64,000 nt of DNA. Origin: Gemmatimonadota bacterium (GTDB lineage: Bacteria > Gemmatimonadota > Gemmatimonadetes > Palauibacterales > Palauibacteraceae). The translations under genes were made by a program, and so were the position numbers. Where the stretch lies: contig JAJDWE010000055.1 in assembly GCA_022825725.1 (NCBI GenBank), forward strand, positions 28,919 to 92,918. Reading direction: 5' to 3'. This document shows, piece after piece, positions 1 to 64,000 of the stretch. Within the stretch, counting starts at the first letter, position 1. Each line of letters begins with the position of its first letter. Under the pieces are notes generated by a model. The model saw nothing but the letters and a program-made list of their open reading frames with translations. It searched no databases and was not told the origin of the DNA.

Positions 1-209
1 ACGTGCCTGAGACGAGGCACGCGCGACATGCGCCGGACGAACTTGAAGGGCGGCCCGTGGCCGCGCTGCGGGAAGTCGGCGGTGTCCGGCGCGTCCGGTA
101 CCGTGCTCTCGTCGAGCGGTTGATAGATGCCGTCCCGGTACCGGCGTCCCTCCTCGTCGCTCGCGGCGATCGCGTCCGGCGCCAGGGCCCCGGATCCGGG
201 TTCGTTCAA
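1..209 (-). CDS. Hypothetical protein, N-terminal part only (gene runs out of the window start)
   Basis: The minus-strand frame is open from a TTG at 209 to the window edge. It reads (L/M)NEPGSGALAPDAIAASDEEGRRYRDGIYQPLDESTVPDAPDTADFPQRGHGPPFKFVRRMSRVP. GC3 is high in this frame. The TTG overlaps the upstream gene's stop as TTGA. The plus ORF 3-272 looks like its antisense shadow. No family recognised. Confidence 0.35.
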   Translation of the reverse strand, partial: MNEPGSGALAPDAIAASDEEGRRYRDGIYQPLDESTVPDAPDTADFPQRGHGPPFKFVRRMSRVPRLRH

Positions 210-1021
210 GATGTGGGCGGGTCGAAGCGTCCCTCGGGCACCGTCTCGCCCGCGGCGACGTCCTCGAAGTAGATGAAGCGGCCTCCGCCATCGAGAAGCC
301 GGGTCATGGCGAACCGGATGTCGCCGACGGGCTCCCAGTCGGACCACCAAATGACGTCCCCGGGCGCCTCCGCCCGCCCCAGGTGATACTGCCAGGCGAC
401 CATCCGTCCGGACTCATCGAGGAAGCCCCAGTACTGGTCCTCGGTCACACCCAGGCCCTGGTCGAAGCCGAGGTGGATCACGTCGTAGACCTTGCCGTCG
501 GAGAGCGTGCGAGTGCCCTCATACGTGAGGTGCACGCCCGGGTCTTCCCACTTGTAGGGCATGATCGCCCAGTAGGTGTCGTTGATGAAGGCACCATAGC
601 CGCGCCGGAGCGCGGAATCCCGCGCGGCGCCGGCCAGCTCCTCGCCCCCGACCCACGCGCGTCCGGACGGAACCTTCTCGAGCTCGGCGTGCGGCTCGAC
701 TTCGTTCACGTTGAAGAGCAGGAGGTGGGACGTTCCGTCCTCCGCCCAGGCGACGCGATACCGTCCGTCGTACCGGTCCCACGAATGTTCGCGGTTTGCC
801 ACCACCTCGCCATCGCGTTCCACGATCCAGCGGAACGACAGGTATCGCGTTCGATCCCACGCCTCCCGTCCACCGAGACTTTCGGCGAGACGCGCGGCGT
901 GCATGGCCGCGGTGTTGTCCGGCGCCGCGGCCGCTGCGGCGGTCCCTCCGCCGTCTTCCTGCGCCCCGTCGGCACACCCGACGAACGCGGACACCGCCAA
1001 CACCACAATGGGTCTGTGCAT
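206..1021 (-). CDS. Putative lipoprotein, function unknown
   Basis: ORF 206-1045. The internal ATG at 1021 is preceded by GGAGAGG. The N-terminus MHRPIVVLAVSAFVGC has a lipobox (FVGC). The mature part is globular and Trp/Tyr-rich. No family recognised. Confidence 0.75.
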   Translation of the reverse strand: MHRPIVVLAVSAFVGCADGAQEDGGGTAAAAAAPDNTAAMHAARLAESLGGREAWDRTRYLSFRWIVERDGEVVANREHSWDRYDGRYRVAWAEDGTSHLLLFNVNEVEPHAELEKVPSGRAWVGGEELAGAARDSALRRGYGAFINDTYWAIMPYKWEDPGVHLTYEGTRTLSDGKVYDVIHLGFDQGLGVTEDQYWGFLDESGRMVAWQYHLGRAEAPGDVIWWSDWEPVGDIRFAMTRLLDGGGRFIYFEDVAAGETVPEGRFDPPTS

Positions 1022-1108
1022 GGGACCTCTCCGGACGGGCTCCAAAAGCGAAGCCGGAAGCTAGTGTCGTGTCCCGGAAATTCGCCATGCGAGCACCGGA
1101 GACCGCTG

Positions 1109-3604
1109 TCAACCTTCGAACTCGAACTCGGCCTGCGAATCCTCGCCGGTTTCGCCGCGGGGAGGAGATCCGGCGCGCGCAGGGCGTCCCGAGTGCATCG
1201 GGTGTACCGCCTCGACCGCAACGCCCGCCGGCAGTCGCACGGCCGGGCGCCCGGCCTCGCGAGGAGAGCGACGGATCACGCTGGCCGCCGACGTCGCCTC
1301 CACGGAGCCATCGGACAGTTCCCACGCGACCTCGTCCGCGTCGTGCGCTTCGGTGAATCCCACGAGGCCGCCGGTCCGCTCTCGCTCGGGGAGGACGGTG
1401 AACCCCTTGCCCGCCCGTCCCTGGACCTTGAATTCCGTGAACGGAATGCGCTTTCCGTAGCCCGCGGCTGTCGCCACGAGCAGGTCTGAATCCGCGCGCG
1501 GAGCCGCTGCGGCGACTACGACATCGTCCCGCGCGAGGTCGATGGCTTTGACCCCGCGCGCCGTGCGGCCCATCACGCGGGTGGCGGACTCGGGGAACCG
1601 GATCGCCTGGCCCGACCGCGTCGCGAACAGGAGGTCCCTGCTCCCGTCGGTGACGAACGCGGCCGCGACCTCGTCGCCGCGCGCGATGCCGGCACCGATG
1701 ATCCCTGCGCTCCGGGCGTTCGCGTACTCGGACAGCGCCGAGCGCTTCACGTGCCCCCGTCTGGTGGCGATGACGAGGAACCGGTCATCGGCGAAGGTCT
1801 CCGCTGCGAGCAGCGCGACGATCTCGTCTCCCAGCTCCAGCTCGATGAACTCTTCCAAGTGGCGGCCCCGGGAACTCCGCGTGCCCCTCGGCAGCGCCGA
1901 GACGGGTAGCGCGTGCGCGTTGCCGCGGGCCGTGATCGCGAGGAGCGTATGCGCTCCCCGCGTCAGGAATGCGTGGCGCGCGAAGTCGCCTTCGCGGGCG
2001 GACAGCACTTCGGCGCCCGCCATCCCCCCGCCGGTCGCGGCCGGCTGCGCCTTCACGTAGCCGCCGCGACTCACCAGCACCAGCTGCGGCTCGCCCCCGC
2101 CACCCTTCGACAGCCGGAACTCCGCGTCATCGTCGAGGATCTCCGTCCGCCTGGGGTCGTTATAGCGGAGTGCGAGTTCCCGGATCTCGTCGCGCAGGAA
2201 TCCCCGCCGGGCCGCCTCGTCCTCTACGAGCGCGGTCAGACGCGTGATCTCCTCTCGCAGCGTCTGCAGTTCCTCCGCCAGCCTGTCCCGCTCCAGACCC
2301 GTCAGTCGGACGAGCCGCATCGCAAGAATCGCGTCCGCCTGCCGCTCCGTGAGGTTGAACGCCGCGAGGAGTGCCTTCCGCGCGCCTGCCGGCGTCTTCG
2401 AGCCGCGGATGATGTCGATGACGCGGTCGATTTCGTCGAGCGCCGTCCGCAGCCCCTCGACGACGTGGGCGCGGTCCCGGGCGCGGTCGAGGTCGTGCGC
2501 CGCGCCGCGGCGGATCACGGAGAGGCGGTGGTCGATCCACGTACCGAGGACTGTTCTCAGGTCCAGCTCCTCGGGCTTGCCATCGACGAGCGCGAGCATG
2601 ATGACGCCGAACGTGTAGCGGAGCTGCGTCTTCTTGAACAGGGTCGCGAGCACCTTCTTCGGCTTCGCGTCGCGCTTGAGTTCGATCACGAGCCGGATCC
2701 CGTCCCGGTCCGACTCGTCGCGCAGGTCGGTGATCGCGTCCGCCCGCCCGGCGCGCACGAGCTTCGTGATCTGCTCAATGACGCGCGTCTTGTTCACCTG
2801 GTAGGGAAGTTCCGTGACGATCAGCGAACTCTTACCGAACCGACCTTCCTCCAGGTGGACCCTCGCGCGCATGTCGAGTCGTCCGCGCCCGGTCCGGTAG
2901 GCGGACTCGATGCCGGCCCGGCCCTGGATGTATCCGCCCGTCGGGAAGTCCGGCCCGGGCAGGCGGGCGAGCAGCTCGTCGCTGTCGCAATGCGGGTTCG
3001 CGACGAGGTGGTCGACCGCGGCGAGGAGCTCCCCGGCGTTGTGCGGCGGGATCTTCGTCGCCATGCCGACCGCGATCCCGTCGCTGCCGTTCAGCAGGAG
3101 GTGCGGCAGCCGACACGGCAGAACCACCGGTTCGGTCAGGCGCCCGTCGAAGTTGGGCCGCGTGTCGACGGTGTCGCGCTCGATGTCGGCGAGGAGGTCC
3201 ATCGCGACCGGCGTCATCCGCACTTCGGTGTAGCGGTAGGCAGCGGCCGAATCGCCATCGATCGAACCGAAGTTCCCCTGACCGTCGATGAGCGGATAGC
3301 GCAGCGAGAAATCCTGGACCATGCGGACGATGGTGTCGTACACCGCGCCATCCCCGTGCGGGTGATACCGGCCCAGCACGTCGCCCACGACCGTCGCGCT
3401 CTTCTTGTGCGGGCGCGAGGGGCGCATCCCCTCCTCGAGCATCGCGTACAGGATTCGGCGATGAACGGGCTTCAGACCGTCGCGGGCATCGGGGAGCGCG
3501 CGCTGCACGATGACGCTCATGGAGTAGTCGATGAACGACTCGCGCATCTCCTGCTCGAGCGCGCGGCGTTCGATGCGTTCGTGCTGCAGGGTGCCTTGCG
3601 TCAC
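1109..3604 (-). CDS. Type IIA topoisomerase subunit A, GyrA-like (GyrA-box degenerate; ParC-type role possible)
   Basis: N-terminal motifs: [71 protein letters not shown] (catalytic Tyr). A beta-pinwheel C-terminal domain with repeated blades follows. The region aligned to the GyrA box reads [12 protein letters not shown] instead of QRRGGKG. Confidence 0.93.
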
Positions 3605-3681
3605 TGCCGTGCCTCCTCTTCCGCCTCAACCATCCTCGTCATCATCATCCCGCGCCGGCCCCGGCCGGCGGGACCCTGGTG

Positions 3682-4158
3682 CTACTCACACAGCAGGTCG
3701 GCCGTCGCGCGCTGCGCTTCGGAAGGTGTCGCGGGCATGGCGATCAGGAAGCCCTTGCGGTTCGCCGCATCGGGCAGATGGATCAGCATGGGACCCGTCG
3801 GGAACGGGTCCGGCGCGCGCGCCGCGAGTCCTTCCTCCGAAATCGTGAAGAGGCTTCCGGGCTCCAGGCGGGAAGCGAGCCACGCCCCATAGGAAAGCCA
3901 CGCCGCCAGCGCCTCTCCGCCCCCCGCCACGCCTTCCACCTCCGACCGGTAGCGTGCGACGGCACGCTCGTAGGCTCCCGCATCGCGGGTCTTCAACCGC
4001 CGAAGGAGTGGCCGGTAGAGGGGTTGTACGTCCTCGATCCCGTGCTCGGCCAGCGCCTGCGCGTAGGTCTCCGTCATCCCATCCTCTCCGTCCACCTGGT
4101 GTGGCGTCGCAGAATCCGCCACACTGCCCCGCGCGTCCGTTTCACGGGTCCGCCACAT
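3682..4158 (-). CDS. Hypothetical protein
   Basis: A 158-aa ORF with high GC3. The more likely start is the internal ATG at 4077 (MTETYAQALAEHG), which is preceded by GGAGAGGA. No family recognised. Confidence 0.6.
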   Translation of the reverse strand: MWRTRETDARGSVADSATPHQVDGEDGMTETYAQALAEHGIEDVQPLYRPLLRRLKTRDAGAYERAVARYRSEVEGVAGGGEALAAWLSYGAWLASRLEPGSLFTISEEGLAARAPDPFPTGPMLIHLPDAANRKGFLIAMPATPSEAQRATADLLCE

Positions 4159-4189
4159 TCACATGTCCCGGGGCGTCCGCCCGCGGGGA

Positions 4190-4435
4190 TCAGTCGTTAT
4201 GGGCCAGTTCGTACTCCCGCTGCGCTCGCGTGCGTTCGCTCCCGAGCTTCGCGTCGCGTTTCTTCGCCGCGGCGAGCGACCGTTCCCTGCGGGCATCGGA
4301 GTGGACGCGTGGGAGGGAGATGAGTCGGTCCAGCTCCGCACTCCCGCATGAAGCGCACGCGGGCGTCATCGACCCCCTCACGAGGAGTTCGAACTCGTGT
4401 GAGCACTCGCGGCACCGGTACTCGTATATCGGCAT
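4190..4435 (-). CDS. FmdB-family zinc-ribbon protein (CxxC...CxxC)
   Basis: MPIYEYRCRECSHEFELLV....CASCGS is the classic N-terminus of the FmdB/CxxC_CxxC_SSSS putative regulatory zinc-ribbon family. 81 aa. Confidence 0.85.
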   Translation of the reverse strand: MPIYEYRCRECSHEFELLVRGSMTPACASCGSAELDRLISLPRVHSDARRERSLAAAKKRDAKLGSERTRAQREYELAHND

Positions 4436-4600
4436 GGCCCCTCCAGTCGCGCGGTACTCCGCAGCATGCTTTTCAACGGTCTCGCGGGCAAGTCGCCCCC
4501 TGCCTCACCGATCCCCCGCGCGGTTCCGGCTTTGACAGACTCCGACCGCCGGTCGGATAATGCCGGATCGCTACCCGGATCCGCACCGAGAGAAGACTCC

Positions 4601-7423
4601 ATGCCATACGCATCGCGCACCTGCGCCCCCTCGACGATCGTGCTCGCGCTCCTTGCGGCCGTACTCGCGCCGTCAGCGCCCGCCCATGCCCAGGACGGAA
4701 CGCGTGATGACGATGCGGAGACCGTCATCAACACCCCCGGGCACCCGCTGCTCCAGGGGTTCCGGTGGCGGTCCATCGGCCCGACGGAGCAGGGCGGCCG
4801 CGTCGACGACCTCGCGGTCCACCCCGAGGACACGCGGATCTTCTACGTCGGCTTCGCGACCGGCGGCCTGTGGAAGACGACGAACAACGGGACGACATTC
4901 GAGTCGATCTTCGACAGCTACGAGACGCACTCCATCGGCGCCCTCGCCCTCGCGCCCTCCGATCCCGAGGTCCTCTATGTGGGCACCGGGGAGGCGAACA
5001 ACCGGCAGAGTTCGTCCTTCGGTTACGGGGTCTACAAGAGCACCGACGGCGGCGCCACGTTCGCGCACATGGGACTCCGGGAGACGCAGAGCATCGCCCG
5101 CGTCCTCGTCCACCCGACGAATCCGGATGTCGTTTGGGTAGCCGCGGTCGGCCACCTCTTCGGCCCCAACGCCGAGCGCGGCGTCTTCAAGTCCAGCGAC
5201 GGAGGGGAGAGCTGGCGTCACGTGCTCGCGGTGGACGAGGACACCGGCGCGACGGATCTCGTCATGGACCCTTCGGATCCCGACGTCCTGTTCGCCTCCA
5301 CCTATCAGCGTCGACGCAACGTCTGCTGTTTCGTCGGCGGAGGGCCGGGAAGCGGAATCTGGCGGTCCGGGGACGGCGGAGAGAGCTGGTCGCCCGTCGA
5401 GGGAGGCGGGCTGCCCGCCGGCACGCTGGGCCGCATCGCGCTCGCCATGACGCCCGCCGACCCCGATGTCGTCTACGCCCAGATCGAAGTCGCCGCGGAT
5501 CGTGAGACGCCGCTATCCGAGGAGGAGCAGGACGAATGGCGCAGGCTCGCGAGAGTCGATTCCCTCCCTCCCGACCCGCAATGGTCCGGAGTCTGGCGCT
5601 CGGCGGACAAGGGCCGCACGTGGGAGTTCCGGAGCAACGAGAACGGACGCCCCATGTACTTCAGCCAGATCCGCGTCTCCCCCGAGGATCCGGATCTCGT
5701 CTATACCGTGGATCAGCGGGTGTCGAAGTCGCGCGACGGCGGCCGCACCTGGGAGGTGCTGAGCGGGTACGGTCACGTCGATCAGCACGCCGTCTGGATC
5801 AATCCGGCCGACCACGATCACCTCGTGATCGGCAACGACGGGTCGGTCGATGTGAGTTGGGACCAGGGCGAGACCTGGGAGGCGCTGCGGCCGTGGGCCG
5901 TCGGGCAGCCCTATCACGCCTCCGTGGACATGCGGCGCCCCTACTACGTGTGTACGGGCCTTCAGGACAACGGAAGCTGGTGCGGGCCGAGTTCCGTGCG
6001 CTCGGGGCCGATCCTCTCGGAGGACTGGTATCGCGTCGGCGGCGGGGACGGGTTCTACACGCAGGTGGACCCGACGGACCCGGCGATCGTGTTCGTCGAA
6101 TCCCAGAACGGGCGGCTCCGGCGCGTGGATCTGCGCGAGGGCGTCACGCGACCCATCACGCCCCAGGCTCCGGATGAGGAGGATCCCGCGGACACGAACA
6201 TCGCCCCCGCCCCGTCGCCGGACACCGGGATCCGGTGGAACTGGAATACGCCCTTCCTCCTCTCCCCGCACAACCCGCGCACGCTGCATGCGGGCGGCAA
6301 CCGCTTCTTCACGTCGCGCGACCGGGGAGAGACGTGGACGATGAGCCCGGACCTCTCGAAGGACATCGACCGGGACGCCGAGGTTCTGATGGGGGTGGCC
6401 AACCGCGTCCCGCGATGCAACCAGTTCGAACGCGGGACGGAGTGCACCCTGTCGCGCAACGACGGCGTCTCGATGTGGGGCAGCATGACGTCCATCGCCG
6501 AGTCGCCCATCGTCCCGGGCCTTCTCTGGGCCGGGACCGACGACGGCAACATCCAGGTGAGCCGCGACGGCGGGGCGACGTGGACCGAGGTGAGCCGGAA
6601 TCTCCCCGGCGGTACGACGCGGCACTACGTGTCCCGGGTGGAAGCCTCGCACGTGGATGCGGCGACCGCGTACGTCTCGATCGACGGGCACAAGAACGAC
6701 GACCTGCGCCCCTACGTGTACGTGACCCGCGACTACGGCGCGACGTGGGAGGACATCACGTCGAATCTGCCCTCGTTCGGAAACGTGAACACGGTCCGAC
6801 AGGACCCGCGGAATCCCCGCCTCCTCTATGTGGGCACCGAGTTCGGCTTCCACGTCTCGTTCGACGAGGGCGGCACATGGCACGATTTCATGCCGGGCCT
6901 GCCCGTGGTCCGCATCGACGACGTGCTCGTCCACCCCCGCGAGAACGACCTTGTGCTCGCGACACACGGCCGCAGCATCTACGTGCTCGACGACGTCACG
7001 GCCCTCCAGGCGATGACCGACAGCATCCAGGCGAGCGACGCACACCTCTTCGACCCGCGTCCCGCCGTCCTCTGGAAGAACGACATCCAGCGCCGCCGCT
7101 CCCTCACGGGCGACAAGAACTGGACGGGCGAGAGCGCCCCCGCCGGCACGATGATCCAGTACTACCTGGGCTCTCCGGCCGACGTGTCGATCGAGGTCTC
7201 GGAACTCGCCACGGGGAGAGTCGTGCGGGACCTCGAGGGGACCGGCCGGCCGGGCCTGAACCGCGTCGCCTGGGATCTGCGCATGAACCCGGGCCTCCAG
7301 AATCAGGGCGGGGCCGGACTGCCCGTGTCCCCGGGCATGTACCGCGTGACGCTGACGGTGGGGGAGGCCACGCGCTCGGCGCTGCTGGAGGTGCTGGAAG
7401 ACCGCTGGCTGCAGGCGCCGTGA
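4601..7423 (+). CDS. Exported BNR/Asp-box repeat protein (sortilin/VPS10-like, glycosyl-hydrolase-like beta-propellers)
   Basis: The signal peptide MPYASRTCAPSTIVLALLAAVLAPSAPAHAQ starts at ATG 4601. About ten Asp-boxes (SxDxGxTW/F) are present: STDGGATF, SSDGGESW, SGDGGESW, SADKGRTW, SRDGGRTW, SWDQGETW, SRDRGETW, SRDGGATW, TRDYGATW, SFDEGGTW. Confidence 0.9.
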   Translation: MPYASRTCAPSTIVLALLAAVLAPSAPAHAQDGTRDDDAETVINTPGHPLLQGFRWRSIGPTEQGGRVDDLAVHPEDTRIFYVGFATGGLWKTTNNGTTFESIFDSYETHSIGALALAPSDPEVLYVGTGEANNRQSSSFGYGVYKSTDGGATFAHMGLRETQSIARVLVHPTNPDVVWVAAVGHLFGPNAERGVFKSSDGGESWRHVLAVDEDTGATDLVMDPSDPDVLFASTYQRRRNVCCFVGGGPGSGIWRSGDGGESWSPVEGGGLPAGTLGRIALAMTPADPDVVYAQIEVAADRETPLSEEEQDEWRRLARVDSLPPDPQWSGVWRSADKGRTWEFRSNENGRPMYFSQIRVSPEDPDLVYTVDQRVSKSRDGGRTWEVLSGYGHVDQHAVWINPADHDHLVIGNDGSVDVSWDQGETWEALRPWAVGQPYHASVDMRRPYYVCTGLQDNGSWCGPSSVRSGPILSEDWYRVGGGDGFYTQVDPTDPAIVFVESQNGRLRRVDLREGVTRPITPQAPDEEDPADTNIAPAPSPDTGIRWNWNTPFLLSPHNPRTLHAGGNRFFTSRDRGETWTMSPDLSKDIDRDAEVLMGVANRVPRCNQFERGTECTLSRNDGVSMWGSMTSIAESPIVPGLLWAGTDDGNIQVSRDGGATWTEVSRNLPGGTTRHYVSRVEASHVDAATAYVSIDGHKNDDLRPYVYVTRDYGATWEDITSNLPSFGNVNTVRQDPRNPRLLYVGTEFGFHVSFDEGGTWHDFMPGLPVVRIDDVLVHPRENDLVLATHGRSIYVLDDVTALQAMTDSIQASDAHLFDPRPAVLWKNDIQRRRSLTGDKNWTGESAPAGTMIQYYLGSPADVSIEVSELATGRVVRDLEGTGRPGLNRVAWDLRMNPGLQNQGGAGLPVSPGMYRVTLTVGEATRSALLEVLEDRWLQAP

Positions 7424-7444
7424 GACGGCGCGAGCGAGCCGCGG

Positions 7445-7463
7445 GGCCGGCTATCCGCCGGCC
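7445..7463. terminator. GC hairpin between convergent genes (possible bidirectional terminator)
   Basis: GGCCGGC-TATCC-GCCGGCC: a perfect 7-bp stem with a 5-nt loop. It spans the rho stop codon and lies 22 nt after the BNR gene stop. No flanking T-tract. Confidence 0.3.
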
Positions 7464-8701
7464 ATCGAGTCGAGGAACTCCTGGTTCGTTTCCGTGCGCT
7501 GCAGCCGCTCGATCATGAACTGAATCGCCTCGGCCGGCGGCATGTCGGAGAGGAAGTTCCGCAGCAGGTACATCCGGTTGAGTTCGACCTCGTTCAGGAG
7601 GAGTTCCTCCTTGCGCGTGCTCGAGCGGTTGAGGTCGATCGCGGGGTAGATCCGCTTGTCGGAGATCTGGCGGTCCAGGAGAACCTCGCTGTTCCCCGTG
7701 CCCTTGAACTCCTCGAAGATGACCTCGTCCATCCGACTGCCCGTCTCGATGAGCGCCGTCGCGATGATCGTGAGGCTGCCGCCCTCTTCGATGTTCCGCG
7801 CCGCGCCGAAGAACCGCTTGGGCCTGTGGAGCGCGTTCGCATCCACGCCGCCGGAGAGGATCTTGCCCGAGTGGGGGACCGTCGTGTTGTAGGCCCGCGC
7901 GAGTCGCGTGATCGAGTCGAGGAGGACCACGACATCGTGCTGGTATTCGACGAGCCGCTTCGCCTTCTCGATCACCATCTCCGCCACCTGAGTGTGGCGG
8001 TCCGCGGGTTCATCGAAGGTGGATGAGATGATCTCCGCCGGAACGTTCTCCTCCATGTCCGTGACCTCTTCGGGCCGCTCGTCGATGAGGAGCACGATCA
8101 CCTTCGCGTCCGGCTGGTTCTCCACGATCGCGTTCGCGATCTTCTGCAGCAGGATCGTCTTCCCGGCCTTGGGCGGCGAGACGATGAGGCTGCGCTGCCC
8201 TTTGCCGATCGGCGCGATGAGGTCGAGAATCCGCATCGACACGTCGCCGTCTTCCTGCTCGAGGACGAGCCGTTCCTCCGGATACCGCGGTCGCAGGTTG
8301 TCGAACGCGATCCGGTGCTTCGCCTTGTCCGGGTCCACGCCGTTCAGCGTCTCCACCTTCAGCAGGGCGAGGTAGCGCTCTCCCTCCTTCGGCGGCCGCA
8401 CGCGGCCCTGGATGGTGTCTCCCGTCCGCATGTCGAAGCGCTTGATCTGCGACGGGGAGACGTAGATGTCGTCCGGGCCGTACAGGTAGTTCCAGTCCTG
8501 GCTCCTCAGAAAGCCGTAACCCTCCGGCAGAATCTCGAGGACGCCCTCGCCCCGGAGGACGATGTCGGAATCGAGGAGATTCTGCTCGATCCGAAAGATC
8601 AGGTCCTGTTTTCGAAGGCCCGAGAAGTTGTGAATGTCGAGTTCTTCGGCCATGTCATGAAGTTCGCCGATCGACTTCGACTTGAGTTCGGCGATGTCCA
8701 T
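7451..8701 (-). CDS. rho: Transcription termination factor Rho
   Basis: N-terminus [23 protein letters not shown] (Rho N-terminal domain). RNA-binding OB region. Walker [10 protein letters not shown]-terminal [28 protein letters not shown]. The start is assigned to ATG 8701 rather than the upstream ORF extension. Confidence 0.97.
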
Positions 8702-8884
8702 CGCCTTCCTCCGGAAGAGAGTGAGCCGGGCTGCAGTCATGCCGCGTGCGGCATGATCGGTTCGTGAGGTGTCCTGCTTGCGGCCGGGGGATGTGGTCCG
8801 AGGTGGACCCACCGACCATAATGGTGCCGCCGGGCACGGTCAAGGCGACCGCGCCTCAACGATCACTGCGACCCTCGAGCGCCG

Positions 8885-9239
8885 GATGGCCAGACACAAT
8901 CGCGAAGGAAGAGGACTCGACCAGCTCGGCAATCTCTGGCGGATAAGCTATCAGCCCGACTGGTTCCGTTTGTTGAAGTTGTCGCGGCCGGTGCCCGGCG
9001 GGCGCCGCTCCTCCCGCACGCTGTGCCGCAATCCGGCGCGTACGGCGGACGCGGAACCCGGCCGATCCGTGCGGACGCGGATCACGGCTGCGGATGGGTC
9101 CGTCGACGTGGCGGTCTCCATCGAAGACCGCGACCAGGTCGTCGACCATGTCATCATCGGGATTCGCCGAAAGCGCGGCAGGAAGACGGAACTGCTCAAG
9201 TTCGCGGTCCACGGCGGCCTTCCGAAGCGGAGGCTCTAG
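8885..9239 (+). CDS. Hypothetical small basic protein
   Basis: Lies within ORF 8769-9239. GC3 is clearly highest in this frame from about 8930 onward. The competing minus ORF 8856-9212 has its third positions on this frame's first positions. The start is uncertain. No family recognised. Confidence 0.45.
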
Positions 9240-9254
9240 GAGGGCTACGGACGG

Positions 9255-10238
9255 CTAGAAGACGCGGACGCGCAGCCAGCGCGACGGGTTGTAGCCGAGA
9301 TCTTCCGCCAGTCCGGCGGCCGCCGTGCGCAGGGCGGCGAGTTGACGTCGGATTTCCTCATCCATCAGCGCCCGGCCCGCCGTTCCCTCGCCGCGGTCCA
9401 GCCGCTCGGTGATCGCCGAGAGTCGCGACATCACCGCGTCCAGCGCCTCGAGCGTCGTTTCCAGATTCTGAACGGCGCTCGCCATTTGGGGCGCGGCCTC
9501 CCAGGTCGCCAGCCGTCCATGCACCCGTCGCGCCGCCGCGCTCACGAGCGTGTCCGTCGCGAGCCCGACGAGCGAGGAGCGCCGAAGGTCTAGCTGGAGC
9601 AGTTCCTCCAGCGACTCGAGACTGCCTTGCAGTCCGGCCAGCGTGCCCGGATCCTCGCGAAAGCGGGCGAGCGAGCCCTGGTCCGAACCAAGCACGTCCC
9701 GCGCCTCGGTGGCGTCGACTTCGAGCGTGCGCACCGCCTGTAGCAGCGAATCCGACAGCGCCATGACCGTCTCCGGATCGATCGGCGGACCGGAAGCCCG
9801 CAGCGTGTCCGCGTAATTCCAGGGGGGCGCGGAGCCCGAGCCCGGGTTCACGGAGAGGACGACGGGCGCCACGAGATCCGATGGCCGGACGTCCGCGGTG
9901 GCATCCGCCCGCAAGATGGGCTCGGCGACCCGGTCGATGACGGCGTCGATGATGACGTGGCTCTCGAACGGCCCATCGCGGTCGCTCTCTTCGGGAGGCT
10001 GGAAAGAGACCGACAGGACGCGCCCCACCGCCCTCCCCGCCACCCAGACCGCGGAACCCGGCCCGAGCCCCTCGGCCGAATGGGCCAGCGCCGTGATTCG
10101 CGGGCCCTCGAGCGTCGCGCGGACGATGAGTTCGATGACGGAGACTGCGGCCGCAAGGACGATCGCGCAGGCAGTCAGGATCAGGCCCCGTCGGGCCCGG
10201 GTGCGCGCGGCGTCTGAAGTGAGGTCCGTTCGGATCAT
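9255..10238 (-). CDS. MCE/MlaD-family protein (orphan, no MlaE/MlaF neighbours)
   Basis: N-terminal TM helix (GLILTACAIVLAAAVSVIELIV). MCE-like core GSAVWVAGRAVGRVLSV. Typical C-terminus GEGTAGRALMDEEIRRQL...DLGYNPSRWLRVRVF. Confidence 0.8.
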   Translation of the reverse strand: MIRTDLTSDAARTRARRGLILTACAIVLAAAVSVIELIVRATLEGPRITALAHSAEGLGPGSAVWVAGRAVGRVLSVSFQPPEESDRDGPFESHVIIDAVIDRVAEPILRADATADVRPSDLVAPVVLSVNPGSGSAPPWNYADTLRASGPPIDPETVMALSDSLLQAVRTLEVDATEARDVLGSDQGSLARFREDPGTLAGLQGSLESLEELLQLDLRRSSLVGLATDTLVSAAARRVHGRLATWEAAPQMASAVQNLETTLEALDAVMSRLSAITERLDRGEGTAGRALMDEEIRRQLAALRTAAAGLAEDLGYNPSRWLRVRVF

Positions 10239-10395
10239 CCCTGAGCAAACCCACTTCCGGTCGCGGCGTCAAGGTGGGACCCGCCAGTTCGGGCGGTGGG
10301 GGAGATGCGGTTTGAGGCGACCCCCTCGTACCGGAGATTCGCGTGCCTTGTTGCGCCCTGCCGCGCCCATTCACGCATCACAAAGGAGAGGAACC

Positions 10396-10764
10396 ATGTC
10401 GAGAACCGTGAACCGGGTCATTCTCGTCGGAAACGCCGGCAGCGACCCCGATGTGCGGGAGACCGCTTCCGGCACCGCCGTCGCACATCTGTCGCTCGCG
10501 ACCAACCGCGTGTTCCGCAAGAACGGGGAGACCCAGCGTCGTACCGATTGGCACCGGCTCACGTTCTGGCGTCGTCAGGCCGAGACCGTCGGCGAGTATG
10601 TGCACAAGGGTTCGCGCCTCTACGTCGAGGGCCACCTCGAGTACGGGTCGTTCGAGCGTGACGGAATCGCGATCCCCACCGTGGACGTGGTCGTGGAAGA
10701 CATGGTGATGCTGGATCCGCGACCGGACGACGCGGCGGCCGACAGCGCCGAACTTCCGCAGTAA
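10396..10764 (+). CDS. ssb: Single-stranded DNA-binding protein (short, atypical C-terminus)
   Basis: AAGGAGAG lies upstream of ATG 10396. The OB-fold sequence reads MSRTVNRVILVGNAGSDPDVRETASGTAVAHLSLATNR...TDWHRLTFWRRQAETVGEYVHKGSRLYVEGHLEY. It ends ...DDAAADSAELPQ rather than the usual DDDIPF-type tip. Confidence 0.9.
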   Translation: MSRTVNRVILVGNAGSDPDVRETASGTAVAHLSLATNRVFRKNGETQRRTDWHRLTFWRRQAETVGEYVHKGSRLYVEGHLEYGSFERDGIAIPTVDVVVEDMVMLDPRPDDAAADSAELPQ

Positions 10765-10769
10765 ACCTC

Positions 10770-11429
10770 GTGCACCGCGCCACAATCGGCGAGCCATCGG
10801 CGACGCTCGCCGGCGCACTGGAGACCCGCCCCAGGAACGTGCATCTTCCCGTGCGTGGGGCGGGTCCGTCCACCAGCTCGAAGCGGAGGCATCCGATACA
10901 GACACACGATCCGGGGTTTCTGACCCTGTCGAATCTTCTGTCCCTGAGCCGCATACCGCTCGGCCTCGCCTTCATCGTGGTCTCGGACCCCGGCATGATG
11001 GCCGTGCTCGTGGCCACGGCCGGCGCGACGGACGTCCTCGATGGGTTCATCGCCCGGGTGAGCGGAACGCGCTCCCAGGTCGGACTCCTGCTCGACCCGC
11101 TCTGCGACAAGCTCTTCGTCCTGCTCGCTCTCTCCGGCTTCCTGGCGGCGGGCGGGCTCGACGCGGTGTCGTTCCTGATCCTGATCCTCAGGGATCTCTA
11201 TACCGCCGGGTGCTATCTCCTGGCCCGGCTGGTCTCCATCATCATCCCCTTCAGGCCCCGGTGGCCGGGAAAAATCGCGACCGGCCTGCAGTTTCTCACG
11301 CTGCTCGCCCTCATTTTCAACCCTCGGTATGTTCCCGCACTCGTTTTGCTCGTCGGCGTGACGTCGGCATGGGCGATCATCGATTACGGAACTCACTGCC
11401 TCCGGCGGAAGTGGAAGAGCGCGACCTGA
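10770..11429 (+). CDS. CDP-alcohol phosphatidyltransferase (PgsA-like)
   Basis: The family motif D-x2-DG-x2-AR-x8-G-x3-D-x3-D is seen as DVLDGFIARVSGTRSQVGLLLDPLCD. Multiple TM helices. The true start may be an in-frame GTG near 10848-10860. Confidence 0.85.
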   Translation: MHRATIGEPSATLAGALETRPRNVHLPVRGAGPSTSSKRRHPIQTHDPGFLTLSNLLSLSRIPLGLAFIVVSDPGMMAVLVATAGATDVLDGFIARVSGTRSQVGLLLDPLCDKLFVLLALSGFLAAGGLDAVSFLILILRDLYTAGCYLLARLVSIIIPFRPRWPGKIATGLQFLTLLALIFNPRYVPALVLLVGVTSAWAIIDYGTHCLRRKWKSAT

Positions 11430-11444
11430 CGATCGCCGGATGGC

Positions 11445-12461
11445 TTGAACGGTTTGGGTTTGAAGAACGAAACGGTCGACATAACGATCATCGGCGGCGG
11501 TCCGACCGGACTCTACGGATCCTTCTACGCCGGCATGCGCGGCGTCTCGGCCCGCATCATTGATGTCCTCCCCGAACTCGGAGGTCAGCTGACGGCGCTG
11601 TACCCCGAAAAGGATGTCTTCGACGTCGCCGGCTTCCCCCGGGTGCTCGCCAAGGATCTTGCGCGGGAACTCGTCACGCAGGGCCTGCAGTTCGACGCGG
11701 AGGTCTGCCTCGAGGAGCGCGTCCTCGAACTCAATCCGGGCAACGGCGGCTTCGATCTTCGCACGAACAAGGGGCCGCGGCCCACACGCACCGTCGTCAT
11801 TGCCGGGGGCAAGGGCGCTTTCAAGAGCCGGACGCTACGCGTGCCGGGGTGGGATGAGTTCCTGAACCGGGGCCTCGTGACGAACGTGAAAGAGCCAGCG
11901 ATGTTCCGCGGGAAACGCGTTCTCCTTGTCGGCGGGGGCGACTCCGCATTCGACTGGAGTTGGGCGTTGCGCGAGATCGCCGGCGAACTCACGCATATCC
12001 ACCGCACGGACCGCTATCGGGCTCACGAGAGCACGGTCGCGCAGGTCGAGGGTGCGCATGAACGGGGCGAACTCGAACTCCGCACCTTCTGCACCGTGAC
12101 GGAGATCCACGGGGGCGACCGGGTCGAGGCCGCGACGATCCAGCACACGAAGACGAAGGAAACGGAGCGAATCGAGGTGGACGACGTCATCGCGCTGATC
12201 GGCTTCGTTCCGAACATCGGGCCGATCGCCGAATGGGGGCTCGAGTTGCAGAAGAGGTGCATTGTGGTGGACTCGCGCATGCGCACGAACATCCCGGGCG
12301 TCTATGCCGCGGGGGACATCGCCACCTACGACGGGAAGCTGGAATTGATCTCGACCGGTTTCGGGGAGGCCGCGATCGCGGTGAACAACGCGGTCCACCA
12401 CATCGACCCGACCGCGAAGGTGAACCCGGGCCACTCGACCGACTACAAGGTCTTCAAGTAG
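11445..12461 (+). CDS. Ferredoxin--NADP(+) reductase, thioredoxin-reductase-like (YumC type)
   Basis: IIGGGPTGLYGSFYAGMRGVSARIIDVLPELGGQLTALYPEKDVFDVAGFP closely follows the YumC-type FNR N-terminus. Second dinucleotide fold LLVGGGDSAFDW. TTG start. Confidence 0.9.
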   Translation: MNGLGLKNETVDITIIGGGPTGLYGSFYAGMRGVSARIIDVLPELGGQLTALYPEKDVFDVAGFPRVLAKDLARELVTQGLQFDAEVCLEERVLELNPGNGGFDLRTNKGPRPTRTVVIAGGKGAFKSRTLRVPGWDEFLNRGLVTNVKEPAMFRGKRVLLVGGGDSAFDWSWALREIAGELTHIHRTDRYRAHESTVAQVEGAHERGELELRTFCTVTEIHGGDRVEAATIQHTKTKETERIEVDDVIALIGFVPNIGPIAEWGLELQKRCIVVDSRMRTNIPGVYAAGDIATYDGKLELISTGFGEAAIAVNNAVHHIDPTAKVNPGHSTDYKVFK

Positions 12462-12482
12462 CGGGAGCCACCCCGTTTCCTG

Positions 12483-15347
12483 CTAGAGCCGCCGCCCGGC
12501 GAGTTCGACGAGCCGGGCGCCGGATCCCGCGAGGTTCTCCCTCGCCCAGTCTCGCACATCCTCCTCGTGCGTGAATAGGATGACCTGGGTCGAGCCCGCG
12601 AGCGCGTGCAGCGTCTGCAGCACCGCCTGTTTCCGGACCGCGTCGGACGCGCCCACGACATCGTCGAGGATGAGGGGGCAGGTCTCGCCCTCCCGGGTGA
12701 GGTGCCGTGAGAGCGCGAACCTGAGCAGCAGGTAGATCTGCTCCGCCGTGCCGTGCGAGAGCAGTTCGGCGGAGCGCCAGCGCCCCCCCCGCGTCCGGAC
12801 CTCGACGAGCAGATTCTCCGGGTCGATGCGGCATCCGGTGTAGCGGCCGTCCGTCACTCCGGGAAGCCATTCGAGGACCGTCCGCGTCAGAACGGGCGCG
12901 ATGTCGCGCAGCACGCGCTCCTGCGCCTCTTCGAGGAATCCGATCGTGCAGTCCAGCGTGTCCTTGAGACGCGCGATCCTCGCCTGTTCCCGCTCGGCCG
13001 CCGCCAGCGCGTCCTCCGCGTCGGCGACGCTGGGCAGATGGTGCTCACGTTCGGTGAGCTGGCCGCCGGCGCGCAGTACCTCCTCGCGGGCCGCCTCCGC
13101 TTCCCGCCTCAGATTCTCCAGCGTCTCCCCGGTCGGCCGCCCCGCCCGAGCTTCGACGAGGAGGTCCGCCCCGAGCCGGTCGACGAGCCCGCTGGCCCGG
13201 AGGCGGCGTTGCTCCACTTCGTCCGCGAACTCCCCCAGCGTCCGCTCGCCGAGCAACTGTTGCAGGCGATCCCATGATTCGTTGCGTTCGCCGGCTTCCG
13301 CGAGCATCCGCTCCCGGCCCGCGCGCCACTCCTCCAGCGCGGTCGCCAGCTCCTCGGGGTCTTCGGCGGTCACGCCGATCTGCGACCCGGCTTCACGCAG
13401 CTTGTTCACGGCATCATCGGCCCGCTCCGACCGATGTGAGTGCCGCGTCTCTGCCGCCAGGCGCCGAGCCCGTTCGTCACTCCACTCTCGGCGCTGCTCC
13501 GCGGTCCGCCGTTCGAGTTCGTCCAACTCGCTCCGGGTGACGCCCCGGGTCCTCAACTCAGCGAGCGGGGCTCCGGCTGCATCCGCGAGGAGGGCATCGG
13601 CTGCGGCCCGAAGCCGATCCGTCTCGGCGGCAAGTGCGTCGAAGGATGAACCGGCAAGCAGCCCCTGAAGCTCATCCCACTGCGAGCCCCGCCGCGCCGC
13701 CTCTTCCCTTCCGGCCTGCCGGGATGCGGCCTGGCTGCGCAGCGACTCCGCGAGCGCTTCCGGTTCGAGCGAACCCGCGTCCTCCCCGCCGGCGAATTCA
13801 CGGAGGCGGTCGATCGCGTCGCGCCGAGTCCGCAGTTCGGCCTCGTACCGCCTGTGGGCCGAGCGTCCGGTCTCGAGTTCGCGCCGGAGACTGTCGCGCC
13901 GCACGTCCAGCGCAAGCGCAATCTCCGAGCCGTCGGCCCGCGTTCTCGCCAGTCGGTGAGACAGGACGCCTCCCGCTCCGACCGCGAACAGGATCAACCC
14001 CGCGGAGCGCGACTCCGGCCCCAGCAGCGCGAGGACGAGACCTCCGATCGTCACGGCCGCCGAAAGAGCCAGCCACGCCGCGGCTCGCGCGCGTGAACGT
14101 TCCCGGGGGGGCGCCGGCCTCCTCTCTTCGAGATCGGCCAGATCCCCCTCGATTTCCTCCAACCTCCGCCCCGCGGGCCGCTCGACCTCGGAAAGCGACT
14201 CCCAGGCGCGGAGCGCGTCGCGGATCTCCGCCAGGCGCGTGTCCTCCTCCGGGGAAACCCGGGGGCCGCCCTCCGGGAAGAGCGCCTGCAGCTCACGCGC
14301 ACCGGCGAGGCGAGCCTCGACTTCTGCGGCAGCGGCCTCCGCGACGACTGCCCGCGCGGCCGCCAGCGCCGCATCGCCGCCGTCGATCCTCTCCTCGATC
14401 TCTCGCGCCGAGGGCCCCGTCAGCTCCACCGGATCGGGGAGGTTGCGCCACGTCGTGAGCGCTTCGGTGACCGCCCGCGTGAGCCCGCCGCCCTCGGGGA
14501 TCGGGTGGGGCGCCCCCTCGGGGAACGCCTCGTGCAGGGCCCGCGCCTCCCGCAGCCGCTCCGCGTGCCTCTCCGCCTCGGCGCTCGCGAGCGCGGCCTC
14601 CGCCGCCTCCACGCGGTGGCGGGCCTCCCTCGCCGCCCGCTCCAGCGTTTCGACCTCGGCGCGACGCTCCTGAAAGTCCCGGTGCGCCTCGCGGGCCGCC
14701 TCCAGAGCCTTGCGCGCCTCCGCGACCCGCCGCGCCGTCGTCATGAGCGGCTTCGTCGGAGCCCGGGTCGATCCGACGCGTTCCCGGAGAACCTCCTCGA
14801 GCCGCTGCAGCGCGGCGGCCGCCGTCTGGTCCACCCCCGCCGTCGCCGCCGCGCGCTGCATGTCCTCCTGCAGCGATTCGGGGTCGTCCCGGACCCTGAG
14901 GATGTCCGTCTGACGCACACAGGCGGTGGCGAGAAACGAGCGGCGGTTCAGGCCCAGCCACCGCGAGCCGTCCGGTGCCCCGTCGAACAGGATCTCGCCC
15001 GAATAGTCCCGTCCCGCGACGCTCATATCCTCGGCCGAACTCTCGATCCTTCCCGCGAGATCGTGCCTCAATTCCACGCGCCGTCCGTCCTCGAGCGCGA
15101 CGATGGCTCCGATTTCCCACTCGTCGTCGTCCCACGGCCTGTGGCGCTCCGCGAACCGCTTCTCCTCCTTCCGCATCGCCCCCTTGCCACGCCGCATGCC
15201 GCAGAGTCCGGCGTACAGCGCCGCGTGCCAGGACGATTTCCCCGCTTCGTTGCGGCCGAAGACGACGTTCATTCCCGGCGCCAGTTCCAGCGTCTCATCC
15301 CGGAAGGGGCCGAAGCGGTGGGCCGTCACGGACTCGAAGCGCATCAC
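12483..15347 (-). CDS. Rad50/SbcC-like ABC ATPase of the YhaN type, with a membrane hairpin in the coiled coil
   Basis: Walker A FGRNEAGKSS. Signature-like LSHGTAEQ. Walker B CPLILDDV. H-loop ILFTHEE. About 750 aa of A/E/R-rich coiled coil is interrupted by two hydrophobic helices (AAWLALSAAVTIGGLVLALLG / AGLILFAVGAGGVLS). The start (GTG 15347 or ATG 15344) overlaps the upstream stop. Confidence 0.85.
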   Translation of the reverse strand: MMRFESVTAHRFGPFRDETLELAPGMNVVFGRNEAGKSSWHAALYAGLCGMRRGKGAMRKEEKRFAERHRPWDDDEWEIGAIVALEDGRRVELRHDLAGRIESSAEDMSVAGRDYSGEILFDGAPDGSRWLGLNRRSFLATACVRQTDILRVRDDPESLQEDMQRAAATAGVDQTAAAALQRLEEVLRERVGSTRAPTKPLMTTARRVAEARKALEAAREAHRDFQERRAEVETLERAAREARHRVEAAEAALASAEAERHAERLREARALHEAFPEGAPHPIPEGGGLTRAVTEALTTWRNLPDPVELTGPSAREIEERIDGGDAALAAARAVVAEAAAAEVEARLAGARELQALFPEGGPRVSPEEDTRLAEIRDALRAWESLSEVERPAGRRLEEIEGDLADLEERRPAPPRERSRARAAAWLALSAAVTIGGLVLALLGPESRSAGLILFAVGAGGVLSHRLARTRADGSEIALALDVRRDSLRRELETGRSAHRRYEAELRTRRDAIDRLREFAGGEDAGSLEPEALAESLRSQAASRQAGREEAARRGSQWDELQGLLAGSSFDALAAETDRLRAAADALLADAAGAPLAELRTRGVTRSELDELERRTAEQRREWSDERARRLAAETRHSHRSERADDAVNKLREAGSQIGVTAEDPEELATALEEWRAGRERMLAEAGERNESWDRLQQLLGERTLGEFADEVEQRRLRASGLVDRLGADLLVEARAGRPTGETLENLRREAEAAREEVLRAGGQLTEREHHLPSVADAEDALAAAEREQARIARLKDTLDCTIGFLEEAQERVLRDIAPVLTRTVLEWLPGVTDGRYTGCRIDPENLLVEVRTRGGRWRSAELLSHGTAEQIYLLLRFALSRHLTREGETCPLILDDVVGASDAVRKQAVLQTLHALAGSTQVILFTHEEDVRDWARENLAGSGARLVELAGRRL

Positions 15348-16459
15348 AGCACCTCGAGGTCGTCGCGTCCGTCGAGCGCCCGGAGTCCCATCCGCAGCAC
15401 ACGGCGCTTCTCATCTTCCGCCAACTCCGCTCCCATCACATCCTCGACGAACCGTCCTCTCACGGTGGGCTCCCCGCGGATCTCTTCGAGGTCGTACGCC
15501 AGGTGCAGTTCGGGTTTCCGGATCTGCACGGCGTCGAATGTTTCGAGCAACTGCTCGCGGATCGTGTCCTCCTGGAGGTCGAGCGACGGCTCGAGGTCGC
15601 CGCACACCGTGAGGCGCGCGAGTCCCGCGAGGCTCTCCGTCGTCGCGCGCAGCGTATCCCGGATCTGCTGGCGGCTCGTGAGGCCCGTGACATCGAGCCG
15701 CAGATCGTGAACCGGGGTGACCGCCACGACGCGGCGCTCGCGCGCGACCTCGCCCTCTGCGTCGATCGTCGCCACGACGGGTCCGCGCTCCCCTTCCTCT
15801 CCGAACTGCAGCGGGTCGGGGTTGCCGGGATAGGTGTGATGGGCGCCGTCCGCCGGCCGGTGATAATGGCCGAGGAACGCGTGATTCAGCCCGCTCTCCG
15901 GGATCTCGTCGGTCTCGAAGGGGGCGTGCGGCGCCTTCCCTTCACCCTGTGCCGCGAGCCACGACCGTTCCGCTCCGTGAAAGAGCGCCACGTGCGCCCC
16001 CGCCCCGGAGACGCGGAAGCCGTCGCCGAGGAAGTTGTCCGTGTTGGCGGGAGCGCAGTGCGCGCCCCCCCAGAGCGTGATGCCGGGCGCGAGGGGGACC
16101 GCCTGCAGCGCCGCATCGCGAAAGATGTGAACATTCCCGCTCCATCCCTCTGTCGCGTAGACGCTCGTCGGCCCGTACCAGTCGTGATTGCCGGGCGCGA
16201 TGTAGACGGGCACCGGGTCGAGGGAGGCGAAGGTCTGCCGCAGGAAGTTCGCCGTGTCGAGCGTGACGCGGTCGTGCTCGTACAGGTCGCCGCCGCAGAA
16301 GAGTGCGTCCGCGCCGGTCGAGCGCACGAGTTCCACGATCGCGAGCAGGGTATCGCGAAGCGCCTCGCGCCGCCGCCGCGCCACATCGCCCGTCGCCTCG
16401 CACCACGCGAACGGGGAGTCGAGATGGAGGTCGGCGAAGTGGACGATCGTCCGTTGCAC
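15344..16459 (-). CDS. Mre11/SbcD-like metallophosphoesterase (YhaO-like DNA repair exonuclease family)
   Basis: Calcineurin-like phosphoesterase motifs: FADLHLD, GGDLYEH, APGNHD, then GHYH. The GTG start at 16459 is 2 nt after the patatin stop. Confidence 0.9.
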   Translation of the reverse strand: MQRTIVHFADLHLDSPFAWCEATGDVARRRREALRDTLLAIVELVRSTGADALFCGGDLYEHDRVTLDTANFLRQTFASLDPVPVYIAPGNHDWYGPTSVYATEGWSGNVHIFRDAALQAVPLAPGITLWGGAHCAPANTDNFLGDGFRVSGAGAHVALFHGAERSWLAAQGEGKAPHAPFETDEIPESGLNHAFLGHYHRPADGAHHTYPGNPDPLQFGEEGERGPVVATIDAEGEVARERRVVAVTPVHDLRLDVTGLTSRQQIRDTLRATTESLAGLARLTVCGDLEPSLDLQEDTIREQLLETFDAVQIRKPELHLAYDLEEIRGEPTVRGRFVEDVMGAELAEDEKRRVLRMGLRALDGRDDLEVL

Positions 16460-16461
16460 AG

Positions 16462-17622
16462 TCAGGTGAGAAACGCCTCGATGCGGCCCCAGTTCGCCTC
16501 CGCGTCGGAGGCTCCGAGTTCCACGAGCGCCCGGATGTACTCGCTCTCGAACAGGAGATAACTCAGGAAGTCGGCGGTCTTGATGTCCGGCGTTCCCAAG
16601 CCTCGCACGAGAAACCTGAGCGCCGGGGGAAGTTCGATCTCGAAGTCGCGGGCGAGCTTCCCGATGTCCCGGGAGGGTCTCAGGATGAGCAGGTCGACGC
16701 GGCGCAGACCCTGGCTCTCGGAGACCTCGCGGGGGAGGCGGTCGACGAGGCAGTTGATCCGGCGCAGCGCGGCGGCGTCCCAGTCCAGCGTGTCGAGAAA
16801 GACCGAGTTCAGCAGCAGGCCCAGGACTCTCGCCGGCGGGGGATATCCGGTCGTGTCCGGCGCCCGCGCCTCCAGTTCGGATCGCCGGTAACGGGCCGAG
16901 ATCGTGAAGATGCGGTCCGCCCCCATGTGAATCGCGGGCGCCAGCGGCGCAGCGGTGCGGAAGCTCCCGTCCCCGTAATACTGCTGACCGAGCTTGATGG
17001 CCGGGAACACGAGCGGGATCGACGCGGAGGCGAGGATGTGGTCCACCGAAATGTCCGTCCGCACGAGTCGGTAGTGTGTGCTCGCGCGCCCGGGCCCCGA
17101 CTGCGGTTCGCCCTGCACGAAGAGGACCGTGCGCCCGGTCTGGTACGACATCGCGGTGAGACCGACCGCTTCGAGGTCCCCGGCCCGGATCCGGGCGGCG
17201 ATCTCTCCGCGGCCGACATCGCGCTCGATGAATTCCCGCAGCGGCGACGTGTCGACGAGGCTCTGGAAACGGGGGCTCAGCCCGGTCCCGCCGCCCAGCA
17301 GGGATCCCCCCATCCGCAGACCCACCTTGAGCAGGGAAGCGGGGTTGGTGCGCAGCACTTCCTCGGTCGTGAGCGAGAGCCAGCGGCGCTTCAGTGCCTG
17401 CGTCGCGCCGTGCAGATTTCCGTTGTAGGCGGCGAGGAACCCCACGTTGATTGCACCCGCCGAGACGCCGGTGAGGAGGGGGATCCGAAGCCCGGGCAGC
17501 CGTCTGCCGACATAGCTCAGCACGCCGGTCTGGTAGGCGGCCCTCGCGCCGCCGCCCGAGAGGGCGAAGGCCAGCTTCCCCCGCGCGGCGCCGGAAGCGC
17601 CGCTCCCAGGGGCTCTCGTCAC
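16462..17622 (-). CDS. Patatin-like phospholipase
   Basis: Oxyanion/Gly-rich motif LSGGGARAAYQTGVL. Nucleophile elbow GVSAGAIN (GxSxG). Catalytic Asp motif YGDGS. Confidence 0.9.
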   Translation of the reverse strand: MTRAPGSGASGAARGKLAFALSGGGARAAYQTGVLSYVGRRLPGLRIPLLTGVSAGAINVGFLAAYNGNLHGATQALKRRWLSLTTEEVLRTNPASLLKVGLRMGGSLLGGGTGLSPRFQSLVDTSPLREFIERDVGRGEIAARIRAGDLEAVGLTAMSYQTGRTVLFVQGEPQSGPGRASTHYRLVRTDISVDHILASASIPLVFPAIKLGQQYYGDGSFRTAAPLAPAIHMGADRIFTISARYRRSELEARAPDTTGYPPPARVLGLLLNSVFLDTLDWDAAALRRINCLVDRLPREVSESQGLRRVDLLILRPSRDIGKLARDFEIELPPALRFLVRGLGTPDIKTADFLSYLLFESEYIRALVELGASDAEANWGRIEAFLT

Positions 17623-17635
17623 GCCGGTCCCCGCG

Positions 17636-18145
17636 TCAGGACCGTCCGCCGGGTCGGCCCAGGAGTTGCCGGTGCCAGGAACGGGCCGCCGGCCGCTCGA
17701 GTTCGCCCGCCCGGAGGGCCGCCAACGTGTCGATGGTCGGATCGAAGACGGGAGTCGCGTCGCCGATCGCTCCGGTCAGCGCCCGCGCCCGGAACTCCGA
17801 TCGCGCGCAACTCTCGATTGCGCCGGACTCGTCCCGGTAGAACACGCGTGTGCTGTCGAGAAGCGAGCAGCCCAGGCGTTCCTCGAGCGCGCCCAGCCGC
17901 CGGGACATCGCGTCGATCGAGCACCCGGACGCGGGTGCCGAAGCTTCGTCCACGGCGACGACCGCGAAACGGTCTTCGATCCATTCCACGCCCGCCCGCA
18001 GTGCCGCCCCGTGCGCGGTCCAGATGTCGACGAACGCGCGCAGGTCGACCATCAGCGCTTCGCGCTCCTCGGAGGTCAGCGGACGGTCCGCCCCGTAGAT
18101 CCAGACACGGGCGGAATCCGGAAGCGATGTCAGCGGAACACTCAT
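17636..18145 (-). CDS. Conserved hypothetical protein (about 170 aa, SGCSID motif)
   Basis: The likely start is MSVPLTSLPDSARVWIYGADRPLTSEE at ATG 18145. Contains ..HGAAL..VAVDEASAPASGCSIDA... From memory it resembles a small conserved family often mislabelled ABC transporter ATPase in Bacteroidota. Its stop is 13 nt before the patatin start. Confidence 0.7.
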   Translation of the reverse strand: MSVPLTSLPDSARVWIYGADRPLTSEEREALMVDLRAFVDIWTAHGAALRAGVEWIEDRFAVVAVDEASAPASGCSIDAMSRRLGALEERLGCSLLDSTRVFYRDESGAIESCARSEFRARALTGAIGDATPVFDPTIDTLAALRAGELERPAARSWHRQLLGRPGGRS

Positions 18146-18206
18146 GTCGGGACCATACGTCGGCCCGCGACCTCCCGCCAACCCGGGCCTGGCAGGCCGC
18201 GGGCCG

Positions 18207-19418
18207 CTATTCGTACCGCAGCGCTACGATCGGATCGAGGCTGGCCGCGCGCCGGGCGGGCCAGAGGCCGAAGAACACGCCGACCGCTGCGGCGAACACC
18301 ACGGCGAGGCCGATGGCCTGCGGCGCGATGGCCATCGTCCAGCCCGCCGACCGGGAGAGCATCTCGGCCGCGCCGTAGGCGAACGCGACGCCGAGAATCC
18401 CGCCCGTCATGCAGAGCGTCGTGGCTTCGAGCAGGAACTGGAGCAGGACCGCCTTTCTCGTGGCGCCGAGCGCCTTGCGCACGCCGATCTCCTTCGTCCG
18501 CTCGGTGACCGACACCAGCATGATGTTCATGATCCCGATGCCCCCGACGAGGAGGCTGACCGCGGCGATCCCGGCGAGCAGCATCGTGAACGTCTGTGTC
18601 GTCTCCTGCGCCATTTCGAGGAACTGCACGCTGTCCGAGATCCAGAAGTCGTTCTCCCGTCCCAGGGGAAGGCGGTGCTCACGCCGCAGCACGTCCTCGA
18701 TCTGCACCATCGCAACGGGGATCGCGGCCTCACTCTCGACGACGACCTTGAACTGGCTCACGCGATCGGTCCCGAGCAATCGGAACTGCGCCGTCTCCAG
18801 CGGGACGAAGATCTGCTCGTCCTGGTTGAACCAGCCCGATCCGCCCTTTTCTTCCAGCACGCCCACGACTTCGAAGGAGATGTTCCGGATGGAGATCGTC
18901 CGGCCGACGAGTTCGGCGGCGTCGGTGTTCAGCACCGCCGGGACCGCGCCCCCGAGCACGGCGACGCGCCGCCGGCCGCGGTCCTCGGATTCATCGAAGA
19001 AGCGGCCGAGCTGAAGCGTGTGATTCTCGACAGCCGCGTAGTTCGGCGTCGTACCGAGAATCCGTACGCTCGCGTTGTTGCGTCCGAACTGGACCTGCAA
19101 CTGTCCCTGCATCTCCGGGGCGACCTCCACGAGGGCCGGGGCCCCCCGCCGCACCGCTTCGACGTCTTCGGTCGTCAACCGGGCGTTCGACCCGCCGCGC
19201 ACGCCGCGGAACATCCCCTGCCCGGGGCGGACCGTGAGCACGTTGGTGCCGAGAGACTCGATCTGGTTCTCGACCTGCCGCTGGGCGCCCTCCCCGAGGG
19301 CGACCATCGTGATCACGGCGCCCACTCCGATCACGATCCCGAGCATGGTCAGGAAGGAGCGCAGCTTGTTGGCGCGGATCGCATCCATCGCGACCCGGAG
19401 AATCTCGAAGAAGATCAT
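18207..19418 (-). CDS. MacB-type ABC transporter permease (FtsX/MacB periplasmic core), no fused ATPase
   Basis: N-terminus MIFFEILRVAMDAIRANKLRSFLTMLGIVIGVGAVITMVALGEGA. A large periplasmic domain is followed by three C-terminal TM helices ending ..PARRAASLDPIVALRYE. Confidence 0.9.
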   Translation of the reverse strand: MIFFEILRVAMDAIRANKLRSFLTMLGIVIGVGAVITMVALGEGAQRQVENQIESLGTNVLTVRPGQGMFRGVRGGSNARLTTEDVEAVRRGAPALVEVAPEMQGQLQVQFGRNNASVRILGTTPNYAAVENHTLQLGRFFDESEDRGRRRVAVLGGAVPAVLNTDAAELVGRTISIRNISFEVVGVLEEKGGSGWFNQDEQIFVPLETAQFRLLGTDRVSQFKVVVESEAAIPVAMVQIEDVLRREHRLPLGRENDFWISDSVQFLEMAQETTQTFTMLLAGIAAVSLLVGGIGIMNIMLVSVTERTKEIGVRKALGATRKAVLLQFLLEATTLCMTGGILGVAFAYGAAEMLSRSAGWTMAIAPQAIGLAVVFAAAVGVFFGLWPARRAASLDPIVALRYE

Positions 19419-19425
19419 CGGATCA

Positions 19426-20895
19426 TCACCCTCCCCCGATGCCCGGCAGCCCCGACCGGCTGCGGATTCGGTCCAGGAACTCCTGCTGCGCGATGAGCGA
19501 GGTGGGCACTGCGACGATCTCCTCGCCCTCCTCGAGTCCGCGGACGATCTGCGTGTGATCGAAGTCGCTGAGGCCGATCATGACGGGCTTCACGTCGAGG
19601 AGGCCGTTCGCATCGTACCTGAACACGAAGGCCGGGCGGGGCTCGTCGGGCCGCCGCGCCGGGCCGCCCCGGCCGCCCCCGGGTCCGCCGCCTCCCTGGT
19701 TGCGGAACTGCTGCATCATCCGCCGCCGCTCCTCGTCGGACATGTTCTGGAAGACCCGCATCCGCTCTTCCTGCGACATCGACTGGAACTCCGACATCGG
19801 AACCCCGCCGATCATCGCCTCCTCCTCGCCCTCCGCCGCTCCGTCCTCCGCCGCACCCTCCGGCCGATCCTGGCTCTGGAAGTCGCGCAGCAGCGCGTTG
19901 ACATCGGCGTCGATCTCGAGGGCCCGGACGATCTGGGCGGCCTCCTGCTGGGACTTGATGCCGCTGTTCGCCACCGCGAGCACGTCCTCCTGCCGCCCGA
20001 TCACGACTTCGACGTCCGCGTTCATCCCCGGCCGCAGCAGGTCCTCCTCGTTCGAGATGCGCGTGAGCACGGCGAACATGGTCACGTTTTGTTCGACCAC
20101 CGCCTGCGGTTCGATCTTGAGGACGGACCCCCGGAAGGTCCGGTTGGGATACGCTTCCACGGTGATGTCGGCGGGCAGTCCCGGCTGGAGCCGCCCGATG
20201 TCCGTTTCGTCGACGAGCATGCGCACCTGGACCTCGGTGAGGTCGGCCATCCGCATCAGCACGGTTCCGCCGGTGAGGTCGCGCGTCCCCGTGACGACCT
20301 GCCCCTGTTCCACCGTCCGCTCCACGATGGTGCCCGTGATCGGGGCCCGGAGCGTCACGTCGTCCAGCTTGTCCTCGGCCAGTTCGAGGTTGGTCGTCGC
20401 GCGGACCAGTGAAGCTCTCGCGTTCGCCGCCGAGAGGATCGCGCTCTCCAGCTCCTCCGAGGTCACGATATCGGACTCGTGGAGCGCTTCCACCCGCTCA
20501 AGCTGGCGTTCCGCGACATAGGCCTGGGCCTCGGCCACGTCCAGATCGGCCTGCGCCTGGGCGTGCGCGTTGTTCACGTCGCGCGGGTCGATCCGCACGA
20601 GGAGCGTTCCCAGTTCGACGTTGTCCCCGAGTTCGACGGGTAGCTGGAGAACCTCGCCTCCCGCCTGCGACTTGACCTCGATCACGCGGATCGGTTCGAC
20701 CGTCCCGGTCGCCTCGACGCTGGAGACGATGGTCTGGCGCCCCGCGGTCAGCGTTTGGAGTGTCTGCTCGGGTTCGTTGGCCTCGCCGGTCGCACAACCT
20801 GCGACCGCGAGTCCAAGCGCCGTGAGGACCGTGGCGTGGCCCGGGGAACCGCCTCGCAGGCGGGGGCGACGCCGGCAGCGTTCGAATATGGACAT
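19426..20895 (-). CDS. Efflux periplasmic adaptor (MacA/HlyD family) lipoprotein with a low-complexity insertion
   Basis: ATG 20895 gives MSIFERC...LGLAVAGC (lipobox). Barrel-sandwich, coiled-coil hairpin and beta-barrel segments are typical of RND/MacA adaptors. An unusual acidic, MSxEER-repeat and Gly/Arg insert lies near the C-terminus. Confidence 0.9.
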   Translation of the reverse strand: MSIFERCRRRPRLRGGSPGHATVLTALGLAVAGCATGEANEPEQTLQTLTAGRQTIVSSVEATGTVEPIRVIEVKSQAGGEVLQLPVELGDNVELGTLLVRIDPRDVNNAHAQAQADLDVAEAQAYVAERQLERVEALHESDIVTSEELESAILSAANARASLVRATTNLELAEDKLDDVTLRAPITGTIVERTVEQGQVVTGTRDLTGGTVLMRMADLTEVQVRMLVDETDIGRLQPGLPADITVEAYPNRTFRGSVLKIEPQAVVEQNVTMFAVLTRISNEEDLLRPGMNADVEVVIGRQEDVLAVANSGIKSQQEAAQIVRALEIDADVNALLRDFQSQDRPEGAAEDGAAEGEEEAMIGGVPMSEFQSMSQEERMRVFQNMSDEERRRMMQQFRNQGGGGPGGGRGGPARRPDEPRPAFVFRYDANGLLDVKPVMIGLSDFDHTQIVRGLEEGEEIVAVPTSLIAQQEFLDRIRSRSGLPGIGGG

Positions 20896-21023
20896 CGGAA
20901 TCTCGTCTCGTGTCGGGTCCGTGAAGGGCCAGCGGGGCGGCGAAACCGCGCCGTCGTAGCACGCTGAGAGGACACCCCGCACAGGTCCGACGTTGAAGAG
21001 ATTACGCCACGCGACGCGAGCGG

Positions 21024-22385
21024 TCAGGGTTGCGGCTGGTCGAGCCTCCGGCCGAGGAGGGCCTCGATTCCCGCGAGCGCCGCCTCGTACTGGAACCGGC
21101 CGCTGACGAGATCGACCTCCGCCTGCGTGAGCGTGATCTGCGCGTCCTGGAGTTCGAGGATGGTGGCGAGGCCGAGCTGGTACCGCTCCTGCACGACCCG
21201 GAGGCTCTCCTCGCTGAGTTCGACGTTCCGCTCTGCGAGATCCACCCCCGCGAGCGCGGACTGGGCCGTCGCGTAGCGCGCGTCGAGCAGTGAACTGATG
21301 TTCAGTCGCGCCGCCCGTTCGGATTGCCGGGCCTGGTCCGCCGAGGCCCGGGCGCGGAACACCTGGGTCTCGCGCTGGAAACCGTTGAAGAGGGGATAGC
21401 TGCCGCGAAGCGAAAAGGACCAGGAGCGGTTGGAGGGAGGGAACTCCTGGTTCGCCCAGCCGTAGCCCGCGCCGACCGTAATCGACGGCAGGTAGCTGGA
21501 GCGCGCGCTCGACACCGCCGCCTCGGCGGCCTCGACGGCCGCGGAGGCGGCCTGCAGCGCTGGAGCCGTCACATCGGCCATCGCGAACAGTTCGTCACGC
21601 GTGAAGGGGATCGCGGCCATCGCGAGTTCCGCCTCGGCGGTCGGCCCCACGAGGGTTTCGGAGCCGACGACCTCGGTGAGTTCGAAGGTCCGCGTGCGTG
21701 CGTTGTTCTCCGCGTTCAGAAGCGCGAGTTGCGCGTTGTTGAGGTCCACCTGCGAGCGGAGGGAGTCCGAGCGCGTCGCCCGTCCCAGCTCCAGCTGCTG
21801 CCTGACGAACTCGAGCTGGTCCGCCTGCCGCTGGACGCGGCGTTCCTCGACGGCGACGAGTTCACGTGCCGCGACGTTCGCCGAGTACGCCTGTTTCACC
21901 GCCTGGATGACCTGGAACTCGGCCTCGCGATAGCGGGCGTTCTGTTCGACGATTCCCAGACGGGCGCCCTTCAGGTCCGTGAACCGGCTCCAGCCGTTGA
22001 AGAGCGTGTATCCGGCGTTGATCTGAGTGGAGTAGCTCGTGGCGACGATCCCCTGGCTGAGGGCGTCGAGCCGTCCCGTCGATGAGTTCGAATAACCGAA
22101 GCTCATGTTGACTGACGGGAGGAGCTGGCCGATCGCGCTCAACTGGTTGTGCTCGGCCATCTCGATCTGCGAGTAGGCCTGGAGCAGCTGAGGGTTGCGG
22201 CGCAGCGCGATCTCGACCGCTTCATCGACCGTGATCTGGCGGACGTTGTCGCTCGCCTGCACCTGCGCCTCGGCCATCCGGGGCGACGCTCCCGCCAGCA
22301 GGATCGCCGGCAGCAGGACAAACCCCCATCGACGAAGACCGGCGCTCGGCCGGCCTCCGCACCCTGATCTATGTCGAATGGTCAT
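21024..22385 (-). CDS. TolC-family outer membrane efflux protein
   Basis: Two-fold repeated alpha-helical/beta-barrel pattern typical of TolC/OprM (..ITVDEAVEIALRRNPQLLQA.., ..YLPSITVGAGYGW.., ..YQLGLATILELQDAQ..). The start is set to ATG 22385 (MTIRHR), which follows GAGGA. The longer ORF would overlap the upstream gene. Confidence 0.9.
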   Translation of the reverse strand: MTIRHRSGCGGRPSAGLRRWGFVLLPAILLAGASPRMAEAQVQASDNVRQITVDEAVEIALRRNPQLLQAYSQIEMAEHNQLSAIGQLLPSVNMSFGYSNSSTGRLDALSQGIVATSYSTQINAGYTLFNGWSRFTDLKGARLGIVEQNARYREAEFQVIQAVKQAYSANVAARELVAVEERRVQRQADQLEFVRQQLELGRATRSDSLRSQVDLNNAQLALLNAENNARTRTFELTEVVGSETLVGPTAEAELAMAAIPFTRDELFAMADVTAPALQAASAAVEAAEAAVSSARSSYLPSITVGAGYGWANQEFPPSNRSWSFSLRGSYPLFNGFQRETQVFRARASADQARQSERAARLNISSLLDARYATAQSALAGVDLAERNVELSEESLRVVQERYQLGLATILELQDAQITLTQAEVDLVSGRFQYEAALAGIEALLGRRLDQPQP

Positions 22386-22428
22386 CGTTTCCTCGCCCCC
22401 TGAGGGGCTGATTGACGTCTCTCGGTTG

Positions 22429-22890
22429 TCAGTTGTTTCGCTGCGGGTCGTCACGCCCTTGGGACCCCCGTTCGCCGCCGCGCTCCCGCCCGTCGCCGTA
22501 GCGCTGCCGCAGCAACTGCCGATAATCCTCACCCTGCTCCTCCGTCAGCGCCGACTCGATCTGCGTCCGGACCGAATCCATCAACGTCCGGTAGCTCCCG
22601 CGCAACGTCCGCATCCCGTCGCGGTAGTGATCGAGGAAGCCCTCGATCTGTGACCGTTGCTCGGCAGTCAAACCCAGTTCATCGGCGAATTGCTCGATCG
22701 TGGTCTGCCGTCCCCGCGACCCGTCATCGCGATCCCGCGTTTCGGGAGACGTAGTCTCCGCTGGCGGCTCGCCCACGGCTGCGTCGGCGAACAGATCGAG
22801 GCGGTCCGCCGCCACGCCGACTGCGGCGCCCGCCGCGAAGACGAGCGTCAGGAGCAGGATCGCCCGGAATCTCGAAGTGTCCATACGCAC
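22429..22890 (-). CDS. Periplasmic LTXXQ-motif protein (Spy/CpxP-like, 'periplasmic heavy metal sensor' type)
   Basis: Signal/TM segment FRAILLLTLVFAAGAAVG. Two LTxxQ motifs (LTAEQRSQIEGF, LTEEQGEDYRQL). Charged disordered tail. Confidence 0.75.
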   Translation of the reverse strand: MRMDTSRFRAILLLTLVFAAGAAVGVAADRLDLFADAAVGEPPAETTSPETRDRDDGSRGRQTTIEQFADELGLTAEQRSQIEGFLDHYRDGMRTLRGSYRTLMDSVRTQIESALTEEQGEDYRQLLRQRYGDGRERGGERGSQGRDDPQRNN

Positions 22891-22915
22891 CCGGTTCGTG
22901 TCGCGTTTCAGCGAG

Positions 22916-23326
22916 TTACGGATTGATGAGCGCGGCCGTCAGCACCGCGTCGCGGCTCGGTTCGACGAGGTCGATGAGCAGCGCGGGCGGGGCTTCGGCG
23001 TCCGGTGCCAGCGAACGCACCAGCCCGATCGGCTCCGGATCCACGTCCGCGGCGAGCGCGGGCGCATCCGGCAGGGAGATGCGATACAGCAGAACGCCGG
23101 CCGCGACGAGCAAACCCGCGGCCAGCGGCGCGAGCGCCGCGGACCAGCTTGCGGTCACGTCGAGCCAGGAGAGAGGCCGCCGCTCGAACAGCGCCTCCGC
23201 CGCAGCCATCACGCTCTGGCGCAGGCGGCGGCGCGTGACGTCATCGGGCCGCAGGGGCTCGAGATACTCGGCCCACGCGGGCCCGCGCCCGCCGTCCCGA
23301 TTCTGATCTCTCCTATTCGTCCTCAT
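22916..23326 (-). CDS. Putative anti-sigma factor (single TM)
   Basis: Sits immediately downstream of the ECF sigma gene and overlaps it. One TM helix (LAPLAAGLLVAAGVLLY). No zf-HC2 motif seen, so the call rests on context. The start is ATG 23326 or 23359. Confidence 0.55.
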   Translation of the reverse strand: MRTNRRDQNRDGGRGPAWAEYLEPLRPDDVTRRRLRQSVMAAAEALFERRPLSWLDVTASWSAALAPLAAGLLVAAGVLLYRISLPDAPALAADVDPEPIGLVRSLAPDAEAPPALLIDLVEPSRDAVLTAALINP

Positions 23327-23972
23327 CTGTTCCTCCGGCGCCCGAGGCGGGCGCGTCACCGAGAAGCCGGCGCAGCGCGTGCCTGCCGTGATGAAGGTTC
23401 GCCCTCGAAGTTCCGACTGCGATCCCGAGAATCTTCGCGATCTCCGCGTGGTCGTACCCTTCGAGGTCGTACATCATGACTGCCGTTCTCTGTCGTTCCG
23501 GAAGCTGCCCGAGTGCGTCGAGCACCCGCTTCCGTGCGTGTCTCCGCTCGAATTCACGATGCGGATCGTCCCGCGACGCCGCCGTGTCCGTCAGCTCCGA
23601 ATGCGTCCGCAGAAGCTCACGCCGCCGGAGGTTCAGGCACGTGCTCCGCAGCACGCGATAGAACCACGGACCGAAACGGCTTCCCGGCCGCAACTGCCCG
23701 ATCCGCTCAAGGGCGCGAATGAACGCGGCCTGCACCGCGTCTTCCGCGTCCTGCTCGTGGCGAAGAATCGACAGCGCCACCGCGTAGGCCGGGTCCGTGT
23801 ATCTCGTCACGAACAGGGAAAACGCCCGCGAATCGCCGGCCTGCACGGCCTCCACGAGGCCGGGCTCGTCCGCGCCGGGATCCGGCCGCTCCGCAGGTCC
23901 GGAGCCGGGGCCGGTCGCGTCGCCCGGCGATCCGTTACGCGTTCGCGTTTCCTCCGCCAAAGGCATCCCCAT
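23313..23972 (-). CDS. ECF-type RNA polymerase sigma-70 factor
   Basis: Region 2: FSLFVTRYTDPAYAVALSILRHEQDAEDAVQAAFIRAL...FGPWFYRVLRSTCLNLRRR. Region 4: LPERQRTAVMMYDLEGYDHAEIAKILGIAVGTSRANLHHGRHALRRLL. Confidence 0.9.
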   Translation of the reverse strand: MGMPLAEETRTRNGSPGDATGPGSGPAERPDPGADEPGLVEAVQAGDSRAFSLFVTRYTDPAYAVALSILRHEQDAEDAVQAAFIRALERIGQLRPGSRFGPWFYRVLRSTCLNLRRRELLRTHSELTDTAASRDDPHREFERRHARKRVLDALGQLPERQRTAVMMYDLEGYDHAEIAKILGIAVGTSRANLHHGRHALRRLLGDAPASGAGGTDEDE

Positions 23973-24172
23973 CGCTTGGGTAACACGCCCTCGATGCCGG
24001 CCGTTGCACCGGCTCCGGGCGGCGTTTGCCCCGGCGCTTGTTCCTTCACCGTGGCCGTCGCATCTTCGGCTCCGTGAACAACGAAACGCAAGCCCGGCCC
24101 GCCGCCGCCGAAACGCCCGATCGAGCCCACGCTCTGGCCGGCCGAACCCTCATCCAGGAACGCATCCGCGGT

Positions 24173-24622
24173 ATGAAAAAAGTCGTGGGGCGAAGGCTCT
24201 CGCCCGGCGACATCGTCCTCAGGAAAGCACCTCCCGAAGTGCGGCGCCATCTCTTCGAGGAGGCGTGCGAGCTGTACTGGAACGAGATGAGTTGGGAGGA
24301 GATCACCGAAGAGGAACTCATCGGCGACGAGGAACTCACGGAGATGATCTTCCCCGGGCTGCTCGCGCTCATCGACGCGTTCCTTCCGAAAGCTCCGAAC
24401 GGGGAGCCGGATCGAGACCGCGAGCACCGCGACGTCGTACACGACTTTCTGGATTGGCTGGCCGCTCGGCTCGTGACGCTGCGCGAGGCGCGACCCGCCG
24501 CGGAAGACGCGAGGGCGCGCAACCTCCGCCAGAAGAATGTGACGGATTCCCTCATCGACCTCATCGCGTTCCGCGTGTGCGCACTGACGATCGACGAGAT
24601 CGAGACCTACCAGAACGCCTGA
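24173..24622 (+). CDS. Hypothetical acidic protein
   Basis: ATG 24173 (MKKVVGRRLSPGD...) lies within ORF 24026-24622. The gene ends 22 nt before etfB. No family recognised. Confidence 0.6.
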   Translation: MKKVVGRRLSPGDIVLRKAPPEVRRHLFEEACELYWNEMSWEEITEEELIGDEELTEMIFPGLLALIDAFLPKAPNGEPDRDREHRDVVHDFLDWLAARLVTLREARPAAEDARARNLRQKNVTDSLIDLIAFRVCALTIDEIETYQNA

Positions 24623-24644
24623 ATTCCATTCGAAGAAAAGACGG

Positions 24645-25394
24645 ATGAATACGATAGTCTGCATGAAACGCGTGCCGGACTCGGCCACGCGGGTGAGAGT
24701 GACCCCCGACGGCGCGGGACTGGACCCGGCCGGCGTCAAGTACGTCGTGAACCCCTACGACGAGTTCGCGCTCGAGGATGCGATCCGCCGCAAGGAAGAG
24801 GCGGGGGAGGGGAAGGTGACGGTCATCGCCCTCGGCCCCCCGGAGACCGCCGAATCGATCCGCCAGGCGCTCGCGATGGGGGCGGATGAGGGCATCCTGC
24901 TCGCGTGCGCGGGCTCGCACGACGCGCTCTCCGTGGCGCGGGCGCTCGCCGACGAGATTCGCGGCCGCGAAGTCGACCTCGTGCTGTTCGGGAAGCAGGC
25001 GATCGATGACGACAACATGCAGGTCCCGCAGATGGTGGCCGAGTTCCTGGGCCTCCCGTGCGCGACCGTCGTCGTCGGCCTCGAGATCGAGGGAGGGAAG
25101 GCGACGGCCCGTCGCGAGGTGGAAGGGGGCCACGAGGTCGTCGAGTTCTCGCTGCCGGCCGTCGTGTCGACGCAGAAGGGGCTCAACGAGCCGCGGTATC
25201 CGAGCCTCAAGGGGATCATGGCGGCGAAGCGGAAGCCTCTCGAGGAACGGGAGGTGACGCTCGATGCGCCGACCATCGAATTCCTCCGCCTCGACGAACC
25301 GCCGGCGCCGGCCGAGGGCCGGATCGTCGGAGAGGGGGTGGACGCCGTTCCCGAGCTGGTGCGGGCGCTGCGCGACGAAGCGGGGGTGCTCTGA
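24645..25394 (+). CDS. etfB: Electron transfer flavoprotein beta subunit
   Basis: MNTIVCMKRVPDSATRVRV......VNPYDEFALEDAIRRKEE...VTVIALGP is the typical EtfB N-terminus. 249 aa. Confidence 0.95.
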   Translation: MNTIVCMKRVPDSATRVRVTPDGAGLDPAGVKYVVNPYDEFALEDAIRRKEEAGEGKVTVIALGPPETAESIRQALAMGADEGILLACAGSHDALSVARALADEIRGREVDLVLFGKQAIDDDNMQVPQMVAEFLGLPCATVVVGLEIEGGKATARREVEGGHEVVEFSLPAVVSTQKGLNEPRYPSLKGIMAAKRKPLEEREVTLDAPTIEFLRLDEPPAPAEGRIVGEGVDAVPELVRALRDEAGVL

Positions 25395-26377
25395 TGCCCG
25401 GGGCGCTGGCGTACGCCGAGATCCGCGAGGGATCGGTGAGCCGGGCCTCGCGGGAGGCGGTCGGGCTCGCGCGGCGCATCGCCGCTGACGCGGGGGGAGA
25501 GACCCACGCGGTCGCGCTCGGTCCGCCCGGTACGGAGGCGGCGGCCGCGCAACTCGCCGGCTTTGGCGCCGACCGCACCTGGGTCGGCGAGTCCGAGTCT
25601 CTCGAGCTGTGTCAGCCGGACATCGCCGCCGCGGCCATCGCCCGGCTCGTCGAGGCCGGGGACTACGACGCCGTGATCTTCGCGGCGACCGCCCAGGGGA
25701 GGGACATCGCTCCCCGCGTCGGCGCGCGGCTCGGGCGGAGCGTGGCCTCGGAAGTCATCGAATGCCGCCGAGAGGACGGCGCCATCGTCGTCCGTCGACC
25801 CATGTATGCCGGGAAGGCGATCGCGACCCTGCGCTTCACCCCGGGTCCGGCCGTGATGACGATCCGGGCCAACGTCTTCGCGCCGGCCGAGGAGAGCGCG
25901 GCGGGGCAGGTCTCGAGCCTGGATCTCGAGAGTCTCGACGGCCGGGTGCGGACGACCGCCCTGGAGCAGGGGGATCGCGACCGGCTCGATGTGAGCGAGG
26001 CGACGACGATCGTCTCGGGCGGCCGCGGGATGCAGGGGCCGGAGCACTGGCCGCTGCTCGAGGGGCTCGTGGAAGCACTCGGCGACGAGGCGGCGCTCGG
26101 CGCGAGCCGGGCGGTGGTGGATGCGGGCTGGCGGCCGCATGGCGAACAGGTGGGCCAGACCGGCAAGACCGTGTCCCCCAACCTGTACTTCGCGGTCGGG
26201 ATCAGCGGCGCGATCCAGCACCTGGCCGGGATGCGCACGGCCAAGGTCATCGTGGCAATCAACCGCGATGCGGATGCGCCGATCTTCGGGGTCGCGGACT
26301 ACGGTCTCGTGGGGGACGTGTTCGAGGTGCTGCCCGCGCTCACCGAGGCGGTTCGCGAAGCCCGCCAGGGCAGTTGA
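25394..26377 (+). CDS. etfA: Electron transfer flavoprotein alpha subunit
   Basis: The ATG at 25394 overlaps the etfB stop (ATGA). The C-terminal FAD-binding signature LYFAVGISGAIQHLAGM....IVAINRDADAPIF is present. Confidence 0.95.
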   Translation: MPGALAYAEIREGSVSRASREAVGLARRIAADAGGETHAVALGPPGTEAAAAQLAGFGADRTWVGESESLELCQPDIAAAAIARLVEAGDYDAVIFAATAQGRDIAPRVGARLGRSVASEVIECRREDGAIVVRRPMYAGKAIATLRFTPGPAVMTIRANVFAPAEESAAGQVSSLDLESLDGRVRTTALEQGDRDRLDVSEATTIVSGGRGMQGPEHWPLLEGLVEALGDEAALGASRAVVDAGWRPHGEQVGQTGKTVSPNLYFAVGISGAIQHLAGMRTAKVIVAINRDADAPIFGVADYGLVGDVFEVLPALTEAVREARQGS

Positions 26378-26393
26378 GTCCGGATCGGCCGGC

Positions 26394-27434
26394 ATGAGTC
26401 TCCGGGCCGTGCGCGACGACATCGCGCGTTGGGCGGAACAGGGCGACCCCATCGCCATGGCGACGCTCATCGCCGTGCGCCGTTCGGCCCCGCTGCCCCC
26501 GGGCGCGCGGTTCGCGATCTCGGCCGCCGGGGAGTTGAGCGGTTCGATTTCGAGCGGGTGCGTGGAGGGCGACTTGCACGAACGGCTCTCCGCGCTGCTG
26601 GGCGGCGGCGCGCCGGCCTCCGTCACGTACGGAATCACGGACGAGATGGCCGCGGGCGTGGGCCTCTCCTGCGGAGGGGAGATCGACGTCCTCCTCGACC
26701 ATTACGATCCCGGCGACCCCGTCTGGCATCGCCTCTGGCAGCTCCAGGAGGCCGGCGCCCCGGGCGTCCTCCTCACCGGCGCGGCGCCGCCCACGTGCTC
26801 GCGGCAACTCCTCCTCGAACCGGACCGGTCGCTGGGAACGCTCGGGTCCGCCGAACTCGACCGGGCGGCCCGCTCCCGCGTCGACGATTGGCTCGGCCGG
26901 TCGGACGCCCGCGTCGTCGAACTCGTGCGGGACGATCCGGACAGCCTCGTCTTCGTCGAGTCCTTCGCCCCTCCGCCGCGGCTCGTCATCGTGGGGGCGA
27001 CCCCGATCGGGCATGCGCTGTGCGCCATGGCGCATCGAACCGGCTTCGAGGTCGTGGTCGTGGATCCGCGCGAGGCCTTCCTGCGGCCGGAGCGGTTTCC
27101 GGACGCCGCGTCGCTCGATGCGCGCTGGCCGGACGAGGCGATGGCCGCGCTCGATCTCGACCCCCGGACGAGCGTCGTCATCCTCACGCACGACGAGAAG
27201 CTGGATGAGCCCGCGCTGGAGACGGCGCTCAACTCCCGCTGCGGCTACATCGGTCTCCTCGGCGGACGCCGGACGCAGCAGCAACGACGAGCCGCGCTCC
27301 TCGCGCGGGGGCTGGACGAGGCGGCATGCGACCGCATCCACGGTCCGGTCGGGCTGCGGATCGGCGCCCGCTCGCCCGCGCAGATCGCCGTCTCCATCCT
27401 CGCGCAGCTCATCGACCTCGACCGAGCGCCCTGA
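26394..27434 (+). CDS. XdhC/CoxI-family molybdoenzyme maturation protein
   Basis: N-terminal XdhC_CoxI pattern (ATLIAVRRSAPLPPGARFAISAAGELSGSISSGCVEGDL). C-terminal Rossmann-like part (LVIVGATPIGHALCAMA...VVILTHDEKLDEPAL...YIGLLGGRR). Confidence 0.85.
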   Translation: MSLRAVRDDIARWAEQGDPIAMATLIAVRRSAPLPPGARFAISAAGELSGSISSGCVEGDLHERLSALLGGGAPASVTYGITDEMAAGVGLSCGGEIDVLLDHYDPGDPVWHRLWQLQEAGAPGVLLTGAAPPTCSRQLLLEPDRSLGTLGSAELDRAARSRVDDWLGRSDARVVELVRDDPDSLVFVESFAPPPRLVIVGATPIGHALCAMAHRTGFEVVVVDPREAFLRPERFPDAASLDARWPDEAMAALDLDPRTSVVILTHDEKLDEPALETALNSRCGYIGLLGGRRTQQQRRAALLARGLDEAACDRIHGPVGLRIGARSPAQIAVSILAQLIDLDRAP

Positions 27435-27476
27435 TGCTGGCGCGAGATCGCGCCCCTCAGTTTCAGTGGCGCGCGT

Positions 27477-28592
27477 TCAGTCGCGCGCGCGCCGGATCTT
27501 CCATCGGTCCACCACGCGCCGCCCCCGCACGACCTCGAAATGATCGAAGTGCGCGACTGTGAGGCAGGCGTGATTCGGAAGGACGCGGACCTGCTCGCCC
27601 ACGGCGAACCGCCCGGACAGGCGCCCGTGTTCCTGGCTCACGGAGTTCACCCGATGGTCGCTCAGCTCCCGTCCGGACGTGTCGCGGAAGAGGCGGCCGT
27701 AGTGAGGCGGATCGTCCGGTCCCACGTCCTTGGACAAGGCGAGCGCGCCGCAGTCCGCGATCGCCCCGCCGGATCCTTCGCGCGCCGAAACGACCGTCGC
27801 GAGCACCGTGACCGCGCAGTCGCGCACCGCGCAGGACCCCAGCCGCGTCTGGGTGTAATCGTAGAGCGCGTAGTTTCCCGGCCGGGCCTCGTCGATCCCC
27901 TCCAGCGTCTCGACCCGGCTCATCCCCGGCGTCGAACCGAGCGAGAGCACCCCCGGTTCGAGCCCCGCCGCGCGGAGCGCGCGTCCTACCTCGACCATCG
28001 CCCGTCGCTCCTCCTCCGCCAGCGCGGCGATGGCGGCCGACGAACCCGCTCCGTAGGTGTGGCCGGCGTGCGTGAGGCAGCCGCGCAGCGCGAGCCGCCC
28101 CGCGCGTGAGATCCGCCTCGCGATCTCGACGACCCGGCCGCTGTCCTGCGGGACGCCGGAGCGTCCGTAGCCACAGTCGATTTCGAGCCACACCGGGAAG
28201 GAAACGCCCGCGGCTTCGAGCGCCTCGACGGCCGTGAGGGAGTCCACCGTCACGCCGAGTTCGACGCGCCGGGAGAGCGCGGCCGCCTCGCCGATCCGTG
28301 AGAGATTGAGGGGAAAGGCCCACAGGATGTCGTCGAAGCCCGCCTCCGCGAAGATCCGGGCCTCCGCGAGCGTGGAAACGGCGATGCCCGAGGCGCCGCG
28401 CGATCGCTGGCGTTCGGCGATCTCCACGCATTTGTGCGTCTTCACGTGGGGGCGAAGCCGAACGCCGAGGGCGTCCGTGCGTTCCTGCATGACCCGGAGG
28501 TTGTTCTCCAGGACATCGAGATCGAGGATAAGCGCCGGAGTGCGGAGATCGGACAGGTCCGGCGCGTGGGTGGCAGCGTTCCCGGCGTTCAC
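27477..28592 (-). CDS. PLP-dependent D-threonine aldolase / D-serine dehydratase-like enzyme (alanine racemase N-terminal fold, DSD1 family)
   Basis: TPALILDLDVLENNLRVMQ...RLRPHVKTHKCVEIA carries the PLP lysine in the HxKTHK context. The C-terminal beta domain ends ..GEQVRVLPNHACLT. Confidence 0.85.
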   Translation of the reverse strand: MNAGNAATHAPDLSDLRTPALILDLDVLENNLRVMQERTDALGVRLRPHVKTHKCVEIAERQRSRGASGIAVSTLAEARIFAEAGFDDILWAFPLNLSRIGEAAALSRRVELGVTVDSLTAVEALEAAGVSFPVWLEIDCGYGRSGVPQDSGRVVEIARRISRAGRLALRGCLTHAGHTYGAGSSAAIAALAEEERRAMVEVGRALRAAGLEPGVLSLGSTPGMSRVETLEGIDEARPGNYALYDYTQTRLGSCAVRDCAVTVLATVVSAREGSGGAIADCGALALSKDVGPDDPPHYGRLFRDTSGRELSDHRVNSVSQEHGRLSGRFAVGEQVRVLPNHACLTVAHFDHFEVVRGRRVVDRWKIRRARD

Positions 28593-28766
28593 GTCTCAAA
28601 GGTAGTTGGGGGATCACCGTTCCGCTAAGTTGCGAAGAGGGTTGCGGGCCGATGGCGGGTCGAGTGACCGCAAAGCCGTAGAGGTCGTCTTATTCACGAA
28701 GAGAAGATCTTTCGGATCGGGCCGGAGGGTCGGGTTCCGGACGATGAACCGAGCGACGCGGATGTC

Positions 28767-29282
28767 GTGACCGCCGTAATCGAAGGCGATCGCGAGGCGT
28801 ACGGGGTTCTCGTGCGCCGGTACAAGGACGTGCTGTACCGCTACGCGGAGCGCATGACCGGGCGCGCGGACGACGCCGCGGATATCGTGCAGCGCACGTT
28901 CATTCGCGGCTTTCGGAGCCTCGACCGCTGCCGCGACCGGGAACGGGTGGGAGGCTGGTTGTTTCGAATCGCCGTCAACCTGTGCAAGGATCAGTTGAAG
29001 GGGCGGGCACGGCGGGAGGTGTCGCTGGAGGCGGCCGGCCCGCTGACGGCGACGCGGGGTCTTCCCGAGGCGCGCGCCGAACGGGCGGAAATACGGGAAC
29101 AGATATACCGGGCCTTGCAGTCGCTGAGCGAAGAACAGCGTGAAGCTTTCGTCCTCAAGCACGTCGAGGGCTGGTCGTACGAAGAGATGGCTGAGAGACT
29201 TGGAGCGTCGGTGTCCGCGTTGAAGATGCGCGTCCATCGGGCTCGGGATCAGTTACAGGTGCTGTTAGAGAACTACCGATGA
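28767..29282 (+). CDS. ECF-type RNA polymerase sigma-70 factor
   Basis: GTG 28767 is the first canonical start after the in-frame stop at 28665. Region 2: YGVLVRRYKDVLYRYAERMTGRADDAADIVQRTFIRGF...VGGWLFRIAVNLCKDQLK. Region 4: LSEEQREAFVLKHVEGWSYEEMAERLGASVSALKMRVHRARDQL. Confidence 0.9.
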   Translation: MTAVIEGDREAYGVLVRRYKDVLYRYAERMTGRADDAADIVQRTFIRGFRSLDRCRDRERVGGWLFRIAVNLCKDQLKGRARREVSLEAAGPLTATRGLPEARAERAEIREQIYRALQSLSEEQREAFVLKHVEGWSYEEMAERLGASVSALKMRVHRARDQLQVLLENYR

Positions 29283-29920
29283 ACGACGATCTGAAGCTGT
29301 ACCTGGATGGAGAAATCGACCGTTCGGAGCTCTCGCGGGAGTTTCGCAGGGAAGCCGAGCGGTGGGATGCCCTCCTTTCGGACGTGCGGGATTCGGGGGT
29401 GCAGGGAGCTCCGGTCGGACTCGAGTCGAGGGTCATGGCCGAGGTTCGCCAGGAGAGGCGCCGGCCCTTGCCGAGTCTCGTGGACTGGTGGGTGCATCCC
29501 CGCTCCGTGCGCGTCCGGCCGTGGCTGGGACTCGCGGCTGCCGCCGTGCTTGCAACGTTCTTCCTCTTGCCGCGGGAGAACGTATACACCGAGCCGGCGG
29601 GGGCGGCGACGGCGCTCGTGGGTGAAGAAGTCCACTACGTGCAGTTCCGTTTCGAGGCGCCCGGCGCGGCGTCGGTCCACGTTGCGGGCGACTTCAACGA
29701 CTGGCAGCCGGAGGTCGCCCTGGCCGATCCCTACGGGACCGGCGTGTGGACCGGTCGGGTGAAGCTCCCGCCCGGCGTGCACAAGTACATGTTCCTCGTG
29801 GACGGCGAGACCTGGATCACGGATCCGCACGCGGAACGTTATGTGGAGGACGGTTACGGCAACCAGAATGCCGTGATCGCCATCACGGGCGGCGCGGGCG
29901 CCCGCTCGCTGGCCCCCTAG
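29279..29920 (+). CDS. Anti-sigma factor with C-terminal glycogen-binding-like (CBM48/AMPK1_CBM, E-set) domain
   Basis: The ATG overlaps the sigma stop (ATGA). One TM helix (WLGLAAAAVLATFFLL). The C-terminal part reads VQFRFEAPGAASVHVAGDFNDWQP......GVWTGRVKLPPGVHKYMFLVDGETWITDP, a typical CBM48-like beta-sandwich. Confidence 0.75.
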   Translation: MNDDLKLYLDGEIDRSELSREFRREAERWDALLSDVRDSGVQGAPVGLESRVMAEVRQERRRPLPSLVDWWVHPRSVRVRPWLGLAAAAVLATFFLLPRENVYTEPAGAATALVGEEVHYVQFRFEAPGAASVHVAGDFNDWQPEVALADPYGTGVWTGRVKLPPGVHKYMFLVDGETWITDPHAERYVEDGYGNQNAVIAITGGAGARSLAP

Positions 29921-29936
29921 CCAGAGCAGGCAGCCC

Positions 29937-30674
29937 GTGGCAAAAGCCCTGTGGCGCCGTTCTCCCGCGGCCGTGTGCCTCGGCGCCATCCTGCTCGGGC
30001 TCGCGATGCCGCTTGCGGGTCAGGACACGCGCGCGCGCTTCAGCCGTCATCTGGGCGCGGTCTACGCGGCGCGTACCCTTTCCGTCATAGAGGCGGGTGT
30101 GCAGGACGGTCTGCCCCGAGGTCTCCTGATCGACAAGGCCATGGAGGGCGTGGCGAAGGGGATGTCTCCGGAGGTCGTCCTCGCCGCGGTCGACACCTTC
30201 GCCGCGGAGTTGCGGGATGCGGCGTCCGTCGTCGGTCCGGGGGCGGCGCCGATCGCGCTCGAGAAAGCCGCGGATGCCCTTCGCCGCGGCGTGGGGCGCG
30301 AGCTTCTGATGCGGCTGGGACGTGATCGCGCCGATTTTGCTCTCCTGGTCGTCTCCCTCGAGGAGTTGCTGGACGCCGGCGTGGAAAGGGGTCTGGCCGA
30401 AGATCTCCTGCGCTACGCGGTGGCCGAGGAGTTCGACAGCGACGCGGTCCTCCGACTGCCCGCCAGCGTGAAACTGCTCATTCGGGAGTGCGGCGATGGT
30501 CAGCCCGACTCCTGCTGGTCGCAGGCGAGCATGAGGGAGTGCGCCCGCGTGATGCCGACGCGGCCGTGTCCGACTCGAACGCTTGCGGATGCGGCCCGCT
30601 CGGCCGCGGCGCGGCTCCTGCTCGCCCGTTCCCCGCCTCCCCGCAGCCTGCGGACGTCTGCGACACCGGGCTAG
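29937..30674 (+). CDS. Hypothetical exported alpha-helical protein
   Basis: Signal peptide MAKALWRRSPAAVCLGAILLGLAMPLAGQ, followed by a helical Ala/Leu/Glu-rich body. The last roughly 50 residues are low-quality, so the end is uncertain. The gene starts 16 nt after the anti-sigma gene. Confidence 0.55.
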   Translation: MAKALWRRSPAAVCLGAILLGLAMPLAGQDTRARFSRHLGAVYAARTLSVIEAGVQDGLPRGLLIDKAMEGVAKGMSPEVVLAAVDTFAAELRDAASVVGPGAAPIALEKAADALRRGVGRELLMRLGRDRADFALLVVSLEELLDAGVERGLAEDLLRYAVAEEFDSDAVLRLPASVKLLIRECGDGQPDSCWSQASMRECARVMPTRPCPTRTLADAARSAAARLLLARSPPPRSLRTSATPG

Positions 30675-30756
30675 CACCCTTCCCGGTCTCTGCCGTATAC
30701 TCTCGGACTTTCCGGCGGCCGAGCCCGCCGACGCAGGGTTTTGCCATGGGCGCTGG

Positions 30757-30795
30757 CCCACGGATCTCACCCGCGGATCTTGCCCACGGATGATG
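30757..30795 (+). repeat. Three tandem 13-nt direct repeats (core CCCRCGGAT) overlapping the fabH-like start codon
   Basis: Read directly from the sequence: CCCACGGATCTCA / CCCGCGGATCTTG / CCCACGGATGATG. ATG 30790 lies inside the third copy. The period of 13 is not a multiple of 3. Confidence 0.6.
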
Positions 30796-31872
30796 GAGAG
30801 GGCCTTGGCAGCCAGAGTGACCGCGGCGGTCACGGGTACCGGGAGCTACCTGCCGCCGGACAGCATCGACAACTTCCAGCTTCTCGGCATGGGCACGCTG
30901 CGCGAGTCGTTCGATGTCGGGCAGGCGCGGTCCGCGCTCAGGGGTGTCGAGGGTGCCAACGGGCTGTCGGCCCCCGAGGTCTTCGATCAGTGGGCGTACC
31001 AGTTGACCGGCATCCGGTCGCGCCGGCGGATCCCGCCGGAGAGCGACCTGACGACGGAGGACATGTGTGCCCGGGCGGGGCTCGCCGCGCTGGAGGCGGC
31101 CGGACGCGAGCCGGACGAGATCGATCAGCTCTACGTCGCGACCGTGTCGCCCTCCGACGAAGTTCCGAACAGTGCCTGTACCGTGGCGACGAAGATCGGG
31201 AATCCACGATTGGGAGGATTCGCGATCAACGCGGCGTGCGCCGGCTTCGTGTACGGCGTGGGGGCGGCCTGGTCGGCGATCGTCAGCGGTATGGCGGAGC
31301 GGGTCCTGGTGGTTTCGGGCGACGCCCTCACGCGGCTCGTGGACTACACGGACGTGCGGACGGCCGTGCTCTTCGGCGACGGCGCCGGGGCGGTCGTGCT
31401 GGAGCGGAGCGAAACGGACCACGGCGTGCTCGGCCCAATGGTGGCGTCCGGCTGGTTCGCGCGCGACCCGCTGTACCTCGTCGGGCAGAGCTGGCGGGAC
31501 GATCGGGACCGGATCCCCATTCTCCACATGGAAGGCGGGCCGAGGATCGTCCGCAACGCGATCGTCAAGATGGCCGAAGTGGGCGATCAGGCGCTTCAAA
31601 AGGCGGGTCTCGACTGGTCCCACGTGGATTTCGTGATTCCTCACCAGGCGAACGCGCGGATCACGCAGGGCCTCGAGCAGAGGCTGGAACTCCCGAAAGG
31701 GCGCGTCGTCCACAACATCGTCGACTACGGCAACATGTCCGCCTCGACCGTCGCCGTGACGCTCGATGAGGTTGTCCGCGGAAAGCACGGACCCGTGCCG
31801 GATCCGGCCACGATCGTGCTCACCTCTATCGGCGGCGGCTACACGATGGCGGCGGCGGTCGTCCGCATCTGA
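30790..31872 (+). CDS. 3-oxoacyl-ACP synthase III-like condensing enzyme (FabH/KAS III family)
   Basis: Catalytic triad contexts: INAACAGFVYG (Cys), IPHQANARI (His), YGNMSASTV (Asn). C-terminus SIGGGYTMAAAVVRI. An extra roughly 35-residue segment precedes the conserved W..QLTGIRSRR. Confidence 0.85.
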   Translation: MMERALAARVTAAVTGTGSYLPPDSIDNFQLLGMGTLRESFDVGQARSALRGVEGANGLSAPEVFDQWAYQLTGIRSRRRIPPESDLTTEDMCARAGLAALEAAGREPDEIDQLYVATVSPSDEVPNSACTVATKIGNPRLGGFAINAACAGFVYGVGAAWSAIVSGMAERVLVVSGDALTRLVDYTDVRTAVLFGDGAGAVVLERSETDHGVLGPMVASGWFARDPLYLVGQSWRDDRDRIPILHMEGGPRIVRNAIVKMAEVGDQALQKAGLDWSHVDFVIPHQANARITQGLEQRLELPKGRVVHNIVDYGNMSASTVAVTLDEVVRGKHGPVPDPATIVLTSIGGGYTMAAAVVRI

Positions 31873-31911
31873 TTCGACGGGCGGTCCGGCCGTCCGTGTC
31901 AGAACCCCGCG

Positions 31912-33162
31912 TCAGGCGGGACTCGCCCACTCCCTGAGCGGAATCACGTCGACGCGGTCCCCGGCGCCGATGGCGTCGGTCCCGACGGGGATCGCGAGGA
32001 GCCCGTCGGCCAGCATGGACCCCAGGTTGCCCGAACCCTGCGGACCGCTCAGGCGAGCCGTGAGGACGCCGGACTCGGCTGATCCGATGAGCACGCGCAC
32101 GAACGAGAGCACGTCCCGGAGCCCGCGCAGGTCGTGTGCCGCGACGCACTGCAGCGGTCGCCGGCAGGGGCGCGCGAACCCCGCCATCTTGCGGATCGCC
32201 GGCCTTACGAGCGTTTCGTACGTGACGAGCGCCGAGGCCGGATTACCCGGGACCCCCCAGAACGGCCGGCCGCCGAGCAGGCCGAAGACGGCGGCGCTGC
32301 CGGGGCGCATCCGCAGGCGCCAGAAGGAGCGCTCGAAGCCGAGTTCGTCGAGCACCTGCTTCACATAGTCGTGTTCGCCGACGCTCACGCCGGCCGCGGA
32401 GACGATCGCGTCGCAGGCTCCGGCCCGCGCGAGACAACGGTGCAGGTCGTCGGGATCGTCCCGGGCGATGCCGAGCGGCACCGGTTCCGCCCCGGAATCC
32501 GCGATCTGGGCAGCCAGCGCGTGCCCGTTCGAGTTCATGATCTTCCGCCCGGCCCGCACCTCGTCGAATTCATCGAAATCCGCGAGTTCGTCTCCGTTCG
32601 CAAGCACGCCGACGCGGGGTCGCCGGCCCACATCGACCTGGTCGAGGCCGGCCGACGCGAGCAGCGCCACCGCCGCCGCCCCAAGTTCCTCCCCACGCTC
32701 CACCACCGTGTCGCCCGCCTTGACATCCTCCCCGAGGAAACGGATGTGCCGCTCCCCGTCCGCATCGTCGAATATGCTCACGCGCCCGTCCGGGCCTCCG
32801 TCCGTGTGCTCCACGCGGACGACGCCCGTGGCGCCCTCCGGCACCGGCGCCCCCGTCATCACGCGCGCCACGGAGCCGGGCTCCAGCGGCCCGCTCGGAA
32901 AGGAGCCGGCCGGGATGTCGTCGGAGATCGGAAGGACCACGGGCCGTTCCAGGCTCGCGCCGCGAACCTCGTCGATCCGCACCGCGAATCCGTCCATGGC
33001 GCTGTTGTCCCAGGGCGGGTGCGGGGCGACGGCTTTCGCCTCGCGTGCGAGGGAGCGGCCGAGGGCGGAGGAGAGCGGAACGCGCTCCGTCTCCAGCGGC
33101 GACACGGCGTCGAGCACGAGAGCGAGCGCCTCGTCGAAGGAGATCCAGTCCGCGTCGTTCAT
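31912..33162 (-). CDS. moeA: Molybdopterin molybdenumtransferase MoeA
   Basis: ISFDEALALVLDAV.......PPWDNSAMDGFAVR, ..TGAPVPEGATGVVRVE.. and ..GDELADF......GRKIMNSNGHAL.. are typical MoeA domain signatures. 416 aa. Confidence 0.93.
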   Translation of the reverse strand: MNDADWISFDEALALVLDAVSPLETERVPLSSALGRSLAREAKAVAPHPPWDNSAMDGFAVRIDEVRGASLERPVVLPISDDIPAGSFPSGPLEPGSVARVMTGAPVPEGATGVVRVEHTDGGPDGRVSIFDDADGERHIRFLGEDVKAGDTVVERGEELGAAAVALLASAGLDQVDVGRRPRVGVLANGDELADFDEFDEVRAGRKIMNSNGHALAAQIADSGAEPVPLGIARDDPDDLHRCLARAGACDAIVSAAGVSVGEHDYVKQVLDELGFERSFWRLRMRPGSAAVFGLLGGRPFWGVPGNPASALVTYETLVRPAIRKMAGFARPCRRPLQCVAAHDLRGLRDVLSFVRVLIGSAESGVLTARLSGPQGSGNLGSMLADGLLAIPVGTDAIGAGDRVDVIPLREWASPA

Positions 33163-33194
33163 GTCTCACCGCCGAGGGGATTCGCCACCGGAAG

Positions 33195-33917
33195 CTAGAA
33201 ATAATACCAGATGGAGATGCTGAACTCCGGGTTGTGACCCCACACGGAACCCTGCGGCGCCGGCGCTCCGGAGGCCTCGAACAGGTCCAGCGTGGTCCCG
33301 AAGAGGAATCCATCCGGCGACGTCACGCGGACCAGGTAGTCGCGGATCTCGAAGCCGATCCCGATCGTCTCCGACGGAAAGATCTCGAACCCCAGCCCCA
33401 CGAAGATGTGCGGCGCGGTGGAGATGTCGTACCGGTAGGGTTCGAGCGCCTGGTCGGCGAGGAACTCGGAGGCGCCCTCGTCGACCCCGAACACGAAGCC
33501 GCCGCCGATGAGCCCGTAGGGGTGGATCCCGTTCCACGTCCGCGCTCCGGTGAGGCCGATCTGCGCGCCGACGTCGGCCCGCAGCCAGCCTGCGGCGACG
33601 GTGTCGACGACCATCGGTCCGGCCGGGTCGAGGACGTCCAGCGTCCATCGGTCCGCCGCCCCGTACGTGGCGCCAAGCTCGAGGGAAAGGGGACTCGATG
33701 CCCGGACGCGCATTCTGGCGCCCGCCACGTTGGTGGGTCCCTGCGCGAACTCGAGCCGCCCCCGGTTCCCCGCGTGGTGGCCCCCGAAGAGGCCGACGCG
33801 GAAGCCTCGCTCGCGCCAGCGGAAGGGGGAGTCGATGCGTTCGGCCTGCGCCTCGAGCGTCGCCGGGGCTGCGGCGAGCAGGGCGAGTCCGACGACGAGG
33901 ATCAGTCTGTTTGACAC
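33195..33917 (-). CDS. Outer-membrane beta-barrel protein (small porin/OmpW-like class)
   Basis: GTG 33917 gives (M)SNRLILVVGLALLAAAPATLEAQA (signal peptide). Amphipathic strands alternate through the body. The C-terminal ...FSISIWYYF has the aromatic terminal residue typical of OMPs. Confidence 0.7.
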   Translation of the reverse strand: MSNRLILVVGLALLAAAPATLEAQAERIDSPFRWRERGFRVGLFGGHHAGNRGRLEFAQGPTNVAGARMRVRASSPLSLELGATYGAADRWTLDVLDPAGPMVVDTVAAGWLRADVGAQIGLTGARTWNGIHPYGLIGGGFVFGVDEGASEFLADQALEPYRYDISTAPHIFVGLGFEIFPSETIGIGFEIRDYLVRVTSPDGFLFGTTLDLFEASGAPAPQGSVWGHNPEFSISIWYYF

Positions 33918-34017
33918 TGGGTTGACGCGGATTCCATATCTTGGATGAATCGGATCTCGAACGGAAACGGCCCCAGCACGCGAGTCTCGCGACGGGGTCG
34001 CGGCGCGAGGAATGTAG

Positions 34018-34824
34018 GTGGAGGACCGGGTCCTAACCAGAAAAACGTCTCGTCGCCGTCGCCTGCGACGCCGGCTTCTCCTGCCGGCCGTCCTGGTGTG
34101 TGCGTACCCGCCGCTCCCCGCTGCCGCACAGGTGCGCGAAATCGTCATCGACGGCGAGGCCTTCCGGAGGACGGCGGACGGCCGCCGGCTGGCCGAACTC
34201 GCGCTGCGCACGCCGGTTATCCTCAAGCGTACGGAAGGGATCTGGGCGGAGGTGGAGATCGAGGGTTGGGTCCCGTCCGGCTCGGTTGCGCCATCCACCC
34301 GCGAGGGCCGCAACGGCGTCATCGCCAGCCGGGGAGGCGAACGTCTCAGGTCCGAACCCGCCGGGTCCGTGACCGGACTGCTCCTCGAGGGCTTCCTCGT
34401 CGATCGGCTTGAGGAACGGGGGGACTGGAGCCGCATTCGCCGCTCGGGCTGGGTACGCGAGGCCGCGCTCGGGGCGAGCGACGCCGCCGGTGGTGAAGCC
34501 GGCGTCCTGGCCGGCGTCTCGGCCGCGGATCTGCGCGCGAACCCGGATGACCATGCCGGCGCGACCCTCCGCTGGACCGTCCGGTTCTTGTCGCTGGAAC
34601 GGGCCGAACCGGAACGGATCGACTTCTACGAGGGGGAGCCCTTCCTGCTCGCGCGGGCCCCCGACCCCGGGGACGGCCTGGTCTACATCGCCGTCCCTCC
34701 CGACTTGGTGGCCGCGGCCGAAAAACTCCGGCCCCTCCAGACCCTCGACGTGCTCGTGAAGGTCCGGACGGGCCGGTCGGCGCTACTGAGGGTCCCGATC
34801 CTGGACCTGCTCGAACTCTACTGA
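34018..34824 (+). CDS. Hypothetical exported protein with SH3-like repeats
   Basis: Arg-rich N-terminus with a hydrophobic segment ending AAAQ. Two segments resemble bacterial SH3 (..EGIWAEVEIEGWVPSGSV.., ..ERGDWSRIRRSGWVREAAL..). GTG start. Confidence 0.6.
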   Translation: MEDRVLTRKTSRRRRLRRRLLLPAVLVCAYPPLPAAAQVREIVIDGEAFRRTADGRRLAELALRTPVILKRTEGIWAEVEIEGWVPSGSVAPSTREGRNGVIASRGGERLRSEPAGSVTGLLLEGFLVDRLEERGDWSRIRRSGWVREAALGASDAAGGEAGVLAGVSAADLRANPDDHAGATLRWTVRFLSLERAEPERIDFYEGEPFLLARAPDPGDGLVYIAVPPDLVAAAEKLRPLQTLDVLVKVRTGRSALLRVPILDLLELY

Positions 34825-34873
34825 GCCGATTCCGGTCCGGGACCCTCCGCGGGGCCGGGCAGGCGGAGAGCCG

Positions 34874-36481
34874 CTAACGGTTCCCCTGGTTCCCCTCGCT
34901 CTCGGCCTCGTTCAGGAAGGCCTCGGCCTCCATCAAGCCGGCGTGCGCAAGGCCGCTCCAGAGGTTGGCGACCTTCGCGTAGGCCTCGGCGGCGAGCACC
35001 GCGTCGCCGTTGGCGGCGTGCGCCCGGGCCAGGCCGAGGAGCGAACGCGGCCGGTTCGGCATCCGCAGCAGCGACGTCTCGAACTTCTCGACCGCCTTGT
35101 CGGGCATCCCGAGTTCGAGCAGCAGTTCGCCGTAGAGTTCGTGGAGGGGCTTGACCGGGCTCGCGGAGCCGCGAGGCGGCGCCATGCTCATGACCTCCGC
35201 CTCGGCCTCGTCCATGAGACCGGTCGCCACGTCGGGATGGCCCATCGCGGCGTGCCGGAGCGCCCCGACCTGCTTGTGCATGACGTGCGTGTAGCCCTCG
35301 CCGTCCGACAGTTCCTTCAGGGCGGCCTCTGCCTCGGTCACGATCGCCTGGTCGCCCATGCGGTGGGCGCTGAGTCCCGTGGCGAGGAGTTCGTGCGCCG
35401 GGGAGTCTTCGGTGATCGGCTGGGTCTCCCACTGCTCGGTCTCGACGATGTAGCGCGCCTTGAGGAGCGAGACCGCGTTCTGCGCCCGCGCGATGCCGGC
35501 CGCGCCGCGTGCCCCGCCCGTCGTCGCGAAGCCCTCGTTGTCGACCATGTCCGCGAGCCGGTCCATCCATAGCCGCGCCTTGTCGTAGTCGCCGCGCTGG
35601 AGGTCGCCGTACTGGCCCCAGTCGAGCGAGTGCACCGCGTCGCCCACCGCGTCGCCGGGCTGCCACAGCTCCTGCGCCACGTCGTAGGCCGACTGGTTGT
35701 TGCCGGACACGCGTTCCCACATCCCGTGCTGGATGAAGATGTGCGTCGGCATGTGCCGTGCATGGGAAACCGCCGGCGCGATGTCCGCGAAGGCGTACGC
35801 CGCGTCCAGGGCGAGCGGCGCCATGATCGGATTGTCGAACGAGTGGATCGTGTAGTGCGCCGCGCCCGGGTGCAGCGGGTTGGCGTTGAACAGCCGGAGC
35901 GCGATCGCGCCCGCCATCACGTTCCAGCGCTGGCTCAGGTCGCGCGTCGCCGCCGTCGCGCTGAGGAGGGACAGCGCGTAGAAGGCCGCGATCTCCGGGT
36001 CATCCGGATAGGCCTCGTACAGGTCACGCATCGCCTCCATGTACCCCACGCGCCGGTCGACGTGATCCTTTTCGCTCCACAGGATCTCGACCGCCTTGAT
36101 GAAGCCCTTCTCCCGATCCGTCGGCGCCTTCGCGAGCCGCTCGGCCGGTGTCGCGCCCAGCCTCTGGAGCGCCTCGCGCGGCTCGGTCGGATCCATCTGG
36201 GACACGAGCGGGTGATTGTAGGCGAGCGACTCGCCCCAGTAGGCCATCGCGAAGTCCGGGTCCAGTTCCTGTGCCGCGTGGAACTGCTCGCGCGCCTGCT
36301 TCCAGCCGAAGCTGTGCAGGATCGCCACGCCCCGGAGGAAGCGCTCCTGCGCCTCGCCCGTCGCGGAGGTCGGGAAGGTGATCGATCCGACCTCATCGAA
36401 CTGTGCCTCGACCTGCGCGGGAACCGCCGACAGCATCGCGCCGAGGAGGAACGCCGGAAGCATCATGGACCATCTTTTCAT
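34874..36481 (-). CDS. Exported TPR-like helical repeat protein
   Basis: Signal peptide MKRWSMMLPAFLLGAMLSAVPAQVEAQ. Helical repeats run throughout (..FLRGVAILHSFGWKQAREQFHAAQELDPDFAMAYWGESLAY..). Confidence 0.75.
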   Translation of the reverse strand: MKRWSMMLPAFLLGAMLSAVPAQVEAQFDEVGSITFPTSATGEAQERFLRGVAILHSFGWKQAREQFHAAQELDPDFAMAYWGESLAYNHPLVSQMDPTEPREALQRLGATPAERLAKAPTDREKGFIKAVEILWSEKDHVDRRVGYMEAMRDLYEAYPDDPEIAAFYALSLLSATAATRDLSQRWNVMAGAIALRLFNANPLHPGAAHYTIHSFDNPIMAPLALDAAYAFADIAPAVSHARHMPTHIFIQHGMWERVSGNNQSAYDVAQELWQPGDAVGDAVHSLDWGQYGDLQRGDYDKARLWMDRLADMVDNEGFATTGGARGAAGIARAQNAVSLLKARYIVETEQWETQPITEDSPAHELLATGLSAHRMGDQAIVTEAEAALKELSDGEGYTHVMHKQVGALRHAAMGHPDVATGLMDEAEAEVMSMAPPRGSASPVKPLHELYGELLLELGMPDKAVEKFETSLLRMPNRPRSLLGLARAHAANGDAVLAAEAYAKVANLWSGLAHAGLMEAEAFLNEAESEGNQGNR

Positions 36482-36604
36482 CGTACTATCCCTCTCAGGA
36501 AAGAAACGCCGGCCTGTTTCGTCCGGTGCTGCACTGAAATCACGGTGTCAAAACCGGAAGCGGGCGGCAAGGCGTGATGCCGCGGCGCGGCGTCGCCCGC
36601 CGCC

Positions 36605-37018
36605 TCACGCGTCCGGAAGTTCGTAGTCGATCGTCAGCGTGTGCGCTCCGTCGCCGTCCACGGCGATCTCGACGGAACCCGTCAGTCCCTTCAGATCGCC
36701 GGTCGCCGACCCCGGCACGATCTGTCCGCCCGTCTGTTCGCGGCCGCTCGCGCTCAACCCCCAGTGCTGCATGACGAACGTCCCCTCCCGTCCGCCGAGC
36801 GCTCCCCGCACGACCTCGCGAGCGATGTAGCCCGCTCCGGCGGTGATGTCCGCCACATCCGCCTGACACATGAGGAGCCGGGCCTCGCTCTCCGCCACGA
36901 GGTCCCCGCCGAACCGCTTCAGGACGGTGGCGTGCGAGAGGGTCGGCCCCCCGTTGCCGGACTCGGGTTCGCCCTGGTCCCAGCCGGTGACCTCGAAAGA
37001 GGCGACCGCGCGCGCCAT
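36605..37018 (-). CDS. DUF3224-like protein
   Basis: ATG 37018 (MARAVASFEVTGWDQ...). The pattern ..ESEARLLMCQ....GAGYIAREVVRGALGGREGTFVMQH.G.....GQIVPGSATGDLKGLTGS resembles the DUF3224 beta-barrel family (from memory). Confidence 0.65.
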   Translation of the reverse strand: MARAVASFEVTGWDQGEPESGNGGPTLSHATVLKRFGGDLVAESEARLLMCQADVADITAGAGYIAREVVRGALGGREGTFVMQHWGLSASGREQTGGQIVPGSATGDLKGLTGSVEIAVDGDGAHTLTIDYELPDA

Positions 37019-37061
37019 GCCGGACTTCTCTGTCGCCGTCCCTGTTGCCGCCGGGCTCTCG

Positions 37062-38429
37062 CTAGAGCTCCGCGACGGCGGTGGACAGGTTGTCGAGGGC
37101 ACGCTGCACGAGCGTGCGCGAGGTCGCGATGTTCATCCGCATGTGCCCCTCGCCGCCGGTCCCGTAGCTGGGCCCGTTGTTGAGATAGATGCGCGCATTC
37201 TCGGCGAGCCAGCGCTGGAGGATGCTCTCCGGCGACACCGGATCCGCGGCCGTCCGGTTCTCGTAGTCCGCCTTCCCCTGCGCGTCGATGCGGTCCATCA
37301 ACCCGCTCATGTCGAGCCACGCGAGGAAGGTGCCCTCCGCCTTCGTGTACTTCACGCCCGGCACGTTGTCGCGAATGTACGACTCGGTGAGGTCGTGGTT
37401 GCCGTCGAGGTAGACGAGGAGCTGGTCGAGCCATTCATCGCCCTCGTTGTTGGCGGCGCGGGCGGCGTACATGCCCAGCGTGCTGAGGTCCGCCCGCGTG
37501 TACTGGCGCAGGCGCGTCATGAAGGAGGGGTTGGTCGAGAAGTACCAGGCGACCTTGTTGGCGGCGAGGCTGAAGGTCTTGCTGTTGGATTTGAAGGTGA
37601 CGCTGTTGTCGGCGATCTTCGGGTCGAGGCTGGCGAACGGCGTGTACTTCTGTCCCTTCGTCACGAAATCGCAGTGGATCTCGTCGGAGAGCACCGGCAC
37701 GCCGTGCTCGAGACAGATCTCGCCCATGCGCGTCATGTCTTCCGCCGACCAGCAGTTTCCGGTCGGGTTCTGCGGGTTGCACAGGATGAAGGCGTGGACC
37801 CGCTGTACGCGGCGCTCGAAATCGTCCCAGTCGATCTCGTAGACGCCGTCGACCACCTTCATCTCGCTGTCCTCGGCCACGTTCCGCGCGAAGCGCAGGT
37901 CCGAGTAGAAGCCGTTGTAGGTCGGGGTCGTCATGAGGACCCGGCTGCCGGGAGGCGCGAAGGTGTGCAGTCCCGCGATGATTCCCGGGTGGACCCCGCT
38001 GGTCCAGACGATCGTCGAGGGGTCGATGTCGAGGTCGTAGCGGCGCTGGTTCCAGGCCACGACGGCATCCGTGAAGGAGCTGTCGCGGTGCTGGTAGCCC
38101 CAGTTCTCGTGCGCGGAGCGCTCGGCGATCGCCTGGGTGATGCACGGCGCGGCGCGGAAGTCCATGTCGGCGATCCCCATGCCGACCTCGATCTCCGGGC
38201 CGAACTGCTCGATGGCGCGGTCCCACTTGACGCAGTCGGTCCCGCGCCGGTCGTAGATCTCGTCGAAGTCGAAATCCTCGCGGGCGGCGAGCCCGGCCGG
38301 GGTGACACCGGTCGCGGCCACCTCGCTCGCGAGCGCCGAACGCGCGCCGACGGCGCCCAGAACGGCGGTGGCTCCCGTGCTCTTGAGAAACGCCCGGCGG
38401 TTCAGACCGTGATTCCGCAGCATTTGCAC
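37062..38429 (-). CDS. Class I/II PLP-dependent aminotransferase, PatB/MalY (C-S lyase)-like, with twin-arginine signal peptide
   Basis: GAGGAGGG SD upstream. The N-terminus MQMLRNHGLNRRAFLKSTGATAVLGAVGARSALA carries the Tat motif RRxFLK. The body is typical of the MalY/PatB subfamily (..CVKWD.., ..GIADMDF.., ..LCNPQNPTGNCW.., ..LSDEIHCDF.., ..FKSNSKTFSLA.. with the PLP Lys, ..MRMNIATSR..). Confidence 0.9.
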   Translation of the reverse strand: MQMLRNHGLNRRAFLKSTGATAVLGAVGARSALASEVAATGVTPAGLAAREDFDFDEIYDRRGTDCVKWDRAIEQFGPEIEVGMGIADMDFRAAPCITQAIAERSAHENWGYQHRDSSFTDAVVAWNQRRYDLDIDPSTIVWTSGVHPGIIAGLHTFAPPGSRVLMTTPTYNGFYSDLRFARNVAEDSEMKVVDGVYEIDWDDFERRVQRVHAFILCNPQNPTGNCWSAEDMTRMGEICLEHGVPVLSDEIHCDFVTKGQKYTPFASLDPKIADNSVTFKSNSKTFSLAANKVAWYFSTNPSFMTRLRQYTRADLSTLGMYAARAANNEGDEWLDQLLVYLDGNHDLTESYIRDNVPGVKYTKAEGTFLAWLDMSGLMDRIDAQGKADYENRTAADPVSPESILQRWLAENARIYLNNGPSYGTGGEGHMRMNIATSRTLVQRALDNLSTAVAEL

Positions 38430-38533
38430 GCCCTCCTCGGATATTTCCCTCGTGGCGGATCGAGGCCGCCAATCCGATTCAGGGTGGTCGAAACATCGCG
38501 CTCAGGCAAGACTCGCGGCGTCTCGGCCGACCG

Positions 38534-39103
38534 TCAGTCGAGGCGCCCGATGCGGGCCGAACTCTCCGCCACGCCGGCTTCGACGCCCGCCTCCCGGTAG
38601 AGGTCCCGGGCCTCCCGCCACAGTGCCCGCGCTTCGTCGTGCTCGCCGAGGGTCTCGCGAAGGATTGCCATCGGTCGCACCGCGTTGGCGAAGTCCAGCG
38701 CCTGGCGGGCAGGGTGCGCCCGGTAAACGGTCAGCGCCTCCGCGTAGCAGCGCTCGGCTTCCCGAGGGTCGCCCGTCTCGCGCAGGACGTCGCCCAGGTG
38801 GCGCACGGTGTGAGCGAGCACAAGCGGATCATCTCCCCGGCGGCAGAGCGGGACGGCTTCGCGATACAGCCGGAGGGCGACATCGAGTCGTCCCCGGCCG
38901 CGTTCGACGTTCGCGCGGCCATGCAGCGCGCGGGCGAGCGCAACCGGATCGTCGTGCTCCCGCGCCAGCGCGACTGCCGCCTTCATGTGCCGCATCGCCT
39001 CGCGCGGCCGGTCCTCCCGCCGCGCGGCCATCCCCCGCAGGACGAGCGACTCGACGACGTGCCGGGGCGCATCGCCGGTTTCCAGGGGAACCCCTTCCGG
39101 CAT
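38534..39103 (-). CDS. TPR repeat protein
   Basis: Four to five repeats of the pattern ..A...H.LG.V.RE.GD..EA...Y.EAL..Y... No signal peptide. The start lies 4 nt after the upstream gene stop. Confidence 0.75.
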   Translation of the reverse strand: MPEGVPLETGDAPRHVVESLVLRGMAARREDRPREAMRHMKAAVALAREHDDPVALARALHGRANVERGRGRLDVALRLYREAVPLCRRGDDPLVLAHTVRHLGDVLRETGDPREAERCYAEALTVYRAHPARQALDFANAVRPMAILRETLGEHDEARALWREARDLYREAGVEAGVAESSARIGRLD

Positions 39104-39107
39104 GGGC

Positions 39108-39689
39108 CTATCCTCCGCGCGGGACCGGAGCCGAAGAGTGGCCGGACAGGATCCGCCACCCTCCCGTCTCGTGGACCCACAGCATCGTCACGGCGCCCCC
39201 GTAGCTGAACTCGAATCCACCCTCCCCGCTGAGGGTGCTCTCAAAGCGGGACCGCACCTGTGCGAGGCCGGGTGCCAGCGGCTCGATGTCCGTCTCCGAG
39301 TACTCCGTCGTGACCCGCATCCCCGGACCGAGATCCGCGAGGGCGGCGCGTACGTCGCCGGCGGACTCGTAGCGCAATTCCCCGTTTTCGTAGAAGCGGA
39401 ACGAGGGTGAGTCCGAATAGAAATCGCCCGCGGCCTCCCAGGCCGACGCGATCCCCATGGCCCGGAACTCCTCGAGAGTCGCCACCACGCTGTCGCGAAT
39501 CGCCTCGGCGTGCGCATCCGTCAACGTCGCGGGAGTCGATTGGCATCCGACGCCGAGCAAGATGGCGAGGCCGGCCAGATACGCGCGTGACGGCGGGCGG
39601 GGGCGATGCGGGTGCGGCTGGAGTCTCACTGGTCCTCCCGTGCAGGGGTTGATCGATTGTGCGGCCGAGGCTGTGGGCCGCTGCAACAT
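39108..39689 (-). CDS. NTF2-like (SnoaL/DUF4440-type) putative lipoprotein
   Basis: Lipobox LLGVGC. The NTF2-like body reads ..IRDSVVATLEEFRAM......FYSDSPSFRFYENGEL....VTMLWVHETGGWRILSGH. The start is ATG 39689 or GTG 39629. The rest of ORF 39108-40337 is rejected because it is antisense to the peptidase gene. Confidence 0.65.
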   Translation of the reverse strand: MLQRPTASAAQSINPCTGGPVRLQPHPHRPRPPSRAYLAGLAILLGVGCQSTPATLTDAHAEAIRDSVVATLEEFRAMGIASAWEAAGDFYSDSPSFRFYENGELRYESAGDVRAALADLGPGMRVTTEYSETDIEPLAPGLAQVRSRFESTLSGEGGFEFSYGGAVTMLWVHETGGWRILSGHSSAPVPRGG

Positions 39690-39758
39690 ATCGCGGGCTG
39701 CTGCAACGCGGATGGGCCCGGCGCGCCGCGCATGCCGCTTGCGGAGGGTCCTCGGGGG

Positions 39759-39774
39759 GGTCCAGCTTTGGACC
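39759..39774. promoter_or_regulatory. Perfect 6-4-6 inverted repeat upstream of the S9 peptidase gene
   Basis: GGTCCA-GCTT-TGGACC lies 33 nt upstream of ATG 39807, in the divergent intergenic region. It could be an operator or a small hairpin. Confidence 0.3.
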
Positions 39775-39806
39775 TTCGCACCGCCCCACCTCGCCCCAGG
39801 AGTTCG

Positions 39807-42356
39807 ATGATGAGGATCCTCCGCAGCCTTCCCGTCTTCTTCGCTCTCGCGTCGGCTGGCGCCGCGCCTCCGCCGCTGGCCGCCCAGGATGAAGAGGAGA
39901 AGGCCGGGCTCGATATCCCGCAGGGGTACATACTGCCCGATGCGACGGTGCAGGATCTCTTCGCGACCGACCCCAACTACGCGACGCTGGACCATGTGAG
40001 TCCGGACGGCGACCACTTCGTCGTCCCGCTCTCCACCGAGCTCTCGACGCTGGCCGAGGTGGGGGAGGAGACGCTCCGCCTCGGGATGCTGGAACTCCGG
40101 GCGCGCACGGACCGCCCGTGGCACCTCGACATCTACGGCCTGTATGGCTTCCGCTTCTATTCGCTGAGCGCGCGCGCCTTTACGGACGTAGATCTGCCGG
40201 AGGGGATCTACGTGAGCGACCTCATGTGGTCGCCGGACGGGTCCCGGCTCGCCTTCCTCGCGCACCTCGAGGAGCGCACGGAGGTCTGGATCGCCGATAC
40301 GGCCGACGGCAGCGTGACGTCGGCCGGCGACGTCCACGTAATCAGCTCCATCGGGACCTCGTCGAGGGGCCAGGGATCCGCGCCCTCCCGCATGCTGCAG
40401 TGGACCGCTTCAGGTTCGCTGCTCACGCTCGCGGAGCCGGCGGACCGCGGATCCTCGCCGCCGGCTCCGGCGCTGCCGTCGGGACCGACGATCCGCCACA
40501 CGCGCGCGGAGGCGACGCCGACGCGCACGATGCCTTTTCTGCTGGAGGACGCGCACGGCGCGGACCTGTTCGAGCACTACACGCGCAGCCAGATCGTGGA
40601 ACTGGCGCCCGGCCGGTCGCCCCGGGCGGTCGGCGAGCCGGGGATGTACGAGTCGCTGTCGGCGAGCCCCGACGGACGTCACGTGATCGCGACGCGCCTC
40701 ACCCGTCCCTTCTCCTACATCGCGAGCTATACCGCCTTCCCGCGCGTCACCGAGGTGCTCGACGTGGAGAGCGGGGATGTGCTCGCCACGCTGGAAGAAC
40801 GCGAACTGCGGGAGAGCGGTCGCGGCGGCGGACCGGGAGGCGGAGGCAGCGACCCGCGCGCATGGTCATGGCGTCCGGATGGGAGCGGGATCTCCTACCT
40901 GCAGCGCGCGGAGGCCGGAGACGACGCGGAGGCCGGCGAAGGCGACGACGGCGAAGACCGTCCCGACCGGGTCATGCTGCTGCGCGCGCCGTTCGATGGC
41001 GATGCGGAGGTCGTGGCGACGAGCGAGGACCGGATCTCGGACGTCACCTACTCCGCGGACGGCCGCCACGCCTTCGCCGCCGTGCGCCGCGGCGGGGATG
41101 CCGCGCTCGTGCACTACGGGCTGGGCGGGAGCGATCCGGAAGGACACACGCTCGTCCCCTTCCACGATCCCGGCGACGCGCTCGAACTCCCGGGTGATCT
41201 CCTCACGGCGCGGAGCGGGAACGGGATCGAGTACGCGTGGGTGTCGTCCGATGGGGGCAGCGCCTACCTGCGCGGCGATGGTTGGAAGGAGGACTTCCGG
41301 CCGCAGCCCTTCGTCGACCGGCTGTCGATCCCCGACGGGGCCACGGAGCGCCTGTTCGAAGGGTTGCGCGACAGCTTCGACCAGCCGCTGGTCCCGCTCG
41401 ACGCCGATCTGGAACGCATGGTCGTGAGCCGGGAAGGGAAGAACACGTTCCCGGACAGCTACCTGTGGACCGGGGACGGCGGGATGGAGAATCTGACGCG
41501 GAACGTGGATCCGTTCCCGCAGCTCACCGCCGCGCGGCGCATCGACTTCGAGTTCACCCGCCGCGACGGGCTCGAGGTCCAGGGGCGGGTGTCGCTGCCC
41601 GTCGACTACGTCGAGGGCTCGCGGGTGCCCGCCATCTTCTGGACCTATCCCCGCGAGTACCGGAGCGAGGACGACTTCGACAACGCGACGATCCGCGCGC
41701 GCAACCTCAACGCGTACACGAATCTGACCTGGCTGCGCTGGTCCGACATCTGGCTCACGCAGGGGTACGCGCTCGTCTATCCCGACATCCCGATCGTCGG
41801 CGAGAACTACAACGACTACTACATCTCGAACATGGTCGACGGTATGTACGCGGCAATCCGCGCAGTCGACGCGCTCGGCGTCGTCGACATGGACCGGATC
41901 GGGCACGGCGGCCACAGCTACGGCGCCTTCGCGACGGCGAACTTCCTCGCCCACACGCCCTTCTTCAAGGCGGGGATCGCGGGGGACGGCGCCTACAACC
42001 GCTCGCTCACGCCGATGGGCTTCCAGGCCGAGCCGCGCGATATCTGGGAGGCGCCCCACGTCTACATGGAGATGTCCCCGTTCTTCAAGGCGGACCAGAT
42101 CAACACCCCGCTCCTGCTCTACCACGGGGCGGACGACAACAACCCGGGCACCTATCCCATCCAGTCGAGGAGGATGATTCAGGCGCTCACGGGGCTCGGG
42201 AAGACGGCGGCGCTGTTCGAGTACCCCTTCGAGTCGCACACGCCGCGCGCGATCGAGAACAACCTCGACATGTGGGCGCGCTGGATCGGCTGGTTCGACC
42301 AGTACGTGAAGGGCGCCGGGAAGGACGACGCGCGCACGACGACCGACTCGCCGTGA
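39807..42356 (+). CDS. Exported S9-family serine peptidase (prolyl oligopeptidase / dipeptidyl aminopeptidase class)
   Basis: AGGAG upstream of ATG 39807. Signal peptide MMRILRSLPVFFALASAGAAPPPLAAQ. N-terminal beta-propeller. C-terminal alpha/beta hydrolase with GGHSYGA (Ser), HGADDNNP (Asp) and FESHT (His). Confidence 0.9.
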   Translation: MMRILRSLPVFFALASAGAAPPPLAAQDEEEKAGLDIPQGYILPDATVQDLFATDPNYATLDHVSPDGDHFVVPLSTELSTLAEVGEETLRLGMLELRARTDRPWHLDIYGLYGFRFYSLSARAFTDVDLPEGIYVSDLMWSPDGSRLAFLAHLEERTEVWIADTADGSVTSAGDVHVISSIGTSSRGQGSAPSRMLQWTASGSLLTLAEPADRGSSPPAPALPSGPTIRHTRAEATPTRTMPFLLEDAHGADLFEHYTRSQIVELAPGRSPRAVGEPGMYESLSASPDGRHVIATRLTRPFSYIASYTAFPRVTEVLDVESGDVLATLEERELRESGRGGGPGGGGSDPRAWSWRPDGSGISYLQRAEAGDDAEAGEGDDGEDRPDRVMLLRAPFDGDAEVVATSEDRISDVTYSADGRHAFAAVRRGGDAALVHYGLGGSDPEGHTLVPFHDPGDALELPGDLLTARSGNGIEYAWVSSDGGSAYLRGDGWKEDFRPQPFVDRLSIPDGATERLFEGLRDSFDQPLVPLDADLERMVVSREGKNTFPDSYLWTGDGGMENLTRNVDPFPQLTAARRIDFEFTRRDGLEVQGRVSLPVDYVEGSRVPAIFWTYPREYRSEDDFDNATIRARNLNAYTNLTWLRWSDIWLTQGYALVYPDIPIVGENYNDYYISNMVDGMYAAIRAVDALGVVDMDRIGHGGHSYGAFATANFLAHTPFFKAGIAGDGAYNRSLTPMGFQAEPRDIWEAPHVYMEMSPFFKADQINTPLLLYHGADDNNPGTYPIQSRRMIQALTGLGKTAALFEYPFESHTPRAIENNLDMWARWIGWFDQYVKGAGKDDARTTTDSP

Positions 42357-42976
42357 AGCCGGCCCGCGCCGCGGCGCTGGGTCTTCTGGCCGGCGTCGTT
42401 GTGGGCGGCGCCGGCGGGGTCGCGCTGGGCGGCTTCGGCGGGTTCGGTCGCGGGAGCGCGGACGGCGGTGCGGCGGCGGACATCCTGGCGGGGCTGGTGG
42501 AGCGGCAGGACGAGCGCCTCGGGCAACTCGCGCAGGCCGCCGACGAATCCGCGCAGCTGCAGCGCGAACTCGCCCTCGCCCTCTTCTACCGCCTGCAGGA
42601 GTTCCGGCGCTTCGGGCTCGAGGGGCAGATCGTGACCTGGGTCGTACCGGGAGCTTCGGCGGGCTCCGCCGACCCGCTGGGCGGCGCTCTGGCCGGCGCC
42701 GTCCGCCTGCCCCAGTTGGCCGTGGACGCGGCGACGCGGGCGGAATGGCGCGCCGTCTCCGAGCGTCTCGCCGCCGTCGGGGCCGAGGTGGACCCCACCG
42801 TGTTCTCCGCCTTCGAGGACGTGCTCGAGTTCGTCGGACGCCGCCCCTGGCCGGGACGCTCGGGGCTGGCGGCGGCCACCGCCTCGGGTTGGGCGGATCC
42901 CGCGACGGTGGAGGCGTGGCTGTCGCTCAACCGGGCCCTCGTCGGCCGCGCGGATGCCATCCTCTCCGGATTCTGA
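42353..42976 (+). CDS. Hypothetical membrane-anchored protein
   Basis: GTG 42353 overlaps the peptidase stop (GTGA). N-terminal hydrophobic Gly-rich segment AAALGLLAGVVVGGAGGVALGG, then a helical body. This is the tail of track ORF 41237-42976, whose upstream part is an overlapping-frame artefact. Confidence 0.5.
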   Translation: MKPARAAALGLLAGVVVGGAGGVALGGFGGFGRGSADGGAAADILAGLVERQDERLGQLAQAADESAQLQRELALALFYRLQEFRRFGLEGQIVTWVVPGASAGSADPLGGALAGAVRLPQLAVDAATRAEWRAVSERLAAVGAEVDPTVFSAFEDVLEFVGRRPWPGRSGLAAATASGWADPATVEAWLSLNRALVGRADAILSGF

Positions 42977-42992
42977 GCGCTCCCCCCGCTTC

Positions 42993-45900
42993 ATGAACCG
43001 CCCCGGCAGCCCGCGGCGAAGGCCCGCGTCGTACCCGTCACGGTCCGCAGGACCCCGGATCGCCAGCCGTAGCGCTTACAGCGTGCTGCTGGCCGCGGCC
43101 GGCGCCTGTGGTCCGACCGACTTCTCCGCTCCCTCGCAGCCGGTGGAGTGGACGGAGGTGCCGGGCGCCCGCTGGCGGCCGTTGGCAGTGGAAGGCGGCG
43201 AGCCCGGGTTCACCTCCGTTCCGCCCTCCTGGTCCGGGGTCGGCTTCGGCAACGTGCTGTCGGATTCGAGCTTCATCGAGAACCAGATGCGGGGCAACGG
43301 CTCGGGAGTGGCGGCGGGCGACGTGAACGGGGATGGCCGGCCGGACCTCTACCTCGCTCGTCTCGAGGGGCCCAACGCCCTCTACCTCAACCTGGGCGAC
43401 TGGCGGTTCCGTGAGGCGGCTGCGGAGAACGGCGTTGCCGCAGGAGACCGGTTCTCGACCGGCGCCACGCTCGTGGACGTGGACGGAGACGGCGACCTCG
43501 ATCTCCTGCTCACCTCCATCGAGGGTCCGAAGTCCCTCTTCCTCAACGACGGAGCGGGGCGATTCGCGGAGGCACCGGCGGCCGGACTCCTGGACTCGCG
43601 GGGAGGGATGTCGAGCGCGCTGGCCGACATCGACGGAGACGGGGATCTCGACCTCTATCTCACGCGTTACAAGAGCCGCTCCGTACTCGATCTCTTTCCC
43701 GGGGACGAGGTCGCCTTCCCCAATACGGTGCGGCGGACGGGGCGGGGGTTCGAGGTCGTGGAGCGCTTCGCCGGCCACTACGAACTCGCGTGGCGGGCGG
43801 ACGGCGTCGTGCGGCTCGAAAGGGGGGAGGCCGACGAACTCTATCTGAACGAGTTCAACGAAGGCGGCGGAGAAGGCGGCGGCGGCTTTCGTCACGTCCC
43901 TTTCTCCTCCGGCGCCTTCCTCGACGCCGACGGCACGCCGCTGGGGGGCGCCCCGACCGAATGGGGGCTGGCGGCCCGCTTCGGGGATCTGGACGACGAC
44001 GGGGACCCGGACCTCTACGTCGCGAACGATCTCCACAGTCCCGACCGGCTGTGGATCAACCGTGGGGACGGCACCTTCCGCCTGCCGCCGCCCCACGCGC
44101 TTCCCATGACGAGCGCTTCCTCGATGGCGGTGGACTTCTCGGACGTCGACCGGGACGGCGACGCGGACGTCTTCGTGCTCGACATGCTGGCCCGCGACTC
44201 GCGCTCAAGGAAAACCCAGGATCCGGTGTCGCGCGTGGAGCACACGCCGCCCGGCGAGGCCTCCGGGGCGCAGCAGGTGAACCGCAACACGCTGCTCGCC
44301 AGCCGAGGGGACGGCACGTGGGCGGAGATCGGGCGCCAGGCGGGGGTCGAGGCGTCCGGGTGGTCGTGGTCGGCGCTCTTCGTCGACGTGGACCTGGACG
44401 GATTCGAGGATCTCCTCATCCCGAACGGCCACATCCGGGACCTCATGGACGCGGACACCCAGATCTCGATCCGGGAGGCCGGGCTCTCCGGCGAGCGCGA
44501 GTCCACCCTCCTTTACCGTCCGCTGCCTTTGCACAACGTGGCCTTCCGGAACCTGGGCGGGACCGGATTCGAGGAGGTGGGGCGCGCGTGGGGCGTGGCG
44601 CCGGAGCCGGACGTGTCGCACGGGGCGGCGCTGGCGGACTTCGACGGAGACGGGGATCTGGACGCGGTCGTGAACCGGCTGGGCAGCCCGGCGCTCCTGC
44701 TGCGCAACGACGCCGCGGCGCCCCGGCTCGCCGTCCGCCTCCGGGGGGAGGCGCCCAACACGGCCGGGGTCGGCGCCATGGTGTGGCTCGAGGTCGAGGG
44801 CCTGCCGCGCCAGACGAAAGAGGTCGCGGCGGGCGGCGGGTATCTCTCGGGTTCGGAGGCGATCGTCTCGTTCGCGATGGGGGACGCCGCCGAGGGCACG
44901 CTGGGCGTGGAGTGGCGTGGCGGAGGCCGGTCGGTCGTGCGCGTCGAGGGCCCGAACCGGCTGTACGAGGTGTTCGAGGCGGAGGCGTCGGAGGCGAGCG
45001 GGGCGGGGACGCCTGCACCGGCACCCACCCCTGCGGCGGCCCCGTGGTTCGAACTGGACGAGAGCTTCGGGCCGATCCACGACGAGCCGCCGTTCGCGGA
45101 GGCGGCGCGGCAGCCGCTCCTCCCGCTGCGGCTGTCCCGGATGGGGCCGAGCGTGGCGTGGCACGACCTGGACGGCGACGGGGACCCCGACCTGCTCATG
45201 AGTTCCGGGGCGAACGCGGCGCCGGTGCTCTTCCGGAACGACGGGGGGACGCTCGTCCGCGTGACGCTGGCCGGGCCGCGGGCGCCCGTCGACCAGACCG
45301 CGGTGATCCCGCTCCCGGCGGCGGACACGGCCCGAGTGCTGCTCGGGCTGTCGAGCTACGAGGCGCCGCCGGCGGAGGTGATGCAGGTGCCGGCCGTCGT
45401 GTCGGCGGCGTGGCCTGCGGGCGCCATGACGAGCGTGGCGGTGACGCCGGTCAACCGCGGCGTCGCGCCGGGGACATCGGGCTCGGTGGGCCCGCTGGCC
45501 GTCGCGGACTACGACCTCGACGGACGGCTCGACCTCTTCGCGGGCTCGCGGGTCATGCCGGGCGGCTACCCGCTTGCCGGCCCCTCCCGGCTCTTCCGCG
45601 GCCGTCCGGGCGGCGGCTTCGAGGAGGACCCGCGGGACGCGTCGGTCTTCGAGCGTCTCGGCATGGTGACCGGCGCCGTGTTCACGGATTACGACACGGA
45701 CGGCGACCCGGACCTCGCGCTCTCCGTCGAGTGGGGCCCCGTCCGGCTGCTGCGGAACGACCGGGGGCGCTTCTCCGACGTCACGGAGGCGATCGGCCTG
45801 TCCGCGCACGCCGGGCGCTGGAACGGCGTGTCCGCGGGCGACTTCGACGGGGACGGTCGTCCGGACCTGGTGGCGATCTCGTGGGGAGACAACACCGAGT

Positions 45901-46784
45901 ATCGCCCGACGCCCGCCGCCCCGCTCGAACTCCATTTCGGCGACGTGGACCGCAACGGCACCCTCGACCTCGTGGAGGCGCAGCGGGACGAACGCCTCGG
46001 CGCCGTGGCGCCGCTGGCCGCGCTGGGCCGCCTCGCCGAACACATCCAGCCCGTCGGTGCGCGCATGCCGACGCGCGCGGCCTACGCCGAAGCGGACGTG
46101 GGCCAGGCGCTGGGCGCGTGGCCGGAGGGTCGGCTGGAGGCGGCGGAGCTGCGGCACACGGTGTTCCTGAACCGGGGCGACCGCTTCGAGGCGGCACCGC
46201 TGCCGCGCGAGGCGCAGCAAGCCCCTTCGCTCGGAGTCCTGGTGGCGGACGCGAACGGAGACGGCCGCGAGGACCTGTTCCTGTCCCAGAACTTCTTCGC
46301 CACGGACGAGGACACTCCGCGTTATGACGCCGGCCGCGGGCTGTGGCTCGCGGGCGATGGGCGCGGCGGGTTCCGCCCGGTCTCGGGGCAGGAGTCCGGG
46401 GTCGCCGCCTACGGAGACCAGCGCGGCGCCGCGGCCGCGGACATCGACGGCGACGGACGCCTCGATTTCGTGCTGGGGATCAACGGCGGCGCCGCGCGCC
46501 TCTTCCGCGGAGCCGGCACTTCCCCGGGCCTGCGGGTGCGCCTCGCCGGACCGGCCGGAAACCCCCACGGAATCGGGGCCGTCCTGCGCATGGCGTACGC
46601 CGACGGCCTCGGTCCCGCGCGCGAAGTCAGGGCCGGGTCCGGGACCGGCTCCCACGACGACCCGGTTCAGATCCTGGGACTCTCGGACGACCCCGTCGCC
46701 ATCGAGGTCCGCTGGCCGGGCGGCGTCGTCGAGCGCGTCGACGTCCCCCCCGGCGCCCGCGAGGTCACCATCGGCCCGCCCTGA
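42993..46784 (+). CDS. FG-GAP/VCBS repeat protein with two ASPIC/UnbV-like modules (CRTAC1 family)
   Basis: About 14 Ca-binding-like FG-GAP cores, e.g. DVNGDGRPDLYL, DVDGDGDLDLLL, DIDGDGDLDLYL, DFDGDGDLDAVV, DLDGDGDPDLLM, DFDGDGRPDLVA, DIDGDGRLDFVL. Two UnbV/ASPIC-like segments (GVGAMVWLEV...AAGGGYLSGSE and GIGAVLRMAY...RAGSGTGSHDD). Start at ATG 42993. Confidence 0.9.
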   Translation: MNRPGSPRRRPASYPSRSAGPRIASRSAYSVLLAAAGACGPTDFSAPSQPVEWTEVPGARWRPLAVEGGEPGFTSVPPSWSGVGFGNVLSDSSFIENQMRGNGSGVAAGDVNGDGRPDLYLARLEGPNALYLNLGDWRFREAAAENGVAAGDRFSTGATLVDVDGDGDLDLLLTSIEGPKSLFLNDGAGRFAEAPAAGLLDSRGGMSSALADIDGDGDLDLYLTRYKSRSVLDLFPGDEVAFPNTVRRTGRGFEVVERFAGHYELAWRADGVVRLERGEADELYLNEFNEGGGEGGGGFRHVPFSSGAFLDADGTPLGGAPTEWGLAARFGDLDDDGDPDLYVANDLHSPDRLWINRGDGTFRLPPPHALPMTSASSMAVDFSDVDRDGDADVFVLDMLARDSRSRKTQDPVSRVEHTPPGEASGAQQVNRNTLLASRGDGTWAEIGRQAGVEASGWSWSALFVDVDLDGFEDLLIPNGHIRDLMDADTQISIREAGLSGERESTLLYRPLPLHNVAFRNLGGTGFEEVGRAWGVAPEPDVSHGAALADFDGDGDLDAVVNRLGSPALLLRNDAAAPRLAVRLRGEAPNTAGVGAMVWLEVEGLPRQTKEVAAGGGYLSGSEAIVSFAMGDAAEGTLGVEWRGGGRSVVRVEGPNRLYEVFEAEASEASGAGTPAPAPTPAAAPWFELDESFGPIHDEPPFAEAARQPLLPLRLSRMGPSVAWHDLDGDGDPDLLMSSGANAAPVLFRNDGGTLVRVTLAGPRAPVDQTAVIPLPAADTARVLLGLSSYEAPPAEVMQVPAVVSAAWPAGAMTSVAVTPVNRGVAPGTSGSVGPLAVADYDLDGRLDLFAGSRVMPGGYPLAGPSRLFRGRPGGGFEEDPRDASVFERLGMVTGAVFTDYDTDGDPDLALSVEWGPVRLLRNDRGRFSDVTEAIGLSAHAGRWNGVSAGDFDGDGRPDLVAISWGDNTEYRPTPAAPLELHFGDVDRNGTLDLVEAQRDERLGAVAPLAALGRLAEHIQPVGARMPTRAAYAEADVGQALGAWPEGRLEAAELRHTVFLNRGDRFEAAPLPREAQQAPSLGVLVADANGDGREDLFLSQNFFATDEDTPRYDAGRGLWLAGDGRGGFRPVSGQESGVAAYGDQRGAAAADIDGDGRLDFVLGINGGAARLFRGAGTSPGLRVRLAGPAGNPHGIGAVLRMAYADGLGPAREVRAGSGTGSHDDPVQILGLSDDPVAIEVRWPGGVVERVDVPPGAREVTIGPP

Positions 46785-46795
46785 CACTCCGCGCC

Positions 46796-48076
46796 TCAGC
46801 TGGAGGGCGTGATCCTCGCCCGAACGACGTACTGGACATCGAAGGCGTCGGTCGCGACGGCCCAGAACTCGTCGCCATGGACGACGGGCGGCAGGAACGG
46901 CAGGGGACTCAGCCCCGGAGAGGTCACCCGTCCGACGTAGACGCCGTCCGCCGAGAAGAGGTCCCAGGTGGCTTCCGAGCCGTTCGCGCTGGCCGAGGGC
47001 GTGCGAACCCAGATATTGCCTTCCACCGAGGTGAAGAGGTTGGCGATGGCGGGTTTGACGTCCGGGATTTTCGACCAGTCGCGGTCGGTGTCCGCACCCC
47101 GTTCGCGGAGGCGCTCCCGGATCCCTTCGATCGCCGCGTCACGATCTTCCCGCGTGACGGGGACATGAGGCTTCTGCGCAACGACGATCAGAGCCGTATC
47201 TCCAGTCAGGTGCTGCCGCCTGATGCGATAACCCGGCGGGTCAGCTTCGTGACCGCCTGCCCAGGCCATCCCCTCTCGGTCGTAGTACCGGACACCGCGG
47301 GGGTAGAAGGGTACGTTCATGAACCCCTGCCTGCGTCCGTCACCCGACTGCCAGGCGAAGCTGGAGGGAGTCCCGCGTCCCCTTCGCTGAAGGGCCTCCT
47401 CGGGAGTAATCCCCCTGCCGGGGTCGCTGGGCGCGGAGATCGACTCCACCAGCTCCATGTTCAGGTCGTACACCTCGAAACCCTGCCGCGATCGGGTGGG
47501 ACGAACGATGCGGCCAGCCGCCGTCATGGTTCCCTGCCAGATATAGCTGTAGAACGAGAAGTGGTAGCGGAAGGACTCCACGAACCCGTTATCGGGGTCG
47601 AACACCGACACGCGGTCGTTCGCCGGATCCGTGACCCAGATGCGGCCGCGCGGATCGAGCATGAGCCCGTGGGCGTCCCGGAGTTCCCCGGGGCCTTCTC
47701 CCTCTCCTCCGTGGGTCGCCCGGTGGGAGCCATCGGCCGCGAAGACGCGGACTTCCTGCGCCTGCGAGTCGAGGACGGCGAAGCCGCCGTCGGGGAGCAC
47801 GACGAGGCCCCTCAACTCGCCGAAAACGTCGGGACCGTCTCCGTCGAAGGATCCGACGCGCAGTTCCTCGACGAGCGTCCACGTCGCAGACGGATTGTGG
47901 GGGACTACGTTGGTAACGCGCTCAACGCCCGATGGCAGCGTCTCCCGGGTTGTGATTCCGCCGGTACTCCCCGGCCGCTCCTGGGCGTAGGCGGGTGCGA
48001 TCAGGGTCAGCCCCGCGATCGTGGTCGACAGGAGTGCGTTCGGGACTCTTCTCGAGGCGCACGCGGTTCCGGGCAT
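46796..48076 (-). CDS. Exported 6-bladed beta-propeller protein (NHL-like)
   Basis: ATG 48076 gives MPGTACASRRVPNALLSTTIAGLTLIAPAYAQ (signal peptide). Repeated blades follow, with patterns such as ..G.GPGEL........D..GRIWV.D..N.RV.VF.. . Confidence 0.75.
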   Translation of the reverse strand: MPGTACASRRVPNALLSTTIAGLTLIAPAYAQERPGSTGGITTRETLPSGVERVTNVVPHNPSATWTLVEELRVGSFDGDGPDVFGELRGLVVLPDGGFAVLDSQAQEVRVFAADGSHRATHGGEGEGPGELRDAHGLMLDPRGRIWVTDPANDRVSVFDPDNGFVESFRYHFSFYSYIWQGTMTAAGRIVRPTRSRQGFEVYDLNMELVESISAPSDPGRGITPEEALQRRGRGTPSSFAWQSGDGRRQGFMNVPFYPRGVRYYDREGMAWAGGHEADPPGYRIRRQHLTGDTALIVVAQKPHVPVTREDRDAAIEGIRERLRERGADTDRDWSKIPDVKPAIANLFTSVEGNIWVRTPSASANGSEATWDLFSADGVYVGRVTSPGLSPLPFLPPVVHGDEFWAVATDAFDVQYVVRARITPSS

Positions 48077-48215
48077 GCTCCATCTCCGGCTGAAGGTCTT
48101 CAACCCTCGTAACCGCCGACTCGCGATTGGGTCCCGCGCTGTCGGCGGGCGGCACGGGTCAGGCATCGAGAACGGGGCCGGCGATGGGCGCGGCCTCAGG
48201 GCGAGATCGGGTTGG

Positions 48216-48671
48216 TCAGCGGGGGGCGGCGCCGCGCGCGAGCCAGCCGTCCAGGCTGAGGCGGTCGTCCTCGTACAGGAGGAGGACGATGACGAGCAGG
48301 AGCGTGCGCGGGATCACGTGCGCGCTGAAGACGTAGAGGGGTTCGGCGAGCAGGTGGCCGAAGGTGACGAGGATGAGGACCCCGCCCAGCCCCAGCGCGG
48401 CGATCCGGCGCCGCCAGCCCGCCAGCATCAGCGCCCCGCAGACGAGTTCGATGAACGGGATCGCGACCCCGGCGGCCCACAGCGACCAGGTGGGAAGAAA
48501 CGTGTCGGCGTAGGCTTCCACGAACAGGCCCCGCGCGTGCTGGACGGCCCCGAGTTCGAACACCTTCCAGAACCCCGCCATGAAGAAGATGAGGCCGAGG
48601 ATCGTCCGCGCCGTGAACGCGGCCCAGCTCCTCGGCGCGAGCGCCTCTCCCGTGTCGGACTCCCGGTTCAT
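48216..48671 (-). CDS. DoxX-family membrane protein
   Basis: ATG 48671 (MNRESD...). Four TM helices with the DoxX-like pattern ..RTILGLIFFMAGFWKVF......IPFIELVCGALMLAGW..R.AALGLGGVLILVTFGH... The rest of track ORF 48216-50195 is antisense to imuB and is rejected. Confidence 0.8.
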   Translation of the reverse strand: MNRESDTGEALAPRSWAAFTARTILGLIFFMAGFWKVFELGAVQHARGLFVEAYADTFLPTWSLWAAGVAIPFIELVCGALMLAGWRRRIAALGLGGVLILVTFGHLLAEPLYVFSAHVIPRTLLLVIVLLLYEDDRLSLDGWLARGAAPR

Positions 48672-48721
48672 GAATAAAAAGTATCCGGCGTCGGCCCGGT
48701 CGGCGACGCGGCCCGGGGCTC

Positions 48722-48749
48722 TTGCATCCCGTTTCGAACCGCTTAGATT
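48722..48749 (+). promoter_or_regulatory. Candidate sigma-70-type promoter for the imuB-dnaE2 cassette
   Basis: TTGCAT - 16 nt - TAGATT sits in an unusually AT-rich patch about 50 nt upstream of ATG 48801. GGAAGAG lies 4 nt before the ATG as a possible SD. Pattern match only. Confidence 0.3.
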
Positions 48750-48762
48750 GGCCGGTCCGATT

Positions 48763-48783
48763 TTCGGTTTTTCTTCGGTTTTT
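48763..48783 (+). repeat. Tandem T-rich direct repeat (TTCGGTTTTT x2, 11-nt period) in the imuB leader
   Basis: Read directly: TTCGGTTTTT C TTCGGTTTTT, followed by GGGTTTGG. It stands out against the GC-rich background. Confidence 0.5.
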
Positions 48784-48800
48784 GGGTTTGGAAGAGTCGC

Positions 48801-50099
48801 ATGGACGCAGGTCGCGGGAGCCGGATGGCGCTCTGCCTCTGGTGGCCGGGGTTCGAACTGGAACTGGAGCGGGTCCGGACTCCGTCGCTCGCGGACCCGC
48901 CGCTCGCGCTGCCGACGGCGGGGGACCGCCGCCGCATCGAGATGGGGTGCGCGCTCGCGGCCTCCTTCGGGGTCGAGCCGGGGATGATCGTCTCGCAGGC
49001 GATCGCGCTCTGCCCTTCGCTCGTCCTCTGCGAACCGGATCCGGATTTCCACGACGCGGCGCGCGACCGGATCGCGGAAGTCCTCCGCGGCTGGAGTCCG
49101 GTCGTTGAGCGCTCGGCCGAGCGGGGACGGTTCTTCGTGGGGGTCGACGGACTCGAACGACTGTACGGTCCGCCGGAGCGTCAGATCGCGGGGCTCCGGG
49201 CGAAGCTCGAGGCGCTGTCGCCGTGGCTCGCGGCGAGCGCCCGGATCGGCTGCGCGCCGGGGAAGTTCGCGGCCTGGGTCGCGGCGCGGTCGGCGGAGCC
49301 TGTCCGGCCGGCGGGGTCGGCGGGCTCCGGTCGGCCGGGCGCGGCCGTCTGCGTGGCACCGGCCGACCTCGCCGCGTTTCTGGCCCCGCAGCCGGTCGAT
49401 GTGCTGCCGGTGTCGCCGCGCATGGTCGAGCGGCTGAAGCGGCTCGGGGTCGAGCGGCTGGCGGGGATCGCGCGCATGCCCGAGCCGGCGCTCGTGTCGC
49501 AGTTCGGGGCCGATGGGCGCCGGGCGCTCGCCTGGGCGCGGGGGACGCGCATCGACCGTGTGCGGCCGGAGGCGCCGGCCCGGCCGATTCGCGTCGCGCT
49601 CGACTTTCCGAGCCCGATCGGGCAGCTCGAACTGCTGCACGCCGCGCTCGACCGGCTCATCGGCCGCGCGCTCGCGCATCCGCGGCGGCGAGGCAAGAGC
49701 GTCCGGGGGCTCAGGGTGTCGGCGAGCCTCGAGGATGGAGGCTCCTGGTCCATTCGCGCGATTGCCCGGGAACCCACGAGCGAGCCGACACGGATCGGGG
49801 CGTTCCTCCGCTCGCGGATCGCGCTCGACCGGCCCCGCCGCGCGGTCGAGACGTTGCGGCTCGAACTCTTCCGCTTCGGCCCGGCGAGCGCGCAGACCGG
49901 GCTCTTCGACCCGAAGGCCGGCGCGCCCCGCGCCTTCGGTTCGCTGGAGACGAAGGATGGCGAGCTGCTGCCCCCGTTCCGGCGCGCGGCGCGCGTACTG
50001 CGGTTGCGGCTGGGCGCCGCCGCGCTGTACCGGGTGCTCGAACTCGAGCCGAACTCCCGGCTCCCCGAGCGCCGGCACGCGCTCATGGAAATCGCGTAG
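48801..50099 (+). CDS. imuB: ImuB-like Y-family DNA polymerase homologue (short form)
   Basis: The N-terminus ..MALCLWWPGFELELERVR....L.....RRRIEMGCALAASFGVEPGMIVSQAIALCPSLV is typical of ImuB/DinB-fold proteins. The gene lies directly upstream of dnaE2. The start is ATG 48801 or 48825. Confidence 0.85.
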   Translation: MDAGRGSRMALCLWWPGFELELERVRTPSLADPPLALPTAGDRRRIEMGCALAASFGVEPGMIVSQAIALCPSLVLCEPDPDFHDAARDRIAEVLRGWSPVVERSAERGRFFVGVDGLERLYGPPERQIAGLRAKLEALSPWLAASARIGCAPGKFAAWVAARSAEPVRPAGSAGSGRPGAAVCVAPADLAAFLAPQPVDVLPVSPRMVERLKRLGVERLAGIARMPEPALVSQFGADGRRALAWARGTRIDRVRPEAPARPIRVALDFPSPIGQLELLHAALDRLIGRALAHPRRRGKSVRGLRVSASLEDGGSWSIRAIAREPTSEPTRIGAFLRSRIALDRPRRAVETLRLELFRFGPASAQTGLFDPKAGAPRAFGSLETKDGELLPPFRRAARVLRLRLGAAALYRVLELEPNSRLPERRHALMEIA

Positions 50100-50124
50100 C
50101 AGCCGTGGCAGAAGCTGGTGACCC

Positions 50125-50427
50125 ATGGCGAAACCCGGCGTGACACCGAGGTCGCGGAAGCCTAAGCCGCCCGCGGGGAAGCTGCGGCCGCTCAACCGCC
50201 CGCGGCCGGTGCGGGTCCGGCTCGGCGGCGCCGGGGTGCCCGTGAGCCTCGAAATCCGGGGGCGCTGGCGACGGATCGGCGACGTGTTCGACCAGTGGCG
50301 GATCGATGACGAGTGGTGGAGGGAACCGATCTCGCGCGTCTACTTCTCGATCGTGCTCGAGAACGGCGCCCACCTCACGGCGTACCACGATCTGATGCTG
50401 GATCGCTGGTTCCTGCAGCCGGAATAG
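50125..50427 (+). CDS. Small conserved-looking protein between imuB and dnaE2 (possible detached ImuB C-terminal domain, DUF6504-like)
   Basis: 100 aa. It starts 25 nt after imuB and ends 4 nt before dnaE2. A basic N-tail is followed by ..VSLEIRGRWRRIGDVFDQWRIDDEWWREPISRVYFSIVLENGAHLTAYHDLMLDRWFLQ. High GC3. Confidence 0.65.
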   Translation: MAKPGVTPRSRKPKPPAGKLRPLNRPRPVRVRLGGAGVPVSLEIRGRWRRIGDVFDQWRIDDEWWREPISRVYFSIVLENGAHLTAYHDLMLDRWFLQPE

Positions 50428-50431
50428 CGCC

Positions 50432-53400
50432 GTGGACGCCCGGCCGCGCGTGACCCCCCGGAGCAGCGTCGACTACGTCGAACTGCACGCGCACTCCGCC
50501 TACTCCTTTCTCGATGGGGCGTCGCGGCCGGAGGAACTCGCGGCGCGCGCGCTCGAACTGGACTATCCCGCGCTCGCGCTCACCGACCACGACGGGCTCT
50601 ACGGCTCGATGGAGTTCGCGCAGTTCGCCCGCGCCCACGGACTCCAGCCGATCACGGGCGCCGAACTCACCCTCGCCTCGCCGTTCGCCGCCGGAGACGT
50701 TCCCGCGGGAACGTCCGGAGGCTGCGCGCCGGCGGGACGGGCGGCGGAAACGGCCGACTGCCACGTCACGGTGCTGGCGGAGAGCGCGGCGGGATACGCG
50801 AACCTGTGCCGGCTCATCACCCGGGCGCACATGGAGAGTCCGCGCGGGGAACCCCGGCTCGACCTCGACGCGCTCCTCGAGCGGCCCGAGGGACTCATCC
50901 TCCTCACGGGGTGCCGCCGGAGTCCCCTTCTCACGGCGCTCGAACGGGGGACGGACGAAGCCGAGCGACTGGCGGGCCGCCTGCGCGACGCCTTCGGTCC
51001 CGGCAGCCTCTTCGTCGAACTCCAGAACAACGCGGTCCACGGCGACCTCGCGCGCGGCCGGGCGCTGAGCGCGCTGGCCGACCGGCTCCGCATCCCGGTC
51101 GTGGCCACGGGCAACGTCCACTACCACGTCGCCGACCGGCACCGTCTCCAGGACATCCTGGTCGCGATCCGGAACCGGACGACGGTCGACGATTCGCACG
51201 ACCTCCGCCGCCCCAACGCCTGCTTCCATCTCGCCTCGCCCCGGGAGATGGCGTGGCGCTTCGCGTCGCGGCCCGACGCGCTCCGCAACACGCGCGCGAT
51301 CGCCGAGCGCTGCCGGGCGTTCGATCTCACGGCCGATCTCGGCTACCGCTTCCCCGATTTCAAGGGGAGCGGCTTCGCCCCCGCCATGCGCGTACTCCAC
51401 CAGGTCTGCCACAGAGCGTTCGAGGTCCGCTACCCCCCCGGCAGCCGATACCGCCGCGAAGCCGAGGAACGGCTCGCCACCGAACTCGCGCTCGTCGACC
51501 GCCATGACCTGGCCGGGTTCTTCCTCGTCTATCACGACATCCTCGAACTCGCCCGGGAGGTCGCGCACCGCGTGCGGGGCGACTCGATGCCGCGCCAACT
51601 GCTCCCCCCCGGCCGCGGTCGCGGGTCCTCGGTCTCCTCCATCATCTGTTATCTGATCGGACTCTCCCACGTGGATCCGGTGCGGACGAACCTCTTTCTC
51701 GGCCGGTTCCTGAACGACGCCATGGAGAGCGTCCCGGACATCGACATCGACTTTGCGCGCGATATTCGCGAGGAACTGATCCTCGCGGTCTACGAGTGCT
51801 ACGGGTACGACCACGTCGGGCTCGTGTGCACCTTCCCCACCTACCGCACGCGCTCGATCGTGCGCGAACTGGGCAAGGCGCTCAGCCTCCCGGTCGGCGA
51901 CGTGGAAAAGCTGGCCAAGCTCGCCGAACCCGGAGAGGACGGGTTCATGGCCGAACTCGAGCGCATTCCCGGCCTCGAGGCGCGCGCGAACTCGCGGATC
52001 TGGCGGGCCTTCGCCGAACTGGCCGAGGAGATCAAGGGGCTCCCGCGGCACATCTCCCAGCATGTGGGCGGGATGATCATCTCGAGCCGGCCGCTGGTGG
52101 AGATCGTCCCGCTCGAGCCCGCCGCGTGGGAGGGGCGCGTCCTCTGCCAGTGGGACAAGGACTCCTGCGACGATGCGAGGTTCATCAAGATCGACTTTCT
52201 CGCGCTCGGAATGCTGTCGCTCGTCGAGGAGGCGGTGGAGACGATCCACGCGCGCCACGGCGAGGCCCCCGACCTCTCCCGCATCGACTACGAGGACGAG
52301 AGGATCTACGACCGCATCTGTTCGGGGGACACGGTGGGCCTCTTCCAGGTCGAGAGTCGCGCGCAGATCCAGATGCTGCGGCGGGTGCGGCCCCGGAACC
52401 TGGGCGACCTCGCGGTCCAGGTCGCGATCGTCCGGCCGGGTCCGATCGTCGGCGGGGCGGTCAACCCCTACGTCCGGCGGCGCGAGCAGCTGCGCAGGGA
52501 CCCGGACTATGTCGTCCCCTACGACCATCCGCTGCTCGAGGAAGTGCTCGGCGAGACGCTGGGCGTGATCATCTTCCAGGACCAGGTGCTGCAGGTGTGC
52601 AAGGCGCTCGCGGGCTTCAGCGACGGGCAGGCCGAGGGACTGCGGCGCGCCATGAGCCGCAAGCGCTCGCGCGAGGCGCTGCTGGGGTACTGGACGACGT
52701 TCCGGGACGGCGCGGCGGCGAAGGGGGTCGGCGGCCCCACGGCGAAGAAAGTGTTCGAGCAGGTCGTCGCGTTCTCGGAATTCGGGTTCCCGAAGTCGCA
52801 CGCGGTGGCGTTCGGGCTCCTCGCCTTCCAGTCCGCCTGGCTCCGCGACCGCTACCCGGCCGAGTACTACGTGGGGCTCTTCAACAACCAGCCGATGGGG
52901 TTCTATTCACTCGACGCGATCGGGCGCGACGCGCGCCGGCACGGGGTCGGCGTCCTGCTGCCGGATCTGAACGTCAGCCGGGTCGCCTGCACCGCCGAGG
53001 GGGACGATGTCCGGATCGGGCTCGGCATGGTCCGCGACTGGGGGACGGAGGCGGCCGAACTCGTGGTGGCCGAGCGCGAGCGCGGCGGACCGTTCGCGTC
53101 GCTGCCCGACTTTCTGCGCCGCACCCCGGCCGCGCTCAAGCGGGCCGCGATCGAGAACCTGATCTGGGTCGGGGGGCTCGACTCGCTGGGGATCGAACGC
53201 CGCGACCTGCTGTGGCAGACGGGGCTCTGGCTGGGTCCGGAGGCCGAGACGGAGGCGGAGCGCCGACGCCGCGAACTCGCGACGAACGCCGCGGGGCTGG
53301 GCGGGGACGCGTCGCCCGTCCGCGGACGGCGAAGCGCCGACCGCTCGGACCAGGGCCAGATCGAACTCGCGCTCGACGACCCCTGTGCGGATCTGCGGTT

Positions 53401-54046
53401 CGCGGGCACGCACGACATGGAGAAGATGATCGCGGAGTACCGCATCCTCTCCCTCGCCGCCTCGCTCCATCATCCGTTCGCGCTCGTGGGGGACCACCTG
53501 CCCGAGCGCACGGTCTCCTCGGCGCGCTTCCCCGATCTCCCCAACGGGAGCCGGGTCCGAGCGGCGGGGATCGTGGTGGCCCGCCAGCGCCCGCACACGG
53601 CCCGTGGATACATCTTCATCCTCATGGAGGACGAGTTCGGACCCATCAACGCGATCGTGAGGCCCGAGGTCTATCGGGAGTGTCGCGCCGCGATCCGCCT
53701 CGAACCCTTCCTCTACATCGATGGCGCGCTTCAGAAGGACGGCGCGACGTACAACGTGCTCGCCGAGGGGGTGTATCCCCTGCGCCTGAGTCCCGAACTC
53801 CGGCTGAGTCGCGAGACGGTCCCCGCCGTGGAGGGAGAGGCGGACACCGCGCCTGCTCCAATCGACCTGGACCCGGAGCCGGATCCTCTGACCCCCGCCC
53901 CGAACCGGATTCCGGCCGGCCATCGGATCGCGGCTGCGACCAACCGGAATCGGCTCGCCGAGCCGGATCCGTTCGCATATCTGGAAGCGCTGAGACGCGA
54001 CCCGCCCCCCACCATGAGCTGGGGCCGCGGCGGCGGCTGCCGTTGA
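50432..54046 (+). CDS. dnaE2: Error-prone DNA polymerase III alpha-type subunit DnaE2
   Basis: PHP domain YVELHAHSAYSFLDGASRPEELAARALELDYPALALTDHDGLYG. Polymerase core (..GRGSSVSSIICYLIGLSHVDP.., ..PDIDIDF.., ..GLPRHISQHVGGMII..). OB fold near the C-terminus. The imuB context fits. A roughly 100-aa low-complexity C-terminal tail follows. Confidence 0.93.
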   Translation: MDARPRVTPRSSVDYVELHAHSAYSFLDGASRPEELAARALELDYPALALTDHDGLYGSMEFAQFARAHGLQPITGAELTLASPFAAGDVPAGTSGGCAPAGRAAETADCHVTVLAESAAGYANLCRLITRAHMESPRGEPRLDLDALLERPEGLILLTGCRRSPLLTALERGTDEAERLAGRLRDAFGPGSLFVELQNNAVHGDLARGRALSALADRLRIPVVATGNVHYHVADRHRLQDILVAIRNRTTVDDSHDLRRPNACFHLASPREMAWRFASRPDALRNTRAIAERCRAFDLTADLGYRFPDFKGSGFAPAMRVLHQVCHRAFEVRYPPGSRYRREAEERLATELALVDRHDLAGFFLVYHDILELAREVAHRVRGDSMPRQLLPPGRGRGSSVSSIICYLIGLSHVDPVRTNLFLGRFLNDAMESVPDIDIDFARDIREELILAVYECYGYDHVGLVCTFPTYRTRSIVRELGKALSLPVGDVEKLAKLAEPGEDGFMAELERIPGLEARANSRIWRAFAELAEEIKGLPRHISQHVGGMIISSRPLVEIVPLEPAAWEGRVLCQWDKDSCDDARFIKIDFLALGMLSLVEEAVETIHARHGEAPDLSRIDYEDERIYDRICSGDTVGLFQVESRAQIQMLRRVRPRNLGDLAVQVAIVRPGPIVGGAVNPYVRRREQLRRDPDYVVPYDHPLLEEVLGETLGVIIFQDQVLQVCKALAGFSDGQAEGLRRAMSRKRSREALLGYWTTFRDGAAAKGVGGPTAKKVFEQVVAFSEFGFPKSHAVAFGLLAFQSAWLRDRYPAEYYVGLFNNQPMGFYSLDAIGRDARRHGVGVLLPDLNVSRVACTAEGDDVRIGLGMVRDWGTEAAELVVAERERGGPFASLPDFLRRTPAALKRAAIENLIWVGGLDSLGIERRDLLWQTGLWLGPEAETEAERRRRELATNAAGLGGDASPVRGRRSADRSDQGQIELALDDPCADLRFAGTHDMEKMIAEYRILSLAASLHHPFALVGDHLPERTVSSARFPDLPNGSRVRAAGIVVARQRPHTARGYIFILMEDEFGPINAIVRPEVYRECRAAIRLEPFLYIDGALQKDGATYNVLAEGVYPLRLSPELRLSRETVPAVEGEADTAPAPIDLDPEPDPLTPAPNRIPAGHRIAAATNRNRLAEPDPFAYLEALRRDPPPTMSWGRGGGCR

Positions 54047-54074
54047 TGCCTACAGGCGCGGCTGGCGGAGCATC

Positions 54075-54103
54075 TTCGCATGACAACGTGGATCACGTAT
54101 AGT
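54075..54103 (+). promoter_or_regulatory. Candidate sigma-70 promoter giving a leaderless or near-leaderless transcript
   Basis: TTCGCA - 17 nt - TATAGT. The -10 hexamer ends 8 nt before ATG 54112. No SD-like sequence lies between. The patch is AT-rich in a GC-rich genome. Confidence 0.4.
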
Positions 54104-54111
54104 TTTAGCTA

Positions 54112-55488
54112 ATGCCGCAGCAAAGCCTTGTCGTCGGGGCCGTCGCGCACGCGGCGGCGGGTCTCATGCTGTTCGCCGGGAGCGTTCCGGCCAGCGCGCA
54201 GTCCGAGGCGGGGACGGTGGTGTGCGTCGGAAGCGAGCTGTCCACGCCGCGGACACCGGATCCCGACCGCCGCTTCGGCTGGGAGGGCATGGCCGTCGTC
54301 TACCGGTCCGATGTGGCGCTCGCCTACCGGGTCGGCGTCCCGCTCGATGGCCGGCAGCGTGTGGAACGAGCCCTGCGCTCGGAACTCGGCGACCACCCGG
54401 AAGTTTCGTGTATCTGGTCGAACCGGGGTGACCATCACGTCGCGATCATCAGGTATACGTCGGCGATCCGTCTCGCCCCGACGTCGGATCCGGACGGCTC
54501 CGTGTTCGAGCGCCTTGCCATCGGATTCGGGGCGAGCGCGGAGGCGGCCGAGACGAACGCGACGACCGGCAACGATCATTTCGCGAGGTATTACGACGGG
54601 GGCGGCTACGAAGTCCTCGCCCGGGAGAGCTGGGGCGTCGAGGAAGGCGGCGCGGCGCCCGGGACGGCGGACCGGCCCCCGGCACAGGTATTCGAGGTGT
54701 TCGCCACGTTCCGCGACTGCGCGTTCTGTCCGGAGCTGGTCGTGGTGCCGCCGGGAACGTTCACGATGGGCTCCCCGGAGTCGGAGGAGTTCCGGGGAGC
54801 CGTCGAAGGTCCGCAGCACTCGGTGACGATCGGGGCTCCATTCGCGGTCGGGGTGCATGAAGTCACATTCGCGGAGTGGGACGCGTGCGTGCGGATGGGA
54901 GGGTGCCGCTACACGCCGGCCGACCGGCGCTGGGGCCGCGAGCGTCGTCCGGTGATCCACGTGAGTTGGGAGGACGCGCAGGCGTACGTGTCGTGGCTTT
55001 CGGGACTGACGGGACAGCGGTACCGGCTTCCGAGCGAGGCGGAGTGGGAGTACGTGGCGCGGGCCGGCACGGTGACGGCCCGGCATTGGGGGGAGGACTT
55101 GTCGGACCTGTGCCGCTACGCGAACGGCGCCGCGCGGCGCCCCGGGCGGCTCCGGGTCGCGGGTCTCTCCGGCTACGTGGCCGACGGACCGTGTGCCGAC
55201 GACTACGGAACCACGGCGCCGGTGGGGTCCTTCGCGCCGAACGCGTTCGGGCTGTACGACGTGCTGGGGAACGTGTCGGAGTGGACGCAGGACTGCTGGA
55301 ACGACAGCTACGCGGGCGCGCCGACGGATGGGAGCGCCTGGGAATCCGGGGACTGCGACCGTCGCGTCCTCCGCGGCGGATCCTGGTTCGTCACCGCGTG
55401 GTTCCTCCGCTCGGCCAACCGGTCCGGAAATCTCCCCGACGCCAGGGACATGTACTACGGATTCCGCGTGGCCCGGACGCTCCCCTGA
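54112..55488 (+). CDS. Exported formylglycine-generating-enzyme (SUMF1/FGE-sulfatase) domain protein with an unknown N-terminal domain
   Basis: Signal peptide ..AAGLMLFAGSVPASAQ. A roughly 190-aa N-terminal domain of unknown family follows. The C-terminal FGE domain reads FTMGSPESE......HSVTIGAPFAVGVHEVTFAEWDAC, VSWEDAQAYVSWLS...GQRYRLPSEAEWEYVARAG, YDVLGNVSEWTQDCW, VLRGGSW, GFRVARTL. Confidence 0.85.
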   Translation: MPQQSLVVGAVAHAAAGLMLFAGSVPASAQSEAGTVVCVGSELSTPRTPDPDRRFGWEGMAVVYRSDVALAYRVGVPLDGRQRVERALRSELGDHPEVSCIWSNRGDHHVAIIRYTSAIRLAPTSDPDGSVFERLAIGFGASAEAAETNATTGNDHFARYYDGGGYEVLARESWGVEEGGAAPGTADRPPAQVFEVFATFRDCAFCPELVVVPPGTFTMGSPESEEFRGAVEGPQHSVTIGAPFAVGVHEVTFAEWDACVRMGGCRYTPADRRWGRERRPVIHVSWEDAQAYVSWLSGLTGQRYRLPSEAEWEYVARAGTVTARHWGEDLSDLCRYANGAARRPGRLRVAGLSGYVADGPCADDYGTTAPVGSFAPNAFGLYDVLGNVSEWTQDCWNDSYAGAPTDGSAWESGDCDRRVLRGGSWFVTAWFLRSANRSGNLPDARDMYYGFRVARTLP

Positions 55489-55525
55489 CGTCGTACGGCA
55501 TCGCCGAGCCGCGTCGTGGAGGAGG

Positions 55526-56320
55526 TCAGGTACCGGGCGTAGCTTCGAGCGTTTCCAGCCAGCGATAGCCGTGGGTCGGGACGTTCGGCGACCCGGTCAT
55601 GCCTTCGGGGAACATGTCGAACCTCTCGACGCGCAGGCGGTAGTCGACTTCGTGCCGAGGCTGGAAGCCCACGATCTCGCCGCGGTAGGGGGCGCCGTTG
55701 ACGACCTTGCAGTAACCCGGATGGCCGTCGCCGCACTCCACCCGATGGCGCTCGACCGAGATCTCCTCTTCGGTACCGGCTGCCATGGTCCTGGAGACGA
55801 CCTCGCTCGCCACGTACCGGCCATCGCCATACCGGCTGGTTTCCAGGAGGTAGTGGTAGCCGCCCTCGTATTCGAAACTGTTGATGAGGTCGTCGTACGG
55901 CGCGCCATCCACCACCGGGCAGAAATCATCGCTCCGGGCGCATATGACCCGCGCGGGACCCACCGAGAGGGTTGCAGGGGTGGATGGCGCCGGGGTCTTC
56001 TCCAGTTGCTCCAGCAGGCGGTATGCGTACGCGCCGGCGTCCTGCGGCGGTTCTTCCCCATCCCACGGATCGTACTTGCCGACCCGAAGTCGATAGTCGT
56101 AGCCGGCCTCGTACTCGAATCCCTCGATTCCGTCGTAGAACAACCCGCCGTCGACCACCATGCACGACCGCAGGCCCACGCCGTAACACTTGGCGAGGGT
56201 GGGGCCGACGGTCATCTCCACGACCTCGAGGTATGCGGGCTCGCCCGGTCCCGTGGAACCGCCACAGCCGGCAAGGACCAGGGCCGGGAGCAGAACGAAA
56301 GCAAAGCTTCTGCCGCGAAT
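55526..56320 (-). CDS. Triple-repeat lipoprotein (DUF4377-like repeats), probable ATT start
   Basis: Three copies of C-x(5-8)-C-x-VV(D/N)G....(I/L)xxF(E/Q)(Y/P)xxG/HxxDY/HYxL. Upstream of the first ATG (56221) the frame stays open and encodes (I)RGRSFAFVLLPALVLAGCGG, a lipoprotein signal. It begins at ATT 56320, 7 nt after AAGGAG. An in-frame TGA lies 6 codons further upstream. Confidence 0.7.
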   Translation of the reverse strand: MRGRSFAFVLLPALVLAGCGGSTGPGEPAYLEVVEMTVGPTLAKCYGVGLRSCMVVDGGLFYDGIEGFEYEAGYDYRLRVGKYDPWDGEEPPQDAGAYAYRLLEQLEKTPAPSTPATLSVGPARVICARSDDFCPVVDGAPYDDLINSFEYEGGYHYLLETSRYGDGRYVASEVVSRTMAAGTEEEISVERHRVECGDGHPGYCKVVNGAPYRGEIVGFQPRHEVDYRLRVERFDMFPEGMTGSPNVPTHGYRWLETLEATPGT

Positions 56321-56466
56321 GGGAGTGCTCCTTTCTCAACCGGTCTCCGATGACTCGACCGATAATCGTACCCGTCAGCCGCCCAGGGGTTCTCGCGCCG
56401 CGGACATCCGGTCCGCCCGATTCCGACCCCGGCATCGCGGCGGCCGCCTTTGTATCATGTCACACC

Positions 56467-56889
56467 ATGGAACGGCATACGGCAGGGGCCGGGCGCACGT
56501 CTGAACCCATCCACGAAGAGGAGCGGGAGACGGCGGGCCGCGGCGAGCCCCGAATCGTGGACAAGCCCTGGGGGCGCGAGGTGTGGTACGCCCACACGGA
56601 CCGCTACGCGGGGAAGATACTCGAAGTCGACAAGGGGCACGTCCTCTCGCTGCAGAAGCACCTCGTGAAGCACGAGACGATGCTGCTCCAGTCCGGGCGC
56701 ATGCTTTTTACGCTCAACGACGAAGTCTTCGAGTGGCTCCCGGGCGAGGTCGTCTCCATTCCTCCGGGGAACGTGCACCGCATGGAGGCGCTCGAGGACA
56801 GCGTCATCCTCGAGGTGAGCACGCCGGAACTGGACGACCTGGTGCGCCTCGAGGACCGCTACGGACGGGCCGGTCGGAAGGGCTGCTGA
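56467..56889 (+). CDS. Cupin-domain protein (mannose-6-phosphate isomerase type II-like cupin)
   Basis: KPWGREVWYAHTDRYAGKILEVDKGHVLSLQKHLVKHETMLLQSGRM.......EWLPGEVVSIPPGNVHRMEAL matches the ManC C-terminal cupin pattern (PWG...SLQ.H..R.E...v..G). Start at ATG 56467 within ORF 55972-56889. Confidence 0.75.
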   Translation: MERHTAGAGRTSEPIHEEERETAGRGEPRIVDKPWGREVWYAHTDRYAGKILEVDKGHVLSLQKHLVKHETMLLQSGRMLFTLNDEVFEWLPGEVVSIPPGNVHRMEALEDSVILEVSTPELDDLVRLEDRYGRAGRKGC

Positions 56890-56976
56890 CGGCTAACGAA
56901 GCGCCTCGAAGGTCCCGACTCCGACTCCGGCACCTGCGCCGTTGACCGTGTGCGGCACAATGGGGTATCTACGGGC

Positions 56977-59900
56977 ATGAAAAACAAGCATGCGCAGCAG
57001 TCGGACCTCGGCCCCCTGATCCGCGAGGTCGAATCGCGACTCCCGGACGCGCCCGGCGAAGCCGTCCGCAATCTCTCCCGCCGTCTCTTCAGCCGCGGCT
57101 ACGCCCACATCGCGGATGGACGTCCGGTGCGCGCTCTGGCCGACGATGTCGCAGCCCTCTACCGCCTCCTGGCCGGCGCCGCCGACGGCGAAATCGCGAT
57201 CCGCCTCGCCTGGGACGAGGACGATCCATCGCGCGGCGTCCTTCAGACGGTGATGGAGGACCGGCCCTTCATCGTCGACACGCTGCGCGAGTATCTCCAC
57301 TCGGCGGGGATCGACATCCCGCACCTGCTCCACCCGGTCGTCGTGGTGGACCGGGACGCCTCCGGCCGCGTGCTCGACATCCGCGACCATTCCGCCGAGG
57401 GCACGCGCGTATCGGTCGTCCACATCGTGCTCGACGACGCGCACCACGCCGAGGTCCGCGAGACGTTGGAAGCCGAGGTACGGCAGCGCCTCGAACTCGT
57501 GAGGGCGGTCACCGCGGACTTCTCCGCCATGATCGAGCAGGTGGGGACGCTCGTCAGCGAACTCGAGACCAAGCGGGTCGAGACGCCGTGGCGGAGCGCC
57601 GAATTCGAGGAGATCCAGGACCTGCTCCGGTGGCTCGTGGACCCCGGGTTCGTCTTCCTCGGCTATCGCGCGTACCAAATCGAGACGGACGACGCGGGCC
57701 GCGACTGGATCCGCGTCGACGAGGGAAGCGGCCTCGGGATCCTCAGGGACGACGACAAATCGAAATACTACGAACCCCGGCCCCTCGACGAACTCCCCGC
57801 CTACCTCCGCGCCCGGGTGCTGGGCGGCCCGCTTCTCATCATCTCCAAGACCAACGCCCAGAGTCCGATTCGGCGCAACGTCCGCATGGACTACGTGGGC
57901 ATCAAACGTCTGCGCCCGGACGGGACGGTGTACGGCGAGTACCGGTTCCTCGGTCTGTTCACCGCGAAGGCGTTCTCGCAGGACGCCTCCTCCATCCCGA
58001 TCCTGCGCCGCAAGCTGCGCGAGATCCTTCAGCTGGAAGCCGCGCCCCCGGGATCGCACGACTACAACGTCATCCTGGGGACGTTCAACTCGATGCCGAA
58101 GGAGGAACTGTTCCTCGCCTCGGTGGAGGAGATCCGCTCGGTCGTCGATGCGGTCATGGCGACCGGAGGCGGGGACGATGTGCGGGTCACGGCGCGTCCC
58201 GACCAGCTCGGCCGCGGCGTCCAGCTCATGGTCATCCTCCCCAGGACCCATTTCTCCGGGCAGGTGCGGAGGCGGCTGCAGACGGCGCTGATCGAGGCCT
58301 ACCGGGGGACGCTCCTCAACTACCACCTCGCGCTCGGCCAGGGCGACCAGGCGCGCCTCCATTTCTATCTGGCCCACGACCCGGACGAGGTGGGGGCGGT
58401 CGACCTCGACGCCGTCCAGGCCAAGGTCCGCTCGATCGTCCGCACCTGGGAGGAGCGCCTCGAGGACGCGCTCGATGCCGTCCACGGCCCTTCGCGGGGC
58501 CACGAACTCGCAACGCACGTCGTGCGCTTCTCGACCGGCTACCAGGCGGCGATGGACATCGACACCGCCATCGAGGACGTCGCGTGTCTCGCGCGGCTGG
58601 CCGAGACGGGCGAGAGCCAGGTGCTGCTGAAACGGTCCCTGACGGAAGCGGACGGACGGCACTACCAGTTGCGGCTGTATGCCCGGAAGGGTCACTACGT
58701 CCTGAGCGACGTGATCCCCACGCTCGAGAACCTGGGGCTCCGGGTGCTCGACTCGCTCCGCTTCACGATCCAGCTCAAGGATGAGACGCCCGACGCCACG
58801 GAGGAGACGTTCGCGGCGCGCGTCCAGTCCTTCGAAGCCGAGGCGCGACGCGCCGGCGACCTCGACATCGCGGCGGCGCAGGACCGGATCGGAGACATGC
58901 TGCGGGCCATCCGGGCGGGAGTCGCCGAAGATGACCGGCTGAACGAACTCATCGTGACCGCCGGTCTCACGTGGCCGGAGGTATCCGTCCTCCGGGCCTA
59001 TGCGGGCTACACCTTCCGCATCGGCGCCGTCGCCGCCCCCACCGGCGGCCAGTTTCCGCTCACGGCGTACCCCGACATCGCACGCTGCATCTTCCGTGCC
59101 TTCGAGGCGCGCTTCGATCCGGAGGCACAGGAGGGGGCGGCCGACACGATGCGGCATCTGAAGCGCGAGTTCGCGCGGGCGCTGGCTTCGGTGCGCGGGA
59201 TCGAGGACGACCGGACGCTGCGGCGGATGATGGAACTCGTCCACGCCACCGTGCGCACGAACCACTACCGGGGCGAGTTGCGCCGGTCACCTCTCCTCGC
59301 GCTCAAGATCTCGAGCCGCTCCGTCGACTTCATTCCGAAGCCGAAGCCGAAGCACGAGGTCTACCTGCGCGGGCCTCGGACGGAGGCCGCCCACCTGCGC
59401 ATGGACGACGTGGCGCGCGGCGGCATCCGGTGGAGCGACCGCTACGGGGACTTCCGGGTGGAAGTGCTCGGACTCGTGAAGACGCAGAGGGTGAAGAACG
59501 CCGTCATCGTGCCCGGCGGCGCGAAGGGCGCCTTCATCGTGAAGGGACTGCCGGATGAGCGCGAAGCGCGGCTTGCGGCGGGGCTGGACAGCTACCGGGA
59601 CTTCATTCGCGGGCTGCTGGAAGTCTCCGACGACGTCGTCGATGGCGAAGTGACGCAACCCCGGGGGATGGTGATCCACGACGGACCCGACCCGTACCTC
59701 GTCGTGGCGGCGGACAAGGGGACGGCGAAGAACTCGGATACGGCCAATGAACTCGCGGCGGAAGCGGGCTTCTGGCTCGACGACGCCTTCGCCTCCGGCG
59801 GATCGCAGGGGTACGACCACAAGAAAGAGGGAATCACGGCCCGCGGTGCGTGGGAATGCGTGAAGCGCCACTTCCGGGAAGCGGACATCGACTACGAGCA

Positions 59901-61818
59901 CGAACCCTTCACGGCGGTCGGGATCGGAGACATGAGCGGCGACGTGTTCGGCAACGGGATGCTGCTCAGCAAGCAGATCCAGCTCGTCGCCGCCTTCGAT
60001 CACCGCGACATCTTCCTCGATCCGAACCCGGATCCGGAGGCGTCGTGGGAGGAACGGAAACGGCTGTTCGAACTCCCGGCCTCGTCGTGGGCCGACTACG
60101 ACGCCGAGCTGCTGAGCGAGGGGGGTGGCGTCTACGACCGTACCGAGAAGCAGATCCACCTCTCGCCGCAGATCCGGGAGCGCCTCGGCATCGATCACGA
60201 GGAGATGAACGGGAACGAGCTGATCCGCGCGATCCTGTCAGCGCCGGTCGACCTCCTCTGGAACGGCGGCATCGGCACGTACGTGAAGGCGAGTTCGGAA
60301 CGCCACGCCGACGTCGGCGACCCGAGCGGCGATCCCACGCGGGTCGATGCGACGGGCATTCGGGCGCGCGTCGTGGGCGAGGGCGGCAATCTCGGCTTCA
60401 CGCAGCGCGCGCGGGTCGAATACGCGCTCCGCGAGGGGAGCATCAACACGGACGCCGTCGACAACTCCGCCGGGGTCGACATGTCCGACCACGAGGTCAA
60501 CCTCAAGATCCTCCTCGGCGCGCCGCTGTCGCGCGGGGGGATCGATTACGAGGCGCGAAACGATCTGCTCCGGGAGTGCACGGACGAGGTCGCGTGGAAG
60601 GTGCTCCGCAACACGTACAATCAGAGCCTCGCGATCAGCCTCGACTACATCCGGGCGCGGCGCGCCCCCGCCGCATTCCGCGAGGTGATCCAGCGCTTCG
60701 AGCGGGAGGGGATCCTCGATCCGGCCCTCGAATACCTGCCGGCGGGCGAGGAACTCATCGAACGGGAGAACGTCGGGGCGCACCTCACGAGGCCGGAACT
60801 CGCGACGGTCATGGCCTACTCGAAGCTCCACCTCAAGCATGCGCTCACGGAGTCCAGCGTGTCGCGCGACCCGGCGATGATGGAACTGGTGGAGGACTAC
60901 TTTCCGTTCGGGGCGCTGAAGGAGGTCGAGACGTCGGACCTCGAGGAACACCGGCTGCGGCCGAACATCTCGAGCATGCTGCTGACGAACCGCTTCGTGG
61001 ACCGCATGGGCGCCACGAGCCATATCCGGCTCATGGAGGAGACCGGCCGCGCCGCCGCGACCGTCGCCCGCGCCTGGTACGTCGCGTCACGGATCGCGGA
61101 CGCCGAGGACCTGTACGAGCGGCTGCGCGTCGCCGACGTCCGGATGCGGAGCGGGGCGCAGAACGAGTGCTACCTCGCCATGGCCGACGCGCTGACGCGC
61201 GCGACTCGATGGCTCCTGCAGCGGACCAACCCCGGCGAGCCGATCAGCGAGGCGATCGAGTGGCTGCACGACCCCGTGCGGGGGGTCCGCGACGCCCTGC
61301 CGAAACTGCTCACCGCAGAGCGGCGGGAACGTTTCGAATCCACCTGCTCGCTGCACGAGATGGACGGACTCGATCCGGAGGGCGCGGCGCAGCTCGCGAC
61401 CTTCCGCTACGTGGACGAACTGCTGCCGATCGCCAGCCTCATCCGCGAAACGGGTGCCGGCACGCGCGAGGTCGGCGCCGTGTACTTCGGCCTCGCCGAG
61501 GAGATCGACTTCCCATGGCTGCGGAGCCGCGTCTACTCGCAAGCCACGGACGATCCGTGGGACCAGAGGGCGGCGCGCATCCTCGTCACGCGACTCGAAC
61601 TCGCGCGTTCCCGCATGGCGGCGCAGATCATCGCCCGTGCCGAGGCGTCGACGACGGAAGATGCGATGAGATCCTTCCGGCGCCGGAACGCCGTGGGGTT
61701 GAGCCGAATACGGAACGTGATCGCCGACGTCCGGAGCACGGGAGCGGAACTCCCCGGGCTCGTCGTGGCCGTCGATGCCGTCAACGATCCGGGGATCCTG
61801 GAACCCCCGGACCGCTGA
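56977..61818 (+). CDS. gdhB: NAD-specific glutamate dehydrogenase, large (about 180 kDa, GdhB-type)
   Basis: About 1613 aa from ATG 56977. The central catalytic region reads ..RGGIRWSDRYGDFRVEVLGLVKTQRVKNAVIVPGGAKGAFIVK... and ..AADKGTAKNSDTANE......GGSQGYDHK..GITARGAWE..... It then runs ..VGIGDMSGDVFGNGMLLS and NGGIGTYVKAS, typical of Bac_GDH large enzymes. Confidence 0.95.
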   Translation: MKNKHAQQSDLGPLIREVESRLPDAPGEAVRNLSRRLFSRGYAHIADGRPVRALADDVAALYRLLAGAADGEIAIRLAWDEDDPSRGVLQTVMEDRPFIVDTLREYLHSAGIDIPHLLHPVVVVDRDASGRVLDIRDHSAEGTRVSVVHIVLDDAHHAEVRETLEAEVRQRLELVRAVTADFSAMIEQVGTLVSELETKRVETPWRSAEFEEIQDLLRWLVDPGFVFLGYRAYQIETDDAGRDWIRVDEGSGLGILRDDDKSKYYEPRPLDELPAYLRARVLGGPLLIISKTNAQSPIRRNVRMDYVGIKRLRPDGTVYGEYRFLGLFTAKAFSQDASSIPILRRKLREILQLEAAPPGSHDYNVILGTFNSMPKEELFLASVEEIRSVVDAVMATGGGDDVRVTARPDQLGRGVQLMVILPRTHFSGQVRRRLQTALIEAYRGTLLNYHLALGQGDQARLHFYLAHDPDEVGAVDLDAVQAKVRSIVRTWEERLEDALDAVHGPSRGHELATHVVRFSTGYQAAMDIDTAIEDVACLARLAETGESQVLLKRSLTEADGRHYQLRLYARKGHYVLSDVIPTLENLGLRVLDSLRFTIQLKDETPDATEETFAARVQSFEAEARRAGDLDIAAAQDRIGDMLRAIRAGVAEDDRLNELIVTAGLTWPEVSVLRAYAGYTFRIGAVAAPTGGQFPLTAYPDIARCIFRAFEARFDPEAQEGAADTMRHLKREFARALASVRGIEDDRTLRRMMELVHATVRTNHYRGELRRSPLLALKISSRSVDFIPKPKPKHEVYLRGPRTEAAHLRMDDVARGGIRWSDRYGDFRVEVLGLVKTQRVKNAVIVPGGAKGAFIVKGLPDEREARLAAGLDSYRDFIRGLLEVSDDVVDGEVTQPRGMVIHDGPDPYLVVAADKGTAKNSDTANELAAEAGFWLDDAFASGGSQGYDHKKEGITARGAWECVKRHFREADIDYEHEPFTAVGIGDMSGDVFGNGMLLSKQIQLVAAFDHRDIFLDPNPDPEASWEERKRLFELPASSWADYDAELLSEGGGVYDRTEKQIHLSPQIRERLGIDHEEMNGNELIRAILSAPVDLLWNGGIGTYVKASSERHADVGDPSGDPTRVDATGIRARVVGEGGNLGFTQRARVEYALREGSINTDAVDNSAGVDMSDHEVNLKILLGAPLSRGGIDYEARNDLLRECTDEVAWKVLRNTYNQSLAISLDYIRARRAPAAFREVIQRFEREGILDPALEYLPAGEELIERENVGAHLTRPELATVMAYSKLHLKHALTESSVSRDPAMMELVEDYFPFGALKEVETSDLEEHRLRPNISSMLLTNRFVDRMGATSHIRLMEETGRAAATVARAWYVASRIADAEDLYERLRVADVRMRSGAQNECYLAMADALTRATRWLLQRTNPGEPISEAIEWLHDPVRGVRDALPKLLTAERRERFESTCSLHEMDGLDPEGAAQLATFRYVDELLPIASLIRETGAGTREVGAVYFGLAEEIDFPWLRSRVYSQATDDPWDQRAARILVTRLELARSRMAAQIIARAEASTTEDAMRSFRRRNAVGLSRIRNVIADVRSTGAELPGLVVAVDAVNDPGILEPPDR

Positions 61819-61826
61819 TCGGCTCA

Positions 61827-61847
61827 GGCAGCCGGAGCGCGGCTGCC
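61827..61847. terminator. GC hairpin between convergent gdh and glnA (possible bidirectional terminator)
   Basis: GGCAGCCG-GAGCG-CGGCTGCC: a perfect 8-bp stem with a 5-nt loop. It starts 9 nt after the gdh stop and ends 12 nt before the glnA stop. No T-tract. Confidence 0.35.
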
Positions 61848-61858
61848 CTCAACTGCGG

Positions 61859-63259
61859 CTAGTAGTTGATGTACTGCTCGAGCTCCCACTCGGAGACCGA
61901 CGCCACGTAGTCGCTCCACTCGGACTTCTTGCGGCTCACGAACTGCCCGAAGATGTGGTCGCCGAGCGCGTCCTTCATCACGTCGTTCGCCTCGAGTTCC
62001 TCCACCGCCTCGCCGAGGTTGGCGGGCAGCACCTCGAGACCGATCTCCGCGCGCTGTTCGTCGGTCAACTGCCACACGTTCGTGTCGAGCGGCGGCCCCG
62101 GATCGATCTGGTTCTCGATGCCGTCGAGGCCGGCCGCGAGCTGGACGGCGAGCGCCAGGTAGCCGTTGCAGGACGGATCGGGCATGCGGAACTCGAGCCG
62201 CGTGCCGAGGCCGCGCTGCTCCGGAATGCGGATCATCGGCGACCGGTTCCGCTGCGACCACGCGATGGAAATCGGCGCCTCGTAGCCGGGCACGAGCCGC
62301 TTGTAGCTGTTCACGATCGGGTTGGTGACCGCCGCGATGGCCCGCGCGTGCTTCTTCAGGCCGCCGATGTAGTGGAGCATGACATCGGCCAGCTCGTAGT
62401 CGGCGTTCGCGTCGTGGAAGATGTTCTTCCCGTCCTTGAACAGCGACTGGTGCGTGTGCATGCCGGAGCCGTTCGCGCCGAAGATCGGCTTCGGCATGAA
62501 CGTCGCGTGGAGCCCGTGCGCGTGCGCGATATTGCGGACGATGAACTTGAAGGTCGAGAGGTCGTCGGCCGTGCGCAGCGCCTGGGCGTACTTGTAGTCG
62601 ATCTCGTGCTGGCCCTCGGCGACCTCGTGGTGCGCGGCCTCGATATCGAGGCCCATCGACTCCATGCCGGTGACCATCTCGCGCCGCGCGCGCTCGGCGA
62701 GATCCGACGGCGTGAGGTCGAAGTACCCGCCATCGTCGTCGGTGACGAAATTGCAGCTGCCGTCCTCGTTCGTCTTGAAGAGGAAGAACTCGGCCTCGAC
62801 GGCGGCGTACATCGTGAAGCCCATCGACTCCGCCCTGGAGACGACGCGCTTCAGCGCCGCGCGCGGGCAGCCCCCGAACGGCTTGTTGTAGGGACGGCGG
62901 ACGTCGCAGTACATCTGGGCCACCCGGGCGTCCGGGTTCCCCCACGGGAAGATCCGGAACGTGTCGAGGTCCGGCCTGAGGAGCATGTCGCTCTCCTCGA
63001 TGCGGACGTAGCCGCCGATGGAGGAGCCGTCGAACATGACCTTGGCGTCGAACCCTTCCTCGAACTTGCTCGCCGGGACCTCGACGTTCTTCGCGAAGCC
63101 GTCGATGTCGATGAAGATGAGACGAAGGAAACGGACGTTCAGATCCTCGCAGAGCTTCAGGATCGCGTCCCGGTCGCCCGTGGCGACGGTGCTCCCGTAG
63201 TCGTCGTATCGAATGTGCGAGGGGTGTTCACTGGGTGCCGCAAAAACGGCGTCGGACAT
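61859..63259 (-). CDS. glnA: Glutamine synthetase, type I
   Basis: N-terminal beta-grasp (VRFLRLIFIDIDGFAKNVEVP....FDGSSIGGY.RIEESDMLLRPD..TFRIFPW). Catalytic domain motifs (AAVEAEFFLF, HHEVAEGQHEIDY, KPIFGANGSGMHTHQSL, NSYKRLVPGYEAP, NRSPMIRIP). Confidence 0.95.
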   Translation of the reverse strand: MSDAVFAAPSEHPSHIRYDDYGSTVATGDRDAILKLCEDLNVRFLRLIFIDIDGFAKNVEVPASKFEEGFDAKVMFDGSSIGGYVRIEESDMLLRPDLDTFRIFPWGNPDARVAQMYCDVRRPYNKPFGGCPRAALKRVVSRAESMGFTMYAAVEAEFFLFKTNEDGSCNFVTDDDGGYFDLTPSDLAERARREMVTGMESMGLDIEAAHHEVAEGQHEIDYKYAQALRTADDLSTFKFIVRNIAHAHGLHATFMPKPIFGANGSGMHTHQSLFKDGKNIFHDANADYELADVMLHYIGGLKKHARAIAAVTNPIVNSYKRLVPGYEAPISIAWSQRNRSPMIRIPEQRGLGTRLEFRMPDPSCNGYLALAVQLAAGLDGIENQIDPGPPLDTNVWQLTDEQRAEIGLEVLPANLGEAVEELEANDVMKDALGDHIFGQFVSRKKSEWSDYVASVSEWELEQYINY

Positions 63260-63381
63260 GGCGCGACCTCCGGGTCACTTGGGGGCGTACTGAAGGGGGG
63301 TGCGTACGTCCGGTTCCGCGCCTGGCGGTCGGGCACGACCCGCAATGTCGCGAGGCACTATGGGGAGCGGATCGGCCATCG

Positions 63382-64000
63382 TCAACCTCGTCCGCCGACG
63401 CCCGACCGTCGGCGGCCCCGCCGCGGTAACCGCCAACTCCACAGCCGGACGGTTTCCGGCCTCCGGGCGCACGCCACGGCGCCCGTGAAACCTTCCCCGG
63501 GGAAGAGGTCCATCAACCACCAGGAGCGCCCGTCGAGTTCCCCGCGAATCGTGTCGACGCGGTTCAGCGGACGCGACAGACCGAGCCCGGCGGCCTTGAG
63601 GATCGACTCCTTCCGGGCCCAGATCCGGAAGAACTCCGGCCTCGCCGCCGGGGTCTCCCAGTCGGACCGGAGGCGCCGTTCCTCGGGGGAGAGGTGGTCG
63701 CGGGCGAGGCCCCCCGGGTAGCTGAGCGGCCGGATGCGTTCGATGTCCACGCCAATCTCGCCGAGTTGGCCCACCGCGCAGAGCGCGAGTCCGCCCGAGT
63801 GGCTGAGGTTGAAGAAGAACGGGGGAGCGTCGCCGGCCCCGTCGCTCCTTTGTGCCGACACCAGCCGGGGCTTTCCGTGCTCTCCGTACTCCATCGTCAA
63901 GTTGCCGGGCGGAACGCGCAGGTACTCGGAGAGGAGACGTCGCAGCGCGATGCGGGCGCAACGGAAGCGAGCGCGCGCCTCCGCGTTGACGAGTCGCTCG
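63382..64000 (-). CDS. 4'-phosphopantetheinyl transferase, Sfp-type (N-terminus beyond the window end)
   Basis: ..GEHGKPRLV......FFNLSHSGGLALCAV.....IGVDIERIR....... ...FFRIWARKESILKAAG are the PPTase motifs (G.GKP, N.SHS, GvDiE, W..KEa..Ka.G). The frame stays open upstream of the track ORF (63382-63900) to position 64000 (..ERLVNAEARARFRCARIALRRLLSEYLRVPPGNL..). Confidence 0.8.
   Translation of the reverse strand, partial: ERLVNAEARARFRCARIALRRLLSEYLRVPPGNLTMEYGEHGKPRLVSAQRSDGAGDAPPFFFNLSHSGGLALCAVGQLGEIGVDIERIRPLSYPGGLARDHLSPEERRLRSDWETPAARPEFFRIWARKESILKAAGLGLSRPLNRVDTIRGELDGRSWWLMDLFPGEGFTGAVACARRPETVRLWSWRLPRRGRRRSGVGGRG

What the first reader, a model, noticed from the sequence alone, without database searches (positions are those of the whole stretch)
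48801..54046. imuB - small ORF - dnaE2 mutagenesis cassette lacking imuA
Seen in sequence: an ImuB-like gene (432 aa), a 100-aa ORF and a DnaE2-type polymerase are separated by 25 nt and 4 nt. The upstream neighbour is a divergent DoxX membrane protein, so no imuA (RecA/SulA-like) gene precedes imuB.

Established knowledge: the canonical SOS mutasome cassette is imuA-imuB-dnaE2 under LexA control. Actinobacteria use a non-homologous ImuA'.

Inference: the locus is either an imuA-less variant or one in which the small ORF takes the accessory role. DnaE2 also has a roughly 100-aa Pro/Ala/Asp-rich C-terminal tail after the OB fold, so its true stop or a sequencing frameshift should be checked.
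Basis: partly seen in the sequence, partly recalled or inferred. Interest (0 to 1): 0.55.

Follow-up and report, generated by a model that had tools for sequence, protein, structure and literature searches.

The report
Split-ImuB error-prone polymerase cassette
This is an ordinary member of an already described damage-tolerance gene cassette in which the helper protein ImuB is encoded as two genes next to the error-prone polymerase DnaE2, here found in a sponge-associated Gemmatimonadota bacterium.

Summary
The three ORFs exist at the stated coordinates, with the stated 25-nt and 4-nt gaps. The 432-aa protein is a catalytically dead Y-family polymerase. It keeps a beta-clamp-like motif (QTGLF) and a RecA-N-terminus-like motif, and it stops where canonical ImuB continues into its C-terminal domain. 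The 100-aa ORF is that missing domain, a standalone ImuB-C (Pfam DUF6504). It is 52% identical to the published ImuB-C subunit of Sphaerobacter thermophilus. DnaE2 keeps its three catalytic aspartates.

The locus is therefore an imuY(iPolY)-imuB-C-dnaE2 cassette. This type has been described by Aravind 2013, Timinskas and Venclovas 2019 and the 2026 NAR survey (as "DnaE2X-iPolY-ImuBC-RecA"). It was shown to drive UV mutagenesis in Deinococcus deserti without ImuA. The small ORF does not replace ImuA. RecA is the predicted substitute.

The DnaE2 tail is genuine. It is a variable linker ending in a conserved C-terminal motif related to the known SRDF[H/R] motif, and it is reproduced in independent assemblies.

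The arrangement recurs in all 75 related genome loci that include upstream DNA (Gemmatimonadota and Chloroflexota).

One side observation may be new. Chloroflexota copies carry a GAAC-N4-GTTC LexA box. Gemmatimonadota copies instead carry a conserved TTCGG-N6-TTCGG direct repeat whose regulator is unknown.

The parts
48801..50099 (+). imuY / iPolY: a catalytically inactive Y-family polymerase homologue, equivalent to ImuB without its C-terminal domain. It carries a beta-clamp-like motif QTGLF and a RecA-NT-like motif RRAARVLRLRLGAAALYRV, and ends in the conserved tail LELEPNSRLPERRHALMEIA.
   Evidence: Pfam IMS scores 1e-14 and every DinB model scores far below its cutoff. It is 27% identical to canonical Rhizobium ImuB over residues 11-354. 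In the MAFFT alignment with E. coli DinB, the first catalytic motif (DinB D8) aligns with LCLWWPGF and the SLDE motif (D103/E104) aligns with non-acidic residues (ERGRFF), so no catalytic carboxylate is kept; canonical ImuB shows the same kind of loss. Its C-terminal motifs align with the RecA-NT motif and tail listed for Sphaerobacter iPolY ACZ39475 in PMC6511836 Table S4.
50125..50427 (+). [quoted passage not shown] The N-terminus (residues 1-25) is basic and disordered and contains RPLNRPRP. Residues 27-98 form a six-stranded beta domain with the invariant motif W(R/Q)IDDEWWR.
   Evidence: It has 86 standalone homologues, and 15 of 32 aligned members hit Pfam DUF6504. The C-terminus of canonical Rhizobium ImuB (428-500) hits the same Pfam model at 24.5 bits. 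hhalign of the family profile against Rhizobium ImuB aligns residues 413-483 with E = 1.7e-4. It is 52% identical (E = 4e-28) to the published ImuB-C ACZ39476 of Sphaerobacter. The AF2 model has pLDDT 82 and is all-beta. Foldseek found no PDB neighbour.
50432..54046 (+). dnaE2: the error-prone C-family polymerase, predicted to be the active enzyme. It has PHP, palm/fingers, HhH and OB domains, then a disordered linker (about residues 1118-1178) and a conserved C-terminal motif DPFAYLEALRRDPPPTMSWGRGGGCR.
   Evidence: NCBIfam 'error-prone DNA polymerase' is the best hit at 909 bits, just below its curated cutoff of 939. The catalytic Asp triad is conserved as D436, D438 and D588, matching E. 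coli DnaE D401, D403 and D555. The tail motif is conserved in frame across genera while the linker length varies. The tail is the same in independent assemblies apart from one T->N substitution in L003.
48722..48749 (+). Promoter-like elements TTGCAT (48722-48727), a 16-nt spacer and TAGATT (48744-48749) in the 129-nt intergenic region shared with the divergent DoxX gene.
   Evidence: Read from the sequence. The elements are conserved in most Palauibacter loci, with variants TAGGTT and TTGCGT/TTGCCT. The match to the sigma-70 consensus is too weak for the scan to report it. This assignment is an inference.
48763..48778 (+). Candidate operator: the direct repeat TTCGGTTTTTCTTCGG (TTCGG-N6-TTCGG), 14 nt after the -10-like hexamer and 23 nt before the imuY ATG.
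   Evidence: It is the only exact copy in the 64-kb window. The repeat is present within 300 nt upstream of imuY in 27 Gemmatimonadota-type loci and at the head of the unit in five more, with L023 carrying only a relaxed TTCG-N7-TTCG copy. It is the only copy in about 16 kb in most of these loci (22 of 27). It also lies directly upstream of dnaE2 where that gene is separate (L037, L054). Its function has not been tested.

Best explanation
The locus is a three-gene operon encoding a damage-tolerance 'mutasome' of the imuY(iPolY)-imuB-C-dnaE2 type, that is, an ImuA-less cassette with a split ImuB.

Proposed mechanism:
- DnaE2 is the active error-prone polymerase.
- The 432-aa protein is a dead Y-family polymerase that acts as a scaffold. 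Its QTGLF motif is predicted to dock on the beta sliding clamp, and its RecA-N-terminus-like helix is predicted to bind RecA, which stands in for ImuA.
- The 100-aa protein is the ImuB C-terminal beta-barrel made as a separate polypeptide. By analogy with models of the M. tuberculosis mutasome and with the published AlphaFold model of the Sphaerobacter four-protein complex, it bridges the scaffold to the PHP domain of DnaE2.
- Expression is probably repressed through the TTCGG-N6-TTCGG operator next to the promoter and induced by DNA damage.

Shown here: the gene identities, the inactive active site, the motifs, the split point, the orthology to published systems, the conservation of the arrangement, and that the DnaE2 stop codon is genuine.

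Inferred from the literature: complex formation, the role of RecA, and mutagenic lesion bypass.
For: Identity of the parts:
- The alignment shows no catalytic carboxylates at the positions of DinB D8, D103 and E104.
- The same alignment shows that the protein ends just after the RecA-NT-like motif and the 'P.SR(I/L)PERR' tail, where Rhizobium ImuB continues into the ImuB-C domain.
- The small ORF aligns to that ImuB-C segment and is 52% identical to the published ImuB-C ACZ39476.
- The DnaE2 catalytic triad is intact.

Conservation:
- In 80 genome loci, a polY homologue sits directly upstream of the small ORF in all 75 that contain upstream DNA.
- dnaE2 lies within 8 kb in 53 of the 80.
- No Rhizobium-type ImuA appears in any of them.

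Literature:
- Standalone ImuB-C with an inactive Y-family polymerase and DnaE2 was described in PMC3765255 and PMC6511836.
- The 'DnaE2X-iPolY-ImuBC-RecA' system is called a split ImuB and was modelled with AlphaFold in PMC12926913.
- UV-induced mutagenesis in Deinococcus deserti needs imuY, dnaE2 and RecA, and that genome has no imuA (PMC8072749).
Against: - Absence of imuA from the whole genome could not be checked, because only 64 kb is available.
- Gemmatimonas aurantiaca, in the same phylum, has a canonical ImuA-ImuB1-DnaE2, so a second, canonical system elsewhere cannot be excluded.
- The window's small ORF does not itself reach the DUF6504 threshold. Its only direct Pfam hit is a weak DUF7092 match (E = 0.006), so membership rests on its family and on pairwise and profile comparisons.
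- No recA or lexA gene lies in the window, and the window has no recognised LexA box.
- Binding to RecA and to the clamp is inferred from motifs only.
- Placement of this DnaE2 in the published DnaE2X clade was not tested by phylogeny.
Confidence: 0.88

Rival explanations
1. The small ORF is a functional replacement for ImuA. In this reading it plays the RecA-like accessory role in a cassette whose ImuB is otherwise complete.
For: It occupies a slot in a three-gene cassette that lacks imuA, and it is conserved.
Against: [quoted passage not shown]
- Its predicted fold is an all-beta domain of about 70 residues, not a RecA-type ATPase core.
- The upstream Y-family protein lacks exactly this domain, so the ORF completes ImuB rather than replacing ImuA.
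- The Y-family protein keeps a RecA-NT-like motif, which the literature proposes binds RecA itself (PMC6511836).
Confidence: 0.04
2. The split is an artefact or a pseudogene. In this reading a sequencing or assembly frameshift, or a recent mutation, cut a canonical full-length imuB into two ORFs.
For: The two ORFs lie in different frames only 25 nt apart. Together they reproduce the domain order of ImuB.
Against: - The same stop, gap and start are present in four independent assemblies of this organism.
- The two-gene arrangement is conserved in 75 loci from Gemmatimonadota, Chloroflexota and one actinobacterial MAG.
- The C-terminal residues before the stop are conserved.
- Each small protein has its own conserved N-terminal segment, RPLNRPRP.
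- There are 2220 representative clusters of the family, and the 150 best-scoring representatives listed are all short proteins (74-197 aa).
Confidence: 0.02
3. A canonical ImuA (or ImuA') is encoded elsewhere in the genome and works with this cassette, so the system is a dispersed ImuA-ImuB-DnaE2 and not RecA-dependent.
For: Split cassettes are common (PMC8072749). Gemmatimonas aurantiaca in the same phylum has ImuA-ImuB1-DnaE2. The rest of the genome could not be searched.
Against: - Published surveys found no imuA in genomes that carry iPolY + ImuB-C + DnaE2 systems (PMC6511836; PMC12926913).
- D. deserti has none.
- None lies within +/-8 kb in 80 related loci or in the 64-kb window.
- This evidence is limited: the only ImuA query used was a Rhizobium sequence, and ImuA proteins are divergent.
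Confidence: 0.08

Closest known systems
[quoted passage not shown] 2009, reviewed in PMC8072749)
   Same: It has the same three structural genes in the same order: an inactive Y-family protein, a standalone ImuB-C of about 80-100 aa, and DnaE2. It has no imuA. This is the only version with genetic evidence, since UV mutagenesis there requires imuY, dnaE2 and RecA.
   Different: The window has no lexA gene in the operon or anywhere in its 64 kb. The upstream control element is a TTCGG-N6-TTCGG direct repeat, not a known LexA box. The host phylum is different (Gemmatimonadota). Sequence relatedness to the Deinococcus proteins was not measured here.
DnaE2X-iPolY-ImuBC-RecA system (Timinskas et al., NAR 2026, PMC12926913; 'Kyrpidia tusciae / Sphaerobacter' iPolY-ImuB-C-DnaE2 group of Timinskas and Venclovas 2019, PMC6511836)
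   Same: The small ORF is 52% identical to Sphaerobacter ImuB-C ACZ39476. The Y-family protein has the same RecA-NT-like motif and the same 'EVEPWSRIPERRxAL' tail as ACZ39475. It is the same predicted split ImuB.
   Different: Those surveys used complete genomes and called the group small. Their supplementary text as held here has no Gemmatimonadota hit in the 2026 files and lists only the canonical cassette for G. aurantiaca in 2019 (some files are truncated). Here at least 595 GTDB species carry the signature motif. Membership of this DnaE2 in the DnaE2X clade was not tested by a tree.
Canonical ImuA-ImuB-DnaE2 (ImuABC) mutasome of Caulobacter, Pseudomonas, Mycobacterium and Rhizobium (L001)
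   Same: It shares a dead Y-family scaffold with a clamp motif, a RecA-NT motif and an ImuB-C domain. It shares a DnaE2 with a disordered C-terminal tail ending in an SRDF[H/R]-like motif. The presumed function, damage-induced mutagenic bypass, is the same.
   Different: There is no imuA. ImuB-C is a separate gene. The proteins are only 27% (ImuB) and 35% (DnaE2) identical to the Rhizobium ones. The C-terminal motif is derived: MSWG followed by an RGGGCR extension, instead of SRNFH.

Membership tests
Canonical ImuA-ImuB-DnaE2 cassette | An imuA (RecA/SulA-like) gene adjacent to the cassette or elsewhere in the genome | tested here: not met
   The 64-kb window has no ImuA- or RecA-like ORF, and none lies within +/-8 kb in 80 related loci. 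The whole genome could not be tested, and only a Rhizobium ImuA was used as query.
Canonical ImuA-ImuB-DnaE2 cassette | ImuB as one polypeptide: an inactive Y-family core, a clamp motif, a RecA-NT motif and a fused ImuB-C domain | tested here: not met
   The core, the clamp-like motif and the RecA-NT-like motif are present. The protein stops before ImuB-C, which is encoded by the next gene in another frame.
Canonical ImuA-ImuB-DnaE2 cassette | LexA (SOS) control through a recognised LexA box | tested here: inconclusive
   There is no GAAC-N4-GTTC or other known box upstream in the window or in the Gemmatimonadota relatives. A conserved TTCGG-N6-TTCGG repeat stands in its place. Chloroflexota relatives have GAAC-N4-GTTC in 31 of 36 loci.
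imuY/iPolY - ImuB-C - DnaE2 (DnaE2X-iPolY-ImuBC-RecA) system | A Y-family homologue with a disrupted active site | tested here: met
   Neither catalytic motif of DinB is kept: LCLWWPGF aligns with the D8 motif and ERGRFF aligns with SLDEAY (D103/E104).
imuY/iPolY - ImuB-C - DnaE2 (DnaE2X-iPolY-ImuBC-RecA) system | A RecA-NT-like motif at the C-terminus of the Y-family protein | tested here: met
   RRAARVLRLRLGAAALYRV aligns with the motif column listed for Sphaerobacter ACZ39475 (RPRRARQLIEAIRQLKQRYGTSPIYRVV) and with Rhizobium ImuB. This is a match by sequence pattern only; binding was not tested.
imuY/iPolY - ImuB-C - DnaE2 (DnaE2X-iPolY-ImuBC-RecA) system | A standalone ImuB-C protein encoded next to the Y-family gene | tested here: met
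   The synteny holds in all 75 loci that include upstream DNA.
imuY/iPolY - ImuB-C - DnaE2 (DnaE2X-iPolY-ImuBC-RecA) system | An associated DnaE2 with an intact polymerase active site that belongs to the DnaE2X clade | tested here: inconclusive
   The gene is adjacent and its catalytic triad is intact. It is 43-56% identical to the DnaE2 of Chloroflexota and other Gemmatimonadota cassettes, against 35% to Rhizobium DnaE2A. No phylogeny against the published groups was made.
imuY/iPolY - ImuB-C - DnaE2 (DnaE2X-iPolY-ImuBC-RecA) system | RecA as a subunit, and a requirement of the genes for damage-induced mutagenesis | not testable with these tools
   This needs biochemistry or genetics. The only precedent is D. 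deserti and D. ficus (PMC8072749).
Pfam DUF6504 (ImuB-C domain) | A match to the family model at the gathering threshold | tested here: inconclusive
   The window protein itself gives no DUF6504 hit, only DUF7092 at E = 0.006. Of 32 aligned close homologues, 15 hit DUF6504 (best 1e-6), and P0039, at 48% identity, passes the cutoff. Membership is therefore by transitivity and by profile alignment.

The most novel reading that the evidence does not exclude
The conserved TTCGG-N6-TTCGG direct repeat is the operator of an undescribed DNA-damage regulon in Gemmatimonadota. In many relatives it forms a composite palindrome, TTCGG-N6-TTCGG-N8-10-CCGAA-N6-CCGAA. It could be a new phylum-specific LexA-binding motif, with a direct-repeat architecture reminiscent of the alphaproteobacterial GTTC-N7-GTTC box. 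Alternatively it could be the site of a non-LexA damage regulator. In either case it would co-regulate imuY-imuB-C, dnaE2, a SplB-like radical-SAM repair enzyme, and DinB_2 and 2OG-oxygenase genes.
Probability: 0.5. Interest if true: 0.5.

Novelty: new member of a known kind. Interest (0 to 1): 0.28.

Why it matters
The main finding adds little. It shows that the split-ImuB, ImuA-less DnaE2 mutasome occurs in Candidatus Palauibacter and many other Gemmatimonadota. It also shows that this type is far more common in uncultured Gemmatimonadota and Chloroflexota than surveys of complete genomes suggested: at least 595 GTDB species carry the ImuB-C signature motif. [quoted passage not shown] Extra natural variants are therefore useful for co-evolution analysis and structural modelling of the ImuB-C/DnaE2 and RecA-NT interfaces. 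The upstream direct-repeat element could give a handle on how DNA-damage responses are wired in Gemmatimonadota, where I found no published SOS box.

Tried and rejected
- NCBIfam gave no hit for the small ORF. Pfam gave it only a sub-threshold DUF7092 hit.
- A profile search of PDB sequences and a Foldseek search of the AF2 model against PDB found nothing significant. This agrees with the published statement that ImuB-C has no close structural relative.
- The afdb50 fold library was unavailable, so I could not test whether the model superposes on ImuB C-termini in AlphaFold DB.
- The consensus promoter scan found no sigma-70 site upstream of imuY. Its one 'terminator-like' hit at 48750-48769 is just the T-rich operator region. 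I reject an attenuator reading because the two TTCGG units are conserved while the spacer varies, which is the pattern of a DNA site.
- My first automated extraction of DnaE2 tails and of one polY (L074) picked wrong frames in several GC-rich loci. I used only the rows in the correct frame.
- The window has only chance-level one-mismatch matches to the repeat (7 found, 7.7 expected), so no second regulon member lies in these 64 kb.
- tblastn with E. coli LexA and RecA found no such gene next to the composite operator in 80 metagenome loci. The LexA hypothesis for the repeat stays open.
- A literature search for a Gemmatimonadetes LexA box found nothing, and a search for 'DUF6504' found no paper.
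Full report
**Observation**

They are separated by 25 nt and 4 nt, and each is in a different frame.

- The first ORF hits Pfam IMS (Y-family polymerase) at 1e-14 but falls far below every DinB cutoff.
- The third has the full PHP, DNA_pol3_alpha, finger, HhH and OB architecture, and its best NCBIfam hit is 'error-prone DNA polymerase' (909 bits, cutoff 939).
- The divergent upstream gene is a DoxX/MauE membrane protein.
- The region is about 70% G+C, so long chance ORFs abound. These three, however, are supported by family hits, by conservation, and by identical gene calls in four independent metagenome assemblies of the same organism.
- The closest genomes are MAGs of Candidatus Palauibacter, Gemmatimonadota.

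**The small ORF is a standalone ImuB-C domain**

- A protein search found 86 homologues, nearly all standalone proteins of 85-115 aa from Gemmatimonadota and Chloroflexota. Several are pre-tagged PF20114.
- Their alignment has an invariant W(R/Q)IDDEWWR core and a conserved RPLNRPRP segment.
- Fifteen of 32 members hit Pfam DUF6504.
- The C-terminus (residues 428-500) of a canonical, ImuA-adjacent Rhizobium ImuB hits the same model above its threshold.
- The family profile aligns to residues 413-483 of that ImuB (hhalign E = 1.7e-4).
- The ORF is 52% identical (E = 4e-28) to ACZ39476. That protein is listed as 'ImuB-C' in the published Sphaerobacter thermophilus 'DnaE2X-iPolY-ImuBC-RecA system'.
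- An exhaustive profile search found 2220 representative clusters. The best 150 are all short standalone proteins.
- AlphaFold2 predicts six beta strands over residues 27-98 (pLDDT 82) after a disordered basic N-terminus. Foldseek found no PDB neighbour. This matches the published description of ImuB-C as a beta-barrel without close structural relatives (PMC12926913).

**The 432-aa protein is the rest of a split ImuB**

It is 27% identical to Rhizobium ImuB over the Y-family core. The following points come from an alignment with 27 relatives, Rhizobium ImuB and E. coli DinB.

- Neither catalytic motif of DinB is kept: LCLWWPGF aligns with the D8 motif and ERGRFF aligns with SLDEAY (D103/E104). 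Canonical ImuB shows the same kind of loss.
- A Q-x-x-L-(F/W) beta-clamp-type motif (QTGLF) is conserved.
- Next comes RRAARVLRLRLGAAALYRV plus the tail LELEPNSRLPERRHALMEIA. These align with the 'RecA-NT-like motif' and C-terminal tail tabulated for Sphaerobacter iPolY ACZ39475.
- At this point Rhizobium ImuB continues through a linker into ImuB-C, whereas the window protein stops.

The two genes together therefore equal one ImuB.

**DnaE2 and its tail**

- The polymerase Asp triad is intact: D436, D438 and D588 correspond to E. coli D401, D403 and D555.
- The tail after the OB fold is a Pro/Ala/Glu-rich linker. Its length and sequence vary between Palauibacter species.
- The tail always ends, in frame, with DPF(A/T)YLEALRRDPPPTMSWGRGGGC(R/S).
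- More distant relatives end in ...SKNWG...SHNFG or ...SRNFH, and Rhizobium DnaE2 ends in KSRNFH.
- This is the known SRDF[H/R] motif at the very C-terminus of DnaE2, which sits in a disordered region (PMC3919608).
- The tail is the same in independently assembled strain variants apart from one T->N substitution in L003. The 1191-aa versus 1204-aa difference between variants is a 13-residue indel in the PHP domain, not in the tail.
- The stop codon is therefore genuine, and there is no frameshift.

**Conservation of the arrangement**

- Of 80 genome loci retrieved through the ImuB-C motif, a polY homologue lies directly upstream in all 75 that include upstream DNA.
- dnaE2 lies in the locus in 53 of the 80. 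It is usually immediately downstream.
- No Rhizobium-type ImuA appears in any locus. LexA appears in one.
- At least 595 GTDB species matched the motif.
- The window itself has no recA, lexA or imuA homologue.

**Comparison with what is known**

- Aravind et al. 2013 named ImuB-C. They noted solo ImuB-C in operons with DnaE2 and an inactive DinB-like gene, and with SplB-like radical SAM enzymes.
- The 2026 survey calls the type DnaE2X-iPolY-ImuBC-RecA, 'a split ImuB'. It treats it as a possible ancestor of ImuA-ImuB-DnaE2 and supports it with AlphaFold models.
[quoted passage not shown] UV mutagenesis there needs imuY, dnaE2 and RecA, and the genome has no imuA.
- The locus is therefore a new member, in a phylum not listed for this type in those surveys. 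G. aurantiaca, the Gemmatimonadetes genome in the 2019 set, has the canonical cassette.

**Regulation (a side finding, only partly followed up)**

- Chloroflexota relatives carry an exact GAAC-N4-GTTC LexA/Cheo box 30-110 nt before polY in 31 of 36 loci. Gemmatimonadota relatives never do.
- Gemmatimonadota relatives instead have a direct repeat, TTCGG-N6-TTCGG. In the window it lies at 48763-48778, just after the promoter-like TTGCAT-16 nt-TAGATT. It is the only exact copy in 64 kb.
- The repeat heads the transcription unit in 32 of the 33 Gemmatimonadota-type loci with upstream DNA (L023 has only a relaxed TTCG-N7-TTCG copy), and in 22 of the 27 loci with a nearby copy it is the only one in about 16 kb. 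My estimate of the chance expectation from base composition is about 0.03 per locus.
- The repeat recurs directly upstream of dnaE2 where that gene is separate (L037, L054).
- In another Gemmatimonadota clade the repeat forms a composite palindrome ahead of a radical-SAM gene that precedes polY (L060, L063, L070).
Of the 80 fetched, 47 have that radical-SAM gene beside the site and 26 show polY downstream. A few have DinB_2, 2OG 'Oxygenase-NA' or DUF1697 genes beside the site.
- No lexA or recA was seen next to it, so the regulator is unknown.
- I found no paper describing a Gemmatimonadetes SOS box.

**Verdict**

It is wrong about what the small ORF is. The system is an ordinary member of a published, partly characterised class. 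Interest is low to moderate and rests mainly on the candidate operator.

Noticed in passing
window 48722-48778; also L008-L026, L030, L037-L039, L043, L049, L052, L054, L067, L069, L075, L081: A conserved direct repeat, TTCGG-N6-TTCGG, lies next to a promoter-like TTGCAT/TAGATT pair upstream of imuY. It heads the unit in 32 of 33 Gemmatimonadota-type loci with upstream DNA and is usually the only copy in about 16 kb. It also lies directly upstream of dnaE2 where that gene is separate (L037 at 7015, L054 at 12915). It is a candidate operator whose regulator is unknown.
   Followed up: partly
L060 5297-5338, L063 5343-5383, L070 5604-5644; metagenome loci L089-L168: A composite palindromic form of the repeat (TTCGG-N6-TTCGG-N8-10-CCGAA-N6-CCGAA) precedes a SplB-like radical-SAM gene, which is followed by polY, imuB-C and dnaE2. 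A metagenome scan found at least 120 such sites. A few sit next to DinB_2, 2OG 'Oxygenase-NA' or DUF1697 genes. About a dozen low-GC hits are perfect hairpins that look unrelated.
   Followed up: partly
L028, L034-L036, L041, L044, L046, L048, L050, L051, L053, L056-L059, L061, L062, L064, L065, L068, L071, L072, L074, L076, L078-L080, L082, L085-L087 (30-110 nt before polY): Chloroflexota versions of the same cassette carry an exact GAAC-N4-GTTC (Gram-positive-type LexA box) upstream, typically inside TAGAAC-N4-GTTCTA. The cassette has therefore changed its control element between phyla.
   Followed up: partly
window 50690-50731 (DnaE2 residues 87-100): Co-occurring strain variants differ by a 13-residue indel plus neighbouring substitutions in a Gly/Ala/Pro-rich insertion of the DnaE2 PHP domain (1204 aa in the window and L004, 1191 aa in L003 and L005). 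The rest of the protein is nearly identical.
   Followed up: partly
L030, L049, L052, L067, L081 (about 150-250 nt before the polY core): An inverted repeat, CCCACCC-N9-13-GGGTGGG, lies between the TTCGG repeats and the conserved polY N-terminus in one Gemmatimonadota subgroup. It may be a hairpin or part of an N-terminal extension. It remains unexplained.
   Followed up: no
window 50125-50427: The window's ImuB-C protein scores weakly on Pfam DUF7092 (E = 0.006) and not on DUF6504, although its close relatives hit DUF6504. The two Pfam families may be related or overlapping.
   Followed up: no
window 42954-46784, 54112-55488, 55526-56221 (-), 56950-61818: The neighbouring genes look unrelated to the cassette. 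They are a 1276-aa protein rich in Asp/Gly repeats (domains not searched), an FGE-sulfatase-domain protein, a DUF4377 protein and a 1622-aa NAD-specific glutamate dehydrogenase (from the gene calls). The downstream gene order is shared with strain-variant contigs L003 and L004.
   Followed up: no

What the first reader, a model, noticed from the sequence alone, without database searches (positions are those of the whole stretch)
56222..56334. Lipoprotein signal peptide accessible only through an ATT start codon behind a perfect AAGGAG
Seen in sequence: upstream of the first ATG of the triple-repeat protein (56221) the frame stays open for 33 codons. It encodes (I)RGRSFAFVLLPALVLAGCGGSTGPGEPAYLEVVE, a textbook lipoprotein signal with an Arg-rich n-region, a hydrophobic core and an LAGC lipobox. 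The stretch is bounded upstream by an in-frame TGA. It contains no ATG, GTG or TTG until the GTG at 56227, which lies downstream of the signal peptide, just 2 codons before ATG 56221. An ATT codon (56320-56318) sits 7 nt downstream of AAGGAG (56333-56328).

Established knowledge: AUU initiation is rare but real, as in infC. The Cys-rich repeats of the mature protein fit an extracytoplasmic location.

Inference: the gene most likely initiates at ATT. A gene caller restricted to ATG/GTG/TTG would truncate it and lose the export signal.
Basis: partly seen in the sequence, partly recalled or inferred. Interest (0 to 1): 0.5.

Follow-up and report, generated by a model that had tools for sequence, protein, structure and literature searches.

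The report
Lipoprotein gene that starts at ATT
A surface-lipoprotein gene of a marine Gemmatimonadota bacterium (Candidatus Palauibacter) begins at the rare start codon ATT, a state kept across a clade of related species, and public annotations therefore cut off or over-extend its export signal.

Summary
On the minus strand an in-frame TGA (56338-56336) is followed by AAGGAG (56333-56328), 7 nt, and ATT (56320-56318). Then comes IRGRSFAFVLLPALVLAGC, which meets the lipoprotein signal-peptide rule. No ATG, GTG or TTG occurs before GTG 56221.

The motif alone is not significant: 12 of 100 shuffles give at least one. The orthologues decide the case.
- In about 55 orthologous loci the same position, 6-7 nt after a GGAGG-type motif, reads ATG (about 30), GTG (6), TTG (2) or ATT.
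- ATT occurs in the window plus 13 independent assemblies. It is never ATC or ATA.
- The same genes encode internal Ile as 78 ATC, 5 ATA and 0 ATT.
- A close relative with the same leader has ATG exactly there.
- All ATT loci keep an intact signal peptide, with in-frame indels only.
- Five have a stop 4-5 codons upstream.

It is truncated to 229-242 aa, including several RefSeq entries and the window's own gene, or extended to 277-306 aa.

Verdict: a real ATT-initiated triple-DUF4377 lipoprotein. It is a new member of a known kind (infC and pcnB type initiation) and of moderate interest.

The parts
56336..56338 (-). In-frame TGA stop 5 codons upstream of the ATT. It excludes any upstream start in this frame.
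   Evidence: The same arrangement occurs in L003, L004 and L005, and L023 has a TAG 4 codons upstream.
56328..56334 (-). Shine-Dalgarno sequence AAAGGAG (core AAGGAG at 56333-56328), 7 nt before the start codon.
   Evidence: A GGAGG, AAGGAG or GAGGAGG motif sits at the same distance in nearly all of the ~55 orthologous loci, whether the start is ATG, GTG, TTG or ATT.
56318..56320 (-). ATT, the proposed initiation codon (read as fMet).
   Evidence: The orthologous position is ATG, GTG or TTG in relatives and ATT in 13 other assemblies. ATT is invariant here, although internal Ile codons of the same genes are 78 ATC, 5 ATA and 0 ATT.
56267..56320 (-). Lipoprotein signal peptide, residues 1-18: (M/I)RGRSFAFVLLPALVLAG.
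   Evidence: The PS51257-type rule is met in all 15 ATT sequences tested (L054 has the same sequence as L006). AlphaFold2 models residues 1-25 as disordered.
56264..56275 (-). Lipobox L-A-G-C. Cys19 (56266-56264) is the predicted lipidation site and the mature N-terminus.
   Evidence: C19 is invariant in the 52-sequence alignment.
56222..56263 (-). Linker GGSTGPGEPAYLEV (residues 20-33), part of the mature protein. It is lost if translation is assumed to start at GTG 56221 or ATG 56215.
   Evidence: Y30 and E32 are nearly invariant or invariant across orthologues.
56213..56221 (-). GTG (56221-56219) and ATG (56215-56213), the first canonical codons. These are the starts used by the mechanical ORF list and by public annotation (229 aa).
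   Evidence: The ATG is particular to the window; relatives have GTG (Val) there.
55526..56320 (-). Full coding sequence as proposed: 264 codons plus a TGA stop. It encodes a lipoprotein with three DUF4377 repeats.
   Evidence: Most orthologues are 260-265 aa and cover 100% of this reading.
55991..56212 (-). DUF4377 repeat 1 (residues 37-110), with Cys45 and Cys53.
   Evidence: Pfam PF14302, 66.4 bits against a cut-off of 25. The Cys residues are invariant.
55781..55972 (-). DUF4377-like repeat 2 (residues about 117-180), with Cys127 and Cys134.
   Evidence: BLASTP of repeat 1 against the rest of the protein, E = 5e-9. All-beta domain in the model.
55535..55762 (-). DUF4377-like repeat 3 (residues about 187-262), with Cys196 and Cys204.
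   Evidence: BLASTP of repeat 1 against the rest of the protein, E = 3e-10. The Cys residues are invariant.
56321..56466 (.). 146-nt divergent intergenic region between the ATT and the ATG (56467, + strand) of a cupin (mannose-6-phosphate-isomerase-like) gene. It holds the leader and presumably both promoters.
   Evidence: There is no Rfam match, no unusual folding (z = +0.68) and no sigma-70 consensus hit.

Best explanation
The gene at 56320-55526 (minus strand) encodes a 264-residue lipoprotein precursor whose translation starts at the ATT at 56320-56318.

Proposed mechanism:
1. The strong Shine-Dalgarno sequence AAAGGAG, 7 nt upstream, places the 30S subunit on the ATT.
2. Initiator tRNA reads AUU as fMet.
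3. The product has an 18-residue Sec/SPII signal peptide. After lipidation of Cys19 the peptide is removed by signal peptidase II.
4. This leaves a membrane-anchored extracytoplasmic protein made of three small all-beta DUF4377 domains. Each domain carries a conserved Cys pair, probably forming a disulfide.

Because the signal peptide is discarded, the start codon does not affect the mature protein. It only sets how much is made. ATT most likely keeps synthesis low and sensitive to IF3, as known for infC and pcnB in E. coli.

Shown here: the anatomy of the start region; the orthology of the ATT with ATG, GTG and TTG starts; retention of ATT against codon bias; and retention of the signal peptide in ATT lineages. 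Inferred: fMet initiation at AUU, export and lipidation, disulfides, and reduced or IF3-coupled expression.
For: 1. Anatomy: TGA, then AAGGAG, 7 nt, ATT, then a lipoprotein signal peptide, with no canonical start before codon 34.

2. Orthology: in about 55 loci the codon 19 codons before the lipobox Cys and 6-7 nt after the SD is ATG, GTG, TTG or ATT. L070 shares the window's leader and signal-peptide DNA and has ATG exactly there. L071 also has ATG there.

3. ATT occurs in the window plus 13 distinct assemblies (L001-L006, L010, L011, L015, L016, L023, L055, L056). Their mature proteins are 78-96% identical to one another. Further clusters show Ile at this position inside over-extended gene calls.

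4. Selection for ATT as such.
- The codon is never ATC or ATA.
- Internal Ile codons of these same CDSs are 78 ATC, 5 ATA and 0 ATT.
- Window-wide the counts are 722 ATC, 61 ATT and 12 ATA.
- Only 33% of invariant-residue codons keep an invariant third base across these sequences.
- The three other invariant Ile columns are all ATC.

5. The upstream frame is closed by a stop 4-5 codons before the ATT in WIN, L003, L004, L005 and L023. L016 has no canonical codon upstream. Where the frame is open, the extensions are not conserved, and the same leader carries in-frame stops in ATG-start relatives L014, L020, L024, L049 and L050.

6. The signal peptide is under coding constraint in ATT lineages.
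- The PS51257-type rule is met in all of them.
- Indels are in frame (L011 -3 nt, L015 +12 nt).
- Second codon positions change least: 109 pairwise differences, against 336 at first and 281 at third positions.

7. An extracytoplasmic location fits the protein. C19 and five of the six repeat Cys residues are invariant, and C127 is nearly so. The characterised DUF4377 protein CipA of Acinetobacter baumannii is predicted by SignalP to carry a lipoprotein (Sec/SPII) signal peptide (PMC9361855).

8. AUU initiation with IF3 discrimination is established for infC and pcnB (PMC5499595). Proteomics has shown ATC and CTG starts in Deinococcus (PMC2830850).
Against: - There is no experimental evidence. 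The organism is uncultured, and nothing here shows the N-terminus, export or expression level.
- The motif in the single sequence is compatible with chance.
- SD-like motifs precede only about 18% of candidate starts in this window, against 10.6% of internal ATG, GTG or TTG codons. The organism therefore does not rely heavily on SD sequences.
- A GAGG lies 8 nt before ATG 56215, so some internal initiation cannot be excluded.
- The ATT loci are related by descent, so they are not 14 independent events.
- The gene tree is a simple neighbour-joining tree of one short protein.
Confidence: 0.85

Rival explanations
1. Translation starts at the first canonical codon (GTG 56221 or ATG 56215), as in the public annotation. 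This gives a 229-231-aa cytoplasmic protein. The upstream signal-peptide-like stretch would then be a relic left after loss of the ATG.
For: This is what the mechanical ORF list and the public annotation give. A GAGG lies 8 nt upstream of ATG 56215.
Against: - A relic would decay. Instead all ATT assemblies, at 78-96% mutual identity, keep the frame, the hydrophobic core and an invariant lipobox Cys. Indels are in frame only.
- ATT is held against a strong ATC bias.
- The ATG at 56215 is Val (GTG) in relatives, and the linker residues Y30 and E32 upstream of it are conserved.
- Three conserved Cys pairs fit an oxidising compartment better than the cytoplasm.
Confidence: 0.05
2. The ATT is a sequencing or assembly error, or a very recent inactivating mutation of an ATG in this one genome.
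For: ATG to ATT is a single base change. The close relatives L070 and L071 have ATG.
Against: ATT is present in 13 other independent assemblies from different samples and technologies, including complete MAG chromosomes. These span a clade with up to 22% protein divergence.
Confidence: 0.02
3. Translation starts further upstream at a canonical codon, as in the 277-306-aa gene calls. Alternatively it reaches the signal peptide by recoding: a frameshift from another frame, or reinitiation after an upstream ORF.
For: In L001, L002, L006, L010, L011 and L015 the frame is open upstream and callers chose upstream ATGs. A 169-aa ATG ORF in another frame overlaps the region in the window.
Against: - It is impossible in WIN, L003-L005 and L023 because of the in-frame stop 4-5 codons upstream, and in L016 because there is no canonical codon.
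- The extensions differ in length and sequence, and the upstream ATG shifts frame between loci.
- An extension would bury the signal peptide 14-42 residues inside the protein.
- No in-frame upstream ORF ends at the TGA: the 12 codons before it hold no start.
- The overlapping ORF is an Arg/Pro-rich off-frame reading typical of 69% G+C DNA.
Confidence: 0.04
4. Initiation uses another near-cognate codon inside the stretch (CTG at codon 10 or 14) rather than the ATT.
For: CTG can initiate at low efficiency, and two in-frame CTGs exist.
Against: These codons have no SD in front. They lie in the hydrophobic core, so the product would lack the charged n-region. They are not conserved as CTG across loci. 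The ATT occupies the exact position of the canonical start of the orthologues.
Confidence: 0.02

Closest known systems
AUU-initiated genes of E. coli: infC (IF3) and pcnB (poly(A) polymerase)
   Same: A non-canonical AUU start behind a Shine-Dalgarno sequence. The codon is conserved across related species rather than being a one-off. It is expected to be discriminated against by IF3 and so to limit or tune translation (PMC5499595).
   Different: The product here is an exported lipoprotein of unknown function, not a translation or RNA-metabolism factor. There is no obvious autoregulatory logic. The codon is not fixed in the family and alternates with ATG, GTG and TTG among relatives (at least 7 base changes on the gene tree). 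IF3 dependence was not tested.
Proteomics-proven non-canonical starts in Deinococcus (dnaA ATC, rpsL CTG; Baudet et al. 2010, PMC2830850)
   Same: Near-cognate starts recognised because orthologue N-termini only line up if a non-canonical codon is used. Automated annotation is wrong as a consequence.
   Different: Those cases have N-terminal peptide evidence, and this one has comparative evidence only. The codon here is ATT.
CipA of Acinetobacter baumannii (lipoprotein with META-META-DUF4377 domains)
   Same: A lipoprotein signal peptide followed by all-beta domains that include a Pfam DUF4377 domain (PMC9361855; Pfam hit).
   Different: The protein here has three DUF4377-type repeats and no META domain. 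Each repeat has a conserved Cys pair. Nothing suggests complement or plasminogen binding. The similarity rests on the Pfam profile only.

Membership tests
Bacterial lipoprotein precursor (Sec/SPII signal peptide; PROSITE PS51257 rule) | Positively charged n-region (K or R within the first 7 residues) | tested here: met
   R2 and R4 in the window. One to three K/R residues in all ATT loci.
Bacterial lipoprotein precursor (Sec/SPII signal peptide; PROSITE PS51257 rule) | Uncharged hydrophobic core followed by the lipobox [LVI][ASTVI][GAS]C, with the Cys at position 15-35 | tested here: met
   FAFVLLPALV then L-A-G-C, with Cys at position 19. Maximum 8-residue Kyte-Doolittle mean is 2.98. The regular-expression form of PS51257 matches in all 15 ATT sequences. 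C19 is invariant in 52 homologues.
Bacterial lipoprotein precursor (Sec/SPII signal peptide; PROSITE PS51257 rule) | Prediction by a trained classifier (SignalP 6 or LipoP), and experimental lipidation and Lsp cleavage | not testable with these tools
   No such predictor is among the tools and there is no experiment. AlphaFold2 leaves residues 1-25 disordered, as expected for a signal peptide plus tether.
Non-canonical AUU translation initiation (infC/pcnB type) | No canonical start can yield the conserved N-terminus | tested here: met
   TGA lies 5 codons upstream, and the first ATG, GTG or TTG is at codon 34, after the signal peptide.
Non-canonical AUU translation initiation (infC/pcnB type) | Shine-Dalgarno sequence at functional spacing from the AUU | tested here: met
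   AAGGAG with a 7-nt spacer. The same SD and spacing are found in ATG-, GTG- and TTG-start orthologues.
Non-canonical AUU translation initiation (infC/pcnB type) | The AUU occupies the position of the canonical start of orthologues and is conserved as AUU, not merely as Ile | tested here: met
   ATG, GTG or TTG at the same position in about 38 loci. ATT in 14. ATC and ATA in none. Internal Ile codons are 78 ATC, 5 ATA and 0 ATT.
Non-canonical AUU translation initiation (infC/pcnB type) | Direct evidence of initiation (N-terminal peptide, initiation-site ribosome profiling or a reporter) and IF3-dependent repression | not testable with these tools
   The organism is an uncultured MAG lineage, and no expression data are available here.
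Pfam PF14302 (DUF4377) | Whole-protein score above Pfam's gathering threshold | tested here: met
   66.4 bits against a cut-off of 25, E = 2.1e-18, residues 37-108 covering the full profile 1-75. Repeats 2 and 3 match repeat 1 by BLASTP at E = 5e-9 and 3e-10 but were not reported as separate Pfam stretches.

The most novel reading that the evidence does not exclude
The ATT start may be a maintained regulatory device, not merely a tolerated weak start. It would couple synthesis of this envelope lipoprotein to IF3 activity, and so to growth state or temperature, in Palauibacter. Repeated switching between ATT, ATG, GTG and TTG would then act as an evolutionary dial for expression level. A broader version is that this lineage uses near-cognate starts unusually often. 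A second sub-lineage (L065, L068, L069) may start the same gene at ATC.
Probability: 0.15. Interest if true: 0.55.

Novelty: new member of a known kind. Interest (0 to 1): 0.4.

Why it matters
The main consequence is practical. One start codon makes a conserved envelope lipoprotein look cytoplasmic in public databases, or gives it a false N-terminus. This includes several RefSeq entries for Candidatus Palauibacter, so localisation and family alignments built on those entries are wrong.

Biologically, the case adds a well-supported, clade-wide example of AUU initiation outside infC and pcnB. Natural ATG, GTG and TTG variants of the same gene sit in the same sequence context. That set of variants is ready-made material for testing how start-codon choice tunes expression and how IF3 discrimination acts on an ordinary gene.

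It does not reveal a new mechanism.

Tried and rejected
- Single-sequence statistics: AAGGAG-N7-ATT is not significant on its own.
- Structured leader or riboswitch: no Rfam match at E <= 1. Folding energy is no better than shuffles (z = +0.68). Leader length varies by deletions among relatives.
- Promoter and terminator consensus scan of 55400-56600: nothing found.
- Other non-canonical starts in the window were sought in two ways. One was SD plus ATT, ATC, ATA or CTG with no upstream canonical start. The other was long start-less open stretches in high-GC3 frames. Only the 56320 site is convincing. The rest are off-frame Arg/Pro/Ser-rich readings of G+C-rich DNA. The GC3 filter does not separate real frames well, so this is a weak negative.
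- Function of the mature protein:
  - No NCBIfam hit.
  - No PDB sequence match.
  - Foldseek against PDB gives nothing below E = 0.5.
  - The afdb50 library was unavailable.
- My automatic start-finder mislabelled L028, L041 and L060 as CTG or ATC. Inspection shows ordinary ATG starts (MNATYFF, MRIGRF), and these were corrected by hand.
- (bootstrap with the BLOSUM distance calculator) timed out. It was redone with p-distances.

Full report
**1. The observation**

I read 55000-56700 on the minus strand and translated the frame. The layout is as follows:
- In-frame TGA at 56338-56336.
- GAA AGG AGC ACT CCC, which contains AAGGAG at 56333-56328.
- ATT at 56320-56318, 7 nt after the AAGGAG.
- CGC GGC AGA AGC TTT GCT TTC GTT CTG CTC CCG GCC CTG GTC CTT GCC GGC TGT, encoding (I)RGRSFAFVLLPALVLAGC.

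The lipobox LAGC lies at 56275-56264. No ATG, GTG or TTG occurs until GTG 56221-56219. An ATG follows at 56215-56213. The count of 33 start-less codons is right. The mechanical ORF list starts the gene at GTG 56221, giving 231 aa. The extended reading is 264 codons, 56320-55526.

The extended N-terminus meets a PROSITE PS51257-type lipoprotein rule: K/R in the first 7 residues, an uncharged hydrophobic core, and [LIV]-A-G-C at position 19.

From this sequence alone the motif is not beyond chance. AAGGAG-N7-ATT occurs once, against 0.12 expected, and 12 of 100 shuffles give at least one. AAGGAG itself is barely enriched, at 25 against 18.7 expected.

**2. What the protein is**

Pfam places residues 37-108 in DUF4377 (PF14302, 66.4 bits against a cut-off of 25). 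NCBIfam has no model for it. Repeat 1 matches two further segments of the protein at E = 5e-9 and 3e-10, so the triple repeat is real.

In a 52-sequence alignment C19, C45, C53, C134, C196 and C204 are invariant, and C127 is nearly so. That gives one lipobox Cys plus one Cys pair per repeat.

AlphaFold2 (mean pLDDT 86) models three all-beta domains and leaves residues 1-25 disordered. No solved structure is related:
- The sequence search against PDB finds nothing.
- Foldseek against PDB gives E above 0.5.

The only characterised DUF4377 protein I found is CipA of Acinetobacter baumannii. SignalP predicts a lipoprotein signal peptide for it, and it has META-META-DUF4377 domains (PMC9361855).

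**3. Orthologues settle the start**

A protein search returned about 200 relatives, annotated as Gemmatimonadota or Candidatus Palauibacter. Most are 260-265 aa and begin M-R-T-R-S at exactly the position of the window's Ile. Several of the closest instead carry ..TPIRGRS.. or ..APIRSRS.. inside longer, mutually dissimilar N-terminal extensions.

I fetched DNA for about 70 loci from genome and metagenome collections and by exact look-up. I read the start region of each locus that holds the conserved VGPTLAKC motif. The codon lying 19 codons (16-25 in a few) before the lipobox Cys, and 6-7 nt after GGAGG, AAGGAG or GAGGAGG, is distributed as follows:
- ATG in about 30 loci.
- GTG in 6 (L009, L013, L014, L025, L044, L057).
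- TTG in 2 (L066, L067).
- ATT in the window plus 13 distinct assemblies (L001-L006, L010, L011, L015, L016, L023, L055, L056). L054 has the same sequence as L006.

L070 has an 89% identical protein and the same shortened leader. It reads ..GAGAAAGGAGGACTCCG ATG CGC GGC AGA AGC TTC.. where the window reads ..GAGAAAGGAGCACTCCC ATT CGC GGC AGA AGC TTT... The ATT is therefore the orthologue of a canonical start codon.

**4. Evidence that ATT itself is functional**

(a) It is not an error. The ATT assemblies come from different samples and methods, several are complete MAG chromosomes, and their mature proteins are 78-96% identical to one another.

(b) Upstream starts are excluded in several loci.
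- WIN, L003, L004 and L005 have the TGA 5 codons upstream.
- L023 has a TAG 4 codons upstream.
- L016 has no canonical codon upstream.
- Where the frame is open, the extensions differ in length and sequence.
- The same leader DNA carries in-frame stops in ATG-start relatives L014, L020, L024, L049 and L050. The leader is therefore conserved as DNA, not as protein.

(c) The codon is always ATT and never ATC or ATA.
- Internal Ile codons of these same CDSs are 78 ATC, 5 ATA and 0 ATT.
- Likely genes of the window use 722 ATC, 61 ATT and 12 ATA.
- Across the 14 ATT sequences only 46 of 139 invariant-residue codons keep an invariant third base.
- The other three invariant Ile columns are all ATC.

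(d) The signal peptide stays under coding constraint in the ATT lineages.
- The lipoprotein rule is met in every one.
- Indels are in frame: -3 nt in L011 and +12 nt in L015.
- Second codon positions, which set hydrophobicity, change least: 109 pairwise differences against 336 and 281.

On a neighbour-joining tree of the mature protein the ATT loci fall in one clade, interrupted by ATG and GTG sub-clades. Parsimony needs 9 base changes at the start codon (7-10 over 50 bootstraps). Start-codon identity has thus flipped repeatedly while the SD and its spacing stayed put.

**5. Mechanism**

The best-supported reading runs in four steps:
1. SD-directed 30S binding.
2. fMet initiation at AUU.
3. 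Sec export, with Lgt and Lsp processing at Cys19.
4. A lipid-anchored three-domain envelope protein stabilised by disulfides.

Since the signal peptide is removed, the start codon changes only the amount of product. AUU is a poor, IF3-discriminated start in E. coli (infC, pcnB). In the extracts studied in PMC5499595 it was the most IF3-, temperature- and growth-phase-sensitive start codon. Low or IF3-coupled expression is therefore the likely consequence here, though that step is inference.

The strong SD is notable because SD-like motifs are only mildly enriched at candidate starts in this window (18% against 10.6%). No RNA element was found in the 146-nt divergent intergenic region:
- Rfam gave no match.
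- Folding was no better than shuffles (z = +0.68).
- No promoter or terminator consensus hits were found.

**6. Rivals**

- Downstream initiation, as in the current annotation, is contradicted by retention of the signal peptide and of ATT.
- Sequencing error is contradicted by recurrence of ATT in independent assemblies.
- Upstream starts or recoding are contradicted by the in-frame stops and the non-conserved extensions.
- The CTG codons at positions 10 and 14 lack an SD and would remove the n-region.
- Some minor internal initiation at ATG 56215 cannot be excluded, because a GAGG lies 8 nt upstream.

**7. Annotation consequence**

Exact look-ups show the following:
- The window's own gene is on record only as 229 aa from ATG 56215 (P0121).
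- RefSeq relatives WP_428278598.1 (231 aa), WP_310781994.1, WP_420614673.1 and WP_419860747.1 (229 aa) and WP_420463128.1 (242 aa) are truncated.
- Other members are over-extended to 277-306 aa.
- The 264-aa versions of the window, L003, L004 and L005 proteins, with Met at position 1, are absent from the collection.

**8. Comparison with what is known, and novelty**

Non-canonical AUU initiation is established for infC and pcnB. Near-cognate starts have been proven by proteomics in Deinococcus (PMC2830850). This case is a new member of that kind: a clade-wide ATT start on an ordinary exported lipoprotein, with natural ATG, GTG and TTG variants in the same context. It is not a new mechanism.

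I found no other convincing non-canonical start in the window, but that screen was crude.

Interest is moderate at 0.4. Confidence that ATT is the true start is 0.85.

Noticed in passing
L065:~1560-1640; L068 and L069, same region: In the sub-lineage of P0016, P0017 and P0023 the orthologous start position reads GAT. The only shared candidate start is ATC two codons downstream (..GAGGGAGCAGGTCCC GAT CAT ATC AAA AAG TCC.., giving (M)KKSAVLFLLALVLTGC). It lies 14 nt from the GGGAG. Gene callers extended these genes to 291-355 aa from non-conserved upstream ATGs. This may be a second, independent non-canonical start in the same gene family.
   Followed up: partly
window 56321 (minus strand), and the same position in all loci: The base just before the start codon goes with the codon. 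It is A before most ATG and GTG starts (CCAATG, CCAGTG) and G or C before every ATT (CCGATT, CCCATT, CTGATT). It could reflect shared descent or a context effect on near-cognate initiation.
   Followed up: no
window 56321-56400 (minus strand); alignment: The window's subclade (WIN, L003-L005, L070) lacks about 45-60 nt of leader that is present in L071, L001, L002, L011, L016 and others. The deletion brings the in-frame TGA to 5 codons before the start. A block conserved across the clade (GAGAACCC..GAGCGGCTGAnGGGTAnGAT, about 56395-56355 in the window) may hold the promoter -10 region.
   Followed up: partly
L015:~1990-2015: A 12-nt tandem duplication includes the start codon (ATTCTCACACGA ATTCGCACACGA). 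It gives two in-frame ATTs and a signal peptide longer by 4 residues.
   Followed up: no
L017-L022, L032-L044, L048, L049 (record titles): Many loci with orthologues 62-79% identical to the window's protein are titled 'Candidatus Latescibacterota'. The closest ones share the leader and SD context with the Palauibacter (Gemmatimonadota) loci. This is either mislabelled MAG taxonomy or gene sharing between phyla. I did not check which.
   Followed up: no
window 50432-54046 (+), 54112-55488 (+), 56467-56889 (+), 56950-61818 (+): The neighbourhood holds a DnaE2-type DNA polymerase III alpha (PHP, DNA_pol3_alpha domains), an FGE-sulfatase-domain protein, a small cupin (mannose-6-phosphate-isomerase-like) transcribed divergently from the lipoprotein gene, and a 1622-aa NAD-glutamate dehydrogenase. 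The cupin, the DUF4377 gene, the polymerase and the dehydrogenase stay together in relatives. The FGE gene moves or is replaced by two small ORFs.
   Followed up: partly
L066:~1560, L067:~310: Two relatives have TTG at the start position (CTC CCG TTG TGG.., ATC CCA TTG CGC..). Gene callers still extended both upstream to 280 aa, so mis-called N-termini in this family are not limited to the ATT lineages.
   Followed up: partly
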